Origin: Acidimicrobiia bacterium
Lineage (GTDB): Bacteria; Actinomycetota; Acidimicrobiia; Spongiisociales; UBA5794
Length of the DNA stretch: 53,445 nt
Assembly: GCA_013003395.1 (NCBI GenBank)
Contig: JABDJC010000220.1
Span: 1 to 53,445, forward strand
Reading direction: 5' to 3'
In this document: positions 1-53,445 of the stretch, piece by piece
Layout: the number at the start of each line of letters is the position of its first letter
How positions within the stretch are numbered: the stretch's first letter is position 1
Notes under the pieces: model-generated
Told to the model about the DNA's origin: nothing
The model's input: only the letters and a program-made list of their open reading frames with translations
Databases searched by the model: none
Made by a program: the position numbers and the translations under genes

Positions 1-770
1 GTGACGATCGTCGGACCGTTTCCCGACATCTCCATGATCGAGCGTTTGATGCCCATCTGCGACAAGATCCGCTTGCCTGTCGCAGACGAGCCTGTGAAGC
101 CGATGGCGTCGACACCATCGTGTGTGACGAGTGCTTCTCCGATGGATGCGCCGCCTGGGATGACCGACACTGCTCCCGGCGGAGCTCCGGCTTCCGTGAT
201 CGCTTTCGCCAGCTCCAACAGCGCCCACGACGTGTGGATCGGCGGCTTGACGATGACCGCGTTGCCTGTTGCGAGACCGGGTCCGACGTATTCGAGTGGG
301 ATCGTCACGGGGAAATTCCACGGAGTGATCGCTGCCCAGACCCCCACCGGTCGCCTGAACGTGAACATTCGCTTGGAGCGGTCTGACGTCGGGATGACCT
401 CGCCAGTGAGTCGCTTGACGTCCTCGGCGGCGTTGGTGAAGTACTCGTTCGCCTCGGCGATGTCGTCGAGAGATTCCTGGTGATAGGGCTTGCCTTGCTC
501 GAGTGTTTGGATGCGTGCGATTTCGGCGACCATCGGTTCGATTGCCTTCGCAATGCGCGTACAGAGGTCGGCTCGTTCGAACGCCGACCAATGACGCATC
601 TCCTCGGTTGCATTGCGAGCAGCGAGCACGGCAGCGTCGATATCGGCTGCCGAGGCGACAGGGATGTCGGCGAGGTGCTCGCCTGTGACCGGCGAGATGA
701 GTTGGTGGTGCTCGGTGCCGGTGCCTTCCGTCCACACACCTCCGATCAGCAGTTCCAGCGTCTGCGCCAC
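1..770 (-). CDS. Aldehyde dehydrogenase family protein (3' part runs off the window)
   Basis: Hand translation of the minus strand: GTG at 770 with a GGAGG RBS. ALDH motifs AITPWNFP, IGFTGSSATG and IMEMSGNGP. Absent from the ORF track because it has no stop in the window. Confidence 0.9.
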   Translation of the reverse strand, partial: MAQTLELLIGGVWTEGTGTEHHQLISPVTGEHLADIPVASAADIDAAVLAARNATEEMRHWSAFERADLCTRIAKAIEPMVAEIARIQTLEQGKPYHQESLDDIAEANEYFTNAAEDVKRLTGEVIPTSDRSKRMFTFRRPVGVWAAITPWNFPVTIPLEYVGPGLATGNAVIVKPPIHTSWALLELAKAITEAGAPPGAVSVIPGGASIGEALVTHDGVDAIGFTGSSATGKRILSQMGIKRSIMEMSGNGPTIV

Positions 771-952
771 GTGAGCCTCCCTCTCTGCGGCCAACCTAGT
801 CAATCACGCTCGTGTCGGCAGGCCCATAGCGAGCGAACCGACGGCTGATCGTTTGCTTGGCAATCAAATCGATGGTTGGGAGGACATTGTCATTGTGATT
901 CTGCTAAAACGGTCACTGCTTGCCCGCCGAGTGAGAGAGACCCACGTCCCCC

Positions 953-1585
953 GTGCCCGAATTGGACTACAGCAACCTCACCGCAGATCTCGCGGAGCAG
1001 TGTGCCGCACTCGAGAGCCGCTCATTCCCGCACGCCGATCCCTCTGACTTGCTCGACGCGGATGACCTCCTGGCATATGCCGAGACGTTCCCCGAGGGCT
1101 TTTTCGTTTGTCGAGACGGCGATCGAGTGGTCGGCCAGGCCGGCGGTATTTACCTGAACTTCGACTTCGCCCACCCTCAACACACCATCTCCGAGATCAC
1201 GGGCGAGCACCAATGCGGTAACCACGACCCGCTCGGCGAGTGGTACTACGGCACCGACATCGTGGTTGATCCCGCCTATCGAAGGCAAGGAATCGGTACC
1301 GAGCTGTATCGACTCCGCAAGGATCTGGTGCGCCGCGACAACAAGCGGGGGATCATCGCCGGCGGGCACATTCACGGCTTCGAGCATCACAAGACGGCGA
1401 TGTCTGCTGCCGACTACGTGAAGCGGGTTGCAGCCGGCGAGCTCTACGACTCGACGCTCACCTTCCAACTCGACAACGGTTTCGAGGTACGCGGAGTGTT
1501 GGAGAACTACATCGTTGACGAGTCGACTGACGGGTGGTCGGCGCTCATCGTGTGGGAGAACCCTGAATTCGAGGCGACCACATGA
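953..1585 (+). CDS. GNAT family N-acetyltransferase
   Basis: Acetyl-CoA binding motif VDPAYRRQGIG, plus GIIAGG and DSTLTFQLDNGF; stop overlaps the next start (ATGA). Confidence 0.85.
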   Translation: MPELDYSNLTADLAEQCAALESRSFPHADPSDLLDADDLLAYAETFPEGFFVCRDGDRVVGQAGGIYLNFDFAHPQHTISEITGEHQCGNHDPLGEWYYGTDIVVDPAYRRQGIGTELYRLRKDLVRRDNKRGIIAGGHIHGFEHHKTAMSAADYVKRVAAGELYDSTLTFQLDNGFEVRGVLENYIVDESTDGWSALIVWENPEFEATT

Positions 1586-3198
1586 CCCTTGTTTTTCACA
1601 ACGGTCCGGTGTTCGTCGCAGACGCCCAGCGGCGATGGGCTCGCGCGGTGGCAGTCAGCGATGGACGGATCGTCGCAGTTGGAACCGACGCCGACGTTCG
1701 CGCTGTCGTCGGTCGCGACGTCGAGCCAATCGACCTCGCCGGCCGCATGCTGGCCCCTGGCTTTCAGGATGCTCACGTTCATCCCGTGATGGGTGGACTG
1801 ACGAGGTTGCGATGCAATCTCGAAGATGCCACCGACTTGGCCGAGGCGCTGTCAACGATTCGCCGGTACGTACATGACCATCCCGACAGCGAGTGGATCG
1901 TCGGGGGAGGCTGGAATTATCCGTGGTTCGAAGGAGGAAACCCGAGCGCATCGCTGCTCGACGAGATCACCGACAAACCGGTCCATCTCGTCGGAGCCGA
2001 CGGTCATTCGTCCTGGGTGAACTCGACTGCGCTGCGTATGGCCCGCATCGACGCCGAGTCGCCCGACCCGTCAGACGGTCGGATCGAGCGCCTTCCCGAC
2101 GGTTCGCCCATGGGCACCCTTCACGAAGGCGCCATGCGGCTCGTCGAGGACATTGCACCGAGCGAGTCGATCGGTGACATCGTCGCCGGGCTGCTGGAGG
2201 GGCAGCGCTACCTCCACTCCGTTGGAGTCACGGCCTGGCAGGACGCATGGATTGAACCGGGTGTCCATCAGGCGTACAAACGCACCGCCAGCAGTGGCGA
2301 CCTCGTGTCGTTGGTTCGTGGGGCGTTGTGGTGGGACCGCGAGCGCGGCATCGAACAACTGGAGGAGCTACTCAAGGCGAGCACCGAGAGTATCGGCACG
2401 TACTTTCCGAGAACGATCAAGCTCATGCTCGATGGTGTCTGTGAGAACCACACCGCGGCCATGCTCAGTCCATACCTCGACGCCAAGGGCGCAGTCACCG
2501 ACAACGCAGGCATCGACTTCATAGGCCGCGGCTCGCTCGACGAGATCGTCGCAGCCATCGATGCGGCCGGCCTGCAAGTGCATTTCCATGCGCTCGGAGA
2601 CCGAGCTGTGCGGAACGCCCTCGACGCCATCGAGTTCGCTCGTCAGCGCAACGGCTGGACCGACCTGCGACCTCACCTCGCGCACCTCCAGGTCATCGAT
2701 CCGCACGACATCCCACGATTCCGTCATCTCGGAGCTGTGGCCAACATCCAGCCGCTGTGGGCGGTGGCGGATGCTGCGATGACAGACCTCACCATCCCGT
2801 TCCTGGGCGAGGAGCGCACACGGCACCAATACCCGTTCAAGTCGCTCATCGATGCCGGAGCGACCCTGGCAGCGGGTAGCGACTGGCCGGTATCGACACC
2901 CGACGTGATGCAGCAGATTCACGTGGCCGTCAACCGCCAATCGCCAGGTCACGAGTCAGCTGAAGTGTTCTTGCCCGATCAACGTATTGGTCTCGCTGAC
3001 GCCCTGGTCGCGTTCACGGCCGGAGCGGCGCATGTCAACCACTTCGATGCGGCAACGGGCACCATCCAACAGGGCGCCAGGGCAGACCTTGTACTGTTGT
3101 CGGGCAATCCGTTCGACGGTGAACACGTCGCCGGCATCGAGGTGGACATGACTGTGGTTGGCGGCGAGGTCGTTTATCAACGGGGGCACAAAGAATGA
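1582..3198 (+). CDS. Amidohydrolase family 3 (YtcJ-like) metallo-hydrolase
   Basis: PGFQDAHVH, GHSSWVNS, KLMLDG, HALGDRA, AGSDWP and GARADLV motifs. Confidence 0.9.
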   Translation: MTLVFHNGPVFVADAQRRWARAVAVSDGRIVAVGTDADVRAVVGRDVEPIDLAGRMLAPGFQDAHVHPVMGGLTRLRCNLEDATDLAEALSTIRRYVHDHPDSEWIVGGGWNYPWFEGGNPSASLLDEITDKPVHLVGADGHSSWVNSTALRMARIDAESPDPSDGRIERLPDGSPMGTLHEGAMRLVEDIAPSESIGDIVAGLLEGQRYLHSVGVTAWQDAWIEPGVHQAYKRTASSGDLVSLVRGALWWDRERGIEQLEELLKASTESIGTYFPRTIKLMLDGVCENHTAAMLSPYLDAKGAVTDNAGIDFIGRGSLDEIVAAIDAAGLQVHFHALGDRAVRNALDAIEFARQRNGWTDLRPHLAHLQVIDPHDIPRFRHLGAVANIQPLWAVADAAMTDLTIPFLGEERTRHQYPFKSLIDAGATLAAGSDWPVSTPDVMQQIHVAVNRQSPGHESAEVFLPDQRIGLADALVAFTAGAAHVNHFDAATGTIQQGARADLVLLSGNPFDGEHVAGIEVDMTVVGGEVVYQRGHKE

Positions 3199-4259
3199 CG
3201 TATGCGGTTGAACTGCGCGGGGTGTCGAAGCGTTTCGGCGAGGTTGTCGCCGTCGAGTCGCTCGATCTCGCCATCGACGACGGCGAGTTCTTTTCGCTGC
3301 TCGGGCCGTCTGGCTGTGGCAAGACGACAACGCTTCGCATGATCGCCGGATTCGAATACCCGACCGAGGGGAGCCTCGCCATTCATGGCACGGAGATGGC
3401 TCTCCAGCCTCCCAACCAGAGGCCGGTGAACACGGTGTTCCAGTCGTATGCACTCTTTCCGCACATGACCATCGCAGAGAACGTGGGCTTTGGTCTGCTG
3501 ATGCAGAAAGTCGCCAAGTCCGAGATCAGTACCCGAGTCGACCGAGCTCTCGACATGGTGCAACTCTCACAACGCAAGGGCGCAACCCCCGACAAGCTGT
3601 CTGGCGGACAACAACAACGAGTTGCTCTGGCTCGCGCTCTCGTCAACGAGCCAGAGGTGCTCCTGCTCGATGAACCGCTCGGCGCCCTCGACCTCAAACT
3701 GCGCCAGCAGATGCAGATCGAACTGAAGGAACTGCAGGAGCGTGTTGGCATCACGTTCGTGTACGTGACGCACGATCAAGAGGAAGCGCTCACGATGTCC
3801 GACAGGATCGGCGTGATGAGCGATGGTCGACTGCTGCAAGTAGGTGACGCAACTGAGATCTACGAGCGCCCGACGTCCCGTTTCGTAGCGGACTTCATCG
3901 GTGACATCAATCTGTTGCCCGCCGCGATAACCGGCCCCGGCGTCGTGACATTGGCCGGAACCACGCCGGTGTCTGCGCCTTCGGCCGTTGCCGGCAACGC
4001 TGCCAACTGGCTGGCACTGCGGCCTGAGCAGCTGCATCTGATCCGCCACGACGAAATCGTCCCTGACGACCGAAATTCGATTTCGGGAACGGTCAACAAC
4101 CGCGTGTACTTCGGTGATTCGTATTACTACGTCGTTGCGACCCCCGTAGGAGCTCTCGACGTCCGCCAGGAAAACCGTCCGGGTCTGGCGCTTCACGATC
4201 CGGGCACAAGTGTTCACGTGTGGTGGCACCCCGACGCAGCGGCGATGGTCCTGGAATGA
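3195..4259 (+). CDS. potA: Spermidine/putrescine ABC transporter ATP-binding protein
   Basis: Walker A GPSGCGKTT, VFQSYALFPH, LSGGQQQRVALARAL, Walker B LLLDEP, C-terminal TOBE-like region. Confidence 0.9.
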   Translation: MTYAVELRGVSKRFGEVVAVESLDLAIDDGEFFSLLGPSGCGKTTTLRMIAGFEYPTEGSLAIHGTEMALQPPNQRPVNTVFQSYALFPHMTIAENVGFGLLMQKVAKSEISTRVDRALDMVQLSQRKGATPDKLSGGQQQRVALARALVNEPEVLLLDEPLGALDLKLRQQMQIELKELQERVGITFVYVTHDQEEALTMSDRIGVMSDGRLLQVGDATEIYERPTSRFVADFIGDINLLPAAITGPGVVTLAGTTPVSAPSAVAGNAANWLALRPEQLHLIRHDEIVPDDRNSISGTVNNRVYFGDSYYYVVATPVGALDVRQENRPGLALHDPGTSVHVWWHPDAAAMVLE

Positions 4260-5152
4260 CCTCTGAGCAACGTACCGCGGCGCTGATCGCCGAACCCGGC
4301 CTGGAGGCAGCGGCAACTGCGGCGGACCGCAAGCGTGGTCTGCTGCTGGCGCTACCGGCCTATGTCTATCTGCTGCTCTTTTTCGTCTTGCCGTTCCTCA
4401 TCGTGTTCGTCTATTCGTTTGCCACGAGATCCGCCACCGGCGCCACTCGGCTCTCCGACTGGAACCTGCTGGCCTACCAGAAGCTCTTCGACTCGCTGGT
4501 GGTGCAGATCGTTTGGCGATCGTTCTGGATCGCGTCGCTGACCACCATCATCTGTCTGGTGATGGCGTACCCCTTCGCCTATTACATAGCGACCCGGCGG
4601 CCGGCAGTCCGCAACGTGTTGCTCGTGCTCGTCATGATTCCGTTCTGGTCCAATTTCCTCATTCGAACCTACGCGTGGCGATTCATTCTCGGAACCGATG
4701 GACCGATCGCCACGTTGACCGACGCGTTGGGCATGGAGCCGGTGCGGCTGCTGTTCACCAACGCTGCCGTGATGATCGGCCTGGTCTACGGGTTCCTTCC
4801 GTTCATGGTGTTGCCCTTGTATGCAGCCATCGAGAGACTCGACTGGAGCCTGGTGGAGGCAGCCCGGGACCTCTATGCGAGCGGCTGGTCGGCATTCCGA
4901 AAAGTGACGCTGCCGCTCACTCGCTCGGGGATCATCGCCGGTTCGTTGCTGGTATTCGTGCCGAGCTTCGGCGCCTACGTCACGCCGGCCATTCTCGGCG
5001 GATCGAAAGACCTCCTGCTGGGCTCGTACATCGTCACGCAGTTTCAACAAGCCCGCAACTGGCCGTTCGGGTCAGCGCTGTCGATTGTGGTCATGGTCTT
5101 CATGCTCGCTGCGCTCATGATTCGGGCTCGGACCGGAGCTGAGGAAGTATGA
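4256..5152 (+). CDS. potB: Polyamine ABC transporter permease PotB
   Basis: Hydrophobic protein with IPFWSNFLIRTYAW, EAARDL and NWPFGSALS; ATG at 4256 overlaps the potA stop. Confidence 0.9.
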   Translation: MTSEQRTAALIAEPGLEAAATAADRKRGLLLALPAYVYLLLFFVLPFLIVFVYSFATRSATGATRLSDWNLLAYQKLFDSLVVQIVWRSFWIASLTTIICLVMAYPFAYYIATRRPAVRNVLLVLVMIPFWSNFLIRTYAWRFILGTDGPIATLTDALGMEPVRLLFTNAAVMIGLVYGFLPFMVLPLYAAIERLDWSLVEAARDLYASGWSAFRKVTLPLTRSGIIAGSLLVFVPSFGAYVTPAILGGSKDLLLGSYIVTQFQQARNWPFGSALSIVVMVFMLAALMIRARTGAEEV

Positions 5153-5997
5153 CGACGAGAACGACTTCACTGGATCGGGCGCTGGCCGCGAACACGTGGT
5201 TCGTGTACGCGTTCTTCTACCTTCCGATCCTCGTCCTGGTCGTGTTCTCGTTCAATGCGTCGACCAGGGTCGGCATCTGGCGAGGTTTTTCGACCCGCTG
5301 GTACGGAGAGGTGCTGCGAAACCCTGAAGTGCTCGACGCGCTGAAGAACTCGCTCATCGTCGCTGCGCTCTCGACGGTTGCTGCGACGGTGATCGGAACG
5401 GCGGCAGCACTCGCCATCGATCGCTACCGATTCAGGGGACGCCGCGGACTCGACGGGATCCTCTACCTACCGATCATCATCCCCGACGTGACAATGGCAG
5501 TGATGATGCTGTTGTTCTTCGCCCGAGCGTTCGCGTTGATTGATGCGGCCGGACCACGGTTCCAACTTGGCATCGGATCCATCACCTTGAGCCACATCGC
5601 CTTCAACATCTCGTTTGTGGCGGTTGTGGTGCGAGCCCGCCTCGGGCAGCTCGACGGGTCGCTGGAGGAGGCGGCGCGAGACCTCTACGCAAACTCGTGG
5701 CAGACCTTCAGGCGAGTGACCCTGCCACTCATTCTTCCTGGTGTCCTGGGAGGCGCTCTGTTGGCGTTGACGTTGTCGCTCGACGACGTCGTCGTGACAG
5801 CCTTCGTCTCGGGACCTGGGTCGACGACGCTGCCGGTGTACGTGTTCGGGCTTGTACGACGTGGGGTGTCACCCGCAATAAATGCAATCTCGACCATCAT
5901 GTTGGTGGCCTCGATAGGACTTGTGGCACTCTCCTTGGTGTTCCAACGTGGGCCGAAGGCGAGTCGCAACACCGAGATGATCAAAGAAACGACATAG
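5149..5997 (+). CDS. potC: Polyamine ABC transporter permease PotC
   Basis: FFYLPILVLVVFSFN, EEAARDL, SLDDVV and TTLPVYV motifs. Confidence 0.9.
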   Translation: MTTRTTSLDRALAANTWFVYAFFYLPILVLVVFSFNASTRVGIWRGFSTRWYGEVLRNPEVLDALKNSLIVAALSTVAATVIGTAAALAIDRYRFRGRRGLDGILYLPIIIPDVTMAVMMLLFFARAFALIDAAGPRFQLGIGSITLSHIAFNISFVAVVVRARLGQLDGSLEEAARDLYANSWQTFRRVTLPLILPGVLGGALLALTLSLDDVVVTAFVSGPGSTTLPVYVFGLVRRGVSPAINAISTIMLVASIGLVALSLVFQRGPKASRNTEMIKETT

Positions 5998-6011
5998 TGA
6001 GAGGAATTCCG

Positions 6012-7115
6012 ATGAAACGATGGCTAGGCGTTTTGGTGGCGTTGATGCTCGTCGCCGCGGCATGTGGCGGGAGCGAGGAAGCTGCAGTGTCAACTTCTGA
6101 CTGCGGGCCGGGAGACACCGACGGAGATCTCAGTTTCTACAACTGGGCCGAATACATCGATCCCGATCTGATCGACGCATTCGAGGCTGAATACGGCATC
6201 TCTGTGGAGTACACCGAATACGAGTCCAACGAAGAGATGCTCGCCCAGGTCGAGGCAGGCGCAGCCGTGTATGACCTGGTGGTCCCGTCCGACTACATGG
6301 TCGACACGATGATCCAGGAAGACCTCCTGGTGAAGCTCAACAAGGACGCCATTCCCAATCTCGGCAACCTCGATGACGCGTTCACGAACCTGCCGTTCGA
6401 CGAAGCGGGCGATTTCTCTGTTCCATATCAGTGGGGAACCACCGGTATCGGCGTGAATGTCGGGGCGATCGGTGAGGGCTTCGACCCCTCATGGGCGCTG
6501 CTGTTCGATGCTGACGTCGCGGACCAATACCAGGGGCGGATCTCGCTTCTCGATGATCCTCTCGAAGCGATGGTTGCTGCCTTGCACTACGCCGGGTACA
6601 CACTCGAAGAGGTGATTGCGGACAACAATCTCGACGCGATCGCTGAAGCCGAAGCCATCCTTGCCGAAGCCAATGCCAGGGTCGCCAAGTACGACTCGGT
6701 CAACTTCGGTGACGACCTGGTGACAGGCGAGGTCGACATCGCCCACGGATGGAGCGGTGGCTTCTTCGCGTCGTTTGCTGAAGCCGACAATGCCGACGAA
6801 CTCGTCTACATCATTCCGAAAGAGGGTGGAGTGCGCTGGGTCGACAACATGGCCATCCCGGTCACCGCGGAGCATCCGTGCTCTGCGTCGACCATGATCA
6901 ACTTCATCTTGGACGCCGAGAATGGTGCCACCCTCACCAACTGGAACTACTACGGAAGTCCCAATGAGGCGTCCGAGGCGTTCATCCTTCCCGAGATCCT
7001 CGAGGACGAAGCGATCTACCCAAGTGGTGACGCTCTGGAGAATCTCGAGTTCATTCCTCAGGTAGGGGAGTTGGGGCTGGAATTGCAGGACGCCTTCACC
7101 AGGTCGAAGAGCTGA
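6012..7115 (+). CDS. potD: Polyamine ABC transporter substrate-binding lipoprotein
   Basis: GAGGA RBS then ATG at 6012; lipobox VAAAC; YNWAEYI, YDLVVPSDY, PYQWGTTGI and WVDNMAIP. Confidence 0.9.
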   Translation: MKRWLGVLVALMLVAAACGGSEEAAVSTSDCGPGDTDGDLSFYNWAEYIDPDLIDAFEAEYGISVEYTEYESNEEMLAQVEAGAAVYDLVVPSDYMVDTMIQEDLLVKLNKDAIPNLGNLDDAFTNLPFDEAGDFSVPYQWGTTGIGVNVGAIGEGFDPSWALLFDADVADQYQGRISLLDDPLEAMVAALHYAGYTLEEVIADNNLDAIAEAEAILAEANARVAKYDSVNFGDDLVTGEVDIAHGWSGGFFASFAEADNADELVYIIPKEGGVRWVDNMAIPVTAEHPCSASTMINFILDAENGATLTNWNYYGSPNEASEAFILPEILEDEAIYPSGDALENLEFIPQVGELGLELQDAFTRSKS

Positions 7116-7140
7116 TTGACCGCAGCCGACGTGATCGACG

Positions 7141-7170
7141 AGGGGGGCGCCGGTAGGCGCCCCCCTTTCG
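7141..7170. terminator. Probable bidirectional intrinsic terminator
   Basis: Perfect 11-bp stem AGGGGGGCGCC / GGCGCCCCCCT with a GGTA loop, between convergent genes. Confidence 0.8.
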
Positions 7171-7173
7171 TTG

Positions 7174-9126
7174 TCACGTGCCGGCGTCCCGCAGAGATCG
7201 TCGCATGATCTTGTTCGAGGCGGTCCTCGGCAACTTGTCGCTGCGCACGAGTCGCGACACCTTGAACAACGGATTGAGCTCGCTACGGATTCGCTCCTGC
7301 ATTTCGGCGAGGAGGGCAGATGGCTCGGTGTTGGCATCGAAGACAGCATGAATGACGAGTTGTTCTGGTCCGCCGTCGATTCGTTCGGCGACAGCGGCCG
7401 CTTCGACCAAACCAGCGATGCCGCTCAGGCAGCGTTCGATTTCAGCTGAGCTCACCTTGATGCCGCCGAGATTCATCGTGTCGTCCGAGCGACCCTCAGC
7501 CCTGTAGTACCCACCGGGGAGTCGTTCCATCTGATCGCCGTGACGGCGAAGAATTCTTCCGTCCGGCGACGAGGGGGCCCCCTCGTAGTACTCGGCGTGA
7601 TGGTTGCGGTTCAACAACTCGGTCGACATGCCAACCGATGGAGGCACCAACCAGACCTCACCTCGTTCGGCCGGTTCGCCGTTCTCGTCGAGCAGCAGCA
7701 TGTCCCAGCCGAACGACACCCTCGAGAACGTAGCCGGCGTCAGCGCGTCCAGCACTGTCGAAGCGATGTATCCGCCGCCGATCTCGGTGCCGCCGCAGTA
7801 CTCGATTATCGGACGGTGACCGATCATGGCCGACAGATACAGCATGTCGTCTGCGCTCGACGGTTCTCCTGTGGAACTCGCAACGCGAATGCTCGACCAG
7901 TCGAATCGATTGAGCCAGCCTTGCGCTCGCCAGGCCCTCACGATGCTCGGAACCACCCCGAGCATCGTGACTCCAGCTTCTGCGACGAAGTCGCCGAAGC
8001 TCTCTGCGGTGGGGGCATCGTCGAACAGCGCCAGCGCCGCCCCATTCACGAGCGAGGCGTAGATCGCCCACGGACCCATCATCCAGCCGAGGTTTGTCGG
8101 CCAACACACGACGTCGCCGTGCTGAATGTCCTGGTGGAGGTATCCGTCAGCGGCAGCTTTGATCGGTGTCGTGTGCGACCACGGAATCGCCTTGGGCTCT
8201 CCAGTGGTGCCTGAAGAGAACAGAATGTTGGTGTGGTCGCCTGGATCGGCGATGTGCAAGGGGGAGCCGGATGCCCTGCTCATCAAGTCGTCCCATGCGA
8301 CGTCGTCCGGACGCAGCACGGCCTCTCCAACGACGATGGCACGCGGAGCTTCAGCCGAGCAGACCTTGGCGTACATCGGCAGGGTCTTGCCGAGCCGATC
8401 GACGGTGGCCTCCGTCACCACCGCGGCGGTGTCTGCGATCACGAGCCGTTTGGATATCTGATCCGGCGCGAAACTGTCGGCGATCGACACGACGACCCCA
8501 CCCATGTGGATGATGCCGAGATAGGCGACCACGGCTTCGACGTTCATCGACATCGCAATGGCAACGCGGTCGCCGGGACGGACACCCCAACCCACGAGCC
8601 CAGATGCGAACTTGTCGACGAGGTCGGCCAACTCGGTCACAGTCAGGCGGTGGACGGCGCCATTTCGGCGATGGATGATCGCCGTCCGCTGTTGATCGCC
8701 CGCGAGGCACGAAGCAACGGCGTTGAGCTTGGCACCTGCGAACCAATCCGGAGCCCTGGGATCGAAACCTGGTCCGAGCACGTGCACAGCCGGCTCGGCG
8801 AACACAATGCCGAGGTCGTCGGCGATCGCTCCCCAGAAGGCACCGGGTTGGTGACTCGACCACTCGGCCAGGCCGGTGAGCCCGTCGTGTCCCGTGTTCG
8901 CGAGGAATCGGTGCAGATTCGACGTCCGGTCGCTCCACTCTGGCAGCCAGGTCGGCCATGGTTCCGGGTGATCTCGATACGCCCTGCGGTAGGCAGCGTG
9001 ATGGGTTTCGAACGGAGCGCTGCTGAGGTACAGCTGCACCGCAGTCCACGCCGCCTGAGCGTTTGGAGCCGCTTCGATAGCGGCCTGCGCGGCGTCGGGA
9101 ATCCCGTTCAGCGGGTCGTTGCCCAT
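7174..9126 (-). CDS. AMP-binding acyl-CoA synthetase (acetate-CoA ligase / AAE17-18-like)
   Basis: ILFSSGTTGEPK, YCGGTEIGG, HGD, GRSDDTMNLGG and LPRTASNK. Start is uncertain (ATG 9126 or GTG 9138). Confidence 0.88.
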   Translation of the reverse strand: MGNDPLNGIPDAAQAAIEAAPNAQAAWTAVQLYLSSAPFETHHAAYRRAYRDHPEPWPTWLPEWSDRTSNLHRFLANTGHDGLTGLAEWSSHQPGAFWGAIADDLGIVFAEPAVHVLGPGFDPRAPDWFAGAKLNAVASCLAGDQQRTAIIHRRNGAVHRLTVTELADLVDKFASGLVGWGVRPGDRVAIAMSMNVEAVVAYLGIIHMGGVVVSIADSFAPDQISKRLVIADTAAVVTEATVDRLGKTLPMYAKVCSAEAPRAIVVGEAVLRPDDVAWDDLMSRASGSPLHIADPGDHTNILFSSGTTGEPKAIPWSHTTPIKAAADGYLHQDIQHGDVVCWPTNLGWMMGPWAIYASLVNGAALALFDDAPTAESFGDFVAEAGVTMLGVVPSIVRAWRAQGWLNRFDWSSIRVASSTGEPSSADDMLYLSAMIGHRPIIEYCGGTEIGGGYIASTVLDALTPATFSRVSFGWDMLLLDENGEPAERGEVWLVPPSVGMSTELLNRNHHAEYYEGAPSSPDGRILRRHGDQMERLPGGYYRAEGRSDDTMNLGGIKVSSAEIERCLSGIAGLVEAAAVAERIDGGPEQLVIHAVFDANTEPSALLAEMQERIRSELNPLFKVSRLVRSDKLPRTASNKIMRRSLRDAGT

Positions 9127-9234
9127 TCGAGAAATCACTCGGCCAGCGTACCGCGGAGAGCTAACGCACACCTGAGGTCGCCTTGACGTCGGATGGCTGA
9201 TGATCGACTCGACCTCAACGAAAGGATTCGGTCC

Positions 9235-10104
9235 ATGAAGCGCATAATGCTCCTCGCAAGCGTCGCAGTTGGTCTCATTGTCACGGCCGGGATCGCTATT
9301 GCATCGACTGGTCCAGCAGCGCCTGCGACCCTTGCCCAAGTGGCCTCGACAACTTCTGCCGACGTCACTACCTATCAAGTGGCGGATGCAGGCACGGTCG
9401 ACGTGGCGTTTGATGGCGTCACGGTTGGGGTGGTCGCCGTCGAGGCGGCGATCGGCTGGACCGTCGAGACCGAGATCGCAGCCGGAATCGAAGTCGAAGT
9501 TCAGTTCACAGACGGGATCACTCGCATCGACTTCAAAGCAGAAGTCGAGGACGGCACCGTGAAGACCACAGCTCGTAGTCGACAGGCGTCTGCCGGCGGC
9601 TCTACGAGCACAACCAGCGTTACGTCAACCACCATGGGCGATACCAGTACCACGAGTACCAGCACCACCAGTCCGACGAGTACGACGAGTACGACGAGCA
9701 CCACCACGGCTCCGCCGTCGACCGGAACGCTCGCGATCGATGCATCTCCGGCAGGATCAGTCACCGTCGTCCTCAACCAAGGGACTGTCGATGTGGTCTC
9801 CGTCGCAAGCAATCCTGGCTGGACGTGGACTTCTGAGTCCAGGCTCGACGGCGGCGTCGAGGTCAAGTTCCGCAACGGATCCGTGGAGGTCGAAGTCGAA
9901 GTGGAGATGGAGCACGGACAGATGGTGCCCAAGGTGGAGGTCGAAACCGACGACTCCGACGACGATTCCGACGACGACAACCGCGGCCACGGCAATGGCG
10001 ACGCCGACTTTGACGACGATAACCGCGGCCACGGCAATGGCCACGACGATGACGATTCTGACGACGCCGACCACGACGATGACGACTCTGACGACGACGA
10101 CTGA
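9235..10104 (+). CDS. Secreted protein: two repeated beta-rich domains, Thr/Ser linker, Asp/His-rich tail
   Basis: AAGGA RBS then ATG; signal peptide MKRIMLLAS...; the pattern AGxVxV...GW...VEVxF occurs twice; the tail contains DDDNRGHGNG twice. Confidence 0.75.
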   Translation: MKRIMLLASVAVGLIVTAGIAIASTGPAAPATLAQVASTTSADVTTYQVADAGTVDVAFDGVTVGVVAVEAAIGWTVETEIAAGIEVEVQFTDGITRIDFKAEVEDGTVKTTARSRQASAGGSTSTTSVTSTTMGDTSTTSTSTTSPTSTTSTTSTTTAPPSTGTLAIDASPAGSVTVVLNQGTVDVVSVASNPGWTWTSESRLDGGVEVKFRNGSVEVEVEVEMEHGQMVPKVEVETDDSDDDSDDDNRGHGNGDADFDDDNRGHGNGHDDDDSDDADHDDDDSDDDD

Positions 10105-10123
10105 CGATCCAGTTCCCCCAACG

Positions 10124-10158
10124 GATGAGAGGGGTGGTTCCCTGCCACCCCTCTCATC
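10124..10158 (+). terminator. Stem-loop terminator after the secreted protein gene
   Basis: Perfect 14-bp stem GATGAGAGGGGTGG / CCACCCCTCTCATC with a 7-nt loop; no strong U-tract. Confidence 0.7.
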
Positions 10159-10218
10159 GCGTTAGCGTTGCGGTGTGATCCTGCCACCCATCCATCGCGC
10201 CAAGGTCGTCAAGACACC

Positions 10219-11337
10219 GTGATACTCGAAGTGCTCGCGGTCGTCGTTGGTGTCGTCGCCATCGGCGCCGTAGTGGCGTCTGCAATCCGGACCGTCATTC
10301 TGCCGAGGTCGGCGCAGAGTCTGCTGACGGCAATCGTGTTCCGGGTCATCGGAGCCGTCTTCTTCACCGTTGCGAGCGCCCGACTCGAGTACGGGCGACG
10401 AGATTCGATCATGGCGCTCTACGGTCCTACGAGCCTCCTGGCACTCGTAGCCGCGTGGCTCGGGGCGACGATGTTCGGCTTCACCTTGCTGTTCTGGGCG
10501 GCAGGCGTCGGATCGCTGGGTGATGCATTCCATCTGTCCGGGTCGTCGATCACCACCCTCGGATTTGCACCGGCGACGACGCTGCTGACGCGAGCGTTGG
10601 CGTTCATCGAGGCAGGACTCGGGTTGGTGCTCGTCGCCTTGCTCATCACGTACCTGCCTTCGATGTATTCAGCGTTCAGTACCAGGGAGACCCGCTTGAC
10701 GCTCCTCGAGGTGCGGGCCGGGTCCCCTCCATCTGCCGTCGAGTTGCTCAGCCGTCATGCTCGCATTGGTTGGCTCGATCGCCTCGATCAGGAATGGCTT
10801 CTCTGGGAGGAGTGGTTTGCGGTGATCGAAGAGACGCACACCACCTACGCGATCCTCCCGTTCTTTCGTTCGCCCCAGCCCGACAGGTCTTGGGTGACCG
10901 GAGCCGGGACGGTTCTCGACGCTGCCGCCCTTCACCATTCCACGATCGACGTGGATCCAAGTCCACAGGCGGCTGTTCTGATCCGAGGCGGGTTCATCGC
11001 ACTACGGCGGATCGCCGACTTCTTCGGAATCCACCACGATCCTGAACCCTCCGTCGATGATCCGATCTCGATCACCCGGTCAGAATTCGATGCGGCCTGC
11101 GAGGCGATGGCGGAAGCCGGAGTGCCGATTCGAGCCGATCGAGATCAAGCGTGGCGCGACTACGCCGGCTGGCGAGTCAATTACGACACGGTGTTGCTCA
11201 AGCTGGCGGCGTTGACGTTGGCGCCGTACTCGCCCTGGTCGTCTGACCGTTCTCCGCCAGATCATGAACCGACTCGGGTGAGAATGCTCGGGCGACGGCG
11301 CTCCCAGACCGACGAGAAGTCAGGTCAACCCGGGTAG
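10219..11337 (+). CDS. Potassium-channel-like membrane protein (Ion_trans_2-like pore plus cytoplasmic domain)
   Basis: TM helices flank a pore-helix-like segment DAFHLSGSSITTLGF; then LITYLPSMYSAFSTRE and FFRSPQPDRSW. Confidence 0.65.
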   Translation: MILEVLAVVVGVVAIGAVVASAIRTVILPRSAQSLLTAIVFRVIGAVFFTVASARLEYGRRDSIMALYGPTSLLALVAAWLGATMFGFTLLFWAAGVGSLGDAFHLSGSSITTLGFAPATTLLTRALAFIEAGLGLVLVALLITYLPSMYSAFSTRETRLTLLEVRAGSPPSAVELLSRHARIGWLDRLDQEWLLWEEWFAVIEETHTTYAILPFFRSPQPDRSWVTGAGTVLDAAALHHSTIDVDPSPQAAVLIRGGFIALRRIADFFGIHHDPEPSVDDPISITRSEFDAACEAMAEAGVPIRADRDQAWRDYAGWRVNYDTVLLKLAALTLAPYSPWSSDRSPPDHEPTRVRMLGRRRSQTDEKSGQPG

Positions 11338-12227
11338 TCGCCTGCGATCGGCAACATTGATCGCAGTGGGCTTCCCAACTCGTCTGACAGCCACTGGGCG
11401 GTCTCGATCAGCAGAGCGACATCGAGGCCAGGATCGACGCCCAACCCTCGCTGCAGATAGACGAGGTCTTCGGTGGCGACATTGCCGCCGGCGCCCTTGG
11501 CGAAAGGGCTTCCGCCATATCCGCCGACGCTCGAATCGAGTGCCCCGACTCCGATGCGCATCGCGGCCACGGCATTGGCATACGCGGTGTTTCTCGTGTT
11601 GTGGAAATGGCAGCGTGTTTGTGGAGCGTCGTCGAACGCGAGGACCGGTTCGAGCAGTCGTTCGACGTCGAGCGGCGTAGCGACGCCAATTGTGTCGCCG
11701 AACGCGATCTCGTCCACCCCTACAGCCGAGAATCGCTTCACGAGTTCGAGGACGCGCTCCACGTCGACAGGGCCGTCGTACGGATCGCCGAACGCCACGC
11801 TGATGGTGACGCTCGTCTTGCGACCCGAGCCAGCGGCTTCTGGCACCATCAACTCGATCTCGTTGGCCGATTCGGAGACGCTGGCACCCTGATTTCGTTG
11901 GTTGTATCCGTCAGCTGCGGCAAGCGTGAAGTTGATCTCATCGAGGGTCGTGGTGAGCGCACGCTCGAGTCCTCTGCGGTTCATGACCAAGCCGATGTAG
12001 CTGGCTGCACCTCGCGGGAGCGCAGCGCAGATCCGTTCGGCGTCGGCCATCTGTGGAACACGTTTCGGATTCACGAAGCTCGCAACTTCGATACGGTCGA
12101 TGCCGGCGTCGACCAGTCGGCCGATCAGCTCGAGGCGGGTTTCCACCGGCAGCACTTTTGATTCCGCCTGGAGTCCATCTCGAGGCCCAACCTCGACGAT
12201 CCGTGACGGGGTGACCGACTCAGCCAG
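11325..12227 (-). CDS. Hydroxymethylglutaryl-CoA lyase-like (DRE-TIM) protein; start codon atypical
   Basis: IVEVGPRDGLQ lies upstream of the ORF-track start; also SFVNPKRVPQMAD, DTIG, HFHNT and GNVATEDL. Only a CTG (12227) follows the in-frame TAA. Confidence 0.85.
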   Translation of the reverse strand: MAESVTPSRIVEVGPRDGLQAESKVLPVETRLELIGRLVDAGIDRIEVASFVNPKRVPQMADAERICAALPRGAASYIGLVMNRRGLERALTTTLDEINFTLAAADGYNQRNQGASVSESANEIELMVPEAAGSGRKTSVTISVAFGDPYDGPVDVERVLELVKRFSAVGVDEIAFGDTIGVATPLDVERLLEPVLAFDDAPQTRCHFHNTRNTAYANAVAAMRIGVGALDSSVGGYGGSPFAKGAGGNVATEDLVYLQRGLGVDPGLDVALLIETAQWLSDELGSPLRSMLPIAGDYPG

Positions 12228-14934
12228 TTACGGAGCCCAGATCAAGGGTGTCCGGAACTGGATGGTCCATGGCCGTGGCGTCTGGACCCGTCTCTGGATC
12301 CAGGTCGACAGGATCAGGTGAGACTTCGACCACCATCGTGAGTTCGTCTTCTTCAGTGGCGGCAGGCGTCTCTTCGACAACCACAACGTCGCCGGTCGCC
12401 GGGTCCTCGGTCCCCGGGTCCTCGTCTGTGACGGGGTCTTCGTCTGTGACGGGGTCTTCCGTCGTGGTGGTTTCCACGTTGTCGGTGTCGGCAGCCGGGT
12501 CGGCGTCCGAGGCGCAGGTGTATATCCAGACTTCACCGCCGCCCAGAAGGCCGTCGAGGTTGAGGTCTCCCGTGACAAATCCGTCTCCGTTGAGGTCTTC
12601 GGGAACCAACACGGTGCACGAACCGAGGAGAAGGTCCGCAGTTGCTGAGCCGTCAGTCGACAGCGCGACCACGGCGTAGGCATATCCCAACTGCGAGCCA
12701 TCGTCGCCGATCCACTGGAAAGCACCAACCAAGAACGGCAGCTCGGTGAGCGACTCAACCGTCGAAGCAGTTTCGGCGGCGACAGCTTCGATCGTGGCAG
12801 CATCGACAGCCTCGCCTTCCGCAGTGTCTGCGGAGGCGCTTGCCGCACCATCGGTGAGACACGTCAGGTACCAGAGTTCGTTGTTGTCGAGGATGTTGTT
12901 GCTGTTCCAGTCGCCGTCGAAGTACCCATCGCCGTCGAAGTCCCACATCTCGAGCGGACGGCAGTCAGCAACCGGCTCTATCACGGCTGGAGGTTCAGGA
13001 TCCACTGGCGGTTCCGGATCGACCGGAGGTTCCGGATCCGGATCAGGATCGACTGGCGGTTCTGGGTCTGGATCTGGATCGACTGGCGGATCCGGCTCGG
13101 GGTCCGGATCTGGATCGACTGGCGGATCCGGCTCGGGGTCCGGATCTGGATCGACTGGCGGATCCGGCTCGGGGTCCGGGTCAGGATCGACTGGCGGAAC
13201 CGGGTCTGGATCGGGATCAACCGGGGGTTCCGGGTCTGGATCGGGATCAACCGGCGGATCTGGGTCTGGATCAGGCGCCGGGTCTGGATCTGGGTCTGGA
13301 TCTGGGTCTGGATCTGGCGCGGGGTCGGGATCTGGGTCCGGGTCTGGCGCGGGATCGGGATCTGGGTCTGGATCTGGCGCAGGATCCTTGTCCGGGTCGC
13401 CACGAGGATCAGGAACCGGATTTGGGTCCGGATCGGGCGCCGGGTCCGGATCAGGTGCGGGGTCCGGATCAGGGTCCGGTGCGGGGTCGCCAGGGACGTC
13501 AGCCGTGACGGCATCGCCGATCGTTCCAGTCGGCTGCTCGATCACCGGATTACCCGCCGGCGTGACCGGGGCAACCGTGGTGGTCGGCGTCGCATCGACC
13601 TGAGGTCCGGTCGGAGCGTCGCCGTTGGAGATCGATGTACCGAGAACTGCGGTCTCTGGGGCAATCTCGATCAACGCAGGCGCTGCGGCGAGAACGGCAG
13701 CACCGCGCTGGTCTGAGCCACGTTGGCCACTGGCTGCCACAGCTTCTCCGCCCCACTGACCTTTGTCGTTGTTGCAGGTGTAGTTGTCCGGGTCTGCCTC
13801 TGTCCGGCTCAAGACCTGGACCGTTCCTGAGTACGTGTCTGCTACGAAGCCCGAGGGAACGTTGGCCGTCAGGTCCAGCCGCCCGATCTCGCCGCTGCAC
13901 AGCGGATCATTGAACCACGCCACTGCGGTCGCCTTGAGTTGGTTCACATGCTGGAGCGCATCGTCGGAGCGACCGAACGCGGAGCCGAAGCTGGTGATGT
14001 CGCGTGCCGCCGAGGACCCGCCTTGCACGTCCTTGCCGACGAACGGGGTGAACGAGACGCCGATCTGACCACCGGCGCTTGCGGTGTTGAGCGCGGTTGG
14101 TGATGCCGTGTCCACGGCAAGGTTGCCGGCAAGGACAGCTGATTGACCTGGCAGCAGGTTGGTCCAGCCGATCGACGACACGTCCACGGCGATGTGTTGA
14201 ACGCAAAGCACGTCGAAACTGCTGACCCGAACATCCGAACCGCGCCGCGTTGCGAGGCGAGACTCAACTCGATACGTCCCACATGGTTCGTGGGCGCCGA
14301 TCGTGACGCTCGTGCTGTAGAACGCTCCCGCTTCTGCAAAACACTGTGCGATGAGAGCTCGTGCCGCGTCGAGTTCGACGTCGGAGTTGGATACCGCAGC
14401 CTCGATCATTCCGTCTGCGGTCAGCGCATCTTGCTCGAGGTCGAAGCCGAGATCGCTACACGCGGCGGCTTCACCTTCAACTCTCGTCTTGAATCCGCCG
14501 TCCGGATAGAACACGTCCCAATAGGCTGCGCCGACCGTGTCGATGCCGGTGTCGAACGTTGCAGCAGTCCACAACTCGATGCGGCGAGCATTGGGCAAGT
14601 CGGCAGGGTTGGCGGCCACCTGCAGCGGACGGCCTACCGCGCTGCGAGTCTGCGGTACCGCTCCGGCGCATCGGGACCGAGACCCGAAGCTGTACGGATC
14701 GTCGTCGTAGTTGCCGTTCTCGTCGCTGTATTGCATCCCGGGCGTCGCGGAATCCATGTCGAGCAGCTGCCAAGTACAGCTAACGGTCGCAGAAGAACCC
14801 GCCGCGGTTTCAGCCTCGGTCGCGTCGATTGGATTCGGCGCGACGAGGAGGTATACGAAAAGCGGCAGCACGGCGAGAAGCTTTCGCCGCCTGGACGCCA
14901 GTGATATGGCCCACCGTCCCTGGGTGCCCTGCAT
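12220..14934 (-). CDS. Large secreted protein with a Cys-containing N-domain, Pro-Asp repeat stalk and acidic C-terminal repeats
   Basis: Signal peptide RRRKLLAVLPLFVYLLVA; long (PD)n/PPVDPDPDPE tract; two DxxGDG...GD...ExWxxTC motifs. Confidence 0.75.
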   Translation of the reverse strand: MQGTQGRWAISLASRRRKLLAVLPLFVYLLVAPNPIDATEAETAAGSSATVSCTWQLLDMDSATPGMQYSDENGNYDDDPYSFGSRSRCAGAVPQTRSAVGRPLQVAANPADLPNARRIELWTAATFDTGIDTVGAAYWDVFYPDGGFKTRVEGEAAACSDLGFDLEQDALTADGMIEAAVSNSDVELDAARALIAQCFAEAGAFYSTSVTIGAHEPCGTYRVESRLATRRGSDVRVSSFDVLCVQHIAVDVSSIGWTNLLPGQSAVLAGNLAVDTASPTALNTASAGGQIGVSFTPFVGKDVQGGSSAARDITSFGSAFGRSDDALQHVNQLKATAVAWFNDPLCSGEIGRLDLTANVPSGFVADTYSGTVQVLSRTEADPDNYTCNNDKGQWGGEAVAASGQRGSDQRGAAVLAAAPALIEIAPETAVLGTSISNGDAPTGPQVDATPTTTVAPVTPAGNPVIEQPTGTIGDAVTADVPGDPAPDPDPDPAPDPDPAPDPDPNPVPDPRGDPDKDPAPDPDPDPDPAPDPDPDPDPAPDPDPDPDPDPDPAPDPDPDPPVDPDPDPEPPVDPDPDPVPPVDPDPDPEPDPPVDPDPDPEPDPPVDPDPDPEPDPPVDPDPDPEPPVDPDPDPEPPVDPEPPVDPEPPAVIEPVADCRPLEMWDFDGDGYFDGDWNSNNILDNNELWYLTCLTDGAASASADTAEGEAVDAATIEAVAAETASTVESLTELPFLVGAFQWIGDDGSQLGYAYAVVALSTDGSATADLLLGSCTVLVPEDLNGDGFVTGDLNLDGLLGGGEVWIYTCASDADPAADTDNVETTTTEDPVTDEDPVTDEDPGTEDPATGDVVVVEETPAATEEDELTMVVEVSPDPVDLDPETGPDATAMDHPVPDTLDLGSVTG
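13071..13178. repeat. Three perfect 36-bp tandem repeats within a wider degenerate Pro-Asp coding array (about 12985-13490)
   Basis: Unit GATCTGGATCGACTGGCGGATCCGGCTCGGGGTCCG at 13071, 13107 and 13143. Confidence 0.9.
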
Positions 14935-14990
14935 GGATTCCCCCTACGTGGTCGCTGGTGCTCCCACTCGGTCATTGAACACTACCAGCC

Positions 14991-16196
14991 TCATGACGTC
15001 GCGCGTCGGCGCCAAACGATCAACCCGACGAGCACGAGAGCGCCGGCGGCGAGCGAGAAATACAACAAAACGGGCCGGCCCTCTGCAGCTCCGACGCTGA
15101 AAGCAAACGTGGTCGGTCGCGAAAGGATCCCGTCGACGTCTGCGCTGCCAGAAAGTTGGTACTCGCCGGGCCTGGCAACCTCCATGAAGACCTGAACGAT
15201 CGTGGTCTCGTCGGGACCGACACGTCGCGCCAGGCTTCCGACGTCTCCGATACGTCCTCCTGCGTAGATCAGTTCTCCGTTGAACCGGATGCCGGCGGTC
15301 ACTTCACTCGAGTTGCGGAGCTCGGCGTTGACGATTGCGATTCCGCCCGCTTCCGGTCGGTTCGCCAGCTCGAGGCTCACGATCTCGCCCGAGCGCGTGA
15401 ACGACCCACCAGGCGCAAGTTCGAATCGAGCGATACGCGACGGAAGCACCACCGAGCCAATAGTGGCGTTCGCCGTGGCAACGTAGGCGCCGACGTCCGC
15501 CGACGTTGTCGACCATGCATCCACAACAACCGCTGACTCCCCTGGCCGAATACGGGTCTCGGCAAACGTGATGGATGCGACCTCTTCGTCAGTTGCGGTC
15601 AAGATCACTACGGTCACCTGCGGTGAGATTGCGACGTTTCCTTCATTTCGGATCTCGACGGACAGTGGGAGCGGCGTTCCCACCTCGGCGGTGCCCACGG
15701 TGAAGTCCTCCATGGCAGCGGCGATCACCTGCGTGCCGTTGACGGTGACGATCACGGGCAGCTCGACGCCGATTTCTACGGCGGCATCATCGGGTTCCGT
15801 AGAGCCCGACAGCACACGAAGGGCTCCTTCATACGTGCCGTTTGCGATGTCGTCGGGGACGATGACTGCCAGATCGAACGTGGCGTCGCCGCCTGCGCCT
15901 ATCGCGAACGTCTCGATGGCCTCGCCGTCTGAGACCTGACGGACTTCGATCCACGGTCCAACGTCGCCGATCGTCACGAACCGCAGCAATCGCGCCTCGC
16001 CGGCATCGTTGACGAGGCCGAGTGACTGAACGGCAGTGCCTCCCCGCAGAGGACCTTCGAACTCAAAACTGTTGGGAAACGCCGCAACGCCGGTCTGAGC
16101 CTGTGCGACAGCAACGCCGCACATGAGGATTGCGCTCGCCAGCACGGCCACGAGCGTCGCCTGCCGGGAGCTGGCCGGGTACTTGATGTTCACCAC
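14991..16196 (-). CDS. Membrane-anchored multi-Ig-like surface protein (DUF916/DUF3324-like architecture)
   Basis: Signal peptide ending AVAQAQ; VPDDIANGTYEG and IRNEGNV motifs; C-terminal TM followed by WRRR. The start (GTG 16196 or 16193) is inferred. Confidence 0.65.
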   Translation of the reverse strand: MVNIKYPASSRQATLVAVLASAILMCGVAVAQAQTGVAAFPNSFEFEGPLRGGTAVQSLGLVNDAGEARLLRFVTIGDVGPWIEVRQVSDGEAIETFAIGAGGDATFDLAVIVPDDIANGTYEGALRVLSGSTEPDDAAVEIGVELPVIVTVNGTQVIAAAMEDFTVGTAEVGTPLPLSVEIRNEGNVAISPQVTVVILTATDEEVASITFAETRIRPGESAVVVDAWSTTSADVGAYVATANATIGSVVLPSRIARFELAPGGSFTRSGEIVSLELANRPEAGGIAIVNAELRNSSEVTAGIRFNGELIYAGGRIGDVGSLARRVGPDETTIVQVFMEVARPGEYQLSGSADVDGILSRPTTFAFSVGAAEGRPVLLYFSLAAGALVLVGLIVWRRRATS

Positions 16197-16292
16197 AGCG
16201 GCATCGTAATGGTGAAGGAGGATGATTCTGGTTGCACCCTTCCTATCCGCCCGGCGCCTTACACTCCGACGCGGAGTCGAGAGAGGTACGCG

Positions 16293-17159
16293 TTGGAACA
16301 ATCGATAACGCAGTTGTTGCAGACGCCCGGCGTGATCATGCTCATCGGCGCCGCAGACACCGGCAAGACGACCGTGGGTAAAGCGTTGCTGGAGGCGGTG
16401 GTTGTCGGCGGGTTCACTGCGGCGTATGTGGACGCCGACCTGGATCAATCGACGGTGGGTCCGCCCGCATGTGTCGGACTCAAGTGGGTCAACAGTCGAG
16501 AAGACATCGAGCATCTCGATAGTGCGGACGAGCTGAGATTTGTCGGGTCAACCACGCCAGAAGGAGTGGTGCTGCCACACGTCGTGGCGACCGCAGCGCT
16601 GGTCGACATGGCTCGGCGGGCCGACTATGTGATCCTCGACACGACAAGCGTTGTCGCCGGGGTAGTCGGCGAGACGCTCAAGTACCACACCACTGAGCTG
16701 TGTCAACCTCGTGTGGTTGTCGCGCTCCACCGCGGCGCCGAGATGGATCCGATCGTTTCGATGCTCGAACGATTCCTGGGTGTGGAGTCCGTCAAGGTCG
16801 AGTCGGACCCGCTCAGAGTCTCGTCGTCGCCGTCGGAGCGCAACGCTGTCCGCGTCGAGGGGTTCCGTCGCGAGATGGCTGAACCCATCTCGCAATGGAG
16901 GGTGCAACGTGGCGTGTTCGCTCCGAGCCTCCCGGAAGAGTTCGACTACGAGAAGCTCGATCAGATGCTGGTCGGAGTTCAGGGGTTCGGCGGCCGCTGT
17001 CTCGGACTCGGAGTATTGGAATACAAGGATCACCAGCTACGAGTGATCACTCGACACGGCGACTCCATGACCGGGTTGCGACTCGGATCACTGCGCGTGG
17101 ATCGAGCGACCTTCGCCACGGCCAGGGTTCGACTGCGCCAACTGATCTTCGGGGTCTGA
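16293..17159 (+). CDS. Clp1/Nol9-family polynucleotide 5'-hydroxyl kinase
   Basis: Walker A GAADTGKTT, DADLDQSTVGPP, ILDTTS clasp and RNAVR lid. TTG at 16293 follows GAGAGG; alternative ATG at 16209. Confidence 0.8.
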   Translation: MEQSITQLLQTPGVIMLIGAADTGKTTVGKALLEAVVVGGFTAAYVDADLDQSTVGPPACVGLKWVNSREDIEHLDSADELRFVGSTTPEGVVLPHVVATAALVDMARRADYVILDTTSVVAGVVGETLKYHTTELCQPRVVVALHRGAEMDPIVSMLERFLGVESVKVESDPLRVSSSPSERNAVRVEGFRREMAEPISQWRVQRGVFAPSLPEEFDYEKLDQMLVGVQGFGGRCLGLGVLEYKDHQLRVITRHGDSMTGLRLGSLRVDRATFATARVRLRQLIFGV

Positions 17160-17160
17160 A

Positions 17161-17712
17161 GTGTGGCGACTCGTGGCGGTGAGACTGCCGATACCGTGGG
17201 ACGACTTTGGGTTTCCATCACCCGTAGACCTCGGCGGAACGATTCTTCTGGACGGAGAGGTCGCTTGGGAGTGGGAGTCAGACACCGAACCTGATGCCGC
17301 TGCACCTGCATTCGAGATCGATCGGTGCGGACCGGCTCGAGCGAAAGACGGTCCGGCAGGGTGGTCGGTCGATCACGTCGTCCTGATGGTGCCGAGCCTC
17401 GACGCTGCGATCGAGACGTTCGCGTCGAGCCACATGCGCCCACGGCTGCGTACATCCATCGACGGGCGAGCCATGGCGTTCTATCGAGCGCACACGGTCA
17501 TCGAAGTCATCGAGTCGCCGGTGCGGAGTGCTGCGCTGTACGGCATCGCCTTGACGACCGACGAGCCGCTCGAAGTAGTGGCGCTGCGGTGGAGGTCGCT
17601 CGGGCACGAAGTAACCGATCCGAAGCCAGCGATTCAGCAAGGACGCCGGATTCTGACGGTTCGGGGCCTTGGCTCCGGTTTGGCGATCATGTCGGCAGAT
17701 CGAGCACGCTAG
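17161..17712 (+). CDS. VOC/glyoxalase-like family protein
   Basis: VDHVVLMVPSLDAAIETF and IEVIE motifs; begins 1 nt after the Clp1 stop. Confidence 0.65.
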   Translation: MWRLVAVRLPIPWDDFGFPSPVDLGGTILLDGEVAWEWESDTEPDAAAPAFEIDRCGPARAKDGPAGWSVDHVVLMVPSLDAAIETFASSHMRPRLRTSIDGRAMAFYRAHTVIEVIESPVRSAALYGIALTTDEPLEVVALRWRSLGHEVTDPKPAIQQGRRILTVRGLGSGLAIMSADRAR

Positions 17713-17948
17713 AGGAGCGAGTGGGCCTCGAGCGAGGCGCGCAAAAGCCCAAGGAACCTCGACTTCGAATCCCGCACTTCCCCGAACGAGTCTCGCTGAA
17801 TCGGCACCTTGGGCCTTGCTTCGCCAACTTACGAAACCGGTTCGGGGCGAGTCAATACGGCTGAATCGGGCGATTTCTGTGCGGCAACTCTGTATAAATT
17901 CACGTAATTGGAGTCAAATGCTTGTTGGGACTCGTCCGAATTGGTGAG

Positions 17949-18003
17949 TAGTCCACAAATCCACAGCTGTCCACAGGAGGTTGTGCACAAGCGCTGAGGA
18001 CAA
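17949..18003. promoter_or_regulatory. Cluster of five DnaA-box-like 9-mers
   Basis: TAGTCCACA (17949), AAATCCACA (17957), CTGTCCACA (17967), TTGTGCACA (17981) and reverse TTGTCCTCA (17995-18003), compared with TT(G/A)TCCACA. Confidence 0.7.
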
Positions 18004-18014
18004 GTTTCTCCAGC

Positions 18015-18440
18015 CTATTTTTCGCGAGGAGCGAAACCGATTCTGATGATTTGGCGGAACGTGGTTTCGATCAGCTCGTAGATGCTGCCGATGACCTCGT
18101 CCAGAGCGTCATCGTCGAAGTCCTTCACTGGCACGCGCCCGACGAGGAAGATGTCTCGTCGTTGGTCCAACGCGAAGTGAGTGCGCCAGGCCGGCCAGCT
18201 GCGAGCGAGCAGCAGTGCGAATACCTCTTCCCTCGAGTGAGGCGGCATCGGCCCCACGTACGCCTCGCAGCCGACGGTCAGATCGCCGACATCGAACCAG
18301 ATCGTGGTGAAGTCGCGGACTTGCTGAGCCATCCTGATGCCCCAGCGGCCCTCGTACTCGCCGGCCCAGACAACGTCGGATGCCTCGTCTTCGACCATGC
18401 GCAACGTCACGGTCTCGAGTCGTTCGCGAACCGGGGGCAC
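18015..18440 (-). CDS. YbjN domain-containing protein
   Basis: GTG overlaps the mshA stop; TTIWFDVG...EAYV and DIFLVGR motifs. Position downstream of mshA is typical in Actinobacteria. Confidence 0.75.
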   Translation of the reverse strand: MPPVRERLETVTLRMVEDEASDVVWAGEYEGRWGIRMAQQVRDFTTIWFDVGDLTVGCEAYVGPMPPHSREEVFALLLARSWPAWRTHFALDQRRDIFLVGRVPVKDFDDDALDEVIGSIYELIETTFRQIIRIGFAPREK

Positions 18441-19651
18441 TAGTCGTCCTCGCCGACGATTCCGGCGTACAGCTCCAACAGGCGGTTCGCGGTGGCGGTC
18501 CAGGAGAACTTCTCGGCGTTCTTCACAGCCCCAGCCGACAGTTGCTCGGCCAACGCAGGGTCGCTGAGAATGCGAGAAATGGTCGCAGCCCACACCTCGG
18601 GGTCCCAGCTGTCGAGCAGGTAGCCAGATTCGCCATCGTCGACGACGTATTCGAGGCCGCCGACGCGAGCAGCAACGACCGGAACGCCGCACGCTTGTCC
18701 TTCTGCTGCGACCAAGCCGAATGACTCAGAACGCGACGGCATCACGAGGACGTTGGCGGCGCGGTAGAACTCGGCAAGTTGATCGTGGGGTTGGGCAGGC
18801 ACGAAATGCGTGCGATCGACCATTCCGAGTTCGACGGCCATCTTCTCGACTCGGTCCAATTCTGATTGGCCCTCCGGACCGCTCGGTCCCCCCACCACGA
18901 CGAGATGGACGTCGTCGAGAGCGCTGACAGCCTCCAGCGCAACATCCAGTCCCTTGAGCGGTTGAATCCGGCCGACGAACAGCACGATGGGGGCGTCGAC
19001 CATGCCGATCCACGATCTTGCCTCGCTTCGGTCACCAGGGCGGAAGATGTGGTGGTTGATCCCAGGAGGGCTGACGCACAACCGCTCGGGCGAGGCACCG
19101 TAATGCTCCATGAGTTCGTCAGCTTCGAGCGGAGTCGAGGCCACGACGCAATCCGAACGGGAGATCACTTCTTGCTCGGTCGCCAGTCGGGCGCCGCTCG
19201 ACGGTTCCTCGTCCGCCCGGCGAGTCAGATCTTTGACACGTCCCAACGTGTGGAATGAATTCGCCAGTGGCACCTCGAGTGCCTCTTTCACGAGGATCCC
19301 GGCCCATCCCGACAGCCAATAGTGGCTGTGGATCAGGTCATAGCCGCCGTTGTCGTAGCTCGTCGCGATGATCCCTTCGGCGAATTCGTTGACGTACGGC
19401 CACAGGCTCCCGATCGGCAGAGGCTCTGGCGGTCCGGCCGTGAGGTGAAACACTCGATACCCATCGGCGACCTCGATGACGTCTTCGTCGGTCGTGTTCG
19501 TTCTTCTCGTGAAGACGTCCACCTCGATGCCCCGCTTCGCCATCGTTGCTGCGAGTTCGTGGATGTACACGTTCATGCCGCCTGCGTCTCCGGCTCCAGG
19601 TTGAACCAGCGGACAAGTGTGATACGACAGATACGCGACGCGCTTGATCAA
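18440..19651 (-). CDS. mshA: D-inositol-3-phosphate glycosyltransferase MshA (GT4)
   Basis: HTCPLVQPGAGDAGGMNVY, HSHYWLSG, FVGRIQPLKG and SRSESFGLVAAE. Confidence 0.88.
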   Translation of the reverse strand: MIKRVAYLSYHTCPLVQPGAGDAGGMNVYIHELAATMAKRGIEVDVFTRRTNTTDEDVIEVADGYRVFHLTAGPPEPLPIGSLWPYVNEFAEGIIATSYDNGGYDLIHSHYWLSGWAGILVKEALEVPLANSFHTLGRVKDLTRRADEEPSSGARLATEQEVISRSDCVVASTPLEADELMEHYGASPERLCVSPPGINHHIFRPGDRSEARSWIGMVDAPIVLFVGRIQPLKGLDVALEAVSALDDVHLVVVGGPSGPEGQSELDRVEKMAVELGMVDRTHFVPAQPHDQLAEFYRAANVLVMPSRSESFGLVAAEGQACGVPVVAARVGGLEYVVDDGESGYLLDSWDPEVWAATISRILSDPALAEQLSAGAVKNAEKFSWTATANRLLELYAGIVGEDD

Positions 19652-20556
19652 CGTTGGCCTTCTATCACGAACAGCTCGCGTTCCGAGGCGCCGAGTCGGA
19701 ACTTGTAGGTTTCGTCACCCTTGAGGAAGTCGAACCGTTCGTGTCCCAAGTCGATGGCTCGCTCGATCAGTGACGCAAGCATCACGACGCCAGGGGACAC
19801 GTCTTGGTACTCGGGATCGTAGGCAGAGTTGTACAGGTAGTAGCCCGATGGACCGTCCCAACCGAAGGCTCCAGCGACCGGAGCGTCGTGGCCTGAGCCG
19901 TAGAGCAGGTACAAGTCTGCGTCGCCATCTTCCAGCAGCGCCTTGAAGAAGCCGGCCATGTCTTCGTTCATGAACGACCCTTTGTCACCAGAGGCTCTGC
20001 GATGCATATCGATGAACACGTCGAGACCTTCCGGACGGTCTTGGACCGTCGGATCGCCAAGTGCAGCGGTGAAGCGACGTCGCTTGCGGCGAGTCTCGTG
20101 ACGTTCCTTCTTGCCGATCATCATGAGATACTCGTCGAAGCTCGAGGGCAGCGTCATCACGGCTGCAACGGTGTGTGATTCTTTCGTGTGGTCGATACCA
20201 GAGGCTGTCAACGCCTCCGAAATCGGCTCGCTGGCCTCGATCGGCAGTGAGTCCAAGGTGAACGCCGTTCCTGCATCGAGGCTCGAGAGATAGTCGGCAA
20301 CCACTCGGGGGCCGTGCTGGCCGAGCGGGGAGTGATAGTCGGTGAGGTCGCTCTCGCCCGCGAATTCGATACCCTTCGCCGAGCGTACGAAGACCGCAAG
20401 ACCGTCGTGATCTTCCGCAATGATCAGGTCGTCGACCTCGTGATTGCGATGGGTCCACCACGTCTGCAGGTAGCTGCGGAGTGGAAACGGGCCAACGGCG
20501 GGAGCCGATGGTTCCAGCTCGAAACCTGGCGTCGACCAATCGCGATGCAGTTTCAT
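19648..20556 (-). CDS. GNAT family acetyltransferase (Acetyltransf_6/CelD-like)
   Basis: DYHSPL, KKERHETRRKRRR, YLYNSAYD, SPGVVM and FDFLKGDETYK. Confidence 0.8.
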   Translation of the reverse strand: MKLHRDWSTPGFELEPSAPAVGPFPLRSYLQTWWTHRNHEVDDLIIAEDHDGLAVFVRSAKGIEFAGESDLTDYHSPLGQHGPRVVADYLSSLDAGTAFTLDSLPIEASEPISEALTASGIDHTKESHTVAAVMTLPSSFDEYLMMIGKKERHETRRKRRRFTAALGDPTVQDRPEGLDVFIDMHRRASGDKGSFMNEDMAGFFKALLEDGDADLYLLYGSGHDAPVAGAFGWDGPSGYYLYNSAYDPEYQDVSPGVVMLASLIERAIDLGHERFDFLKGDETYKFRLGASERELFVIEGQR

Positions 20557-20558
20557 GG

Positions 20559-21488
20559 TCACCTCAAGTCCGGAACCATTGCGCCAACGGCGACGCCGCC
20601 TCCCAACACGGGAGGCCTGGCGACGTGGCCGAGATCTGATGTCCCAGCTTCCGACAGCATATTGCGTCGATTTGCCACTTCCATCAACCCGACCATTGCC
20701 ACGTCGAGCGAGCCCTCCCAGCTCTTCACGGCCACGCCGACGCCTCGATTGCCGGCGCCGACCAGTCCCATGGCCCCAATCTTCAGCGCGGCACTCCACC
20801 AGGCGCCGAACGCGCCATCAGGTCGCAGGGCGTCTCCTGAGAGGGAAGGGAAGCGACTGATCGCATCACGCACCCGCGCGAAACGATCGTCGGTCGAAAA
20901 CCGAGCAAACGCAATGGCCAAGCTCTCGGTGGTTCCCCGGAGTGTGGGAAAGCCGCAGCCGTCGACCCCAACCGGTGTGGGTTCTGCTCCGCTCACCTCA
21001 CGAATGAGGTCGACGACTCGTTGTTGTATTGGGTGCTCGGGTGATTCGTACGAGTCGAGGGGGAGACCTGCCGCACGTGCCGCCAAGAGCGACGCAGCAT
21101 GCTTGCCCGAACAGTTGTGGAACAGCCGTCGAGGCTGATCGCCGGCGCGCACGACTCGGTCGCGTGCGGCACGGCTCATAGGCCAGTCCCGAGGACATCG
21201 CAGCGCCTCATCGTCGAGATTGGCCTTGGCGAGTATCTGCGTCACGTATGCCAGATGGATCGGATGTCCCCCGTGGCTGGCGGACGCTACCGCTATCTCC
21301 TCCGGCTCGAGCTCAGCTCCGAGTTCGAGGGCGATGGTCGCCTGGAACGGTTTGATCGCAGAGCGATAGAAGATCGGGCGAGTCGTGTCGCCCCACGCTT
21401 GGAGAACTGCGCCTTCTGCATCCGCAACACACGCAGTTCCATCGTGAAATGCTTCGGTGAGTCCTGAACGAACGGTGCGCGCCAGCAC
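20559..21488 (-). CDS. L-asparaginase II (class 3, Rhizobium-type)
   Basis: RSAIKPFQ, ASHGG, HNCSGKHA and DGCG motifs. Confidence 0.88.
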   Translation of the reverse strand: MLARTVRSGLTEAFHDGTACVADAEGAVLQAWGDTTRPIFYRSAIKPFQATIALELGAELEPEEIAVASASHGGHPIHLAYVTQILAKANLDDEALRCPRDWPMSRAARDRVVRAGDQPRRLFHNCSGKHAASLLAARAAGLPLDSYESPEHPIQQRVVDLIREVSGAEPTPVGVDGCGFPTLRGTTESLAIAFARFSTDDRFARVRDAISRFPSLSGDALRPDGAFGAWWSAALKIGAMGLVGAGNRGVGVAVKSWEGSLDVAMVGLMEVANRRNMLSEAGTSDLGHVARPPVLGGGVAVGAMVPDLR

Positions 21489-22028
21489 CTAAGAGCGGAG
21501 CAGCTCGTCGATGTCAGCGAGTCCGTCTCGGTAGCGGCGTGTCAGCTCACCCTGAAGGAGTTCGTACCTGTCGTAGACGATGCGCCGCTGGTCGGAGATC
21601 TCACTCTCCACGTCCGTGAGGAGCGTTTGGATGCGCTCCAACTCCTCGGAATCGAGGTCAGGGAGGTGAGCGAGGAAGTCGTCGCCCAGGACCCGATCGA
21701 TGGCGCGCTTGCCGTCGTCGGGGAGATCAGGAATCGAGACCGGGATGGCGCGGCCCGTCCAGCTCGCGGTGTCGCGGGACTCGCTGCCGGCGAGAATCTC
21801 CGGAAGCGCTTCGATCAGTGATCGAGTCTCCTCGCCGGCCCGACGGCGCAATTCAAAAGCGAGAAGGTCCATTCGGCCGTGCAGCAGTCTGCGGTAGTAC
21901 GACAGTTCTGTGTCGAGGCCGTCGCAAAGCAACCTACGTTCGCGGAGTTGGTCGAGCGGAAGGTCGGCGACTGCCTGAACGAAGTCGTCGTCGGCGATGA
22001 TGTCGATGCGTCTGCGGCGGTCTGTCAT
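21489..22028 (-). CDS. rsiG: RsiG/AmfC-like anti-sigma (c-di-GMP receptor family) protein
   Basis: Two helices, ELSYYRRLLHGRMD and ESEISDQRRIVY, plus ELTRRYRDG; adjacent to asparaginase II. Confidence 0.7.
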   Translation of the reverse strand: MTDRRRRIDIIADDDFVQAVADLPLDQLRERRLLCDGLDTELSYYRRLLHGRMDLLAFELRRRAGEETRSLIEALPEILAGSESRDTASWTGRAIPVSIPDLPDDGKRAIDRVLGDDFLAHLPDLDSEELERIQTLLTDVESEISDQRRIVYDRYELLQGELTRRYRDGLADIDELLRS

Positions 22029-22038
22029 TGGCGAGACT

Positions 22039-23130
22039 TTAGCAACGGGCAGCGAGGGTGGGATACGGGTTGACCGGCCCGCCGCCACCGGGGTGGACTT
22101 GGAAGTGCAAGTGCGGTGCTCCGCCTCGTGCGTTGCCGCTGTCGCCCACGAATCCGATCGTCTGACCGGCAGCAACGGTGGCACCAGTAGCCATGCCACT
22201 GGCATAGCTCTGGAGATGAGCGAAGTAGTAGCTGTTGCCGTCGGTGGCGTTCAACCAGACGGTTATCCCGCCGAGGCTGCTGTTGCTCAATCTGACGGTA
22301 CCGGCGGCAACAGCGCGAATTGGCGTGCCGAACGGAGCGAAGACGTCGGTGCCCTTGTGAGTGCGTCCGCCCGATCGCGGGAAACCCCAGTCGTTGATGA
22401 AGCTCGCCCCAGGCACCGGGCACACGAAACCAGGCGTAGCCGCCGCGCTGATGCCTGCTGCGGCTCCCTGCTTTCGAGCCTGCTCGAGGAGACGAAGGCG
22501 TCGCTGCTCTTCTTCGAACTTGAGTACCGCCGCTCGGTTTGCGTCTCTCGCCTCGTGGTACTCGGCATCTGCGGCCTCATATAGGGCTTCCACCTGGTCC
22601 ACCAGCACGGCTGCTTCCGCCTCGAGGACGGCGACACGTTCCTGATCGGCTTCGAGTTCGACCTTGAGGCGGTCCATCTCTCTCCTGACGGCCGCGAGCC
22701 GATCCAGAGCAATGAGATCACGGTCAGTAGCTCGACTGATCAGTTCCTGGCTTGTGAGCACATCCTGAATGGAACCCGCCTCGAGGGCCACCTGGATGAG
22801 ATCTTGACCACCGCTGGTGTAGGCCTCCAAGACGAGGTCGCGTGCCTGGTCGCGCAGGGAAATGACCTCTTGTTCGTACTCGTGGATGCGCTCGAACAGC
22901 GTTGCGACTCGCCAGTTGAGATCGGCAAGTTCGCCATTCACCTTCTGATACGCCGTCACGGCCTCGTTCAGTTCGGCGGCAACGGCTTCGAGTCGCTGCA
23001 CCGCGGCATCGACCTCTGCCTGAGTGCGTTCGACCTCATCCTGGGACTGCGCACCGGCAGGGACGGAGGAGAGAACGGTCAGTGCAGCGGCAAACGCCAC
23101 CAGGACAAAAAAGGGTTTGAGACGCCTCAT
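22039..23130 (-). CDS. Coiled-coil plus M23 peptidoglycan endopeptidase
   Basis: Signal peptide, long coiled coil, intact HKGTD and HLH zinc motifs. Confidence 0.88.
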   Translation of the reverse strand: MRRLKPFFVLVAFAAALTVLSSVPAGAQSQDEVERTQAEVDAAVQRLEAVAAELNEAVTAYQKVNGELADLNWRVATLFERIHEYEQEVISLRDQARDLVLEAYTSGGQDLIQVALEAGSIQDVLTSQELISRATDRDLIALDRLAAVRREMDRLKVELEADQERVAVLEAEAAVLVDQVEALYEAADAEYHEARDANRAAVLKFEEEQRRLRLLEQARKQGAAAGISAAATPGFVCPVPGASFINDWGFPRSGGRTHKGTDVFAPFGTPIRAVAAGTVRLSNSSLGGITVWLNATDGNSYYFAHLQSYASGMATGATVAAGQTIGFVGDSGNARGGAPHLHFQVHPGGGGPVNPYPTLAARC

Positions 23131-23226
23131 AGAGAACCTCACGTTAGTGACGGCGGCAGAATTGAGCACTTCGAGTATCGGTCGCATGACTCGGAGACCT
23201 GAGATGATCGCTTAACCTCCGCCTCG

Positions 23227-23598
23227 ATGAGAGAGCTGCTGTGGATTGCGGTCGGTGGTGCTGTGGGCTCCGTTGCCCGTTACGGCGTCTTCAAGGCGTT
23301 CTCCGGAACGGTCGGAACCATGGTTGCGAACATCACGGGGGCCTTCGTTCTTGGATTCGTTGTGGGGGCCTTCTCGCAGAAACTGGATCCAGTGATCGGG
23401 CTGGGAGTGACCGTCGGCCTCCTCGGCGGCTACACGACGTTCAGCACTTGGATGTTCGATTCGGTCCAGTTGTGGCGTGATGGTCAGTTCGCCGCAGCAT
23501 CGATCAATGTGGGGGTTGCGGTTCTGCTCGGCTTGGCTGCGGCCGGTGCAGGTCTGGCCCTCGGACTGGCGGTCGACAAGGGGCGTTCTGCGGTCTGA
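23227..23598 (+). CDS. crcB: Fluoride efflux channel CrcB/FluC
   Basis: GGAVGSVARY, GTMVANITG and GLLGGYTTFST motifs. Confidence 0.92.
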   Translation: MRELLWIAVGGAVGSVARYGVFKAFSGTVGTMVANITGAFVLGFVVGAFSQKLDPVIGLGVTVGLLGGYTTFSTWMFDSVQLWRDGQFAAASINVGVAVLLGLAAAGAGLALGLAVDKGRSAV

Positions 23599-23605
23599 GT
23601 CTTGT

Positions 23606-24598
23606 TCAGCCGAACAGCAAGAACACGACCCAGAAGAGGCCGGCGGCGAGGTACACACCGTCGAAAGACGAAAGCAGGCCGGGAGCCTGCTCGGTGTGCA
23701 ACACGGAACCCGCCCTCACCAAGCCACCAAATGCGGACCCGGCGAGTAAGCCGGCAGTGACCGCGGCGGCGCCGAGGAGTGTCAACGGGAAGCCCAGCGT
23801 GTCGGTGGTGAGAGCAGCCACGATGCCGACGACCACTGCAACGGCGAGAGCGGCAAGATTCGGATCGACCGGTATGGCCTCACCGAGCCGCAGCGTGATC
23901 CAGACTGCCGCCGCGACTGCGGTTCCCATGGCCAGAAATGCCGTCGTGGCGGTCGTCGATTCCAACCGTATGAGCGCAAGGCCTCCTGCACCGAGGCCGG
24001 CGATCAACGCAGTGAGCGCGGTGATCGCAATCGAGTCAACGCCCCGCCCCGACTGTCCGATGATCGCCCACACGAACGTCATCATGAGTGCGATGGCCAA
24101 CGCAATGGCGAAGCCCGCCCACCCCCACACGTAAGCGCCATTGGCCGCTGCGGCCACCGCGATCAGCGGCGGAAAGATGTTGATCGGCACGTTCCGAGCC
24201 TGACCAGCTTCGACGAGATCCCATACCCAGGCGAGGCCAATCGCGACGAGCACGAATACGAACACCCGGAGCGAACTCAGGTTGGCAGCGAACAGGGCGA
24301 CGAGGAGGGCCCCGATGATCGCTTCGCCGTACCAACTCGGCGTAGAGGTTGCCATGGCTTCGGCACCGCCGCTCACCGGTGGGATGACGGCCACTTCGTC
24401 GCTCGCAGTTACCGCCGTCGTCAACTCTGCCATGTCCCCGTTGACCCACACCTGGGCAGACGGCAGGCCGGCAGCAAACCGGTCGCCGAACTGAGCTGCC
24501 GCAGCTTCGAGGACTTCCGAAACATTGTTGCCGTCTACTTCCGTCGACCCGACGCCAGCGGCTTCCCTCAGATTCGCAAAGAGGCGAAGTTTGGCCAT
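23606..24598 (-). CDS. MoaD/ThiS ubiquitin-like domain fused to a polytopic CdsA-like membrane domain
   Basis: MAKLRLFANLREAAG...DEVAVIPPVSGG continues in frame into about 8 hydrophobic helices ending GLLSSFDGVYLA. Confidence 0.75.
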   Translation of the reverse strand: MAKLRLFANLREAAGVGSTEVDGNNVSEVLEAAAAQFGDRFAAGLPSAQVWVNGDMAELTTAVTASDEVAVIPPVSGGAEAMATSTPSWYGEAIIGALLVALFAANLSSLRVFVFVLVAIGLAWVWDLVEAGQARNVPINIFPPLIAVAAAANGAYVWGWAGFAIALAIALMMTFVWAIIGQSGRGVDSIAITALTALIAGLGAGGLALIRLESTTATTAFLAMGTAVAAAVWITLRLGEAIPVDPNLAALAVAVVVGIVAALTTDTLGFPLTLLGAAAVTAGLLAGSAFGGLVRAGSVLHTEQAPGLLSSFDGVYLAAGLFWVVFLLFG

Positions 24599-24799
24599 CA
24601 GTACGTCCGCCCGTGAGCAGGTGCGGTCGGAGAGGCGTTGGGTTGGATGTCGAGTCTCGCGAACGTCATCGGCAAGGGGTCTCCTCAGTTCCTCAGCTTC
24701 GTGCGCATCGGTTGGCCAGGGTACTCGAAGCCAGCTGTGGAACGAGCGTTGCAGCGCCGACTCGGCGCACAAGATGCCCGATTGGGCAACAATGGCGAA

Positions 24800-26557
24800 A
24801 TGGATTCCCCACCCGAATCGACTACCCCGTCGGCAGTGTCGGTGGTGTCTGGTCGACTCGGAGCAGCGGAACCCGAACCCGGCCCTCGGCCTCCCCGGCC
24901 GAGGCTCGGATGGGCCATCGTTGGCGTCGTCGCCGCGGGAGCGTTGCTGTTCTTGGCCGGTCCGCAGCAGCCTCGAGTGCCCGAAGAAGAGCAACCGAAC
25001 GGGATTCTGCTGGTGGTGCCAGACGTCGTTGGCCTTGACGTGGCTGCCGCCGAGCAACTGCTTGGCTCTGCCGGCTTCACTCGCAGAACGGTGCGGACAT
25101 GGGTATCCAACGAGCTCACCCCGGCTGGAACGGTGATCTCGCAGTCTCCGGAACAGGGTCTTTCTGTTGATGCGCCAGTTGAGCTCCTCATCAGCACCGG
25201 AGGTCCGACCGTGTCGTTTCAGTCTCTACCGACCGAAGCGCAAGACGCGGCGACCGGTGCCAACATCGCACCAGACGATACGGTGCTCGTGCTGGAGACT
25301 GCCGTTGGACACGCCTACCTGTCGGCTGGAGTGCTGTTCGGGCAGTGCGCCGCAACCGAACTGGTGTCGTCAGAGGTTGCTCGCCGTGAGGAACGGTGCA
25401 TCACGACCGACACGTCGACGGTCGCAGGTTGGTTGCCTGACGGCACGAATTTTTCGGTGACCGGTCTACCCGCCGGTGAGTACCTTCCGCGAGCGGTCGC
25501 GGGTGTGATCATGGTCGATCTCCCGGATGGCACGAGTCGCCCGCTCGGTGCACACAGCCATCGACGTCTCCGCTCCGATTCCGTGGCGGCGTTCGAGAGC
25601 GGGACCGGCGTCAGCTGGCCTGTGAATGGACAGCTCGAGATCGTCGGTGGCGCCTTCGCCATCGACATCGATGTCGACGGGAGAGTGATGGAGATGCTGG
25701 GCGACGACGCCAACCTCACGATTCTCGACAGCATCGATCCGGTCGCTGTCGACGAGTTCCTGATCGTGAGGCTCTCACCCCCGCTCCGTTGGCAGCGAGA
25801 TGGAGAAGTCCCAGGCGCGATCTCGGTCGGCCTTGGTGACATCGTCGTCGAGCGCGTTGACGTCTTGAGGGTCCGCTCAGATGTCTCGACCGTCAACGTT
25901 GATGACGCGATCGTCGAGACGCTCGTCGACCCGGCTGGGTTTGCCGCAAATCCCTGGGTGCTTGCATTCGAGTTGACGTTCCCGGACGGTGGCCGCTGGC
26001 TCCTCCGGCTGGAAACGCGCCTCAGCATGGATGTTGTCGATGTCGGCATGACCGGACGACTACTGGTCGACGGTGACTGGGTCGCCGACACCTACCTCGA
26101 CGCCTCCCCGCTGTGGCTCGAATCCGTGTGGAATCCGGACGGAACGCTGCCGCAAAGAATCGAGACCCACGACCGCCTCGATGGCGCATTGGCCGAGACT
26201 TGGTGGCTGACCCCTGACAGCTGCTGTGCGTACGTCACGTTCGTAGCCGCTCCCGACGGGCGAGTCATGCAATGGGCGAGTAGTGCGTTGATCGAGGAGA
26301 GAGAGGAACTGGTCGAGGCTGTGTCTTGGGCTCCCGATCGAGTCTCTTTCGACTCGACACGTTTCGTCGTGAGCGAGTTGACCTTCTCGGTTCGCCTCGA
26401 GACCCGGGAGACTGGTCATCACGCCACGGTCTTGGTCTCGACCCCATGCTCGAGAGGCCTGGTGGGCCAAGCAACCTGCGATCGTGTTGAAGAGGTCACC
26501 TTCGACGCGAATGGTCTCCCGTTTTCGGAGGTGCGGATCCGCCCGCTCGATCGATGA
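24800..26557 (+). CDS. Membrane-anchored PASTA-domain protein with an uncharacterised C-terminal region
   Basis: One TM, then VPDVVGLDVAAAEQLL...AGTVISQSPEQG...VELLISTG. Start at ATG 24800 is inferred. Confidence 0.7.
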   Translation: MDSPPESTTPSAVSVVSGRLGAAEPEPGPRPPRPRLGWAIVGVVAAGALLFLAGPQQPRVPEEEQPNGILLVVPDVVGLDVAAAEQLLGSAGFTRRTVRTWVSNELTPAGTVISQSPEQGLSVDAPVELLISTGGPTVSFQSLPTEAQDAATGANIAPDDTVLVLETAVGHAYLSAGVLFGQCAATELVSSEVARREERCITTDTSTVAGWLPDGTNFSVTGLPAGEYLPRAVAGVIMVDLPDGTSRPLGAHSHRRLRSDSVAAFESGTGVSWPVNGQLEIVGGAFAIDIDVDGRVMEMLGDDANLTILDSIDPVAVDEFLIVRLSPPLRWQRDGEVPGAISVGLGDIVVERVDVLRVRSDVSTVNVDDAIVETLVDPAGFAANPWVLAFELTFPDGGRWLLRLETRLSMDVVDVGMTGRLLVDGDWVADTYLDASPLWLESVWNPDGTLPQRIETHDRLDGALAETWWLTPDSCCAYVTFVAAPDGRVMQWASSALIEEREELVEAVSWAPDRVSFDSTRFVVSELTFSVRLETRETGHHATVLVSTPCSRGLVGQATCDRVEEVTFDANGLPFSEVRIRPLDR

Positions 26558-26590
26558 ATCGGGTCACTGGAGAGGAAGTAGCCTCGTCGG

Positions 26591-27427
26591 ATGCACATTT
26601 CTTTTCTCTCCGACTTCGGTCTTGACGACGAGTTCGTCGGCGTCGTACATGGCGTGGTTGCGCGCATCGCCCCAGAGGTGAACGTCATCGACGTGACGCA
26701 CGGCATCGGGCAGGGCGACGTTCGAGGTGGGGCGCTAGCGCTGCTGCGAGCGGTTCAGTATCTGCCAGAAGGCGTGGTGTTGGCGGTAGTGGACCCCGGC
26801 GTCGGGACGGATCGGCGAGCCATCGCGTGTCGTACGTCGCGCGGTTACTTCGTCGGTCCGGACAACGGGTTGCTCGCACCGGCTGTGGCCATGGTTGGGG
26901 GTGCCGACAAGTTCGTGGCGCTGGAGAATCCCGAGTTCATGCTGCCGAGCGCAGGTTCGACCTTCCACGGAAGAGACATCTTCGGACCGGCGGCGGCCGT
27001 GCTGGCCTCGGGAGAGGCGACGCTCGATGAACTTGGACCGGAGATACCACCGGGACAGGTGACGCCGTTGCTGCTGCCTTTGGTGGAGCACGAAGCGGGA
27101 GTGGCTTCGGGTGAGATCTGGTGGGTTGACACGTTCGGCAACGCACAGACCAACGTGTCACGCGAAGACTTCGAGCAGATGGGTCTGAGCGAAGGCGACG
27201 ACGTCATTCTCGAAGTTGGCGGATCTGCGTTTCATCTCACTTGGGCGGCCGCCTATGGGAACGTCGAGCCAGGCGAGGCCTTGCTAGTCGTCGATTCGCA
27301 CGGGCAAGTCGCCATTTCGGTGCGAGGCGGGAGTGCGGTCGACGACCTGCCCATCGATTCAGGAGTGGCCGTTCAGTTCCGTAGGTCGACGCGTCGTCCC
27401 GGCCCGTCGATCACGGCGACTGGGTGA
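26591..27427 (+). CDS. SAM hydroxide adenosyltransferase / SAM hydrolase (DUF62)
   Basis: SDFG, IDVTH, VVDPGVGTDRRA, GPDNG, TFHGRDIF and DTFGN motifs. Confidence 0.9.
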   Translation: MHISFLSDFGLDDEFVGVVHGVVARIAPEVNVIDVTHGIGQGDVRGGALALLRAVQYLPEGVVLAVVDPGVGTDRRAIACRTSRGYFVGPDNGLLAPAVAMVGGADKFVALENPEFMLPSAGSTFHGRDIFGPAAAVLASGEATLDELGPEIPPGQVTPLLLPLVEHEAGVASGEIWWVDTFGNAQTNVSREDFEQMGLSEGDDVILEVGGSAFHLTWAAAYGNVEPGEALLVVDSHGQVAISVRGGSAVDDLPIDSGVAVQFRRSTRRPGPSITATG

Positions 27428-27500
27428 CGATCTGGATGATGAACGCGGCGAGGATGAGACCGAGCAGGCCGATGACCACAAGTGCTGTAACGGGACGCAT
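27411..27500 (-). CDS. Small single-TM membrane protein (29 aa)
   Basis: ATG...TGA encodes MRPVTALVVIGLLGLILAAFIIQIVTQSP; fills the intergenic gap and has GC3-rich codons. Confidence 0.55.
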   Translation of the reverse strand: MRPVTALVVIGLLGLILAAFIIQIVTQSP

Positions 27501-27524
27501 CGCATGGACAGTACCCGGTCTGTC

Positions 27525-27785
27525 ATGATCGAATTCCTCACGCGGCCGGACTGCTCAGTGTGTGACGACGGATGGAGCACGGTGAGCAGGTGGTCGAGAA
27601 TCCTGCGTCTCGATGTCGACCAACGAGACATCACCGACGACCCCTCGGCGGCAGGGTATGTCGAACGGATTCCGGTCGTTCTCGTAGACGGTCGTCCGGT
27701 GCTGGAGGGTCGGTGGACCTCGTGGGACGCCGCTCGAGCGTTGTGGCGAGCACGTCGAAGAACGAAGCGCGACATCGAGGCATGA
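27525..27785 (+). CDS. Glutaredoxin-like protein (DUF836 type)
   Basis: TRPDCSVC (CxxC) and ERIPVVLVDG; directly upstream of rex. Confidence 0.8.
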   Translation: MIEFLTRPDCSVCDDGWSTVSRWSRILRLDVDQRDITDDPSAAGYVERIPVVLVDGRPVLEGRWTSWDAARALWRARRRTKRDIEA

Positions 27786-27850
27786 CTCGCCCGAACGTCG
27801 ATTGAGTCCAATCGGATTTTGGGTTCGAGCCTGCCACTATTGTCAAGTTC

Positions 27851-28492
27851 GTGAGAGAGTCCATCCCCCCGGCCACCGTTTCTCGGCTGCCCTTGTACCT
27901 CCGGGTCCTCGGCGAAATGCCGAAGGCGCACGCGATGATTTCGTCCGAGCAACTGGCGAACGTGGCAGGAGCAAATTCGGCTCAGGTACGTAAGGATCTC
28001 TCCTATCTCGGCTCGTACGGCGTTCGCGGTGTCGGTTACGACACTGTGCAGCTGCGGACTCAGATCGAGATGGCTCTCGGGCTGAGTGCTGACCTCGTGG
28101 TGGCGATCATCGGCGCAGGAAACCTCGGATCCGCGCTGGCGAACTACAAGGGCTTCAACGATTGGGGCTTCTCGGTTGGTGCGTTGTTCGATGTAGATGC
28201 CGCCAAGGTCGGATCACAGATCGACGGACTTGCCGTGCAGCCGATGTCTCGCCTGGAAGATCTCGTTGCGAGCGCAGGGGTGATGATCGGCGTCATTGCT
28301 ACACCAGCGGGTGCTGCTCAAGAGGTAGCCGATCGACTGGTGTCGGCTGGGGTCACGTCAATTCTCAACTTCGCCCCAACGGTGCTGCGAGTCCCTGAAG
28401 AGGTGCAGGTCCGACGAGTCGATTTGTCCACTGAGCTACAGATCCTCAGCTTCCACCTTCACTCAGGACGTCGCTCCGCCTCCGCCGGCTGA
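27851..28492 (+). CDS. rex: Redox-sensing transcriptional repressor Rex
   Basis: IPPATVSRLPLYLR, QVRKDLSYLG, GVRGVGY, GAGNLG and ILNFAP. Confidence 0.95.
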   Translation: MRESIPPATVSRLPLYLRVLGEMPKAHAMISSEQLANVAGANSAQVRKDLSYLGSYGVRGVGYDTVQLRTQIEMALGLSADLVVAIIGAGNLGSALANYKGFNDWGFSVGALFDVDAAKVGSQIDGLAVQPMSRLEDLVASAGVMIGVIATPAGAAQEVADRLVSAGVTSILNFAPTVLRVPEEVQVRRVDLSTELQILSFHLHSGRRSASAG

Positions 28493-28499
28493 AACAGCC

Positions 28500-28548
28500 G
28501 TCGAGCGTGCTTAAACGAACCGATGGGGTGGAATCAAGCACGCTCGAC
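28500..28548. terminator. Inverted repeat between convergent rex and the cytochrome operon
   Basis: Perfect 13-bp arms GTCGAGCGTGCTT / AAGCACGCTCGAC with a 23-nt loop. Confidence 0.55.
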
Positions 28549-28557
28549 AGTGCCGCG

Positions 28558-29061
28558 TCAGGCGGTTTCTGCAGCCTCTGCTTCTTCAAGGCGGTTCATC
28601 GCCGCCAAGAACATGACGAACAGGATGAACGATCCGATCATCACCGCAGCCGCCGGTACTCGAATCTGGAATGCGTTCAAACCTTCGATTCGAGCGGGCC
28701 GAAGACCCCGGGGGGCATAGACCACGAAGAGCAGGGAACCAATGGCCAGCCATCCGAAGGAGGCTGCACCTCCGACGAGGAAGGCGAGCCGCTTGCCGAG
28801 GTTCGTGTACAGCAGCAGGAACCCGGTGCCGTTGAAGGCGATCAGTGCCGTCACCGTGACGAGGACACCGCGTGCAGCGATCGAGGCCTGAGTGATCTGT
28901 CCACTCTCGTCGGTGTTTTTGAAGATTGCGTCGTACGCGTCGCCGATGGCGCCTCGGATGGCCGGAACAAAGACAAGAGCGGTGAGGATGACGAGCGCGA
29001 TACCAAGCTTCTCGAGCATCGTGAACCCGGATTCTTCACGGTGAAGCCGCTCGATCATCAC
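28558..29061 (-). CDS. Small polytopic membrane protein, last gene of the Rieske/cyt b operon
   Basis: About 4 TM helices; start overlaps the cytochrome c stop; N-terminus contains EESGFTMLE. Confidence 0.7.
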   Translation of the reverse strand: MMIERLHREESGFTMLEKLGIALVILTALVFVPAIRGAIGDAYDAIFKNTDESGQITQASIAARGVLVTVTALIAFNGTGFLLLYTNLGKRLAFLVGGAASFGWLAIGSLLFVVYAPRGLRPARIEGLNAFQIRVPAAAVMIGSFILFVMFLAAMNRLEEAEAAETA

Positions 29062-30644
29062 ATGGCCCTTTCGTACTGAACAATCAACAAGATGTCATCA
29101 CGCGACAAGATCTGTCCGAAGCCGGGCATCCAGCCGCGACCGATTCCGTTGACCCCATAGTTTTCGGCGAGATTCGAACCATTGATGATGAAGTCGACAT
29201 GCTCGTCAGCGGAGGGGAACTGCAGCACGGACCGACCGTCGAGCAATGACGGTCCCCATGCACCAGAGCCCTCTTCTTGCTGGAAGGCGACCCCGGCTGA
29301 ATATCCGGCCGTGTGGCAACGGGCGCAGTAGCTGTTGAACAGGCCAACGGCACGTGTCGCTGCTTCGACGTCTCCATCAAACGCCTCGGCAGCGAGGGCG
29401 TCGAAATCGACCTCCCAAGCAGCCTCGGCAAGTGCCTCTTCGAGGTACTCCTTGCCGGCTTCTGCCGCTTCCAGGAAGACGTCTTGGCGACTCTGGACCA
29501 CGTTGAGCTGGAGCCGGATCGTGTCGAGCTCGCGGAGCAGACTTTCGGCTTCCTCGAGGTCAGGGATCATGTTGCCCGCAGCATCCTCCATCGAGAAGGC
29601 GTTGTCGGTTCGCAACTCGATGGCAAAGTCAGGGCGGTCGAGGCTCTGGGCCACGTGTGCGAACAATTCGTTGATCGCGCGTTCAGCGTCGTCGGCGAGG
29701 CCGTCCCTGTCGGTGTCCAGATTCCTCATCGAGCAGCTCGTGTTGACGAGTGCGGCAGACGCCGGCGTGCAGGTCTCCCGTGCGATGAATACCGCACGGA
29801 TGTCGGCCGGTGTCGTATCGATCGAAGCGAACAACTCGGGTGCTGCGAGGATGTCTTCTATCGCCTGCACTTGACCGTCCGCTGTTGCGGTGCCGTTGAT
29901 GAGGTCTGTGACGGTCAGCGCCCCGTTGTCGATACGACTGAGTGCCTGGTTGACGGCGCCTTCGACCTCGGCAACCACTTCTGCCTGCGGAATCTGCAAG
30001 GAGCGGATGTATGCCATGACCTGGTCGACTTCTTGACTCGTCATACCGCCACCGCCCTCGAGACCGCTCGCAGGCATCGGGGTACCGTCCCGTCCGTAGA
30101 CGATCCAGAAACGGACCTCGTCATCGGAGTAGCGATAGAAGACGTCATTGAGCGATGGCGCCGACCATGCCGTCGTGAGCTTGCTCCGTGGCTCAATGAA
30201 TTCGGCTGCACCGCCGCCGGCAACTGGACCGTGACAGTTCACGCAAGAGAAGTTGGTGTACCAGCGCTCACCTTCGTGGATGTCGCGCTCGTTTTGTTTC
30301 TCGGCGGCTTCAGCCTGACGGTTGGCCTCTGAGAAGTAGTACACCGGCATGGCGATGGCCAGAACCGCGGCTGATATCACCGCAGCGCCAAGGACCCGAT
30401 TCAGACGGGTGGACTCCATCTCGTCGTCAGATATGAAGGGCTGCTGGTTCGGCGGCGTCTCCTCAGGAGACGGTTCTGCGGTTCGTCCTGTGCGCAGCAA
30501 GTAAGCCACCCAGATGAGCGCCGACACCACAGCAATGGCGATGACAACGGCACCGAGGTCGATCGTGGTGTCGGGTACGACCTCGTCTTCAGTCGCCTCG
30601 ACGGCGAGGATCATCGCGTCGAAGAGTTTCGTTCCAGCGCGCAT
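29058..30644 (-). CDS. Membrane-anchored diheme cytochrome c (c subunit of the Rieske/cyt b complex)
   Basis: Two TM helices; CVNCH with GTPMPA; CARCH with WMPGFG. Confidence 0.88.
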   Translation of the reverse strand: MRAGTKLFDAMILAVEATEDEVVPDTTIDLGAVVIAIAVVSALIWVAYLLRTGRTAEPSPEETPPNQQPFISDDEMESTRLNRVLGAAVISAAVLAIAMPVYYFSEANRQAEAAEKQNERDIHEGERWYTNFSCVNCHGPVAGGGAAEFIEPRSKLTTAWSAPSLNDVFYRYSDDEVRFWIVYGRDGTPMPASGLEGGGGMTSQEVDQVMAYIRSLQIPQAEVVAEVEGAVNQALSRIDNGALTVTDLINGTATADGQVQAIEDILAAPELFASIDTTPADIRAVFIARETCTPASAALVNTSCSMRNLDTDRDGLADDAERAINELFAHVAQSLDRPDFAIELRTDNAFSMEDAAGNMIPDLEEAESLLRELDTIRLQLNVVQSRQDVFLEAAEAGKEYLEEALAEAAWEVDFDALAAEAFDGDVEAATRAVGLFNSYCARCHTAGYSAGVAFQQEEGSGAWGPSLLDGRSVLQFPSADEHVDFIINGSNLAENYGVNGIGRGWMPGFGQILSRDDILLIVQYERAM

Positions 30645-30661
30645 GCCCTACCTGGCTCCCG

Positions 30662-31486
30662 TCAGTTGCATGTCGGACCCTGGGGGTACGCGATGGTCTT
30701 GACCGAAGCACGAGGAGTCTGGATGACTTGGCCGGTGTCGATGATGAGATTGCCGTTCGCGTTGACCTCGATCACGAAGCGGTCGAGGTTACGTGGAGCC
30801 GGACCGTCGAAGTACTCGCCGTGGAAGTTGTACTTCGAGCCGTGACATGGGCACTCGAATCCTTGCGAGGGGATGCACTCAGGGACGCGGCAGCCGAGGT
30901 GGACGCATCGCTGCCACAGCGCCATCACGCCACCGGCCACAACGGGAAGTCCCTCGAACGACGATCCTTCGATGTCCGCATCGAACGTAGTCACCCACGA
31001 CTGGGCGGCAGGCAGGAACACTGGCACCAGCGTGCCGTCCGGTTGGTTGATGGCGTCGACGATGTCTTGCACGGAACCCACGTCGATCTTGGCGCCGAAT
31101 CCACCCTTCAGCTTCGGCCAGAAGAAGGCGAGGCCTGCAATGGCGAACTGGGCGAGAAAGATGCCGAAGATGCCGACGAGCGATCGGTTCAGAAACTGAC
31201 GCCGCGTGACATCGTATTCGTCTTTGGTGATGGTCGTCCGCTCGAGCAACGGATCCTTCACCGGCTCAGGATGTTCGGCTACCAGTACGTCTCCGGCCGC
31301 AACATCGGCAGCGTCGACGGACCCTACACGACGGGTGCGTGCCCGATCGCGTGCCCGTGCCTTGCGGCTGAGACGACCTGTGCTCTCGGGTTGCTTCTCC
31401 CGCCGTCCCGCGACAGCAAAGATGCTCACGAATGCGAGCACCGCAACGGCGGCGATAGCCACGATGAAGATCTGTGTCGTGTTCAA
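30662..31486 (-). CDS. Rieske [2Fe-2S] protein
   Basis: CVHLGC and CPCHGSKY, GPAPRNL, Tat motif TRRQFL; TTG start overlaps the upstream stop. Confidence 0.92.
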   Translation of the reverse strand: MNTTQIFIVAIAAVAVLAFVSIFAVAGRREKQPESTGRLSRKARARDRARTRRVGSVDAADVAAGDVLVAEHPEPVKDPLLERTTITKDEYDVTRRQFLNRSLVGIFGIFLAQFAIAGLAFFWPKLKGGFGAKIDVGSVQDIVDAINQPDGTLVPVFLPAAQSWVTTFDADIEGSSFEGLPVVAGGVMALWQRCVHLGCRVPECIPSQGFECPCHGSKYNFHGEYFDGPAPRNLDRFVIEVNANGNLIIDTGQVIQTPRASVKTIAYPQGPTCN

Positions 31487-32397
31487 AAGTCGAAGAATAT
31501 CCCGTCTGCCCAAGGATACGTGAAGTTGAACCCTGGGCCTCTGAAGAACGAACCGAAGATGGTCAAGATTGCTGATGCCATGACAAAGAACGTGAAGATC
31601 ATTATGGCCAGTTTGCGGTCATTGGGCCGCACCGAAGGGTTCTTGTCGATGTAGGGGATGAAAGCGATGGCCGCGATGCCGAAGCCAGGAATGATCACGC
31701 CTGCGACTTGGGGATCGAAGTAGCTCAACAGTTCCTGCAAGCCGAGGAAGTACCACGGAGCCTTCGACGGGTTCGGCTGTTCGTTGAAGTTGGCCAACTC
31801 CAACAGGGGAGCATCGACGAAGACCGAAAAGACCAGCAGGAATGCCGTCATCACCATCAAGGCGACAAACTCGGCAGCGACGAGGTGGGGCCACGTGTTG
31901 ACCTTGTCGTGCGGTTCCTTCTTCACCTGCTGAATGGCGTTGGCCTTGACGACCGTAAGGAGACGTTGGGTCCGAACTCCGGCGGGTATTGCAGCTACTG
32001 GGGCAGCGGCAGGAGCCGCTGCTGCGCCGCCACCACCGCCTGCGGCCACGGGTGCCGCCGGCGCAGCGCCCGGAAGCGCGATGCCGTCGGCCTTGGCGCG
32101 TGCTCTCGTGCTGCGTTCGATGAGCGATTCGGGTACGCCAACGTCGGCCATTGCTGCGAAGCCCTCGAGGGCCGCTCCACCGGGGTCAGCGGCAGCGGGT
32201 GCTGCGGCGGCAGGTTCTGGCGCCACAGCCTCGGCGACTGGAGCCGCGGCGGGCTCGCCGGCTGGAGCCGCAGCAGGCGCTGAGCCGCCCTCGGGTGCGA
32301 GACCCATTTCGGCAAGGATCTCGTCGAGCGGTCGACCTTCCGCCTTGGCACGCGCCGCCGCGGAGCGTCTGAGGATGGATTCAGGTATCTCAGCCAA
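31483..32397 (-). CDS. Cytochrome b subunit IV (PetD-like) with Ala/Pro-rich N-terminal extension
   Basis: WPHL, NPSKAPWYFLGLQELL (PEWY equivalent), IPYIDKNP and three TM helices. Confidence 0.85.
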   Translation of the reverse strand: MAEIPESILRRSAAARAKAEGRPLDEILAEMGLAPEGGSAPAAAPAGEPAAAPVAEAVAPEPAAAAPAAADPGGAALEGFAAMADVGVPESLIERSTRARAKADGIALPGAAPAAPVAAGGGGGAAAAPAAAPVAAIPAGVRTQRLLTVVKANAIQQVKKEPHDKVNTWPHLVAAEFVALMVMTAFLLVFSVFVDAPLLELANFNEQPNPSKAPWYFLGLQELLSYFDPQVAGVIIPGFGIAAIAFIPYIDKNPSVRPNDRKLAIMIFTFFVMASAILTIFGSFFRGPGFNFTYPWADGIFFDF

Positions 32398-32406
32398 GCG
32401 CTTCTC

Positions 32407-33192
<786 letters not shown>

Positions 33193-33288
33193 CGTCGCTC
33201 CTCCCGCTCGTCATGTAGGTGTTCGAGTTGCCGATCGACAGTCTCCCCGCCCACGCCGTGCCATGCAAAACAATCGTGGAAGTCATGG

Positions 33289-33735
33289 TCACCACCGCAT
33301 CCCGTAGGAGTAACCGTTCTTGAAATCGCGGTCACCGGTGTCCACATCCCACGGAGCCAAACCGAGCTCTTCGCCCTGCTGAGCCAACGAGCCCTCGAAT
33401 TTGCCGAGGGTGATGACGTTGGTCGGACACCGGTCTACGCACAGCGCACACCGCGTACATTCGTCCTCGTCGACCACGAAGATTCCGAAGTTCGATTCGT
33501 CCATTCGCGGGTCGCTGACGTTCGTGGCCTCGGCGATTGCGTCGACTGAGAGGTAGTGGATGCACTTCCACGGACAGATGTCGACACAGCCCTCGCACAG
33601 GATGCACTCGGATTGGTTGATGTGCAGGAACTGTTTGGGCTTGACCGCAGCCTTCAAGTAGTCACCAGACACCTCGGTCAGTTGGTAGTCGTCACGCATC
33701 GGGGGCGTTTCGAACCAGACGTCATTCTTGGCCAT
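33289..33735 (-). CDS. 2x[4Fe-4S] dicluster ferredoxin
   Basis: CILCEGCVDICP and CTRCALCVDRCP motifs. Confidence 0.92.
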   Translation of the reverse strand: MAKNDVWFETPPMRDDYQLTEVSGDYLKAAVKPKQFLHINQSECILCEGCVDICPWKCIHYLSVDAIAEATNVSDPRMDESNFGIFVVDEDECTRCALCVDRCPTNVITLGKFEGSLAQQGEELGLAPWDVDTGDRDFKNGYSYGMRW

Positions 33736-34322
33736 CAGGCATCACCAATCATCGGTCGACCGTACGCCGAGATCTCGACAGGAGGTGGTGCGTCCCGCCT
33801 CGCCTTCTCGCGATTCTGCCACCAGACCATCACTGCGGGCCAGGCGAGGAGCGCCGTCGTCGAGTAACCGGCCGACACAACGTCCTTGATGACTGCGTAG
33901 GAGATCGTGACCTCATTGTTCAACGTGAGCGCTCGCGGGAGTGAGAACGCAATCTTCTGCGGTGTCCATTCGAGTTGGCTCTGCGTGAGCGTGAGCCACT
34001 GATTGGGAATCATGCCGAAGATGATCAGCGACTCGACCACGAACACTGCCGCACCGATGCTGGCTCGAGCCCAGGTCATGGGGCGCTCCCAGACAAACGC
34101 AACCACGATGCCGATCAAAGCGATCTGTCCGCCGGTGATGGCGATGAGTTGGCCGATCGAGGTCCAGACCCAACCACGCGGGATGAACTCGTAGATGGGC
34201 TCGTCGAACTGGTTGACCGGAGAGAGTTCCGTGAAGTGGGCCCACAACACGCCGATCGTGAGGATGACGGAACCACCGACCATGGCTGCAATGCCAAGGC
34301 GCAAGCGCTTCTGGTCTGTCAC
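33735..34322 (-). CDS. Uncharacterised 4-TM membrane protein, first gene of the Rieske/cyt b operon
   Basis: GGAGGA RBS then GTG at 34322; hydrophobic helices; stop overlaps the ferredoxin ATG. Confidence 0.7.
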   Translation of the reverse strand: MTDQKRLRLGIAAMVGGSVILTIGVLWAHFTELSPVNQFDEPIYEFIPRGWVWTSIGQLIAITGGQIALIGIVVAFVWERPMTWARASIGAAVFVVESLIIFGMIPNQWLTLTQSQLEWTPQKIAFSLPRALTLNNEVTISYAVIKDVVSAGYSTTALLAWPAVMVWWQNREKARRDAPPPVEISAYGRPMIGDA

Positions 34323-34537
34323 GGTGCGTCCTCCTGGCAACTCATCGATCGCGCGGTGGTCATTGTACGCATGAGTGCGCATCCTAAAGGTCTGCAGGAG
34401 TCTGTTGGCAACATGCTCCGATGAGGACCTCGCGTCAGTCGACGACCGGCGATCCGCGACAGATTCCATAGAGATGATGGCGGGTCGCGAACACCGCTAG
34501 GCTTGCGGCCCGCAGGCCCGCATTCCACGGAGGAACG

Positions 34538-36475
34538 GTGAGCGCAGAGATCCAGGCAACCGAAGCGACCTCCCTGTCTGACGGGGATGTGGCCGCTGCC
34601 AACAGCACATCGTTGGCGCACCTCAGAGTTGCCGGCGCATTTCTCGTTGCAGCTGCGCTACTGGGAATGGTGGCCGCATTCCAGATCGTTGCCCCCGACT
34701 TGCTCAGCGGCGTCGAGATGTTCTCCTACGGCCGGATCGCTCCTGTCGCGCTCGACACCTTCATCTACGGGTGGCTGACGATCGGACTCATCGGGGCTGC
34801 CTATCACATTCTTCCAAAGGTCTCTGAAGCGCCCTTGTGGAATCCGATGCTTGCGAAGACGGGCCTTGGCCTGATCACGCTCGGTGTGGCCATCGGCGGC
34901 CTGGCGGTGCTCTCTGGCTTCAACGAGGGCCGACTGCTGCTCGAGTATCCACTCTGGGCAGACGCGCTCATCGTGTTGGGCGTCGCAATCGCCGCATTCG
35001 TTTGCACGAAGACCGTGTCAGGCGGACAAAAGGACCTGATGCCTGCCCAGTGGTTCCTCGTTGCAGCACCGTGGTGGTTCGTGTTCAGTTTCGTCAGCGG
35101 AAACCTTCCTGGAATCCCGGGTGTCAATTCGCAGCTGCTGACCTCGTTCTTCCAATCCAGCTTCACCGGGCTGTGGCTCGCTGCGGCCGGCGTTGGCGTT
35201 GTCTATCACATCGTTCCTGCACTGACCGGTCACGGCCAGCGGCGGTCCTCGCGGATCTCGCTCATCGTGTTCTGGTCGCTCGCATTCGCCTGGGCCTGGA
35301 CCGGTCCACGATTCAATGTGTACGGACCGGTGCCTGACTGGCTCGAGACCATCGGTGCGTTCTTTGCGATCGGGCTGTTGGTGCCGGCAATCGCAGTCAT
35401 CGCGGACGTCGCATTCACCGTGCGCGACCGTTGGGATCACGTGACCAACCAGGCGGCGATCCGCTACCTCGCTGCCGGCTTCGTCTTCTTCACGATTGCG
35501 GCGGTCCAGAACATGGTGCAGTCGCTTCGGTCGCCTAGTGCGGTCTTGCAGTTCACTGCATGGCAATCGGCTTTCGACCTCGTCTTGTTCTATGGCGCCA
35601 TCTCGTTCTGGCTGTTCGCATTCGTCTCGGTCTCGCTGCCTGCGCTCGCGGGACGCCGTCCCACCGACGTATCGGCGCAGGTGCACTTCGGTGTGTCCGT
35701 CTCTGGTTTGCTGCTCGCCGTCGGAGCATCCTGGTTTGGTGGCCTGCAGCAAGGGCTGACATGGATCGGCACCGCGAACACCGAGGACGTGCTGCCCTAC
35801 GGCGAACAGTTCATCAATTCGGTTGGTCCACTCGAGGGTCCGTGGCTGCTGCGTGCCTTTGGACTGGCACTGTTTGCGCTGGCACAGTTCCTGTTCCTTC
35901 GTTCCCTGTTCGGCGCCGGCGCCGAGGCCACCGATGTAGACCGGGTTGTCGTAGACGATGACGGGGACGATCCAGCGGTCCTCGATCCGGCTCCGCCTGT
36001 GTTGCTGGGCGGGCTGTTGAAAGGCGCCGTCGGCTTGTTTGCCGTTGCGGCTCTCTCAGTTTGGATCCTGCCCAGCTTTGAAGCCGAAAACGTCGAAGGC
36101 ACCATCCTCGGCGACTTCAGCCGCTTCTATGAAGAGGGATCGGATGAGGCTGCCGGTCGACAGATCTACCTCCAGGAAGGCTGCTGGTACTGCCACACAC
36201 AACAAGTCCGACCGATCGTCACCGATGTCGGACTCGGACCCGTGAGCCAGGCAGGAGACTACGTGCACGAGACCCCGGCGATGTTCGGGGTGCAACGGAT
36301 CGGGCCCGACTTGATGCACTCCGGCTCCAGAGAGCCGACGGACTCGGTCGCCTGGCTGACTGCGTATCTCAACGACCCCCGCGCGGTGCGGCCTTGGTCG
36401 ACGATGCCCGCGTATGGCAGTCTGAGTGACACAGAAATCTCGCAACTGGCCGCCTATCTCGTGAGTCTCGACTGA
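34538..36475 (+). CDS. cbb3-type oxidase CcoN-like (ligand-less) domain fused to a CcoO monoheme cytochrome c
   Basis: FSYGR, GRLLLEYP and TGP...YGPVPDWL match CcoN framework motifs. The C-terminus has GCWYCHTQQVRP, RIGPDL and STMPAY. Confidence 0.85.
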   Translation: MSAEIQATEATSLSDGDVAAANSTSLAHLRVAGAFLVAAALLGMVAAFQIVAPDLLSGVEMFSYGRIAPVALDTFIYGWLTIGLIGAAYHILPKVSEAPLWNPMLAKTGLGLITLGVAIGGLAVLSGFNEGRLLLEYPLWADALIVLGVAIAAFVCTKTVSGGQKDLMPAQWFLVAAPWWFVFSFVSGNLPGIPGVNSQLLTSFFQSSFTGLWLAAAGVGVVYHIVPALTGHGQRRSSRISLIVFWSLAFAWAWTGPRFNVYGPVPDWLETIGAFFAIGLLVPAIAVIADVAFTVRDRWDHVTNQAAIRYLAAGFVFFTIAAVQNMVQSLRSPSAVLQFTAWQSAFDLVLFYGAISFWLFAFVSVSLPALAGRRPTDVSAQVHFGVSVSGLLLAVGASWFGGLQQGLTWIGTANTEDVLPYGEQFINSVGPLEGPWLLRAFGLALFALAQFLFLRSLFGAGAEATDVDRVVVDDDGDDPAVLDPAPPVLLGGLLKGAVGLFAVAALSVWILPSFEAENVEGTILGDFSRFYEEGSDEAAGRQIYLQEGCWYCHTQQVRPIVTDVGLGPVSQAGDYVHETPAMFGVQRIGPDLMHSGSREPTDSVAWLTAYLNDPRAVRPWSTMPAYGSLSDTEISQLAAYLVSLD

Positions 36476-36477
36476 TC

Positions 36478-37338
36478 ATGCAAGAACAGCTCGCTTCCAT
36501 CTCCGCTGAACTGGGAGTTCCAACCGACCTGGTGGAACGTGCGGCACGTGCTCGCGCCACCGCTACCGGGACGACGGTGGAGCAGATCGTTGCTGCCTGG
36601 AGCGGCGGAGAGGCGGCGCCGGCAGCGGCAGCTCCTCCCGCAGCGTCTGCAGCCGCTCCTGCAGCTGCCCCGGCGGCGGCGGCTCCTGCAGCGCCGGCTG
36701 GGCCGATCGTCGAAATCTTCGAGCCAACGGCCGCTCCGCCTGAAGTTGAAGTAGAGGTTGAACCTGAGGTGCCCGAGCCCGTGAAGCGTCGGGCCGTGCC
36801 CGTTTGGATGATGGCCACGTTCGTCGCGATTCCCGCAGTGGCCCTCATGTACGCATTGTTGATTCCGAACGGGCCAGACTGCGGAGGTGGCGGCCAACTC
36901 GCCATCGATCCCGTCACTGGAGTTGCGCAGTCTTGCGATGGTTCTGAATACGGTGTCAGCGCGGTCGATTTCTTCGCGATGGGCAGCGACCTGTACGCCA
37001 CCCAATGTGCGGCTTGCCACGGTGCGGAAGGCGGCGGCGGCGCCGGCCCCGCATTCACCGGAGGAGCAGTCCTCGCCAGTTTTCCCACTGATCAGTGTGC
37101 GACCCACGTCGAGTGGGTGGCTCTGGGGAGCAGCGCCTGGCCGGAAGCCACCTATGGAGCGTTGGACACACCAGTCGGCAGCAGTGGTGGCGTGATGCCA
37201 GGCTTCGGGTCACGCCTGTCACCGGAAGAGCTAGCAGCCGTCGTGCTCTATGAGCGTGTGGCGTTCGGTGGAGAGGGCATCGGAGTTGCAGAGGCCGATT
37301 GCGGACTCGGCGACGAAGCGGTTGCTGCCGGCGAATAG
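36478..37338 (+). CDS. Membrane-anchored monoheme cytochrome c with Ala/Pro-rich N-terminal arm
   Basis: One TM; CAACH; VMPGFG; 2 nt downstream of the CcoNO-like gene. Confidence 0.88.
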   Translation: MQEQLASISAELGVPTDLVERAARARATATGTTVEQIVAAWSGGEAAPAAAAPPAASAAAPAAAPAAAAPAAPAGPIVEIFEPTAAPPEVEVEVEPEVPEPVKRRAVPVWMMATFVAIPAVALMYALLIPNGPDCGGGGQLAIDPVTGVAQSCDGSEYGVSAVDFFAMGSDLYATQCAACHGAEGGGGAGPAFTGGAVLASFPTDQCATHVEWVALGSSAWPEATYGALDTPVGSSGGVMPGFGSRLSPEELAAVVLYERVAFGGEGIGVAEADCGLGDEAVAAGE

Positions 37339-37384
37339 CGGTTGTCGCTCAGTCCGAGGTCCGAATTCTCGTTGATAACCAGCA

Positions 37385-38641
37385 GTGGGTAACGTCCTCA
37401 TCGTGAATCCAGAAGTAGTGATCGTTGGCGGTGGGCCGGGCGGAGCGGCGGCGGCCTATTGGCTTGCTCGCTCAGGTCACTCGGTAGTCCTCGCCGAAAA
37501 GAAGCGATTCCCGCGAGACAAGACCTGCGGTGACGGGCTCACACCCCGAGCAATACATCAACTGACCGAGATGGGATTCGACTTCGCGGTGCCGGAGCTG
37601 CACAAGATCGTGGGATTGCGAGCGTACGCCGGCGGAGTGAAGCTCGAGATGCCTTGGCCCGATCACAGCATCTACCCCAACTGGGGAGCAGTGATTCGTC
37701 GGACCGACCTGGACATGCAGGTTGCTGCCCTCGCCGAAAAGCAAGGGGCGCTCATTCTGCAGGGCACCACGGCTGAACCGGTCGTCGAGGGAGGCCGACT
37801 CACTGGCGTGCGATTGAAAGACGGCGATGGCGACGAGCGCTTGGTCCACCCCAAGGTCACCGTCATCGCGGACGGATCCCTCTCCAGGTTTGGGCGCAAA
37901 CTCGGCACCGAGCGCAACAAGGCGTATCCGTACGGATTGGCCGTGAGGGGGTACTACAACTCACCGCGGTCCGACGACCAATATCTCGAGTCACACCTCG
38001 ACATCCGAGACAGCAATGGCAGCCCACTTCCTGGCTACGGCTGGATCTTCCCGCTCGGTGATGGCCAACTGAACATCGGGGCAGGAGCCGTGTCAACCTT
38101 CAAGGGTTGGAAGGAATTCAATTCGAACAAGCTCATGGACGCACTGATCGAAGCCCTTCCTGAGTACTGGGGGGTCACGCCGGAATCGGTGGTTGTGGCG
38201 CCAAAAGGCGGCAAGCTCCCGATGACGTTCTCGGTTTCGCCGAAGGCCGGCCCGAATTGGGTGCTGGTTGGAGATGCAGCAGGAGCAGTGAACGCGTTCA
38301 ACGGTGAAGGCATCGATTACGGGTACGAAACCGGTCGCCTCGCCGCCCACTACATCTCGCAAGCAATCGGAAGCGATGATCTCGGCTTGCTGCAGAACTA
38401 TCCCGCTGCGCTCGAAGACCAATACGGCTTGTACAACAAGGTCGCTCGCCTGTTCTTGACGGCGATTGGAAGGCCCCAAGTGATGGGTGCTCTGGTCCGG
38501 ACGGGAATGCGGTCACGGCCGCTGATGGAATGGGTGTTGAAGGTGATGGCCAACCTGATGGAGCCGGAGGACCGGGGCTTCGGAGAACAGGTCTACGGCG
38601 CGATCGAACGAATCGTACGCGTCACTCCTGACGTGCGCTGA
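37385..38641 (+). CDS. Geranylgeranyl reductase family (MenJ-like menaquinone side-chain reductase)
   Basis: GGGPGG, FPRDKTCGDGLTPR, PGYGWIFP and GDAAG...NGEGI. Start may instead be GTG 37403. Confidence 0.85.
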   Translation: MGNVLIVNPEVVIVGGGPGGAAAAYWLARSGHSVVLAEKKRFPRDKTCGDGLTPRAIHQLTEMGFDFAVPELHKIVGLRAYAGGVKLEMPWPDHSIYPNWGAVIRRTDLDMQVAALAEKQGALILQGTTAEPVVEGGRLTGVRLKDGDGDERLVHPKVTVIADGSLSRFGRKLGTERNKAYPYGLAVRGYYNSPRSDDQYLESHLDIRDSNGSPLPGYGWIFPLGDGQLNIGAGAVSTFKGWKEFNSNKLMDALIEALPEYWGVTPESVVVAPKGGKLPMTFSVSPKAGPNWVLVGDAAGAVNAFNGEGIDYGYETGRLAAHYISQAIGSDDLGLLQNYPAALEDQYGLYNKVARLFLTAIGRPQVMGALVRTGMRSRPLMEWVLKVMANLMEPEDRGFGEQVYGAIERIVRVTPDVR

Positions 38642-38673
38642 ACCGGTCCCTCCTGACGTGCGCTGAAACGGTC
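38625..38673 (+). repeat. Tandem duplication of the 3' end of the reductase gene (24 nt, 1 mismatch)
   Basis: CTCCTGACGTGCGCTGAA(C/A)CGGTC at 38625 and 38650. Confidence 0.85.
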
Positions 38674-38743
38674 TAGTCCGACGGCGTGTCGAAATACCGT
38701 GCTTGAGTCGCGAATGATCGGGGCCGATAGGCAGTAGTGACAG

Positions 38744-41700
38744 TTGCCAATCGAGCCGTTCGTGAACACACAAACCACTTCTAAATCCGTAGACACCGCG
38801 CGTCGATGGGAGGGCCGTCCGGTCCTCTCATTCGCCGTGCGTTCTGCAGTCTTTCTGCTTCCGATCCTGGCGTCGATCGGAGTATCCGTGGGATTGTCCA
38901 AGGCGGCCCCATCGCCTGACAACGTGATCCAGCTCGGGCTGATCTGGTTGGTGATCATCGTGGCGTCGACGGCAACTCTCATGAGCGTGGAGAAAGTGGC
39001 TCGCAAGGCGCTCCCGCTGGCAGCGATGCTGAGCCTCACGATGGTGTTTCCGGATCAATCGCCGTCGCGTTTCCGAACTGCCCTTCGATCTGGCTCATCA
39101 GTGAAGAATCTTCGCGCCATCCTGGCCGAGGCCGAGTCGGTGGACGACAACTCGCCGGCTAAATCAGCTGAGTTGGTGTTGCAGCTGGCCACGGCACTCA
39201 ACACTCACGACCCTCGCACCCGTGGTCATGCCGAGCGCGTTCGGGCTTACACGGAGATGTTGGCCGAAGAAATGAACATCGGCGACGAGGACCGGGCAAA
39301 ACTGCGTTGGGCGTCATTGCTTCACGACATCGGCAAGTTGAAGGTCTCCACCGACATCTTGAACAAGCCAGGCAAACTCGACGACGACGAGTGGGAGCAG
39401 ATCAAGCTACACCCGGTCTTCGGTGAGGAGATTTGCGGACCTCTCCTCGACTGGCTCGGACCATGGGCCGGAGCGGTTGTCGATCACCACGAGCGCTTTG
39501 ACGGAAACGGGTACCCACACGGCAAGGCCGGTAGCGAGATCTCGCAAGCCGGCCGGATCGTCTGTGTCGCAGATGCGTACGACGTGATGACGACGGTGCG
39601 TTCCTACAAGGAACCGATGTCGACGGCCGAGGCTCGCCAAGAGCTGGCGCGTCACGCCGGAGCCCAGTTCGATCCAAAGGTCGTGCGGACGTTCCTGAAT
39701 CTCTCGATGGGCCGCCTGCGATGGATCGCTGGTCCGTTGTCGTGGCTGGCGCAGCTGCCGTTCCTCCAAGGTCTGGCCGGTGTGGCGCAGAGCGTCGGGT
39801 CGACGGTTGGTGTTGCCGCAGTCGCGACGGGCGGGGCTGCCGCCGCCCTCACGACCGGAGTCGTGACCTTGCCAGGCAGCGGACCGCTCGAGCTTCCGGA
39901 ACCACCTCCCGCATTGGTGCAATTCGTCGACACGCAATACGCACCCGTCGCCAGAGACGATTTCGCAACTGCAACGCAAGACGCGCGGCGAGTCATCGAC
40001 GTGTTGAACAACGATGCGCTGTCGAGCATTGACACCCTGGCGATCGTCGTCGACCCGTCGTTCGGAACCGTCATCGTCAACGCCGACGGCACCGTCACCT
40101 ACATTCCGTCCGGCGAGTACGTCGGTGAGGACGAATTCGTCTACGAAGTTATCGACAGCGGCGGGCAATCGACGACGGCAACGGTCGTGATCACGGTGGT
40201 TGGGGTCAATGATGCGCCGATCGTCCGAGGCGACTCTGCGACCGTCGACGAAGACGACGCAGTCGATATCGATGTGCTTGCAAACGACAGCGACGCAGAT
40301 GGGGCCATCGCCGCCATCGAGCTCGTCGGCCAACCTTCGAACGGCGTCGCAACCCTCAACAGCAACTTGACGGTCAACTACCGGCCAGATGCCGACTTCT
40401 TCGGATCTGATCTGATCACCTACGTCGCCATCGATGAGGATGGCGCACGGTCGGAGGGCACCGTCGCAGTGGTGGTCCGGCCGGTCAACGACCCTGTCGT
40501 CGATCCGGGGCCGGGGACGCTCGTGGCGGCTGGGGGCAAGACTGTTCGTTTCGACCCGCTGGCGCTGGCCGTCGACAAAGACGGGGACACAGTGTTCCTC
40601 GCATGGTTCGACTCGATCTCGATCGCTGGAGGCACTGTCGTCGAGGGAAGTCTCATCTACACACCGCCATATGCGTACTCGGGTTCCGACTCCTTCCGTT
40701 ATGCGCTGTCGGACGGAATCGTCGAGACCGTCGTAACCGTACGGCTCGATGTACGGGGCACCCCGGACACAGCTGGACCCACGATCACGCTGCTCGGCCC
40801 GAACCCGCTGGTCCTGAACATCGGTGACGAGTTCACCGATCCAGGGGCGCAGGTCGCAGACGCCGACCCATCCTTCAAACCATCGTTCATAGTCGACGCT
40901 ACCGCCGTCGATACGAGCAAGGCCGGTTCGTATCTCGTCGTCTACACGTCGACCGACCCGACGGGGAACACGTCGACCCGCACAAGGACCGTCGTCGTGG
41001 AAGACCCGAACGGCCCTCAACTGTTGGTCAAGGGTTCGAATCCGCTCACGATGGAGGCCGGACAGCTGTACGTCGAGGCCGGCGCCACCGCCTCCGACGC
41101 GAAAGACGGTGACCTCACCGCGTCGGTCATCGTCGACGCTTCGCTGCTCAATGCCGGTCGACCAGGAACCTATACGGTCTCATATCGAGTCACCGACTCG
41201 GATGGAAAGCAGGCCACAGCGCAACGCACGGTCAAAGTGATCGACACCACGAAGCCCAAGATCGTGCTGAAGGGCGCCGATCCGCAGACCATCGAAGCCG
41301 GTGGGGCCTATGTGGAACTCGGTGCCACGGCGGCAGACAACGACACCAGCTTCGCCGCGAGCGCTGTCCCTGATGCCAGCGGCGTGGACGCCTCTCGTCC
41401 CGGTACCTACACCGTCACGTACTCAGTCAGCGACTCTTCGGGCAACAGCGCAAACCCGGCAGTCCGAACGGTGAACGTCGTGGACACGACGAAGCCTGTC
41501 ATCACACTGCAAGGAGCGAACCCTCAGAACATCGAGACCGGCAATCCCTATGTGGAATTGGGAGCAACGGCTACCGACAACGACGCGACGTTCACAGCAT
41601 CGCCAACCGCGGACACCTCGGGGGTCAACACGTCTGTCTCTGGCACCTATACCGTCGTCTATACAGTCGCCGACGCATCGGGTAACACCACAACCAAGAA

Positions 41701-44700
41701 CCGAACCGTTGTTGTGGGCGACATCACGCCGCCAGTCGTCACCCCTACCGGTGCGAATCCGCAGGTCATCGAAGCCGGGAGTGCGTATGTGGAGTTGGGT
41801 GCGACGGCCACGGACAACGACCCGACATTTGCGGCTGTGCCGAGCGCCGACTCGTCGAGTGTCAACACGTCGGTTCCTGGCTCGTACTCGGTGGTGTATT
41901 CGGTGACTGATCCGTCCGGCAACACGGGGACTGCAAACCGGACCGTGGCGGTGGTGGACACGACCGCCCCGGTCATCACGGTGATTGGCAGCAATCCGCA
42001 GGTGATCGAGGCCGGGAGTGCGTATGTGGAGTTGGGTGCGACGGCGACGGACAATGATGCGACGTTCTCGGCGACGCCTACAGCGAATTCGTCGGGAGTG
42101 AATACGTCGGTTCCTGGGTCGTACTCGGTGAGCTATTCGGTGACGGATCCGTCTGGCAACACGGGGACTGCAAACCGGAGCGTGACGGTGGTGGACACGA
42201 CGGCCCCGGTCATCACGGTGATTGGCAGCAATCCGCAGGTGATCGAAGCCGGCGCGGCGTATGTGGAGTTGGGTGCAACGGCGACGGACAATGATGCGAC
42301 GTTCTCAACGACGCCTACGGCGAATTCGTCGGGAGTGAACACGTCGATTCCTGGGTCGTACTCGGTGAGCTATTCGGTGACCGATCCGTCGGGGAACATC
42401 GGGACTGCCAATCGGACGGTGGCGGTGGTGGATACGACTGCTCCGGTCATCAGCCCAACTGGCGCCAATCCGCAAGTCATCGAGGCTGGAGCGCCCTACG
42501 TCGAACTCGGAGCAACGGCGACCGACAACGACGCCACTTTCGGTGGGGTGCCGGCTGCGGACGCGTCTGGAGTGGATACCTCAACACCTGGTTCATATCT
42601 CGTGGCGTATTCGGTCACTGATCCGTCCGGCAACATCGGGACGGCGAATCGAACCGTTGCCGTGGTAGATACGACCGACCCCGTAATCACGGTGACCGGT
42701 GCCGATCCCCAGACCATCGAGGCCGGCTCTTCCTATTCAGAACTCGGAGCATCAGCCACGGACAACGACGCGTCGTTCTCAGCTTCGCCAGTCCCAGACG
42801 CGTCAGGCGTAGACACCGCAACGCCGGGTTCGTACATCGTGGTTTATTCCGTGACCGATCCGTCCGGGAACACCGGCACCGCGAGCCGCGGCGTTGACGT
42901 GGTCGACACCACGCCGCCCGTCGTGACCGCGAGCCAGACGGGTGCGGTCCTCGAGACAGCCACTGTCGGCACGACGGTGATGACCGTCGCCGCAACCGAC
43001 ACCGTGGGAGTCACCGGATTCACCATCGTCGGGGGATCGCCCACGTTCTCGATCGACGCGGCCGGAGTGATCCGCACGTTGGTCCTGCTCGATCACGAAA
43101 CGACGTCGTCATACGGCCTGTCGATCACCGCGACCGATGATGCCGGCAACACATCTGCTGCGGAAACCGTCACCGTCGATGTCGACGACGTCAATGAGCC
43201 GCCGATCGCGGTCAACGATGGAGGTTTCTCAACAACCACTGATGTGACTATCTCTATCGACTCGGCCGACCTGCTCAGCAACGACAGCGATCCCGATGCA
43301 GAGAGCCCGATCTTCGATGACGTTGTCAGCACGACGACCACGCAGGGTGGAACCATCGAGGATCCGGAGAGCGACGGTGTCTACCTGTATACGCCGCCGG
43401 CCGGTGTCGACGGGATCACGGACACGTTCGACTATCGAATCCGCGATGCGCTCGGGCTCACGGACACTGCAACGGTGAGCATCTCGATCGGATCGGCGGT
43501 CTCCGACCCGGCGTTGACCAGCATCGACCCGGCAAGTAGCCCGGCGAGCCCGATCCAAGCGGTGGTCGGCCAGGAGACCCGGATCGACGTGTACGTGCAA
43601 AACCTCTCGGGCGACCCCGCACCGGGTGTCGAGATCACGGTGACGGTCGACAGCGCCGACTTCCTCCTCGTCAACTCGGGAGGATGCTCGCAGACGGCGA
43701 CGGAGGTCGTGTGTCTGCTCGGCAAGGTGAATTCGCTCCAGATCAAGAGCCACAAGGTGGAGTTGGTGCCCCAGAACGTCGGATCCGGCTGGGCGTTGCC
43801 GGTGGTCGTGACGATGAACGGCTCGGACACCGACGGCACCAACAACTCGGGAACGATCTATTTGGACGTCACGCCCACCCCGCTGCTCGTCAGCGAGTTC
43901 GCCACCGAGGGGCCGGGCGACTTCATTGAGCTGTACAACGCCGGGACCTCCGACATCGACATCGCCGGCCTCGAGGTGCGCCTAAACGGCGCTGGTGTGA
44001 GCGACATCACGCTGGCCGGTGCCGACACGGTGCTCGCACCAGGTGAGCATTTTCTCCTAGCCGACGATGCGGGCGACCTCGACGGGGCTGCCGACCAGAC
44101 GTTCGCCTTCGATTTGCCGGCGGATCTGGGTATTCGGATCCGGGATGCTTCGGGTGTCGTCGATGAAGTCGGGACAGGGACGTCGTCGTGGTTCGAGGGT
44201 GCTGCGCTCCCGGCGATGGTGGTGGACCCAACAACAGAGCAGAGCTACGAGCGCCTCGACAGCTCCACCTCCGGGAGCTGCGTCGACACCGGAGACAACG
44301 GCGCCGACTTCATCCGCCACTGGGACCATCGGGATCCGCAGGCGACCGACGACCTGGCGACGCCATGCGGTGCGCCCCTCTACGTGGTGTCTGCCGACGC
44401 CGGTGTCGTGGTGGTCAACGAACTGTTGTATTCCCAGACGGGGGCGAAGGACGAGTTCATTGAGCTCTACAACGCCGGGGGCTCGGACTACGACCTGACG
44501 GGCTTGCGGCTGACCGACTCGAGTCCGTTCACCGGTCACGTCGACCCCAACGATCCCCTCGACTTCACGATTCCCGCAACCGACCTGGCGTCCAACCCAT
44601 CGACGCTTCCCCCAGGTGGCATCGCCGTCATCTGGCTCCAAGAGGACGGTGGCGACACCGGCGCGGCGCTGCACTACAACGTCGATGAAGGGGACCCTGG

Positions 44701-46522
44701 AGTGCTTTCCAACGTGGCCGACGAAGTCTGGCTCGTGGACACTTCAGGCGCCATTGTCGATTATGTCGCCTATGGGGCCGCCAACACCGGAGAGAGGGAC
44801 ACGCCCATTCCAGATGCTCTCGGCATGTGGAACGCCGCCGGTGAAGCCGCGCTCGGCGGCGTCGCAGCCGGCACTTCCATCGCCCTCACCCCCTCAGGCC
44901 TCGATTCCGATGACAGCGCGTGTTGGGAGGTGACCGGTACCGGAACATCGTCCTGCGGTCCGGGCACTGTCGACCTCGACGCAGCCGCCGGTCGAGTGAC
45001 GTCCGTCGGCAGCAACAACAACAATCTGGTTGCCGACGTTGCGTTCCACAGTTCCGTGCCTGCGGGGAACTTGGCGAATCCCGTCCAAGTCACGACCGGC
45101 GTGCCGATGACCATCGACATCACCGCGGAGAACCGCGGCCCATCTCAAGCGCCGGCGTCGAAGGTGTTGCTGCCGCTCGCAACCGGCGAATTCGCGTTCA
45201 ACGGTGGACCCAGCTCGCCCGGATGCGCCTACGACGCGGTCGACCAGGAGGTCACGTGCTCCATCGGTGTTCTGGCGTCCGGAAACAGCGAAACGGTGAC
45301 GATAGGTATCACACCACTCCTTCCAGGCAGCTACACCTTGGCCCTCAGCGTGAATTCGGTCTCGGCGACGGATCCCGATCTGACCAACAACGCGGGCGCA
45401 ATCTCCGTCGACGTCGTACCCACGCCCACACACGTCGTGATCAGTGAGTTCTCGACGGATCGTGCCACGGACTTCGTCGAGCTGTACAACCCGACCAGCG
45501 CTCCGGTGCTGCTCGATGGCTATACGCTCAGGGTGTACCCGCCCGATGGCACGGCAGGCTTCACCGTGGAAGCAACCATCCCACTCGCCAGCTCGACGTT
45601 CATCCCCGCGAACGGCTACTTCCTCATCGGAAACACACCGGATTTGGCACCCGTGGCGGCGGATCATGCGGCGAGCTTCGACGTGGCGCAGTACGGCGGC
45701 GTGGAGATCGCCGACGCGCTCGGAGCCGCGATCGACGGTGCCGGCACGGCGCCTCGCCCTGGGGGCGGCCCGAACGAGCAAGGTGCCGCCTCGAGTGAGG
45801 GCAACGGCGTCGCCGCGATGAACCCCGGCCCGAACGAGCAGTCGATGCAGCGAAGGCACGGCGACGGCCTTGGCAGCTGCATCGACACAGACGACAACGC
45901 CTCAGACTTCGTCCACAACAACGGTGGCGTGAGCCCCAAGAACACCTCGACGGTTGAAGCCTGCGGAACTCCGCCGCTTCCGCCCCCGTCGTCGGCGGCC
46001 GGCGTGGTCATCTCGGAGATCCGGACCGATGGTCCCAATGGCGGTGGCGACGAGATGATCGAGATCTTCAACGCCGGACCGACCTCGGTCGACCTCTTGA
46101 ACTGGGAGCTGCAAGTCGGCGATGGCTTCACTTTGATCTTCAGGTTCAATTCTTTGATCCTCGAGCCAGGTCAGCACTTCCTGTTCGCCACTGCGTCGTC
46201 CGGACTGACGGCCGACACGATCTACGGGCCCGGTGGTACCTCGATCCACGGCACGCTGTTCACGACCGACACCGTCACCAACGGTGCCGCCGTGAGGATC
46301 GTCGACGGCGGCGGAACGCCCATCGACACGGTCGGGTTCGACGGTCCCCCGGCGGAGGGGAATTCCCTGCCGTCACTGTCTACACGAGGGCCGAGCTACG
46401 AGCGCCGGGGCGGAGGCGCCTACGGCAGCTGTGTCGACACCGGCGACAACCTCAGCGACTTCTACATCCGCTCGGTGCCCGATCCTCAAACGCTGGGTGA
46501 CCCGTTCGCCATCTGTTTGTGA
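38744..46522 (+). CDS. Giant HD-GYP phosphodiesterase fused to an adhesin-like ectodomain (Big_9/cadherin-like, 9 DUF5011-like Ig repeats, 2 DUF11-like, 4 lamin-tail domains)
   Basis: TRGHAERV, LHDIGK, HHERFDGNGYP and ADAYDVM; a hydrophobic segment; VNDAP/VNDP repeats; DTTxPVIT repeats; four (S/N)E...(F/M)(I/V)E(L/I)(Y/F)N motifs. Confidence 0.88.
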   Translation: MPIEPFVNTQTTSKSVDTARRWEGRPVLSFAVRSAVFLLPILASIGVSVGLSKAAPSPDNVIQLGLIWLVIIVASTATLMSVEKVARKALPLAAMLSLTMVFPDQSPSRFRTALRSGSSVKNLRAILAEAESVDDNSPAKSAELVLQLATALNTHDPRTRGHAERVRAYTEMLAEEMNIGDEDRAKLRWASLLHDIGKLKVSTDILNKPGKLDDDEWEQIKLHPVFGEEICGPLLDWLGPWAGAVVDHHERFDGNGYPHGKAGSEISQAGRIVCVADAYDVMTTVRSYKEPMSTAEARQELARHAGAQFDPKVVRTFLNLSMGRLRWIAGPLSWLAQLPFLQGLAGVAQSVGSTVGVAAVATGGAAAALTTGVVTLPGSGPLELPEPPPALVQFVDTQYAPVARDDFATATQDARRVIDVLNNDALSSIDTLAIVVDPSFGTVIVNADGTVTYIPSGEYVGEDEFVYEVIDSGGQSTTATVVITVVGVNDAPIVRGDSATVDEDDAVDIDVLANDSDADGAIAAIELVGQPSNGVATLNSNLTVNYRPDADFFGSDLITYVAIDEDGARSEGTVAVVVRPVNDPVVDPGPGTLVAAGGKTVRFDPLALAVDKDGDTVFLAWFDSISIAGGTVVEGSLIYTPPYAYSGSDSFRYALSDGIVETVVTVRLDVRGTPDTAGPTITLLGPNPLVLNIGDEFTDPGAQVADADPSFKPSFIVDATAVDTSKAGSYLVVYTSTDPTGNTSTRTRTVVVEDPNGPQLLVKGSNPLTMEAGQLYVEAGATASDAKDGDLTASVIVDASLLNAGRPGTYTVSYRVTDSDGKQATAQRTVKVIDTTKPKIVLKGADPQTIEAGGAYVELGATAADNDTSFAASAVPDASGVDASRPGTYTVTYSVSDSSGNSANPAVRTVNVVDTTKPVITLQGANPQNIETGNPYVELGATATDNDATFTASPTADTSGVNTSVSGTYTVVYTVADASGNTTTKNRTVVVGDITPPVVTPTGANPQVIEAGSAYVELGATATDNDPTFAAVPSADSSSVNTSVPGSYSVVYSVTDPSGNTGTANRTVAVVDTTAPVITVIGSNPQVIEAGSAYVELGATATDNDATFSATPTANSSGVNTSVPGSYSVSYSVTDPSGNTGTANRSVTVVDTTAPVITVIGSNPQVIEAGAAYVELGATATDNDATFSTTPTANSSGVNTSIPGSYSVSYSVTDPSGNIGTANRTVAVVDTTAPVISPTGANPQVIEAGAPYVELGATATDNDATFGGVPAADASGVDTSTPGSYLVAYSVTDPSGNIGTANRTVAVVDTTDPVITVTGADPQTIEAGSSYSELGASATDNDASFSASPVPDASGVDTATPGSYIVVYSVTDPSGNTGTASRGVDVVDTTPPVVTASQTGAVLETATVGTTVMTVAATDTVGVTGFTIVGGSPTFSIDAAGVIRTLVLLDHETTSSYGLSITATDDAGNTSAAETVTVDVDDVNEPPIAVNDGGFSTTTDVTISIDSADLLSNDSDPDAESPIFDDVVSTTTTQGGTIEDPESDGVYLYTPPAGVDGITDTFDYRIRDALGLTDTATVSISIGSAVSDPALTSIDPASSPASPIQAVVGQETRIDVYVQNLSGDPAPGVEITVTVDSADFLLVNSGGCSQTATEVVCLLGKVNSLQIKSHKVELVPQNVGSGWALPVVVTMNGSDTDGTNNSGTIYLDVTPTPLLVSEFATEGPGDFIELYNAGTSDIDIAGLEVRLNGAGVSDITLAGADTVLAPGEHFLLADDAGDLDGAADQTFAFDLPADLGIRIRDASGVVDEVGTGTSSWFEGAALPAMVVDPTTEQSYERLDSSTSGSCVDTGDNGADFIRHWDHRDPQATDDLATPCGAPLYVVSADAGVVVVNELLYSQTGAKDEFIELYNAGGSDYDLTGLRLTDSSPFTGHVDPNDPLDFTIPATDLASNPSTLPPGGIAVIWLQEDGGDTGAALHYNVDEGDPGVLSNVADEVWLVDTSGAIVDYVAYGAANTGERDTPIPDALGMWNAAGEAALGGVAAGTSIALTPSGLDSDDSACWEVTGTGTSSCGPGTVDLDAAAGRVTSVGSNNNNLVADVAFHSSVPAGNLANPVQVTTGVPMTIDITAENRGPSQAPASKVLLPLATGEFAFNGGPSSPGCAYDAVDQEVTCSIGVLASGNSETVTIGITPLLPGSYTLALSVNSVSATDPDLTNNAGAISVDVVPTPTHVVISEFSTDRATDFVELYNPTSAPVLLDGYTLRVYPPDGTAGFTVEATIPLASSTFIPANGYFLIGNTPDLAPVAADHAASFDVAQYGGVEIADALGAAIDGAGTAPRPGGGPNEQGAASSEGNGVAAMNPGPNEQSMQRRHGDGLGSCIDTDDNASDFVHNNGGVSPKNTSTVEACGTPPLPPPSSAAGVVISEIRTDGPNGGGDEMIEIFNAGPTSVDLLNWELQVGDGFTLIFRFNSLILEPGQHFLFATASSGLTADTIYGPGGTSIHGTLFTTDTVTNGAAVRIVDGGGTPIDTVGFDGPPAEGNSLPSLSTRGPSYERRGGGAYGSCVDTGDNLSDFYIRSVPDPQTLGDPFAICL
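40766..42904 (+). repeat. Nine tandem Ig-like coding repeats of about 237 bp (79 aa)
   Basis: Repeat starts at 41720, 41957, 42194, 42431 and 42668 are exactly 237 bp apart; units 6 and 7 are near-identical in DNA. Confidence 0.9.
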
Positions 46523-46642
46523 CCTCGCCGAGCGTCGTGAACCAAACCGAGTAGCGACACTCTGACGCGCCGCTGAGCGTGGTGTTTTGGTCTGAGGCTC
46601 GTGGGTTCCTAATCTCCGCTCCGTAGAGGAGCACCAACCGAG

Positions 46643-47089
46643 ATGACGCTGACCGACTATCTCCCCATAGCCCTGATGTTCGTCGTGGGCCTCGGCTTCG
46701 CCGGAGTGTCTCTCGCGCTGTCGTGGTGGCTCGCACCCAACAAGCCGACACCAGAAAAGCTTGCTCCCTACGAGTGCGGGATCGTTCCGCTCCAAGACCC
46801 GGTCAATCGCTTTCCCGTCAAGTTCTATCTGGTCGCCATGTTGTTCGTCATCTTCGACGTCGAGATCATCTTCTTGTTCCTCTGGGCCGTTCGATTCCAG
46901 GAGCTCGGCTGGTTAGGTATCGCAGTCATCGCCGTGTTCGTCCTGTTGATCTTCGAAACTCTCGGTTACGTGTGGAAGCGTGGAGCTCTCGACTGGAACG
47001 TGGCGAGTCGCGAGCGTCATCGCAGAGTTGTGGCGCCTCTGACCAGCCAGACCGTTGGCGGCGTCGGCGCCGGGGAGGAAGCCGCCTGA
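46643..47089 (+). CDS. nuoA: NADH-quinone oxidoreductase subunit A
   Basis: PYECG and [14 protein letters not shown]. Confidence 0.95.
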
Positions 47090-47559
47090 TGGCCATCGCC
47101 TCTTCGCCCCCGAACCTGCTGATGACCACGATGAACAAGGCCGTCAACTGGGCCAGGACGCGGTCGATGTGGCCCGCTTCTTTCGGCCTTGCCTGCTGTG
47201 CCATCGAGATGATGGCGACCGGTGCCGCCCATAACGACCTCGCTCGGTTCGGTATGGAGGTCTTCCGAGCGTCACCTCGACAGGCCGATCTGATGATCGT
47301 GGCCGGCCGGGTCTCACAGAAGATGGCGCCAGTCCTTCGACAGGTGTACGACCAGATGGCGGAGCCCAAGTGGGTCATCTCGATGGGTGCTTGCGCGTCC
47401 ACCGGTGGCATGTTCAACAACTACGCACTGGTACAAGGAGTCGACCAGGTAGTGCCTGTCGACATGTACGTACCCGGATGTCCGCCTGGTCCACAGTCGC
47501 TCATGCACGGCATCCTCGCTCTGCAGCAGGGCATCATGGACGGCGAGATGGTGAGATGA
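47089..47559 (+). CDS. nuoB: NADH-quinone oxidoreductase subunit B
   Basis: [18 protein letters not shown] and VPGCPP. Confidence 0.95.
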
Positions 47560-48227
47560 GCGAAGACCTCGACCCCAAGGATGAAGTGGTGAGGCCGGAG
47601 GACGCCAAGGCCGGCGTTCACGCAAAAGCAGCAGCCCCTGTCGAGCAGGCGGCAGGTGAGCCTCCTGTCGCAAGCGATGGTCCGGACGGCGATGTCGTGA
47701 CCTCCGAAACCGCAACTCCTGACCTTCCCGAGGCAGCCGAACCGCTCGATCTGCCGGACAACCCGCTTCTGGCGGGCATCGCTGGGCAATTCCCGGCGGT
47801 CGTGGTCGAGGAGCGTCCCGGACAAGATGTGCTCCGAGTCCCGGTCGATCAGTGGCTCGAGGTCGCGACCGCCTGTAAAGCGGCCGGCTACGAGATGTTC
47901 ACCGATCTGACCGCAGTGGACTATCTGAGACGCAATCCTCGGTTCGAAGTTGTTGCCGTACTCGTCTCGGTGGAGCACGTGCACCGAGTGCGGCTGCTGA
48001 CGGGAGTGCCCGCATCGAATCCGGTAGTGGCTTCGATCTCGTCCGTGTACCCGGGTGCAAATTTCTACGAGCGTGAAGCATTCGACATGTTCGGCATCGT
48101 CTTCTCCGGCCACCCGGACCTCACGCGAATCCTCATGCCAGACGAGTGGGAGGGCTATCCCTTGCGCAAAGACTTCTCCGTCGGTTCCGTACCCGTCCAA
48201 TTCAAAGAATCTCACAAGGCCACATGA
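47556..48227 (+). CDS. nuoC: NADH-quinone oxidoreductase subunit C
   Basis: [19 protein letters not shown] and GYPLRKDF; acidic N-terminal extension. Confidence 0.93.
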
Positions 48228-49660
48228 GCGACACTCCCGACCTTGTCACCGGCGACCTCGAAGCGCTGACCATCGAACGTCCCGAGCCGGTCGGCGTGCC
48301 GGATGCGCCCGACGCCGCCGAGCGCCTCCGCCTTCACGAGATCTGGGTTGCGGGCACAGAAGAACCCGAATGGGTCAAGGACTCGACCGACGAGGGAGCA
48401 CAAGAGCTTCTCCCCGCGGCTGACGAGGCCGGCTTCGACGCCCAAAGAGGGGTGCTCGTCGACGACGACTTCACGCTCGAAGACGATGTCTCCGACGACG
48501 AACGTCAGATCGTCAACATGGGCCCGCAGCATCCGTCGACTCACGGCGTCCTTCGGTTGCAGCTCGAGCTCGAAGGCGAAACCATTCGCCGCGTGAAGCC
48601 GATCATCGGATACCTCCACACCGGGATGGAGAAGACCGCTGAGACGCTGTCGTTCCTGCAAGGCCCAACGAATGTGACACGTATGGACTACCTGTCGCCG
48701 TTCTTCAACGAGCTGTGTTTCTCGCTCGCCACCGAAGAGCTACTCGGCATCGAAGTACCCCCACGAGCCGACGCCATCCGGGTGCTGATGACCGAACTCA
48801 ATCGGGTTTCCAGCCATCTGCTGTGGCTTGCCACACAAGGGATGGACATCGGGGCCGTGTCGATGATGATCTACGGCTGGCGCGAGCGTGAGATCTTCTT
48901 GGACTTCTTCGAGAAGACCACCGGGCTGCGGATGAACCACAACTACATTCGTCCCGGTGGTGTCGCCGCCGATCTGCCCGATGGGTGGGAAGACGACATC
49001 GAGAACATCCTGACCGTCATGCCCGGTGCCCTGGGTGAGTACGAGGAGATCCTCAACGAGAATCCAATCTTCTTGGACCGAACCCGTGGCGTCGGCGTCA
49101 TCACGCCCGCCGAATGTCTCGCCTTCGGGGTGACCGGGCCGATAGCCAGAGGCTCCGGTGTCAACTGGGACCTCCGCAAGGCGTTCCCGTATTCGGGAAT
49201 CGATCAGTACGAATTCGACGTGCCGCTCGGCGCCCACGGCGATGTCTTCGACAGGTACCTCGTGCGCATGGCGGAGATTCGCGAATCGCTGAAGATCGTG
49301 AGACAAGTCCTCGAGACCATTCCGCTCGGCGACTACCGCACAGAAGATCGAAAAGTCACCCCTCCGCCTCGTGCCCGTATCGATGAGTCGATGGAGGCGC
49401 TGATCCACCACTTCAAGATCTTCACGGAGGGCTTCAAAGTTCCTGCGGGCGAGGTGTACCGGGCCGTCGAGTCGCCTCGTGGCGAGCTCGGTATGTACAT
49501 GGTCTCCTCAGGGGAGGCCAAGCCGTGGCGGGTCCATGTCCGCGGCCCTTCGTTCGCCAACGTCCAGGCGGTGCCGGCGATGATGGCCGACTCGCTGGTT
49601 GCAGATATCGTGGCGGCACTCGCCTCAGTCGATCCTGTCATGGGGGACGTGGACCGATGA
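48224..49660 (+). CDS. nuoD: NADH-quinone oxidoreductase subunit D
   Basis: NMGPQHPSTHGVLRL, GYLHTGMEK, RMDYL and DPVMGDVDR. Confidence 0.95.
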   Translation: MSDTPDLVTGDLEALTIERPEPVGVPDAPDAAERLRLHEIWVAGTEEPEWVKDSTDEGAQELLPAADEAGFDAQRGVLVDDDFTLEDDVSDDERQIVNMGPQHPSTHGVLRLQLELEGETIRRVKPIIGYLHTGMEKTAETLSFLQGPTNVTRMDYLSPFFNELCFSLATEELLGIEVPPRADAIRVLMTELNRVSSHLLWLATQGMDIGAVSMMIYGWREREIFLDFFEKTTGLRMNHNYIRPGGVAADLPDGWEDDIENILTVMPGALGEYEEILNENPIFLDRTRGVGVITPAECLAFGVTGPIARGSGVNWDLRKAFPYSGIDQYEFDVPLGAHGDVFDRYLVRMAEIRESLKIVRQVLETIPLGDYRTEDRKVTPPPRARIDESMEALIHHFKIFTEGFKVPAGEVYRAVESPRGELGMYMVSSGEAKPWRVHVRGPSFANVQAVPAMMADSLVADIVAALASVDPVMGDVDR

Positions 49661-50289
49661 CGACGTCACCAATCAGCAACTGGTCCGAAGCGAACCAACG
49701 CCGGGCCGGCGATCTGCTCGACCTCTATCCCGATCGTCGTTCGGCGGTGATGCCGCTGCTCTACATCGGGTCACTGGAAGATGGGTACTGCTCGGACAAC
49801 GTCATGCGTCAAGTGTCCGAGTTGACCGGACTGACCTCGGCACAGGTGCAGTCGGTGGCCAGTTTCTACACGATGTACAAGCGTCATGAGGTGGGTCGCT
49901 ACCTGATTTCGGTCTGTACGTCGATCTCCTGCATGTTGCTCGGCAGCGATGATGTGTTGGAAACCATCGAGCGCGAAACCGGCACCCCTGATGGTGAGAC
50001 CTCTGCAGACGGGCTGTTCTCGGTGGAGCACGCAGAATGCCTCGGAGCGTGTGGCGGTGCACCAGCGGTCCAAGTGAACTACGAGCTCGTCGAAGGACTC
50101 CGGCCAGAGAAATCGGTGGGTCTCTGCCGATGGCTCCGGGACGCCCAGCCCGAGGTCGTGCTCGGCGACGAAATGCAGCAACTCTTCGGCGGCCAACGTT
50201 CATTCCCGTGGGGTCCGGCAGAACAAGAAGGCGCCGTAGCTCCGGTCCCGGCGTTCGGGCCGTATGGGTCGGCGGAGGATGGTCGATGA
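49657..50289 (+). CDS. nuoE: NADH-quinone oxidoreductase subunit E
   Basis: VASFYTMY, CTSISC and ECLGACGGAP. Confidence 0.93.
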   Translation: MTTSPISNWSEANQRRAGDLLDLYPDRRSAVMPLLYIGSLEDGYCSDNVMRQVSELTGLTSAQVQSVASFYTMYKRHEVGRYLISVCTSISCMLLGSDDVLETIERETGTPDGETSADGLFSVEHAECLGACGGAPAVQVNYELVEGLRPEKSVGLCRWLRDAQPEVVLGDEMQQLFGGQRSFPWGPAEQEGAVAPVPAFGPYGSAEDGR

Positions 50290-51569
50290 AGATCCTCACG
50301 GAACGGATGGAGACGCATCCTCGCGACAGCCACACCATCGCACGCTACGAAGCCACCGGCGGCTATTCGGCGCTCAAGGATGCGCTGAAGAGCAAGACGC
50401 AAGAACAAATCCTCGAAGAGATCAAGGCCTCAGAGATCCGCGGACGTGGTGGGGCGTTCTTTCCGACCGGCATGAAGTGGGGTTTCCTCGCAAGCTCGGC
50501 ACCGCGCTATCTGGTCGTCAACGCCGACGAGTCGGAGCCGGGTACCTTCAAAGATCGTCAGCTTCTCGAGCGCGATCCCCACCAGATGGTCGAAGGAATC
50601 ATCATCTCCGCATACGCGCTTGGATGCGAGCAAGCGTTCGTTTACATCCGCGGCGAGTACCCACGGCCCGCCAGACGAGTTCAGGCTGCCATCGATGAGG
50701 CGTATGCGAAGGGCTACCTGGGCAAGAACATCTTGGGAAGCGGCGTCAACGTCGAACTCTCCGTGCACCTCGGTGCCGGTGCCTACATCTGTGGTGAAGA
50801 GACGGCCCTGTTGAATTCGCTGGAAGGCAGACGTGGCGAGCCGCGCATCAAGCCCCCCTTCCCGGCGGTTGAAGGGCTTTACGGGAAACCGACCATCGTC
50901 AACAACGTCGAGACGCTCTCCAATGTCCCGTGGATCATGAACAACGGTGGACACAAGTACGCGGCCATCGGCCCAGAGGGTTCGCGGGGCTCTCGGATGT
51001 TCTCGCTGTCGGGTCACATCAACAACCCCGGCAACATCGAAATCGTCATGGGCATCACGTGGCGAGAGATGATCTACGACATCGGCGGGGGAATCCCCGA
51101 CGATCGCGAACTCAAGATGTGGATTCCCGGCGGCGCTTCGGCACCGTGGTTCACCACGAAGCACCTCGACGACCGAGTGACCCACGATGACGTGTCTGCA
51201 GCCGGCTCGATGCTCGGTAGTGGTGCCATCGTGGTCATGGATGACACCACCTGCGTGGTCAAGGCTGCTCACCGAGTCGTGAAGTTCTTTGCCCACGAAT
51301 CCTGCGGTCAGTGCACGCCTTGTCGTGAAGGAACGAGCTGGCTCGAAAGGATGCTCTTCCGCCTCGAGCATGGCGCGGGCCGCATGATCGACATCGATCT
51401 GCTCCTCGACGTTTCCGACAACATCAGTCCCGGTTTGGCGTGGCCGCCGGCGATGACGACCATCTGTCCGCTTGGACCATCGGCGGTGTCGCCGATCACC
51501 TCGATCATGTCCCATTTCCGGGATGAGGTGGTCCAGCATGTGGACGAGGGAGGCTGCCCACTTGGCTGA
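50286..51569 (+). CDS. nuoF: NADH-quinone oxidoreductase subunit F
   Basis: RGRGGA, NADESEPGTFKDR, GAGAYICGEE and ESCGQCTPCREG. Confidence 0.95.
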   Translation: MKILTERMETHPRDSHTIARYEATGGYSALKDALKSKTQEQILEEIKASEIRGRGGAFFPTGMKWGFLASSAPRYLVVNADESEPGTFKDRQLLERDPHQMVEGIIISAYALGCEQAFVYIRGEYPRPARRVQAAIDEAYAKGYLGKNILGSGVNVELSVHLGAGAYICGEETALLNSLEGRRGEPRIKPPFPAVEGLYGKPTIVNNVETLSNVPWIMNNGGHKYAAIGPEGSRGSRMFSLSGHINNPGNIEIVMGITWREMIYDIGGGIPDDRELKMWIPGGASAPWFTTKHLDDRVTHDDVSAAGSMLGSGAIVVMDDTTCVVKAAHRVVKFFAHESCGQCTPCREGTSWLERMLFRLEHGAGRMIDIDLLLDVSDNISPGLAWPPAMTTICPLGPSAVSPITSIMSHFRDEVVQHVDEGGCPLG

Positions 51570-53445
51570 AGAGCGCATCACCATCACTGTTGACGGACGA
51601 GACGTCGAAGTCTCGAATGGAGAGTTGCTGATCCAGGCGGCTCAGGACAACGGAACCTACATCCCTCGGTTCTGCTGGCACCCGCGGATGAAGCCCGTCG
51701 GCATGTGCCGGATGTGTCTCGTCGAGGTCGACTCGCCACGAGGCAAGCGAATGGTCACGTCGTGCACTACGCCGTGCAACGACGGCATGGTGGTCGACAC
51801 CGAGTCGGCTGTGGTCAAGAAGGCTCAAGAGGGCATTCTCGAATTCCTGCTCATCAATCACCCGCTCGATTGTCCTGTGTGTGACCGAGGCGGCGAATGC
51901 CCGCTCCAGGACCAGACGATGGCGTACGGACCAGGGGAGAGTCGCTTCGTCGAGGAGAAGCGACACTTCGAGAAGCCAATCGAGATCTCAGACCTCGTGT
52001 TGTTGGACCGGGAGCGCTGCATCCTCTGCGCGCGGTGCACCCGCTTCTCCGATGAGATTTCCGGCGACCCCTTGATCGAATTCAAAGAGCGGGGCAATTA
52101 CACGCAGGTTCTCACCTTCCCCGATGAACCGTTCGCCTCCTACTTCTCCGGCAATACCGTGCAGATCTGCCCTGTTGGTGCATTGACGGCCAAGCCCTAC
52201 CGGTTCCGGGCGCGACCGTGGGATCTCGAAGCCGTCGAGAGCACGTGCACGACGTGTTCCGTCGGATGCCGGATCTCGGTGCAGGCAAGCCAGAACCAAG
52301 TCCTCCGATTCCTCGGCGTCGACAACGACGCCACGAACCAGTCGTGGCTGTGTGACAAGGGCCGATTCGGTTTCGAGGCCATCAATTCAGCGGAACGCCT
52401 CACCGAACCGCTGGTTCGCGGCGAAGATGGGGAACTGCACCCCGCGACCTGGAGTGACGCGCTCGACGTGGTTGCCGACCGCCTCAGCGCAGTACGGGGA
52501 GACGAGGTTGCAGGACTCGGTGGTGCGAGAGGCACCAACGAAGAGGCCTTCGCCTTCGGCAAGTTCTTGCGCACCGTCGTCGTGACTCCGCACCTCGATT
52601 CGCAATTGGCGGACGGGCTGGATCCAGACCTGCTCGTCGGATTGACGCCGCGAGCTTCGATCGACGATCTCGAGCGAGCTCGGACCATCATTCTCTGGGG
52701 ACCAGACCTCAAAGAAGAACTCCCTGTGCTCTACCTCAGAGTCCGTCGAGCCGCCCAAGAACTCGGGGCGAATCTGATCATCGTGCACCCACGTCGCACT
52801 GGCCTCGACGATGTGGCCGCCCGCAAGGTGACCTATCGACCTGGCGATGGCGCGTCAGTGCTCGCCGACCTCATGGCCGATCCGGCGCTCGCCGAGATGA
52901 TCGCTGACGGACCAATCGTCGGCCTCATCGGACGGACGGGGCTCGCAGAGGATGACCGACTGCCGGAAGCCGTTGCCGCTTGGGTTCGTGATCTCGATGG
53001 AGCCTCGCTGGTGCCCCTCACGCGCCGAGGAAACGTCTACGGCGCGCTCGACATGGGTATAGCTCCTTCACTGCTCCCAGGCCGTGTCTCGATAGCCGAC
53101 GACGCGGGACGCGCCGCACTCGAGGAGCATTGGCACCTCGTTCCCGATGGCGCCGGTCTGGATGCCACGGGAATCCTCGATGGCCTGAACGCCAAGACGC
53201 TCAAAGCGCTCGTACTGCTCGGCTCGGATCCGGTCAGAGACCATCCCGATCCTGTGTTGGCTCGCAGCGCACTCGAGAACGCAGAGTTCGTGGTTGCCCT
53301 CGATGTCTTTCTCAACGACTCCTCGGCCCGTGCCGATGTGGTGCTTCCCGTGGAAGGGTTTGCGGAGTCCGAAGGGACCGTCACCAACCTCGAAGGGCGC
53401 GTCCAAAAAGTGAACCGCTTGATTCCTGGACCGGGTCAGTCCCGT
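51562..53445 (+). CDS. nuoG: NADH-quinone oxidoreductase subunit G (partial, runs off the window)
   Basis: Hand translation from TTG 51562: MAEERITITVDG, GMCRMC, HPLDCPVCDRGGEC, CILCARC, CTTCSVGC and LCDKGRFG. Confidence 0.93.
   Translation, partial: MAEERITITVDGRDVEVSNGELLIQAAQDNGTYIPRFCWHPRMKPVGMCRMCLVEVDSPRGKRMVTSCTTPCNDGMVVDTESAVVKKAQEGILEFLLINHPLDCPVCDRGGECPLQDQTMAYGPGESRFVEEKRHFEKPIEISDLVLLDRERCILCARCTRFSDEISGDPLIEFKERGNYTQVLTFPDEPFASYFSGNTVQICPVGALTAKPYRFRARPWDLEAVESTCTTCSVGCRISVQASQNQVLRFLGVDNDATNQSWLCDKGRFGFEAINSAERLTEPLVRGEDGELHPATWSDALDVVADRLSAVRGDEVAGLGGARGTNEEAFAFGKFLRTVVVTPHLDSQLADGLDPDLLVGLTPRASIDDLERARTIILWGPDLKEELPVLYLRVRRAAQELGANLIIVHPRRTGLDDVAARKVTYRPGDGASVLADLMADPALAEMIADGPIVGLIGRTGLAEDDRLPEAVAAWVRDLDGASLVPLTRRGNVYGALDMGIAPSLLPGRVSIADDAGRAALEEHWHLVPDGAGLDATGILDGLNAKTLKALVLLGSDPVRDHPDPVLARSALENAEFVVALDVFLNDSSARADVVLPVEGFAESEGTVTNLEGRVQKVNRLIPGPGQSR

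What the first reader, a model, noticed from the sequence alone, without database searches (positions are those of the whole stretch)
31483..36610. The same helical motif occurs three times on proteins of the two divergent respiratory operons: candidate supercomplex docking module
Seen: subunit IV begins EIPESILRRSAAARAKAEGRPLDEILAEMG and repeats GVPESLIERSTRARAKADG. The cytochrome c of the opposite operon begins GVPTDLVERAARARATATGTTVEQIVAAW. The consensus (I/V)PxxxxxRxxxARAxAxG is followed each time by an Ala/Pro-rich flexible linker and lies N-terminal to the first TM. I do not recognise it as a named domain. Inference: a tethered interaction domain that links the Rieske/cyt b complex to the pseudo-CcoNO/cytochrome c module, or recruits a shared partner such as the ferredoxin.
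Basis: partly seen in the sequence, partly recalled or inferred. Interest (0 to 1): 0.78.

Follow-up and report, generated by a model that had tools for sequence, protein, structure and literature searches.

The report
Tethered helical module on respiratory subunits
A small, so far unnamed three-helix protein module sits on flexible linkers at the cytoplasmic ends of several membrane subunits of two neighbouring respiratory gene clusters in Acidimicrobiia; this looks like a docking device, but what it binds is not known.

Summary
The motif occurs three times, twice on subunit IV (31483-32397, minus strand) and once on the membrane-anchored cytochrome c (36478-37338, plus strand). It occurs nowhere else in the 3.24-Mb genome, where about 0.008 matches are expected by chance. 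It is the core helix of a module of about 45 residues that AlphaFold2 folds confidently into three helices (pLDDT 89). No Pfam, NCBIfam or PDB family covers it.

A profile search of 1.84 billion proteins finds 463 representatives at E <= 0.001. Of the best 150, 43 have an identifiable second domain. These are subunit IV (17), the anchored cytochrome c (19), CcoO-like cytochrome (4), the small membrane subunit of the Rieske operon (2) and one multi-pass membrane protein of unknown function. A protein carries 1 to 7 copies.

The full module was found only in part of the class Acidimicrobiia: 151 of 301 genomes sampled from the class, and 7 of 401 from the phylum, all seven in the window's own order. 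That part includes a family with genomes of about 1 Mb.

The modules are cytoplasmic, neutral to acidic, and joined by Ala/Pro-rich disordered linkers. The best reading is a tethered docking module with a target common to all carriers. No binding has been shown.

The parts
32299..32397 (-). Module copy 1 on subunit IV (residues 1-33). It has the core helix and a short acidic helix, and no upstream helix.
   Evidence: Pattern match at residues 4-21. AlphaFold2 helices 6-20 and 24-30, pLDDT 80-95. Profile match E 1.7e-15.
32176..32298 (-). Linker 1 of subunit IV (residues 34-74), Ala/Pro-rich.
   Evidence: Ala+Pro fraction 0.68. No secondary structure. Block-mean pLDDT 42-63.
32083..32175 (-). 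Module copy 2 on subunit IV (residues 75-105). It has the upstream helix and the core helix. The third helix is missing.
   Evidence: Pattern match at residues 88-105. AlphaFold2 helices 75-85 and 90-104, pLDDT 86-91. Profile match E 1.9e-9.
31987..32082 (-). Linker 2 of subunit IV (residues 106-137), Ala/Pro/Gly-rich.
   Evidence: Ala+Pro fraction 0.66. Block-mean pLDDT 38-56.
31900..31986 (-). Segment of subunit IV next to the membrane (residues 138-166). It is nearly invariant among 58 relatives but modelled with low confidence.
   Evidence: Invariant or >=90% conserved columns 138-166 in alignment A4. pLDDT about 48-57. A related segment is present in subunit IV of other classes.
31483..31899 (-). 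Membrane domain of subunit IV (cytochrome b C-terminal / PetD type, with A-P-W-Y at the quinol-oxidation motif), including the stop codon.
   Evidence: PF00032 at residues 202-284, E 5.4e-9. Membrane helices 169-203, 215-251 and 258-284.
36478..36612 (+). Module copy on the anchored cytochrome c (residues 1-45), the full three-helix form with Trp at profile position 41.
   Evidence: Pattern match at residues 14-31. AlphaFold2 helices 2-12, 16-30 and 34-41, mean pLDDT 88.9, pTM 0.65. Profile match E 3.9e-17.
36613..36795 (+). Linker of the cytochrome c (residues 46-106), rich in Ala, Pro and Glu.
   Evidence: Ala+Pro fraction 0.62.
36796..37338 (+). Membrane anchor (residues 107-129) and haem c domain (C-x-x-C-H at residue 177) of the cytochrome c.
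   Evidence: PF13442 and PF00034 at residues 167-258. Anchor and haem motif located.
34538..36475 (+). CcoN-like/CcoO-like fusion protein, transcribed away from the Rieske operon. It carries no module. Where CcoO is a separate gene in relatives, CcoO has its own module.
   Evidence: PF00115 at 27-442 and PF02433 at 536-635. No histidine conserved among 12 orthologues. 3 of 3 separate CcoO genes carry a module and 0 of 6 fusions do.
28558..29061 (-). Small membrane subunit at the end of the Rieske operon. It has no module here, but homologues P0004 (7 copies) and P0019 carry the module.
   Evidence: blastp of P0004 and P0019 against this ORF gives E 2.9e-21 and 4.1e-29. P0004 sequence.
33289..33735 (-).
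   Evidence: PF00037 and related families. Present in the operon in every relative's locus that covered this part of the operon (28 locus entries) and in 11 of the 13 other-class loci (not seen in L049; L051 ends before it).

Best explanation
What the evidence shows. The motif is the core helix of a lineage-specific folded module of about 45 residues. The module has an upstream acidic helix and then a turn holding the near-invariant Pro. The core helix follows the pattern [IVM]-P-x-x-L-[LIV]-x-R-S-A-x-A-R-A-K-A-x-G, and a short acidic helix ends the module. Between 1 and 7 copies are strung on disordered Ala/Pro-rich linkers at the N-termini of membrane proteins. Nearly all of these proteins are encoded by one conserved pair of divergent operons. 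One operon encodes a Rieske / split cytochrome b complex with a ferredoxin. The other encodes a cofactor-less CcoN-like protein with a CcoO-like cytochrome and a second anchored cytochrome c.

What I infer about location. All copies face the cytoplasm. In b6f-type complexes the N-terminus of subunit IV lies on the n-side (recalled family knowledge). The haem c domains must lie outside the cell, and Lys/Arg residues precede the anchors.

What I infer about function. The module is a tethered protein-protein docking unit, and its target is the same for all carriers. That target exists whether or not the CcoN-like operon is present. It is most plausibly an element on, or bound to, the cytoplasmic face of the Rieske/cyt b complex. 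Subunit IV would then hold the target in cis. The CcoO-like and c-type cytochromes, carrying the same module, would be kept close to the same target on long leashes.
For: - It is a real, conserved domain. AlphaFold2 on a 37-sequence alignment gives three helices with pLDDT 88.9. In full-length subunit IV the modules are confident and the linkers are not. The profile finds 463 representatives at E <= 1e-3, 206 at <= 1e-10 and 26 at <= 1e-30, out of 1.84 billion.
- Carriers are specific. Of the best 150 hits, 43 have a second domain: subunit IV 17, anchored cytochrome c 19, CcoO-like 4, small membrane subunit of the Rieske operon 2, unknown multi-pass protein 1. In five near-complete genomes 24 of 25 matches lie in the cluster. 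In the window's own genome there are only these three.
- The module moves between subunits of one assembly. It sits on CcoO when CcoO is a separate gene (3 of 3) and not when CcoO is fused to the CcoN-like part (0 of 6). In some lineages it sits on the small membrane subunit.
- In all 11 genomes where I saw both operons (G000, G007, G010, G012, G019, G020, G032, G037, G039, G044, G092), both operons carry at least one module.
- Conservation extends beyond the folding core. R21 is kept in 36 of 37 sequences and R26 in 35 of 37, with Ser/Ala around them.
- The module is kept in all 65 sampled genomes of a family with genomes of about 1 Mb, where G044 has one copy on each of three proteins.
- The target probably does not depend on the CcoN-like operon. 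Module-bearing subunit IV occurs where no CcoN-like gene was found (f6, 3 genomes; G005). Short core-helix copies on subunit IV occur in four further families without one.
Against: - No binding partner has been identified by any result here. Every statement about function is inference from anatomy and distribution.
- The copies fall into subtypes by carrier. Profile position 41 is Trp in 18 of 18 cytochrome c copies and 3 of 3 CcoO copies, and in 0 of 49 subunit IV copies, where Met is the commonest residue (24 of 49). This could mean the carriers have different targets rather than a common one. Metagenomic subunit IV-like proteins P0006 and P0020 do carry Trp-type copies.
- A multi-pass membrane protein of about 390 aa with no known family, encoded far from the cluster, also carries one copy in at least G026, G035, G037 and G059. 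The module is therefore not strictly tied to these two operons.
- Genomes in the counts are related, so the co-occurrence counts rest on few independent events.
Confidence: 0.45

Rival explanations
1. Direct module-to-module binding. Modules on subunit IV pair with modules on the CcoO-like and c-type cytochromes, or with themselves, and so link the Rieske/cyt b complex to the CcoN-like/cytochrome c complex from the cytoplasmic side.
For: Modules are present on both operons in 11 of 11 genomes where I saw both. There are two carrier-specific subtypes, Met or Leu against Trp at profile position 41, as a heterotypic pair would need. Several copies per protein would add avidity. In the families examined, the full three-helix form was found mainly in lineages that also have the CcoN-like operon.
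Against: Family f6 (3 genomes, 95-100% complete) and G005 carry modules, but no CcoN-like gene was found at E <= 1e-3, while the control genome G044 gave a match. P0004 and the P0006/P0020 proteins mix subtypes and carriers. With up to 7 copies on one chain, self-binding would tend to collapse within the chain.
Confidence: 0.15
2. Recruitment of a soluble cytoplasmic protein, such as a redox protein, an enzyme or a regulator. Every carrier recruits it, and the module has no role in joining the two membrane complexes.
For: The design recalls tethered docking domains: small helical units with conserved exposed Arg on long Ala/Pro linkers, in several copies. The module occurs on a protein unrelated to the cluster. 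A cytoplasmic ferredoxin-like protein is encoded in the operon in every relative's locus that covered that part of the operon.
Against: No candidate partner has the module's distribution. The ferredoxin and all other genes of the Rieske operon also occur in lineages without the full module. Carriers are confined almost entirely to one assembly, which a general recruitment tag does not predict.
Confidence: 0.2
3. A role in biogenesis. The folded N-terminal cap would fix the N-in orientation of the anchors, protect the N-terminus, or serve as the handle of an assembly factor while the cytochromes are inserted and matured.
For: The module is always N-terminal to the first membrane helix. On subunit IV the first copy starts within 2-5 residues of the initiator Met across the class. 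It is lost when CcoO has no free N-terminus, that is, in the CcoN-CcoO fusions.
Against: A topology cap needs neither 2-7 copies nor 30-60-residue linkers. Subunit IV in other classes does without this module. The strict conservation of two arginines points to recognition of a specific partner.
Confidence: 0.12
4. A nucleic-acid-binding module like a helix-turn-helix or ANTAR domain, which would tether RNA or DNA to the membrane.
For: The fold is a three-helix bundle. The best structural neighbours include ANTAR domains (Z 5.3-5.7). Multi-copy proteins collect weak summed scores for Xre-like-HTH and other HTH families.
Against: Mean net charge is -2.0, and 33 of 37 modules have zero or negative net charge. 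No single stretch passes any HTH family. The Z values are below what the tool states is common for unrelated helical models. The N-terminal subunit IV copy lacks the first helix of the would-be HTH.
Confidence: 0.03
5. A compositional artefact: Ala/Arg-rich low-complexity sequence in a high-GC genome that only looks like a motif.
For: The genome has about 62% G+C and the proteins are Ala-rich.
Against: About 0.008 pattern matches are expected and 3 are seen. The position-specific profile finds 206 representatives at E <= 1e-10. The fold is confident. Order, spacing and carriers are conserved across an order and beyond.
Confidence: 0.01

Closest known systems
Peripheral-subunit-binding domain of the E2 chains of 2-oxo acid dehydrogenase complexes (Pfam E3_binding). 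Its features are recalled, not fetched.
   Same: Both are very small helical domains flanked by Ala/Pro-rich flexible linkers. Both have a basic first helix with conserved Arg. The known domain works as a tethered docking site for other subunits.
   Different: The whole-protein Pfam scans gave no match to that family. The module here has a longer core helix and up to three helices. It sits on membrane subunits of respiratory complexes, in up to 7 copies. Its partner is unknown.
N-terminal n-side region of subunit IV (PetD) of cytochrome b6f and b6c complexes
   Same: The carrier is a true member of this family (PF00032). The extension lies at the same end and on the same side of the membrane.
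   Different: The canonical subunit IV as I recall it has only a short N-terminal stretch. Here about 165 residues precede the membrane domain, with two folded modules. The same module recurs on unrelated cytochromes.
Obligate complex III-IV supercomplexes of Actinomycetia (mycobacterial and corynebacterial CIII2CIV2). PMC8523172 was seen only in a search listing. The details are recalled.
   Same: Same phylum. In both, a quinol:cytochrome c reductase is coupled to a partner complex without a soluble cytochrome c.
   Different: As I recall, contacts there are made by membrane and periplasmic parts and by extra subunits, not by repeated cytoplasmic modules. The partner here is a CcoN-like protein with no conserved metal ligands. 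The two genuine COX1 genes lie elsewhere in the genome.
Three-helix bundles of ANTAR and helix-turn-helix domains
   Same: The arrangement of three short helices is similar: Z 5.3-5.7 to EutV, NasR, AmiR and Rv1626, and weak summed Pfam scores for Xre-like-HTH.
   Different: The scores are below the levels the tools call meaningful. The module is acidic to neutral and sits on membrane proteins.
Rieske/cyt b gene clusters with a 4Fe-4S protein, such as extMNOPQ of Geobacter (NCBIfam names ExtP and ExtQ). PMC5877670 was seen only in a search listing.
   Same: The cytochrome b6-like protein passes the ExtP model (305 bits, cut-off 290). Subunit IV matches ExtQ weakly (59 bits, cut-off 150). A ferredoxin-like gene lies in the same operon.
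   Different: I did not examine whether ExtQ proteins have N-terminal modules. The profile found none outside Acidimicrobiia in the phylum sample, and the 463 hits in 1.84 billion proteins are few.

Membership tests
Any named Pfam-A or NCBIfam domain covering the module | A match over the curated cut-off that covers the module residues | tested here: not met
   Whole-protein scans at E <= 0.1 place every match outside the modules. In 66 of the 150 best carriers (the longer ones), and in 8 proteins scanned at E <= 1, no single stretch on a module passes. The ESM Atlas neighbours have 'no family' over the aligned part. A scan of the isolated pieces alone was not done.
Helix-turn-helix domains (for example Xre-like-HTH, PF20432) | A domain-level profile match and a basic DNA-binding surface | tested here: not met
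   In P0013 the summed score is 39.5 bits but 0 stretches pass on their own. Mean net charge of the module is -2.0.
ANTAR RNA-binding domain | A fold match clearly above background, plus a sequence profile match | tested here: inconclusive
   VIA-align Z is 5.3-5.7 (rmsd 1.7-3.3 A, 45-47 residues aligned). The tool states this is below the range common for unrelated helical models. No Pfam ANTAR match.
Peripheral-subunit-binding domain (E3_binding) | A profile match to the family | tested here: not met
   The family does not appear in the Pfam scans. Its fold was not among the listed structural neighbours, which does not exclude it.
Cytochrome b C-terminal / PetD (subunit IV), the carrier protein | A PF00032 match over the cut-off, and a quinol-oxidation motif of the P-E-W-Y type | tested here: met
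   PF00032 scores 36.7 bits against a cut-off of 20.7. The motif reads A-P-W-Y. Kao and Hunte 2014 (PMC4122944, passages read) describe this variant for rare split cytochromes b of deep-branching Actinobacteria.
Class I c-type cytochrome, the carrier protein | A C-x-x-C-H haem motif and a family match | tested here: met
   PF13442 scores 37.1 bits and PF00034 scores 33.8 bits. C-x-x-C-H lies at residue 177.
cbb3-type oxidase subunit CcoN, the neighbouring gene | Conserved histidine ligands of the haems and CuB | tested here: not met
   PF00115 matches (116.6 bits). However, among 12 aligned orthologues no histidine column is invariant; the best two are kept in 9 and 7 of 12. TIGR00780 scores 117.9 bits against a cut-off of 583.

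The most novel reading that the evidence does not exclude
The modules are a cytoplasmic 'velcro'. Multivalent tethered three-helix units on subunit IV, on the small subunit and on the anchored cytochromes would bind one another, or one shared hub. They would gather Rieske/cyt b complexes and the cofactor-less CcoN-like/cytochrome c modules into a supercomplex or a membrane patch. That would be a way of building a respiratory supercomplex from the cytoplasmic side, through leashes rather than through membrane contacts. It would have arisen within one clade of abundant aquatic Actinomycetota.
Probability: 0.2. Interest if true: 0.8.

Novelty: new variant of a known kind. Interest (0 to 1): 0.55.

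Why it matters
How electron-transport complexes are held together is an open question outside a few model organisms. This is a conserved and easily recognised sequence handle that marks at least four different subunits of one assembly in a widespread class. The class includes a family with genomes of about 1 Mb, and all 65 sampled genomes of that family kept the module.

The question is directly testable. The module can serve as bait to find its target, and deleting it shows whether the two complexes still associate. The profile also marks a CcoN-like protein without metal ligands as part of a working unit, and it gives genome annotators a new domain definition.

If the module turns out to be only a biogenesis aid, the finding is a modest addition to the list of lineage-specific domains.

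Tried and rejected
- **Complex prediction.** I ran the module (alignment A2) against the operon's ferredoxin (alignment A3). The verdict was 'no answer', score 0.00 in both runs, and the controls were not folded. This is no evidence either way.
- **Foldseek against the PDB.** Nothing at E <= 0.001.
- **Profile against PDB sequences.** 7 chance-level rows, best E 0.052.
- **ESM Atlas.** By features there was no usable hit for the module. For the multi-pass carrier it gave only hypothetical clusters.
- **Word-based homologue search with the cytochrome c N-terminus.** Only 3 proteins, which was too insensitive. The exhaustive profile search replaced it.
- **Free-standing soluble module-only proteins.** Rejected for most cases. 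Of the 21 such representatives inspected, most end inside a module, a linker or the first membrane helix, or run into out-of-frame tails. They are cut or frameshifted gene calls. P0003 and the G024 remnant remain open.
- **Homology between the module and the different conserved N-terminal element of subunit IV in other classes.** Not supported. The profile gives no match there (all E > 0.4).
- **RNA evidence.** No RNA holder was listed for the locus. Holders are DNA runs labelled beach sand and marine sediment metagenomes. No reads were laid.
- **Literature.** Five full-text searches returned no paper whose title or abstract start describes such a module. None of them queried the module itself. 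One search had a term-syntax error and was reworded.
- **Pfam scan of the three isolated motif stretches.** Not carried out. Supplements of the papers were not opened.
Full report
**The observation**

One search lists a 304-aa ORF at 31483-32397 (minus strand, TTG start) and a 286-aa ORF at 36478-37338 (plus strand). Pfam identifies the first as the C-terminal half of a split cytochrome b (subunit IV type, PF00032, residues 202-284). It identifies the second as a class I cytochrome c (PF13442 and PF00034, residues 167-258). No family matches their N-terminal parts at E <= 0.1. NCBIfam also gives nothing there.

I laid the whole assembly (3.24 Mb, 247 contigs, 82% complete) and translated all 47,093 stop-to-stop ORFs of at least 40 aa.
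- The strict pattern matches these three places and no other.
- A profile of the three copies scores the two proteins at E 1.4e-30 and 2.3e-17, and the next ORF at E 0.086.
- Residue composition predicts 0.008 pattern matches.
- A profile built from the subunit IV copies alone still ranks the cytochrome c ORF first among all others (E 1.1e-3). The cytochrome c copy alone finds subunit IV first (E 2.7e-4).

**What the unit is**

Relatives show that the conserved unit is longer than the motif. In 41 of 41 related genomes (the window's family and order) a subunit IV homologue is present (the tally includes unpublished G027 and G038). Reading the fetched loci shows 1-5 copies on subunit IV and 1-4 on the cytochrome c.

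An alignment of 37 copies (A2) has 45 well-aligned columns:
- an upstream helix, which is missing from the copy at the very N-terminus of subunit IV;
- a turn with a Pro kept in 35 of 37 sequences;
- the core helix, with R21 (36 of 37), A25 (36), R26 (35), A27 (35) and G31 (36);
- a short acidic helix ending in Trp or Met.

AlphaFold2 on this alignment gives helices 2-12, 16-30 and 34-41, with mean pLDDT 88.9 and pTM 0.65. On full-length subunit IV (58-sequence alignment A4) it gives this picture:

| Residues | Structure | pLDDT |
|---|---|---|
| 6-20, 24-30 | two helices (module copy 1) | 80-95 |
| 31-74 | no secondary structure (linker 1) | block means 42-63 |
| 75-85, 90-104 | two helices (module copy 2) | 86-91 |
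| 105-168 | no secondary structure (linker 2 and the segment next to the membrane) | 38-57 |
| 169 onward | membrane helices | |

The linkers have an Ala+Pro fraction of 0.62-0.68. The second subunit IV copy therefore has the upstream and core helices but no third helix. The first copy has the core and third helices but no upstream helix.

**Topology (inferred)**

In b6f-type complexes the N-terminus of subunit IV lies on the n-side. This is established knowledge of the family, recalled and not tested here. A c-type haem domain must lie outside the cytoplasm. In both proteins Lys/Arg residues precede the first membrane helix and acidic residues follow it. All three copies should therefore face the cytoplasm.

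**Comparison with known families**

- Pfam and NCBIfam give no family over the module. Scans of 66 of the 150 best carriers, and of 8 proteins at E <= 1, give no stretch that passes on its own. In multi-copy proteins, weak repeated scores add up for Xre-like-HTH and a few unrelated families.
- The profile against all PDB sequences gives 7 rows at E <= 10, the best at 0.052.
- Foldseek against the PDB gives nothing at E <= 0.001.
- The exhaustive structural comparison gives a best Z of 6.2 (an archaeal RPA domain) and Z 5.3-5.7 for four ANTAR domains. The tool states that Z under 8, or under about 13 for helical models, may mean only a common arrangement.
- The ESM Atlas lists as structural neighbours clusters of Actinomycetota cytochrome c, FixO-domain and hypothetical proteins, with no family over the aligned part.
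- The module is not basic. Mean net charge is -2.0, and 33 of 37 copies have zero or negative net charge. This argues against a nucleic-acid or lipid-binding role.

**Who carries it**

The profile search of 1.84 billion representative proteins returns 463 at E <= 0.001, 206 at <= 1e-10 and 26 at <= 1e-30. I compared the best 150 with the proteins of this window:

| Second domain | Proteins |
|---|---|
| Subunit IV membrane domain | 17 |
| Anchored cytochrome c domain | 19 |
| CcoO-like cytochrome | 4 |
| Small membrane protein homologous to 28558-29061 (P0004 with 7 copies, P0019) | 2 |
| Multi-pass membrane protein with no family (P0151) | 1 |
| None found | 107 |

I inspected 21 of the longer proteins among the 107. 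Most end inside a module, a linker or the first membrane helix, or run into out-of-frame tails, so they are cut or frameshifted gene calls. P0102 is a chimeric gene call, and P0033, P0070 and P0130 are frameshifted. Copy number among the 150 is one copy in 85 proteins, two in 37, three in 17, four in 7, five in 3 and seven in 1.

In five near-complete genomes, 24 of 25 profile matches lie in the cluster. The exception, in G037, is a 387-aa multi-pass protein between unrelated genes. The same kind of carrier appears in G026, G035 and G059.

**The cluster**

The gene order is conserved. On one strand lie the small membrane protein, a dihaem cytochrome c, the Rieske protein, subunit IV, cytochrome b6, a 2x[4Fe-4S] ferredoxin-like protein and a membrane protein. 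On the other strand lie the CcoN-like protein, the CcoO-like cytochrome and the anchored cytochrome c.

- Where CcoO is a separate gene it has its own N-terminal module (3 of 3: G037, G039, G044).
- Where CcoO is fused behind the CcoN-like part it has none (0 of 6).
- In the 11 genomes where I saw both operons, both carry at least one module.
- Profile position 41 splits the copies by carrier. It is Trp in 18 of 18 cytochrome c copies, 3 of 3 CcoO copies and the one multi-pass carrier. It is never Trp in 49 subunit IV copies, where Met (24) is the commonest residue.

The CcoN-like part has no conserved histidine among 12 orthologues. It scores far below the CcoN model's cut-off. Two genuine COX1 genes lie on other contigs.

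**Distribution**

In a sample of the class, 151 of 301 genomes have a match at E <= 1e-5 (the tally includes unpublished G276).
- Nearly all genomes of the window's order match: by family 15/16, 35/35, 7/9, 7/7, 3/3, 3/3, 2/2 and 1/1.
- All 65 genomes of a family with genomes of about 1 Mb match.
- Other families have no match or only weak ones.

In a sample of the phylum, 7 of 401 genomes match at E <= 1e-6, and all seven are in the window's order. Source names attached to close homologues read 'Acidimicrobiia bacterium' and 'menaquinol-cytochrome c reductase cytochrome b subunit' or 'hypothetical protein'.

**Lineages without the full module**

Four genomes of four other families of the class (99% complete) have the Rieske operon with the ferredoxin. 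In them subunit IV carries two short copies of the core helix only, with the pattern [IV]-P-[EA]-H-L-L-x-R-[SA]. No CcoN-like gene was found in them at E <= 1e-10 with the window protein. In G041 a divergently transcribed cytochrome c carries the same short core.

In other classes of the phylum the subunit IV membrane domain is common: 110 of 251 genomes at E <= 1e-15 (the tally includes nine unpublished genomes). I read 13 loci from such classes. The cytochrome b6, subunit IV, Rieske and dihaem cytochrome c genes were found together where the contig reached them, and a ferredoxin gene was found in 11 of the 13 loci. There the N-terminus of subunit IV holds a different conserved element. The module profile does not detect it (all E > 0.4), so homology is not shown.

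**Results against a simple bridge**

The CcoN-like gene is fast-evolving. At E <= 1e-20 it is found in 67 of 301 class genomes, and it misses the 1-Mb family even though G044 has it. With the threshold relaxed to 1e-3 and G044 as a positive control (E 6.3e-16), no CcoN-like gene is found in three genomes of family f6 (95-100% complete) or in G005 (96% complete). All four have modules. In G040 (family f6) the modules sit on a divergent subunit IV-like protein. The module therefore persists where the supposed partner complex was not found.

**Mechanism**

Three things are shown:
- The module is a folded, conserved unit on disordered leashes.
- It moves between at least four subunits of one pair of operons.
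- It was kept in all 65 sampled genomes of the 1-Mb family.

The rest is inferred. Its place on the cytoplasmic side, its multivalency, the leash-like linkers and the conservation of two arginines fit a tethered docking unit. Carriers differ while the core helix stays the same, and subunit IV keeps the module or its core without the CcoN-like operon. I therefore favour a common target that does not depend on that operon. The most plausible target is something on or bound to the cytoplasmic face of the Rieske/cyt b complex. One candidate is the nearly invariant but poorly modelled subunit IV segment 138-166. The cytochromes of the other operon would then be leashed to the same place.

I give this reading 0.45, direct module-module bridging 0.15, recruitment of a soluble partner 0.20, a biogenesis role 0.12, nucleic-acid binding 0.03 and artefact 0.01.

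**Comparison and novelty**

Functionally the nearest known device is the peripheral-subunit-binding domain of E2 chains, a small helical domain on Ala/Pro linkers (recalled). No sequence match supports membership. The carriers are ordinary members of their families.

The split cytochrome b with A-P-W-Y at the quinol-oxidation motif matches what Kao and Hunte 2014 report for rare split cytochromes b of deep-branching Actinobacteria, including one Ilumatobacter strain (PMC4122944, passages read).

Five full-text searches returned no paper whose title or abstract start describes such a module. None of them queried the module itself, and apart from PMC4122944 the listed papers were seen only as titles and abstract starts.

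I rate the finding a new variant of a known kind: a tethered docking-type domain in a setting where none is described, with its function unproven.

**Verdict**

Interest is 0.55.

Noticed in passing
window 34538-35950 (+): The CcoN-like part of the CcoN/CcoO fusion has no histidine conserved among 12 orthologues (the best columns are kept in 9 and 7 of 12). It probably binds neither haem nor copper. Two genuine COX1 genes lie on other contigs (G000 C47 and C243).
   Followed up: partly
L014 (G024:C33) 3296-3949 (+): In G024 the respiratory cluster is missing between the Rex-like and geranylgeranyl-reductase-like genes that flank it in the window. A 217-aa ORF made only of four module copies (full, short, full, short) remains there. 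It could be a remnant of a deletion or a free-standing form.
   Followed up: partly
L042-L054 (13 loci from other classes of the phylum): The cytochrome b6, subunit IV, Rieske and dihaem cytochrome c genes are widespread in other classes (a ferredoxin gene in 11 of 13 loci). There the N-terminus of subunit IV carries a different conserved two-helix element that includes E-R-[IV]-A-R-A-K-A, sometimes duplicated. The module profile does not detect it.
   Followed up: partly
L023 (G037:C1) 4019-5182 (+); also G026:C3:35535, G035:C6:21463, G059:C1:1777165: A multi-pass membrane protein of about 390 aa with no Pfam family carries one Trp-type module at its N-terminus. In G037, the one locus read, it is encoded far from the respiratory cluster, between unrelated metabolic genes; the other three matches are on other contigs or about 1 Mb from the cluster.
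   Followed up: partly
window 31900-31986 (-), subunit IV residues 138-166: The segment just before the first membrane helix is almost invariant among 58 relatives, and a related segment occurs in other classes. AlphaFold2 models it with low confidence, which suggests that it folds only against another subunit.
   Followed up: no
L013 (G010:C3) 4635-7032 (-): The cytochrome c gene of G010 reads as two overlapping ORFs in different frames. One holds four modules. The other holds one module, the anchor and the haem domain. This points to a frameshift or an assembly error inside the repeat array.
   Followed up: no
window 30662-31513 (-): The Rieske protein has an extra N-terminal hydrophobic helix. 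A very basic loop and an R-R-x-F-L twin-arginine-like motif follow, before the usual anchor.
   Followed up: no
window 38744-46522 (+): A 2592-aa ORF has an N-terminal membrane part and a region that looks like an HD-GYP domain (recalled motif). Many tandem repeats of about 85-90 residues follow. I did not scan it.
   Followed up: no
window 33735-34469 (-): The membrane protein whose gene abuts the ferredoxin gene matches the archaeal family DUF7139 below its cut-off (25.2 bits against 30).
   Followed up: no

Follow-up and report, generated by a model that had tools for sequence, protein, structure and literature searches.

A CcoN-CcoO fusion protein lacking the haem-copper ligands is encoded beside a Rieske/cytochrome b6 operon in Acidimicrobiia

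In the actinobacterial bcc-aa3 supercomplex, the dihaem cytochrome QcrC is the electrical link between complex III and the oxidase. Genuine cbb3 oxidases, such as that of Pseudomonas stutzeri (3MK7), combine CcoN, a 12-helix subunit I, with CcoO, an anchor helix followed by a monohaem c domain with CxxCH and Met. N-O fusions also occur in genuine Bacteroidota enzymes (600–615 aa, six His). Rieske/cytochrome b genes adjoin ccoN/O in bc1-cbb3 supercomplexes (R. capsulatus 6XKW, P. aeruginosa 8SMR), in Acidobacteriota and in other clusters, and the same linkage is found at many genuine His-bearing loci. Excerpts of one report describe membrane-anchored c cytochromes as links in the solved bc1-cbb3 supercomplexes (PMC7876108). 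The available portion of a survey of new HCO families presents eNOR, bNOR, sNOR, gNOR and nNOR as divergent families that lack the active-site Tyr, are not O2 reductases and retain haem and metal ligands, with active-site His completely conserved save for one change in gNOR (10.1101/2021.10.15.464467).

The protein studied here is encoded in a 53,445-nt stretch of Acidimicrobiia DNA (the window) and joins a CcoN-like half to a CcoO-type half (Table 1). An earlier note on this DNA had described an uninterrupted frame with a retained CcoN framework, and both descriptions hold: the 645-aa frame is open from GTG 34538 to stop 36475, and Pfam COX1 matches residues 27–442 with 116.6 bits (cut-off 34.8). 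FixO matches residues 536–635 with 86.2 bits (cut-off 29.6). The protein stays below the cut-offs of the NCBIfam CcoN/O fusion model NF011053 (203.8 vs 1080 bits), the CcoN equivalog TIGR00780 (117.9 vs 583.15) and the CcoO-family model TIGR00781 (84 vs 200.65). Its AF2 model (pLDDT 88.5, pTM 0.92) has twelve helices spanning aa 15 to 457, with CcoN chains as the top Foldseek matches (target-normalised TM 0.87–0.90). By this model, the CcoN half still has the 12-helix haem-copper subunit I fold of the P. stutzeri enzyme. Proteins like this one are named ‘cbb3-type cytochrome c oxidase subunit I’ in public records, and the source labels agree with the Acidimicrobiia setting assumed in the earlier note.

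Table 1. Features of the CcoN/O-like locus and the divergent Rieske/b6 operon (window positions)
Feature	Position	Strand	Basis
CcoN-like domain without haem-copper ligands fused to CcoO-type monohaem cytochrome c	34538..36475	+	Pfam, NCBIfam, phmmer, AF2, Foldseek
12-helix CcoN-like domain, aa 1-470, without haem b, haem b3 and CuB ligands	34538..35947	+	Pfam COX1, model, ligand columns
A71 codon, column of haem b ligand His60 (P. stutzeri CcoN)	34748..34750	+	alignment
S207 codon, column of CuB ligand His207	35156..35158	+	alignment, column comparison
W252 codon, column of cross-linked Tyr251	35291..35293	+	alignment
R258-F259 codons, columns of CuB ligands His257/His258	35309..35314	+	alignment, column comparison
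aa 267-289 (PDWLETIG... helix) with clade-specific D267 and E270; predicted contact for cytochrome c anchor helix	35336..35404	+	docking, column analysis
F346-D347-L348 codons, columns of His345 (haem b3) and His347 (haem b)	35573..35581	+	alignment, column comparison
CcoO anchor helix, aa 490-513, behind acidic low-confidence linker (aa 467-477)	36005..36076	+	AF2 model
CcoO-type cytochrome c domain, aa 536-645	36143..36472	+	FixO match, motifs, solved CcoO alignment
Membrane-anchored monohaem cytochrome c, 286 aa, 2 nt past the stop of the fusion gene	36478..37338	+	profile matches, docking prediction
MenJ-like geranylgeranyl-reductase-family flavoprotein, syntenic in most relatives	37385..38641	+	profile match, synteny
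Membrane protein opening the divergent Rieske/b6 operon; matches DUF7139 weakly	33735..34469	-	profile match, synteny
2x[4Fe-4S] ferredoxin-like gene, Rieske/b6 operon	33289..33735	-	profile match, synteny
Cytochrome b6, split N-terminal half	32407..33192	-	profile matches
Subunit IV (SUIV), C-terminal cytochrome b half, two copies of the module shared with the downstream cytochrome c	31483..32397	-	profile and module matches
Rieske iron-sulfur subunit	30662..31513	-	profile matches
Dihaem cytochrome c, 528 aa, ~300 residues between two CxxCH	29058..30644	-	profile match, spacing count

We mapped the ligands on a phmmer alignment to P. stutzeri CcoN (3mk7_A, E 6.8e-19), counting residues one by one. 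Both His of the low-spin haem b are absent (H60 to A71, H347 to L348), as are the proximal His of the high-spin haem b3 (H345 to F346) and all three CuB His (H207 to S207, H257 to R258, H258 to F259); the cross-linked Tyr is replaced as well (Y251 to W252). The four motif changes listed in the earlier note are thus all present (YGRIAPVA at 64, SFFQSS at 203, WAWTGPRF at 252 and SAFDL at 344), and the alignment upholds its reading that the haem-copper site is gone. Since the protein lacks canonical ligands for haem b, haem b3 and CuB, it would not be expected to reduce O2 or NO at a haem-copper site. The new NOR-type families, as described in the available portion of the survey, keep their ligands, whereas the present protein lacks all six His and has no metal site left.

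The loss is shared by the relatives. Reading 52 ligand-less relatives from their loci, we found 0/6 His in 47, 1/6 in four and 2/6 in one, compared with 6/6 in all 52 genuine CcoN. In the alignments, 0/6 was found in 41 of 42 database homologues and 44 of 45 ligand-less loci, with 1/6 in the remaining one of each set, and 6/6 in 49/49 genuine CcoN (P0027, P0031, P0036 and P0043, which are short or partial, are excluded from alignment A1). Stray ligand His occur in P0034, L031, L122 and L123 (1/6 each) and L126 (2/6), and 4/42 homologues have a His two residues past the haem b column. The His60 column is His in 49/49 genuine CcoN and Ala in 71% of the 45 ligand-less sequences. Tyr is found at the Tyr251 column in 0/45 ligand-less loci and 0/42 homologue proteins, compared with 47/49 genuine CcoN, the other two being gapped. 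A single branch separates ligand-less from genuine CcoN in the trees, which exclude fragments below 400 aa or with X. We found no description of a ligand-less CcoN in open-access papers and bioRxiv; the fold and the CcoO haem-c site are already known from cbb3 oxidases.

The CcoO-type half has kept its anchor helix and, in a class I cytochrome c domain, its haem site. CWYCH (549–553, nt 36182–36196) and STMPAY (621–626, with Met623 at nt 36404–36406) line up with the corresponding haem and MP motifs in solved CcoO chains, in agreement with the earlier claim that CxxCH and the axial Met are retained. Fused homologues carry CxxCH in 41/41 cases and Met in 40/41, and CxxCH is present at 14/14 further loci. 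The match to FixO covers positions 49–146 of 219, so that the C-terminal third of CcoO is missing. The hand-over of electrons from CcoO to the haem b of CcoN has no counterpart here, the fused CcoN half lacking the haem b ligands. With haem c but no haem b beneath it, there is no obvious acceptor within the protein. Median pairwise identity in ligand-less versus genuine sets, whose taxon ranges are unequal, is 0.46 versus 0.47 for the CcoO core and 0.33 versus 0.39 for CcoN. We rejected the idea that CcoO is more conserved than CcoN in the dead form only, since the same holds in genuine enzymes (72/91 pairs); therefore only the drop in CcoN identity from 0.39 to 0.33 differs. Split ccoN-like and ccoO-like genes occur in other families, and the fusion is thus secondary.

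The fusion gene is divergent to a Rieske/cytochrome b6 operon, the only one detected in the genome, whose cytochrome b6 is also the sole cytochrome b detected there. The arrangement in which the genes for the TM protein, ferredoxin, b6, SUIV, Rieske protein and dihaem cytochrome c diverge from those for the CcoN/O-like protein, cytochrome c and MenJ-like protein is found at 25/30 loci and 13/14 further loci. It is broken at L011, with 7.7 kb upstream lacking Rieske/b genes, and at L089, where 19.5 kb lack a Rieske/b gene and 5.4 kb separate the ccoN-like gene from the ccoO-like one. The CcoN/O-like module is absent from many Acidimicrobiia families, and at 13/13 loci of such other families the Rieske/b6 operon and cytochrome c are kept without it. 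The complex can therefore do without the module. As the earlier note had stated for the window, no active ccoN was detected, either there or in the 82%-complete genome. The genome search it had proposed, for an intact ccoN or an aa3 oxidase, gave just three COX1 matches: the fusion protein itself and, with 534 and 528 bits, two subunits I of the A type. These two belong to caa3-type COX2-COX1 clusters elsewhere in the genome, both with CxxCH in COX2; a COX3 gene is seen in one, and the other locus ends within COX1.

The locus differs from each of the known systems. Compared with the cbb3 core, it lacks the six His, the cross-link Tyr, about 30 other CcoN columns and the end of CcoO. A cytochrome c gene follows the fusion gene as ccoP does in cbb3 operons, but unlike in ccoNOQP operons with ccoGHIS this cytochrome is monohaem rather than a dihaem CcoP, and neither ccoS nor fixH turned up in the 82%-complete genome. 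In contrast to the bc1-cbb3 and Acidobacteriota clusters, the two gene groups are divergent rather than co-linear, and a physical association of their products is putative. As its oxidase part has no catalytic centre, the protein would not be the electron sink that cbb3 is in bc1-cbb3 supercomplexes. The bcc-aa3 supercomplex, from the same phylum, likewise has a dihaem cytochrome c in its Rieske/b operon (here with a weak NF050122 match), a likeness that does not imply a soluble carrier. However, the present locus has a b6-style split cytochrome b, additional ferredoxin-like and DUF7139-like genes and caa3-type oxidases, and nothing in the bcc-aa3 supercomplex as described corresponds to the additional CcoN/O-like module.

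The downstream cytochrome c begins with a cytoplasmic module, followed by an Ala/Pro linker, an anchor helix and a hairpin insert (Cys135-Cys153), and has its CAACH motif at 177–181. It matches the ccoP model weakly (E 6.4e-4, 19 bits vs cut-off 180). Its N-terminal module is shared with SUIV (E 3e-7), and these two proteins gave the only significant matches to it among the 31,720 six-frame ORFs of the genome. A predicted complex of the fusion protein with cytochrome c residues 100–286 scored 0.72/0.70/0.70, compared with 0.00 for the best control, and the mark used was reached by 58/80 solved complexes and 2/110 mismatched pairs; the alignments were unpaired, and resemblance to solved CcoN-CcoP complexes may account for part of this result. 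Contacts were at least 95% concordant between runs, with a partner pLDDT of at least 81. The downstream cytochrome c is thus predicted to dock on the CcoN half through its hairpin insert. The contacting hairpin (aa 129–160) is present in 30/30 cytochrome c orthologues accompanied by CcoN/O-like genes and 0/9 from lineages without them, and the dihaem cytochrome c has a median CxxCH spacing of 304 residues where the module is present (31 loci) and 155 where it is absent (13 loci), L111 with 299 and L108 with 238 being exceptions, both correlations resting on related lineages and perhaps on one event each. The second class of the clade (f56, f58) yielded no such cytochrome c downstream.

We consider it somewhat more likely than not (roughly 0.55) that the protein is a non-catalytic descendant of the cbb3 CcoN-CcoO core serving as a scaffold for a c-haem relay. 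Selection keeps the helix packing of CcoN and, more strongly, the CcoO-type domain, which would covalently bind one c-type haem at the outer membrane face. The dead CcoN is most likely the membrane scaffold for this haem domain and, judging by the docking model, apparently also a docking platform for the anchored cytochrome c; the two would form a c-type module with two haems. The module most likely sits with the Rieske/b6 complex encoded back to back with it, and may carry or buffer electrons between the dihaem cytochrome c and the caa3-type oxidases; both the physical association and the place in the electron path are inferred. Of the functions listed in the earlier note, a scaffold or cytochrome anchor linked to the Rieske/cytochrome b complex fits best, in line with packing-only conservation, synteny and the docking pass with its controls. 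A bolder version is possible but tentative, in which a fossil cbb3 enzyme was exapted as the structural and electronic bridge of an undescribed Actinomycetota supercomplex, running from a b6c-type complex through the ligand-less CcoN/O and anchored cytochrome c to a caa3 oxidase, and co-evolved with the cytochrome c insert, the dihaem c insert and the shared cytoplasmic tether module.

The closest competitor is a purely structural or assembly subunit, which would stabilise or assemble the Rieske/b6 complex, caa3 or a supercomplex, its CcoO haem being structural and off the main electron path. Inactive enzyme homologues serve as structural subunits in mitochondrial complexes. The columns that ligand-less and genuine CcoN have in common are mostly Gly, Pro and Trp at packing positions, a scaffold-type pattern that would suit such a role, as would a module dispensable in many families and a haem without an internal acceptor. 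However, CxxCH and Met are retained almost without exception and the predicted partner also belongs to the cytochromes c, facts more readily understood if the protein has a redox role, and we consider this account rather unlikely.

Another account is a repurposed ion or proton conductor or transporter that would use the old oxidase channels with no redox chemistry. Membrane folds are sometimes reused for new transport roles, and the 12-helix fold is retained here with high model confidence. The ligand-less clade has also lost the consensus residue at some 30 other columns for which conservation in genuine CcoN is 90% or more. They include R68, N73, F214, G325, W385 and R439, together with E133, Y134, N155, Y168, Y205, N290, T294 and Q324, which along with S236 are polar columns of genuine CcoN missing in the clade. 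Polar or charged membrane columns that are conserved in and specific to the clade number just two, D267 and E270, and both fall within the predicted cytochrome c interface. We therefore consider a conductor improbable, and the ion-conducting and sensor readings of the earlier note were not upheld.

A redox enzyme or sensor with non-canonical haem or metal ligands, or with another cofactor in the old pocket, is more doubtful still. Some HCO families have altered active sites, according to the available portion of the survey (10.1101/2021.10.15.464467), and a few members of the clade have the stray His near a ligand column described above. Yet no His, Cys or Met column reached 60% among the 45 ligand-less relatives, the best being H383 (24/45, His), and the CcoN half of the protein has only six His; shifted ligands were thereby ruled out. 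The median His count of the CcoN part is 5 in the clade versus 13 in genuine CcoN, and the haem-propionate Arg and Glu-Tyr columns are also gone. CcoS and FixH/CcoH (PF03597, PF05751) were searched for and not found in the genome, which argues in the same direction, though weakly because the genome is 82% complete.

Simple decay, in which a recently inactivated ccoNO is heading for loss, would fit the much longer tree branches of ligand-less members but is hardly credible and was rejected on NG86 dN/dS values of 0.06–0.23 for the CcoN half across six pairs (neighbouring genes similar), with open full-length frames in relatives down to 25–33% identity in two classes, retention in genomes of ~1 Mb (f12) and a confident structure model further against it. 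The conservation check called for by the earlier note thus shows a ligand loss that is clade-wide in a gene kept by selection: the clade is under purifying selection, and the loss is not decay. The clade reaches a second Actinomycetota class (f56, f58). Labels of Saprospiraceae (L012) and Gammaproteobacteria (L022) were not accepted as occurrence beyond Actinomycetota. Both sequences are placed inside the ligand-less clade of the tree, and L012 has the same flanking operon, with a b6 85% identical to that of the window (the upstream sequence of L022 is too short); mis-binning is therefore the likelier cause of these labels. The sequence is carried by 15 runs from five metagenomic studies of beach sand and marine sediment; these runs are of DNA or unknown type, with no RNA run among the 15 listed.

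Six His ligands define the haem-copper superfamily, and a selected clade without all six, ~1 Mb genomes included, would be a clear case of a pseudo-enzyme in it. Databases nonetheless label the protein an oxygen reductase. Passages of a MAG study attribute cbb3 oxidases to Acidimicrobiia bins (PMC8357290). If the genes behind that attribution belong to the ligand-less clade, gene-presence surveys would overstate high-affinity, low-oxygen respiration in Acidimicrobiia. The finding also offers a concrete hypothesis for how electrons may pass from an unusual, ferredoxin-bearing b6-type complex to oxidases in such bacteria.

We mapped the six haem b, haem b3 and CuB ligands of CcoN onto the ORF by searching it against the PDB with phmmer. 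ORF residues 40–451 matched Pseudomonas stutzeri CcoN (3mk7_A, E 6.8e-19), and counting along this alignment, all six histidines (H60→A71, H207→S207, H257→R258, H258→F259, H345→F346 and H347→L348) and the cross-linking tyrosine (Y251→W252) were replaced. The four altered motifs quoted in the earlier note were found at ORF positions 64, 203, 252 and 344. The fused CcoO half keeps its CxxCH and Met as claimed, with CWYCH at 549 and STMPAY at 621, and the C-terminal 146 aa match solved CcoO chains across the CxxCH and MP motifs. The alignment and motif positions thus bear out the original observation in every detail. Pfam assigned COX1 to residues 27–442 (116.6 bits) and FixO to residues 536–635 (86.2 bits, profile positions 49–146 of 219). 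Among NCBIfam models, NF011053 (the CcoN/O fusion) came closest, with 203.8 bits vs a cut-off of 1080, and the ORF also fell far under the cut-offs of the ccoN and ccoO equivalogs. An AlphaFold2 model built on a 42-row alignment (pLDDT 88.5, pTM 0.92) showed, in order, twelve helices, an acidic low-confidence linker, an anchor helix (490–513) and the cytochrome c domain; its top Foldseek matches were CcoN chains (TM 0.87–0.90, normalised to target). By likeness and descent, CcoN-CcoO is the ancestor of the ORF and its counterpart in working, but five defining features of CcoN are absent, so the ORF should not be classed as a cbb3 oxidase. We conclude with high confidence that its haem-copper chemistry has been lost.

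Features of the ORF and its surroundings in the window
Feature	Position	Strand	Remarks
CcoN-CcoO-like fusion (ORF)	34538-36475	+	uninterrupted frame, GTG start, 645 aa
Monohaem cytochrome c	36478-37338	+	286 aa, anchored
N-terminal module in cytochrome c	36478-36612	+	one copy
MenJ-like flavoprotein	37385-38641	+	geranylgeranyl-reductase family
HD/HD_5 surface-repeat protein	38744-46522	+	2592 aa
Complex I genes	47421-53445		right end
DUF7139-like and ferredoxin-like pair	33289-34469	-
Membrane protein		-	operon start; weak DUF7139 match
2x[4Fe-4S] ferredoxin-like protein		-	after DUF7139-like gene
Cytochrome b6, subunit IV, Rieske protein		-	operon genes
N-terminal module in subunit IV	32038-32397	-	two copies
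Dihaem cytochrome c	29058-30644	-	operon gene, 528 aa

A word-indexed protein search returned 45 homologues (38–88% identity) and one 478-aa CcoN-only protein; where the source named them, they appeared as 'cbb3-type cytochrome c oxidase subunit I [Acidimicrobiia bacterium]'. Four short or partial proteins were excluded and 42 aligned. None of the six column histidines was present in 41/42, the remaining protein (P0034) having one, and the cross-link column held Tyr in 0/42. The fused homologues retained CxxCH in 41/41 and Met in 40/41, and a stray His lay two residues past the haem b column in 4/42. A scan of one genome per species yielded 80 loci. Thirty were ligand-less, all labelled Acidimicrobiia or Actinomycetota except two uncultured bacteria, one Saprospiraceae and one Gammaproteobacteria. 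The other 50, with the full RPxH / HN / HH / HxH set, came from Acidobacteriota, Bacteroidota, Melainabacteria, Planctomycetota, Symbiobacterium and others, and all 49 genuine loci taken into the exact count had 6/6 His. In a 94-sequence alignment, about 30 more columns with at least 90% conservation among genuine CcoN lacked the consensus residue in the ligand-less set (including R68, N73, E133, Y134, N155, Y168, Y205, F214, N290, T294, Q324, G325, W385 and R439). Columns common to both sets were chiefly Gly, Pro and Trp, and the only polar columns specific to the clade were D267 (82%) and E270 (78%). For the CcoN half, Nei-Gojobori dN/dS in six pairs was 0.061, 0.185, 0.111, 0.185, 0.234 and 0.211, values that are approximate since dS (0.6–1.25) was near saturation. 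The ortholog and dN/dS check that had been proposed therefore came out on the side of a conserved clade, and we hold with high confidence that the ORF is kept by selection.

One branch parted 45 ligand-less from 49 genuine sequences in an IQ-TREE quick search (SH-aLRT 100), as did one branch for 52 vs 52 sequences in FastTree (local support 100). This would fit a single origin of the ligand-less clade, on an unrooted tree with long branches and the ligand columns included. We found no earlier account of such a clade among open-access papers and preprints. The Saprospiraceae and Gammaproteobacteria MAG loci that carry the ligand-less gene (L012 and L022) both fell within this clade; L012 is flanked by an Acidimicrobiia-type operon whose b6 is 85% identical, and both are probably mis-binned contigs.

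Across 301 genomes of the window's class, 125 matched the family profile and 289 had a b6 orthologue. The fused form occurs in families f1, f3, f7 and f13, and split ccoN-like and ccoO-like genes in f2, f4, f5, f8, f16 and f12, the f12 genomes carrying them being about 1 Mb. All 14 loci drawn from this sample were ligand-less with CxxCH. The Rieske/b6 operon was also present in 13 loci from eight families with no profile match, with a cytochrome c gene nearby in 9/13 and a MenJ-like gene in 10/13; two HMMs gave 0 matches to a CcoN-like or CcoO-like ORF in between. At phylum level, 33 of 251 genomes matched. Among ten loci examined from other classes, six (f56, f58) were ligand-less, retaining none or 1 of the six His, one (f51) retained 2 of 6, and three (f50, f70, f72) had genuine six-His CcoN. 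With the genuine form present in three other families of Actinomycetota (L119, L124 and L125, in genomes G332, G361 and G384), the phylum has both live and dead forms. The two profile tallies and the b6 tally include three unpublished-flagged genomes (G254, G212, G377); these contributed no sequence, and no claim depends solely on them.

The minus-strand Rieske/b6 operon begins 68 nt from the ORF, and the cytochrome c gene follows 2 nt past it. This divergent layout recurred in 25/30 ligand-less loci and in 13/14 further loci (exception L089). The remaining five of the 30 comprised two with the DUF7139-like gene alone at a contig end, two lacking upstream sequence, and L011, whose 7.7 kb upstream held no Rieske/b genes. 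In the 82%-complete genome, the operon's cytochrome b is the sole cytochrome b and the ORF the sole FixO match, and neither CcoS nor FixH was found. The proposed search for another oxidase was productive: there are two COX2-COX1 clusters (L001 and L002, contigs C47 and C243), one followed by COX3, the other stopping inside COX1. Their COX2 proteins are long (457 and 415 aa) and each have a CxxCH, so these oxidases look caa3-type.

Several neighbouring features were observed in their own right. The DUF7139-like and ferredoxin-like pair is conserved class-wide with or without CcoN/O-like genes (loci L004-L031, L086-L112), the ferredoxin-like gene being 53–80% identical; Rieske/b complexes do not usually include a cytoplasmic Fe-S subunit. 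The window's b6 scores above the NCBIfam ExtP cut-off (305 vs 290). The MenJ-like protein is closest to menaquinone reductase MenJ (316.5 bits vs an equivalog cut-off of 700, with the GG-reductase subfamily cut-off reached), and its gene is syntenic with cytochrome c in most relatives. Beyond it, the 2592-aa protein has a cytoplasmic signalling-type HD/HD_5 domain near its N-terminus (aa 149-313) and, after it, a very long array of surface repeats made up of cadherin-like and Big_9 domains, nine Ig-like surface repeats and four lamin-tail domains, and the complex I genes encode NuoG and a NuoD-type 49-kDa subunit, apparently with a fused N-terminal extension. In f56, CcmA, B, C, E and F genes lie between the Rieske/b6 operon and ligand-less ccoN/O, with haem A synthesis genes next. 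In L122 (G350:C1:730400-748000, positions 2148-6760 and 12100-14999; another Actinomycetota class) a system I cluster of these Ccm genes occupies that place, and then come polyprenyl synthase and a CtaA-CtaB fusion.

We predicted the complex of the ORF with residues 100–286 of the downstream cytochrome c, using unpaired self-built alignments. Docking scores were 0.72, 0.70 and 0.70 vs 0.00 for the best control, against a mark reached by 58/80 solved complexes and 2/110 mismatched pairs; inter-run contact agreement was at least 95% and partner pLDDT at least 81. The prediction supports binding between the two, and likeness to solved CcoN-CcoP complexes may contribute to it. In the model, the cytochrome's anchor helix (107–126) contacts CcoN-half helix 267–289, and its Cys135-Cys153 hairpin (129–160) contacts ORF residues 413–416 and CcoO loop 557–569. 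The hairpin was present in 30/30 orthologues from lineages with CcoN/O-like genes and 0/9 from lineages without, and D267 and E270 fall in the predicted interface. The haem motifs of the dihaem cytochrome c are spaced by a median of 304 residues (276–361, n=31) with the CcoN/O-like genes vs 155 (139–299, n=13) without. Hairpin, interface residues and spacing point the same way as the predicted pairing; related lineages are non-independent, so each insert correlation may be one event. The dihaem insert itself (aa 216-408) is acidic, probably helical, about 190 residues long between the haem domains and without a Pfam match, and its presence tracks the CcoN/O-like genes.

A cytoplasmic N-terminal module of ~30–45 aa (consensus near PE..V.RSA.ARA.A.G...E.VL..W) is shared by the downstream cytochrome c and subunit IV (BLASTP E 3e-7). 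A search of the genome's 31,720 six-frame ORFs gave significant matches to these two proteins and to no others, and no Pfam family covers the module; in relatives it occurs in up to three copies (L015, L019, L026, L098). Judged from sequence, the module may link the cytochrome to the b6 complex.

Conservation is now seen in a packed body of twelve helices, in the domain for c-type haem and in a predicted interface for another c-type cytochrome, beside the sole complex III detected. An assembly-only role would be a distinctly less probable explanation of the ORF than a scaffold, at perhaps one chance in five, and ion conduction is unlikely. Binding of a non-canonical cofactor is more doubtful still, as no His, Cys or Met column reached 60% in the ligand-less set (top, H383 in 24/45). 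A broken or decaying copy is highly improbable and was rejected, given clade-wide ligand loss and dN/dS of 0.061–0.234. Although the CcoN/O-like genes are dispensable in many families, which speaks against it, the most economical reading (probability about 0.55) is that the ORF would serve as a scaffold in a putative c-haem relay from the b6-type complex to the caa3 oxidases.

Follow-up and report, generated by a model that had tools for sequence, protein, structure and literature searches.

A three-helix HD-GYP module carrying a 2,216-residue surface rod in Acidimicrobiia: a candidate receptor-type phosphodiesterase

The window analysed here is a stretch of 53,445 nucleotides from an Acidimicrobiia bacterium (assembly GCA_013003395.1, contig JABDJC010000220.1), and the gene under study occupies positions 38744..46522 of its forward strand as one open frame of 2,592 codons without interruption, in agreement with an earlier note that had been made from the letters alone. 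The frame starts with a TTG at 38744, immediately 3′ of an in-frame TGA (38738-40), and has a GTG at 38762 as alternative start; the database gene call (P0002) starts at V32, which would remove the conserved motif around W22. The gene is flanked by a gene for a geranylgeranyl-reductase-like FAD protein on one side and by nuoA-G on the other. A shorter paralogue and its orthologues adjoin an alpha-amylase-family gene and, in two of three cases, also a 2-oxoglutarate dehydrogenase gene; the gene neighbourhood gives no functional lead. The features of the encoded protein are collected in Table 1.

Table 1. Features of the HD-GYP/surface-repeat protein, with their positions in the window
Feature	Residues	Position	Strand	Basis
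Whole gene, 2,592-aa membrane-anchored HD-GYP/surface-repeat protein		38744..46522	+	ORF, homologue P0003, contigs of 4 runs
N-terminal motif W22-E-G-R-P, predicted cytoplasmic, immediately before TM1		38807..38821	+	Conservation
TM1	~27-51	38822..38896	+	Kyte-Doolittle peak 2.07; AF2 helix 26-54, pLDDT 94-98
TM2	~62-82	38927..38989	+	Kyte-Doolittle peak 2.24; AF2 helix 61-87, pLDDT 97-98
Family-specific juxtamembrane motif P91 L92 A93 ... F102 P103 D ... P107 S R109 F, predicted cytoplasmic		39011..39073	+	Conservation, pLDDT ~91
HD-GYP catalytic domain	144-321	39173..39706	+	Pfam HD_5, PDB sequence matches, Foldseek
Post-catalytic element G-R-L-R-W-x-x-G330-P-L-S-W-L-A-Q-L-P339, predicted cytoplasmic face		39707..39766	+	Conservation, AF2
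TM3, charge-free Gly/Ala/Val/Thr-rich hydrophobic segment	351-376	39794..39871	+	Kyte-Doolittle 1.55
Pro/acidic linker after TM3	377-399	39872..39940	+	Sequence; P377 and P387 in at least 90% of 102
Tandem-95/Big_9/cadherin-like repeats	400-670	39941..40753	+	Pfam Big_9 E 4e-56; NCBIfam tandem-95 E 3.5e-45
Nine Bact_surface_Ig-like domains	681-1386	40784..42901	+	Pfam, 9 stretches, E 7e-148; tiling
Cadherin and one further cadherin-like/Big_9 repeat	1400-1582	42941..43489	+	Pfam, tiling
First C-terminal cassette: DUF11-like, LTD, LTD	1603-1704, 1713-1811, 1884-2011	43550..44776	+	Tiling, Pfam
Second C-terminal cassette: DUF11, LTD, LTD	2112-2221, ~2227-2340, 2415-2532	45077..46339	+	Tiling

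The possibility that two genes had been mis-joined, which the earlier note had left standing, can be set aside. The locus is one genuine gene, because the fusion recurs across independent assemblies in about 60 long homologues, the homologue P0003 is colinear with the window protein, and contigs of four runs bridge the junction. Specifically, the same N-terminal module followed by surface-repeat domains was found in 60 of the 81 homologue matches (P0003-P0062; 1,426-2,555 aa), which derive from jgi, ena, ncbi and Logan assemblies, and P0003 (2,555 aa) aligns over 2,556 columns with 73% identity and an equal number of domains. Four sequencing runs, belonging to three studies, provide contigs that span the HD-GYP/TM3/Big_9 junction (X2 record 10, 38473-40549; X1 record 3, 39264-40306; X4 records 27 and 28; X3 record 17). 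Samples carrying the gene come from sand and sediment, and none of the sequencing runs listed as carrying it is an RNA dataset. An assembly artefact, in which a membrane HD-GYP gene and an adhesin gene were wrongly joined or the repeat array was collapsed or expanded, is extremely improbable: the source genome does consist of 247 contigs at 82% completeness, and Logan contigs do cover a 237-bp x 4 tandem DNA repeat within the Ig array (41756-42695, Tandem Repeats Finder) by short pieces only, with 41803-42352 unbridged among the pieces listed, as expected for a repeat, but against this stand the spanned junction, the colinearity of P0003 and the recurrence of the fusion in hundreds of shorter homologues besides the 60 long ones. 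Because only short pieces cover this repeat, the exact number of Ig repeats in this organism is without independent confirmation.

The N-terminal part contains the two transmembrane segments and, between HD-GYP domain and repeats, the Gly/Ala-rich hydrophobic segment that the earlier note had picked out. These were examined in an AF2 model built on a 102-row alignment (mean pLDDT 84.3), which replaced an earlier model on an 11-row alignment (mean pLDDT 67.7, and below 50 beyond residue 324). TM1 and TM2 are joined by a loop of ~10 residues, as judged from hydropathy and AF2, that is predicted to lie outside the cell. Just ahead of TM1, all 11 sequences of one alignment and at least 90% of 102 family sequences have W22, and L55/P58 and W67/W68, assigned to the loop, are conserved in both alignments. 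Behind TM2, P91, F102, P103 and P107 are invariant in the 102 sequences, while G330 and P339 of the post-catalytic element are invariant in all 11 and found in at least 90% of the 102. This latter element is modelled as two short helices (322-329 and 331-336, pLDDT 79-92), and the juxtamembrane elements flanking the catalytic domain on both sides are together modelled at pLDDT 79-92. TM3 is less hydrophobic than TM1 and TM2, and 59 of 60 long homologues and 131 of 143 family representatives show a hydrophobic peak at the matching position; in short relatives it is strongly hydrophobic. Its position is kept throughout the family, its sequence is poorly conserved, and AF2 models it as a helix at low confidence (pLDDT 42-50). 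A homodimer prediction for residues 20-385 scored 0.00, giving no answer either way.

The net charge of residues 84-112, which follow TM2, is positive in 102 of 102 family sequences, and that of residues 316-332, ahead of TM3, in 96 of 102; in 79 of 97, the 30 residues following TM3 carry a negative net charge or none. All 12 cysteines of the ectodomain fall in six close pairs. This charge distribution, the conserved charge-free TM3 and the paired tail cysteines place the HD-GYP domain inside and the repeats outside, and we regard an N-terminal membrane anchor with a cytoplasmic HD-GYP domain and an outer rod as very probable.

The catalytic domain matched Pfam HD_5/HD-GYP over residues 149-313 (E 6e-31) and is intact, as had been noted before, with H162, HD at 194-195, H223, HHERFDGNGYP at 248-258 and D277. 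H162, H194-D195, H223, H248-H249 and D277 align with the ligands of PmGH, V-cGAP3 and PA4781, and the metal-ligand and GYP-motif residues vary little or not at all among the 102 family sequences; the HHE..G.GYP motif was found in 143 of 146 family representatives and HHE in 50 of the 60 long homologues. Because all metal-ligand motifs are intact, an active phosphodiesterase is likelier than a degenerate receptor, and the domain is probably active. In PmGH, a glutamate in 'DPETQNH', four positions ahead of the first histidine ligand, is E185, which we take to be the extra (third-metal) ligand; in the window protein ('DPRTRGH') this position is an arginine, so that the glutamate of a PmGH-type trinuclear iron site is absent and the site, should E185 indeed bind the third metal, would be binuclear. 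Some HD-GYP enzymes with a binuclear site are slow.

PmGH, PA4781 and V-cGAP3 are soluble enzymes under the control of GAF, REC or tandem HD domains at their N-termini. They share with the window protein the HD, H, HH(E), D and GYP motifs and the fold, whereas the HD-GYP domain of the window protein is flanked at either end by membrane helices, beyond which follows an extracellular tail; we know of no studied HD-GYP enzyme whose catalytic domain is clamped in this way. The closest solved relative by sequence is the 3′3′-cGAMP-specific V-cGAP3 (5z7c, 1e-40), which might point to 3′3′-cGAMP or another cyclic or linear dinucleotide, rather than c-di-GMP, as the physiological substrate of an architecture otherwise as read here, a reading compatible with the others discussed below. 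The c-di-GMP enzymes PmGH (4mcw, 2e-35) and PA4781 (4r8z, 8e-24) are, however, nearly equal by sequence and better by fold, with 4mcw, 4r8z and 9rbz as the top Foldseek matches of the AF2 model (target-normalised TM-score 0.74 for 4r8z_B and 0.74-0.82 for 9rbz), and the host genome (G000) has nine GGDEF and three EAL matches, so that a substrate other than c-di-GMP seems unlikely.

Beyond TM3 extends a tail of 2,216 residues that is very acidic (pI ~4) and comprises ~21 beta-sandwich domains, placed by comparing 31 overlapping 140-aa tiles with Pfam beside a Pfam scan of the whole protein. Both approaches recovered the Big_9/cadherin-like repeats, the nine Ig repeats and the four lamin-tail domains of the earlier description, all of whose features are present where it placed them and well above what chance would give. 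The whole-protein scan found Big_9 in four stretches and LTD four times (E 6e-51), and the tandem-95 model (NF012211) matched in four stretches with 151.9 bits against a cut-off of 90, identifying these repeats as tandem-95. The DUF11-like domains, also among the features first noticed, number two: that of the first C-terminal cassette is weak (E 8e-4, below the Pfam cut-off) and that of the second lies above the cut-off (31 bits). Tiling gave E 8e-10 for LTD in the first cassette and 1e-15 in the second. The cysteine pairs are 1648/1657 and 1846/1875 in the first cassette, and 2060/2071, 2161/2172, 2379/2407 and 2563/2591 in the second.

No C-terminal LPXTG-type motif was found, as the LPx[TAS]G pattern matches at residue 376 alone, at the exit of TM3, and the C-terminal region is without a strongly hydrophobic stretch, the only Kyte-Doolittle peaks after TM3 reaching 1.40-1.44 (residues 1873-1895). 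The protein is therefore not of the sortase-anchored (LPXTG) type, and the N-terminal module is the sole anchor found. The rod resembles Tandem-95/Big_9/cadherin-like surface proteins and Bap/LapF-type adhesins in its acidic Ig/cadherin-like arrays with 'VNDAP'- and 'DSDADG'-type linkers and in the recent tandem duplication of repeats. Unlike these proteins, however, it is without a C-terminal LPXTG-type motif and is anchored by an N-terminal enzyme module of three helices.

The N-terminal 380 residues (TM1, TM2, HD-GYP and TM3) are, as judged from sequence comparison, a conserved module of a large Actinomycetota family, which we defined by W-x-G-[KR]-P, two helices, P-L-A..F-P-D..P-S-R-F, the HD-GYP domain, G-P-L-x-W-L-A-Q-x-P and a third hydrophobic helix; the window protein has all of these features. 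Members come mostly from metagenome-assembled genomes of Acidimicrobiia, and the Acidimicrobiia and other Actinomycetota concerned are abundant in marine sediment and soil and little cultured. Each of the 150 top-scoring representatives aligns to the profile over positions ~5-375 (E <= 2e-135). Of the 80 loci listed by a search of genome contigs with generic HD-GYP peptide patterns, too narrow a basis for a taxonomic census, five carry the whole module (an unclassified uncultured bacterium and MAGs of Actinomycetota, Candidatus Dormiibacterota, Acidimicrobiales and Frankiales), the other 75 being ordinary HD-GYP genes; among these 80 loci no cultured carrier of the whole module was found. Outside the supplementary architecture table of the review PMC8846402, the literature yielded no description of an HD-GYP domain joined to surface repeats; that table (Table S1) tabulates Pfam architectures of HD_5 proteins and may include HD_5 with Big_9.

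Core identity across the family is 41-62%, while type and length of the tail vary strongly, from none at all (360-aa proteins ending right after TM3) through Pro/Ser/Thr-rich and Big_9 tails to more than 2,000 residues. Among 67 representatives, Big_9 is the commonest recognised ectodomain type (24), followed by fn3 (4) and pentapeptide repeats (3), and most of the remainder match no other Pfam family at E <= 1e-4. The window copy with its 2,216-aa tail is the extreme of this family, a second and expanded paralogue in its genome. Because 360-aa and Pro/Ser/Thr-tailed relatives exist, the core enzyme would work without a folded ectodomain, and the 2TM-HD-GYP-TM module is presumably an old, autonomous unit. 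The occurrence of the module without ectodomain or with low-complexity tails likewise suggests that the rod is a lineage-specific add-on and not an obligatory sensor.

This might in turn indicate that the core is simply a self-contained membrane phosphodiesterase, with any regulation coming from the membrane or the cytoplasm, whose C-terminal helix has been reused in Acidimicrobiia to anchor appendages that span the wall or adhere, rod and enzyme being independent or at most co-localised. Such a purely anchoring role would accord with the tail-less and low-complexity-tailed forms, with tails that vary so much on so well kept a core, with the N-terminal module as sole anchor, and with a TM3 of poor sequence conservation and low model confidence. 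One helix would suffice as an anchor, however, and the 300-residue enzyme is kept between the helices in all of the hundreds of adhesin-bearing members, which suggests a functional link; moreover, the conserved juxtamembrane elements on either side tie the catalytic domain closely to the helices. We therefore consider independence of rod and enzyme possible but doubtful.

A link could also run from the inside out. Binding and turnover of c-di-GMP would then make the domain a trigger enzyme that rearranges the three helices and thereby changes how the rod is presented, oligomerises or is shed by proteolysis, as a one-protein counterpart of LapD/LapG/LapA and DvhD/DvhG/DvhA. DvhD of Desulfovibrio vulgaris is a transmembrane HD-GYP protein that acts as a c-di-GMP-dependent switch for adhesin retention (PMC13090378), and the structure of its HD-GYP domain, 9rbz, belongs to the top fold matches given above. 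Adhesin display is classically governed by c-di-GMP. The likeness to DvhD and to LapD of Pseudomonas lies in a membrane-embedded c-di-GMP-binding module, an HD-GYP domain in DvhD, with a functional link to a giant adhesin made of repeats. PMC13090378, however, describes these receptors as catalytically dead, DvhD having SQ and MN in place of HD and HH and not hydrolysing c-di-GMP, and as acting on an adhesin that is a separate protein, whereas here the motifs are intact and conserved and the rod is part of the same chain. Their periplasmic domain (dCache or LapD/MoxY) sequesters a protease (PMC13090378), whereas the window protein has only the ~10-residue outer loop between TM1 and TM2, with no folded domain there to hold one; it shows neither the degenerate site nor the folded domain between two helices that mark the LapD/DvhD type. 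Finally, a Pfam scan of selected window ORFs (>=150 aa, plus nuoA at 148 aa) found no LapG-like gene among the neighbours. Display controlled by c-di-GMP binding, which the earlier note had offered as its second option, becomes less likely because the known receptors of this kind (LapD and DvhD, as described in PMC13090378) are degenerate and the site here is intact, and we rate the inside-out reading, including the one-protein counterpart of the Lap and Dvh systems, as quite improbable.

The reading that we prefer, at a probability of roughly 0.4, is that of a receptor-type phosphodiesterase with signalling from rod to enzyme. The chain very probably begins in the cytoplasm, exits via TM1 and returns via TM2 with ~10 residues outside, continues into the cytoplasmic HD-GYP domain, exits again via TM3 and ends in the 2,216-residue rod. 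Whether the rod is bound or clustered at a surface or neighbouring cell, loaded with calcium or under tension would be signalled via TM3 and the conserved juxtamembrane elements on both flanks of the catalytic domain, and would change the rate of c-di-GMP hydrolysis. The altered hydrolysis would feed a c-di-GMP network that may include the proteins behind the nine GGDEF and three EAL matches, in a genome with seven HD-GYP-type matches, and an RsiG-like protein, whose domain is encoded at 21489-22205 of the window, 16 kb upstream; PilZ gave no match in the host genome, which at 82% completeness does not imply its absence. By analogy, the layout of cytoplasmic enzyme, helix and C-terminal repeated beta-domains recalls the PknB-PASTA kinases of Actinomycetota and the receptor-type tyrosine phosphatases of animals, in which a cytoplasmic catalytic domain is followed by a membrane helix and an extracellular beta-domain array. 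Unlike these, the window protein would hydrolyse a second messenger and has two extra N-terminal helices, and there is no sequence relationship.

The outside-in coupling on which the receptor-type reading turns is tentative and falls somewhat short of an even chance. In its favour, family-specific residues that adjoin the membrane before and after the catalytic domain are highly conserved, which suggests that the helices and the enzyme may communicate. Against it, the variability of the tails suits appendages that span the wall or adhere no less than it suits ligand sensors, the tail-less 360-aa relatives indicate that the rod is dispensable for the core, and nothing in TM3, with its pLDDT of 42-50 and unconserved sequence, shows a defined signal-carrying contact. 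Moreover, we know of no HD-GYP protein regulated from its C-terminal side. The more specific proposal that a cadherin/Ig-like rod reaching past the cell wall gates the HD-GYP domain via a single helix, by ligand- or contact-induced clustering or by mechanical load, is more doubtful still.

If such gating were true, one polypeptide would lower (or raise) c-di-GMP in direct response to contact with a surface or another cell, and the variable tails of the family would be a tool-kit of contact sensors in monoderm Actinomycetota. To our knowledge, surface contact is converted into a change in c-di-GMP only via indirect routes of several proteins (pili, flagellar motors, Wsp); a single chain in which an external adhesion rod were coupled to an intact cytoplasmic c-di-GMP phosphodiesterase would be the simplest possible wiring. 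The analysis defines a large and previously undescribed family of membrane HD-GYP proteins in Acidimicrobiia and other Actinomycetota, which may link surface contact to second-messenger signalling.

A promoter and terminator scan of 38300-47000 gave two promoter-like and six terminator-like sites, against 1.4 and 4.9 expected, and so no usable signal. A terminator-like hairpin lies at 46567-46585, between the HD-GYP/repeat gene and nuoA.

The HD-GYP gene occupies 2,592 codons of one uninterrupted frame (38744-46522, + strand), as an earlier note had described, and opens with a TTG at 38744 directly behind an in-frame TGA. The sole alternative start that retains the conserved W22-x-G-R-P motif is a GTG at 38762, and because this motif is lost when translation begins at V32, the public gene call (P0002, 2,561 aa) is probably too short. 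Pfam and NCBIfam searches with the whole protein, together with a domain order obtained by tiling the tail with 31 overlapping pieces, recovered all of the domain elements that the note had named.

Domains of the window protein (residues) and parts of the split cytochrome b (window positions)
Feature	Position	Strand	Source and remarks
HD_5	149-313		Pfam, whole protein, E 6e-31
Big_9, four			Pfam, whole protein
Bact_surface_Ig-like, nine			Pfam, whole protein, E 7e-148
Cadherin			Pfam, whole protein
LTD, four			Pfam, whole protein
Tandem-95 repeat			NCBIfam, whole protein, 151.9 bits, cut-off 90
Big_9	400-670		Tiling
Nine Ig-like domains	681-1386		Tiling
Cadherin and cadherin-like repeat	1400-1582		Tiling
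Cassette 1, DUF11-like, LTD, LTD	1603-2011		Tiling; DUF11 weak (E 8e-4, under cut-off)
Cassette 2, DUF11-like, LTD, LTD	2112-2532		Tiling; DUF11 31 bits, above cut-off
Cytochrome_B	32407-33192	-	Half of split cytochrome b
Cytochrom_B_C	31483-32397	-	Half of split cytochrome b

Three independent lines of evidence agree that the fusion of HD-GYP enzyme and surface repeats is real. First, a search with residues 1-420 only against proteins of 1,425-4,536 aa returned 81 matches, comprising the window's own protein, 20 unrelated cytoplasmic GGDEF/HD-GYP proteins and 60 family members (P0003-P0062, from JGI, ENA, NCBI and Logan assemblies) in which domains of surface type, such as Big_9, cadherin or LTD, come after the same N-terminal module. 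Second, P0003 (2,555 aa, from a separate assembly) aligned to the window protein with 73% identity across 2,556 columns without rearrangement, continuously across both the enzyme/repeat junction and the Ig array. Third, four Logan runs (X1-X4), drawn from three studies, yielded contigs lying on the gene, several of which span the HD-GYP/TM3/Big_9 junction (X2 record 10, 38473-40549, with 2 differences; X1 record 3, 39264-40306; X4 records 27 and 28; X3 record 17); the best-matching run may be that of the sample from which the window itself came. The long homologues, the colinear P0003 and the junction-spanning contigs thus rule out a mis-join of two genes, an artefact the note had allowed for. 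Within the Ig-coding part, a 237-bp tandem DNA repeat (41756-42695, + strand; 4 copies, 80% matches), one unit of which corresponds to one Ig-like domain, points to recent repeat expansion. Short Logan contigs break within this repeat and do not bridge it, so its exact copy number in this organism is provisional.

From sequence, we conclude that the N-terminus and the enzyme are predicted to lie inside and the rod outside. TM1 (~27-51) and TM2 (~62-82) are strongly hydrophobic and were modelled as helices at pLDDT 94-98. Behind the catalytic domain, the conserved element G330-P-L-S-W-L-A-Q-L-P339 precedes a charge-free Gly/Ala/Val/Thr segment (residues 351-376, Kyte-Doolittle 1.55) and then a proline/acid-rich linker. 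This hydrophobic segment, which the note had already seen between HD-GYP and the repeats, was found at the same place in 59 of the 60 long homologues; its place is conserved but its sequence is not. In short relatives it is Leu-rich with basic residues ahead of it, and in 360-aa forms it constitutes the C-terminal end; AlphaFold2 (AF2) rendered it helical, albeit at pLDDT 42-50. Across 102 family sequences the charges obey the positive-inside rule, with mean net charges of +4.7 after TM2 (positive in 102/102), +2.0 before TM3 (positive in 96/102) and -1.8 in the 30 residues after TM3 (zero or negative in 79/97). The tail itself is extremely acidic (pI ~4.05; 284 Asp+Glu versus 69 Lys+Arg), and its 12 cysteines, all within the DUF11/LTD part, lie in six close pairs, which would fit disulfide-bonded extracellular domains.

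The HD-GYP domain is intact, as noted earlier: its HD, H, HH and D ligands and GYP loop align with those of solved HD-GYP relatives, and the ligand residues are invariant across the 102 sequences. The closest solved relatives by sequence are V-cGAP3 (5z7c, E 1e-40) and PmGH (4mcw, 2e-35), followed by PA4781 (4r8z, 8e-24) and DvhD (9rbz, 7.5e-18), and the fold of the AF2 model from the 102-row alignment (mean pLDDT 84.3, pTM 0.77) matched these same structures. An arginine here aligns to the glutamate of the PmGH 'DPETQNH' motif; should that glutamate be the additional ligand that binds the third iron in PmGH, the site here would be binuclear. Among the 60 long homologues, 50 carry HHE and 10 carry HHA, HHC or HHL. 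These ten (P0026, P0027, P0031, P0043, P0044, P0051, P0054, P0056, P0059 and P0060), in which HH and GYP are kept, may by sequence form a sub-clade with a changed metal site or activity. Because the window's own genome (82% complete) yielded 9 GGDEF and 3 EAL matches, c-di-GMP is the obvious candidate substrate; no PilZ match was found in that genome at this completeness. The window also encodes an RsiG-like domain (ORF 21489-22205, - strand; PF22802, E 1.9e-14, 53.5 bits versus a cut-off of 27), probably with its true start at an internal Met, residue 60. In Streptomyces, RsiG binds c-di-GMP and acts as the anti-sigma factor of sigma-WhiG, and the RsiG-like protein is a possible downstream c-di-GMP effector in this organism.

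The main new result of our analysis is the family built on the first ~380 residues, which the comparison of its members revealed as a conserved unit. We searched 1.84 billion representatives with a profile built from 11 sequences, and the best 150, of 344 to 2,555 aa, all matched profile positions ~5-375 at E <= 2e-135; the family is therefore larger than these 150. HHE..G.GYP was present in 143 of the 146 new representatives, and 131/143 had a hydrophobic peak (Kyte-Doolittle >= 1.4) after the catalytic domain, followed by a tail of median ~275 residues (range 65-1,487). A domain scan of every second representative within the size limit (67 of 146; E <= 1e-4) returned HD_5 in 67, Big_9 in 24, fn3 in 4, pentapeptide repeats in 3 and GGDEF in 2, with most others showing HD families alone. 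Searching shorter proteins gave 686 matches at E <= 1e-60 among 8,000 scored. Organism names on the matches were only those of MAGs of Acidimicrobiia, Ilumatobacter(aceae), Acidimicrobiales and Actinomycetota, and the product names were automatic ('tandem-95 repeat protein', 'HD-GYP domain-containing protein'). Full-module matches occurred in 9/40 related genomes (E <= 1e-98) and in 21/301 genomes sampled phylum-wide (E <= 1e-50), tallies that take in the unpublished genomes G027, G038 and G184; at least one Frankiales MAG also had such a match. Beyond Actinomycetota, a full-length module match (locus L024, residues 7-390, 44% identity) occurred in at least one MAG, which bears the label Candidatus Dormiibacterota; the gene could have been transferred horizontally, or the contig could have been wrongly binned or labelled.

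The window's genome holds two copies of the family. The other (contig C153, L011:5926-9021, - strand; 1,031 aa, 2TM-HD-GYP-TM plus 7 Big_9 stretches) is flanked by an alpha-amylase-family gene and 2-oxoglutarate dehydrogenase, as is its 1,021-aa orthologue in G023, while a 637-aa orthologue in G035 adjoins the alpha-amylase gene. The window copy sits between a geranylgeranyl-reductase-like gene and nuoA, and is thus, by its different neighbours, an extra, greatly expanded paralogue.

These comparisons show a predicted three-helix membrane module holding an apparently competent HD-GYP domain at the membrane's inner face, with the third helix running on into a putative rod of ~21 beta-sandwich domains, whose length we estimate at probably tens of nanometres. 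Family-specific residues cluster precisely at the junctions between catalytic domain and helices (N-terminal side, W22, P91, F102, P103, P107 and R109; C-terminal side, G330 and P339), and both sets were modelled with good confidence. The only short strands of this model region (21-22 and 100-101) suggest that the N-terminal motif may pair with the F-P-D motif. In the reading we favour, the state of the rod would tune hydrolysis: binding, clustering, calcium or load would move TM3 and the juxtamembrane elements, and this movement would in turn set the hydrolysis rate. Such outside-in signalling is the usual direction for an intact output enzyme and resembles, by analogy, PknB-PASTA kinases and animal receptor-type phosphatases. 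We give nearly as much weight to the module being an anchor only, with a rod that has no regulatory role on the enzyme, because some members consist of the core with no tail at all, the tails vary as much as ordinary surface appendages do, and the TM3 sequence is not conserved. Indeed, two complete 360-aa proteins (L015, L016) end directly behind the third helix, and further short forms have a short tail (411 aa) or Pro/Ser/Thr-rich tails (473-625 aa).

Less probably, signalling might run inside-out, with c-di-GMP at the HD-GYP domain controlling the rod, for which DvhD offers a real precedent: c-di-GMP binding switches this transmembrane HD-GYP protein and thereby controls an adhesin-cleaving protease (PMC13090378). 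However, DvhD is described there as having lost the HD and HH motifs and as carrying a periplasmic dCache domain, whereas the window protein keeps both motifs and has no such domain.

A literature search, outside of which lies Table S1 of PMC8846402 (Pfam architectures of HD_5 proteins), found no paper on the architecture or the family. Both the catalytic domain and the kinds of repeat are well known. What appears to be new is that the HD-GYP domain is clamped in a 2TM-HD-GYP-TM arrangement, that an extracellular tail follows at the C-terminal end, and that a large family of this build exists.

Elsewhere in the window, the ORFs 12220-14934 (- strand, 904 aa), 14991-16514 (- strand, 507 aa), 9193-10104 and 10168-11337 had no Pfam match at E <= 1e-5. 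One PASTA domain (residues 126-186) was the sole Pfam match of a 639-aa ORF (24638-26557, + strand), in which Pfam detected no kinase or transpeptidase domain. The segment 29058-33192 (- strand) encodes a bc-type complex in which cytochrome b is split; its other parts are a Rieske protein and a cytochrome c protein of 528 aa that bears two Cytochrome_CBB3 stretches. Just upstream of the HD-GYP gene lies an unusual fused cbb3-like oxidase, in which one 645-aa ORF (34538-36475, + strand; COX1 + FixO) joins haem-copper oxidase subunit I to a cytochrome c domain that is mono-haem and FixO-like, with a further cytochrome c gene behind it (36478-37338, + strand).
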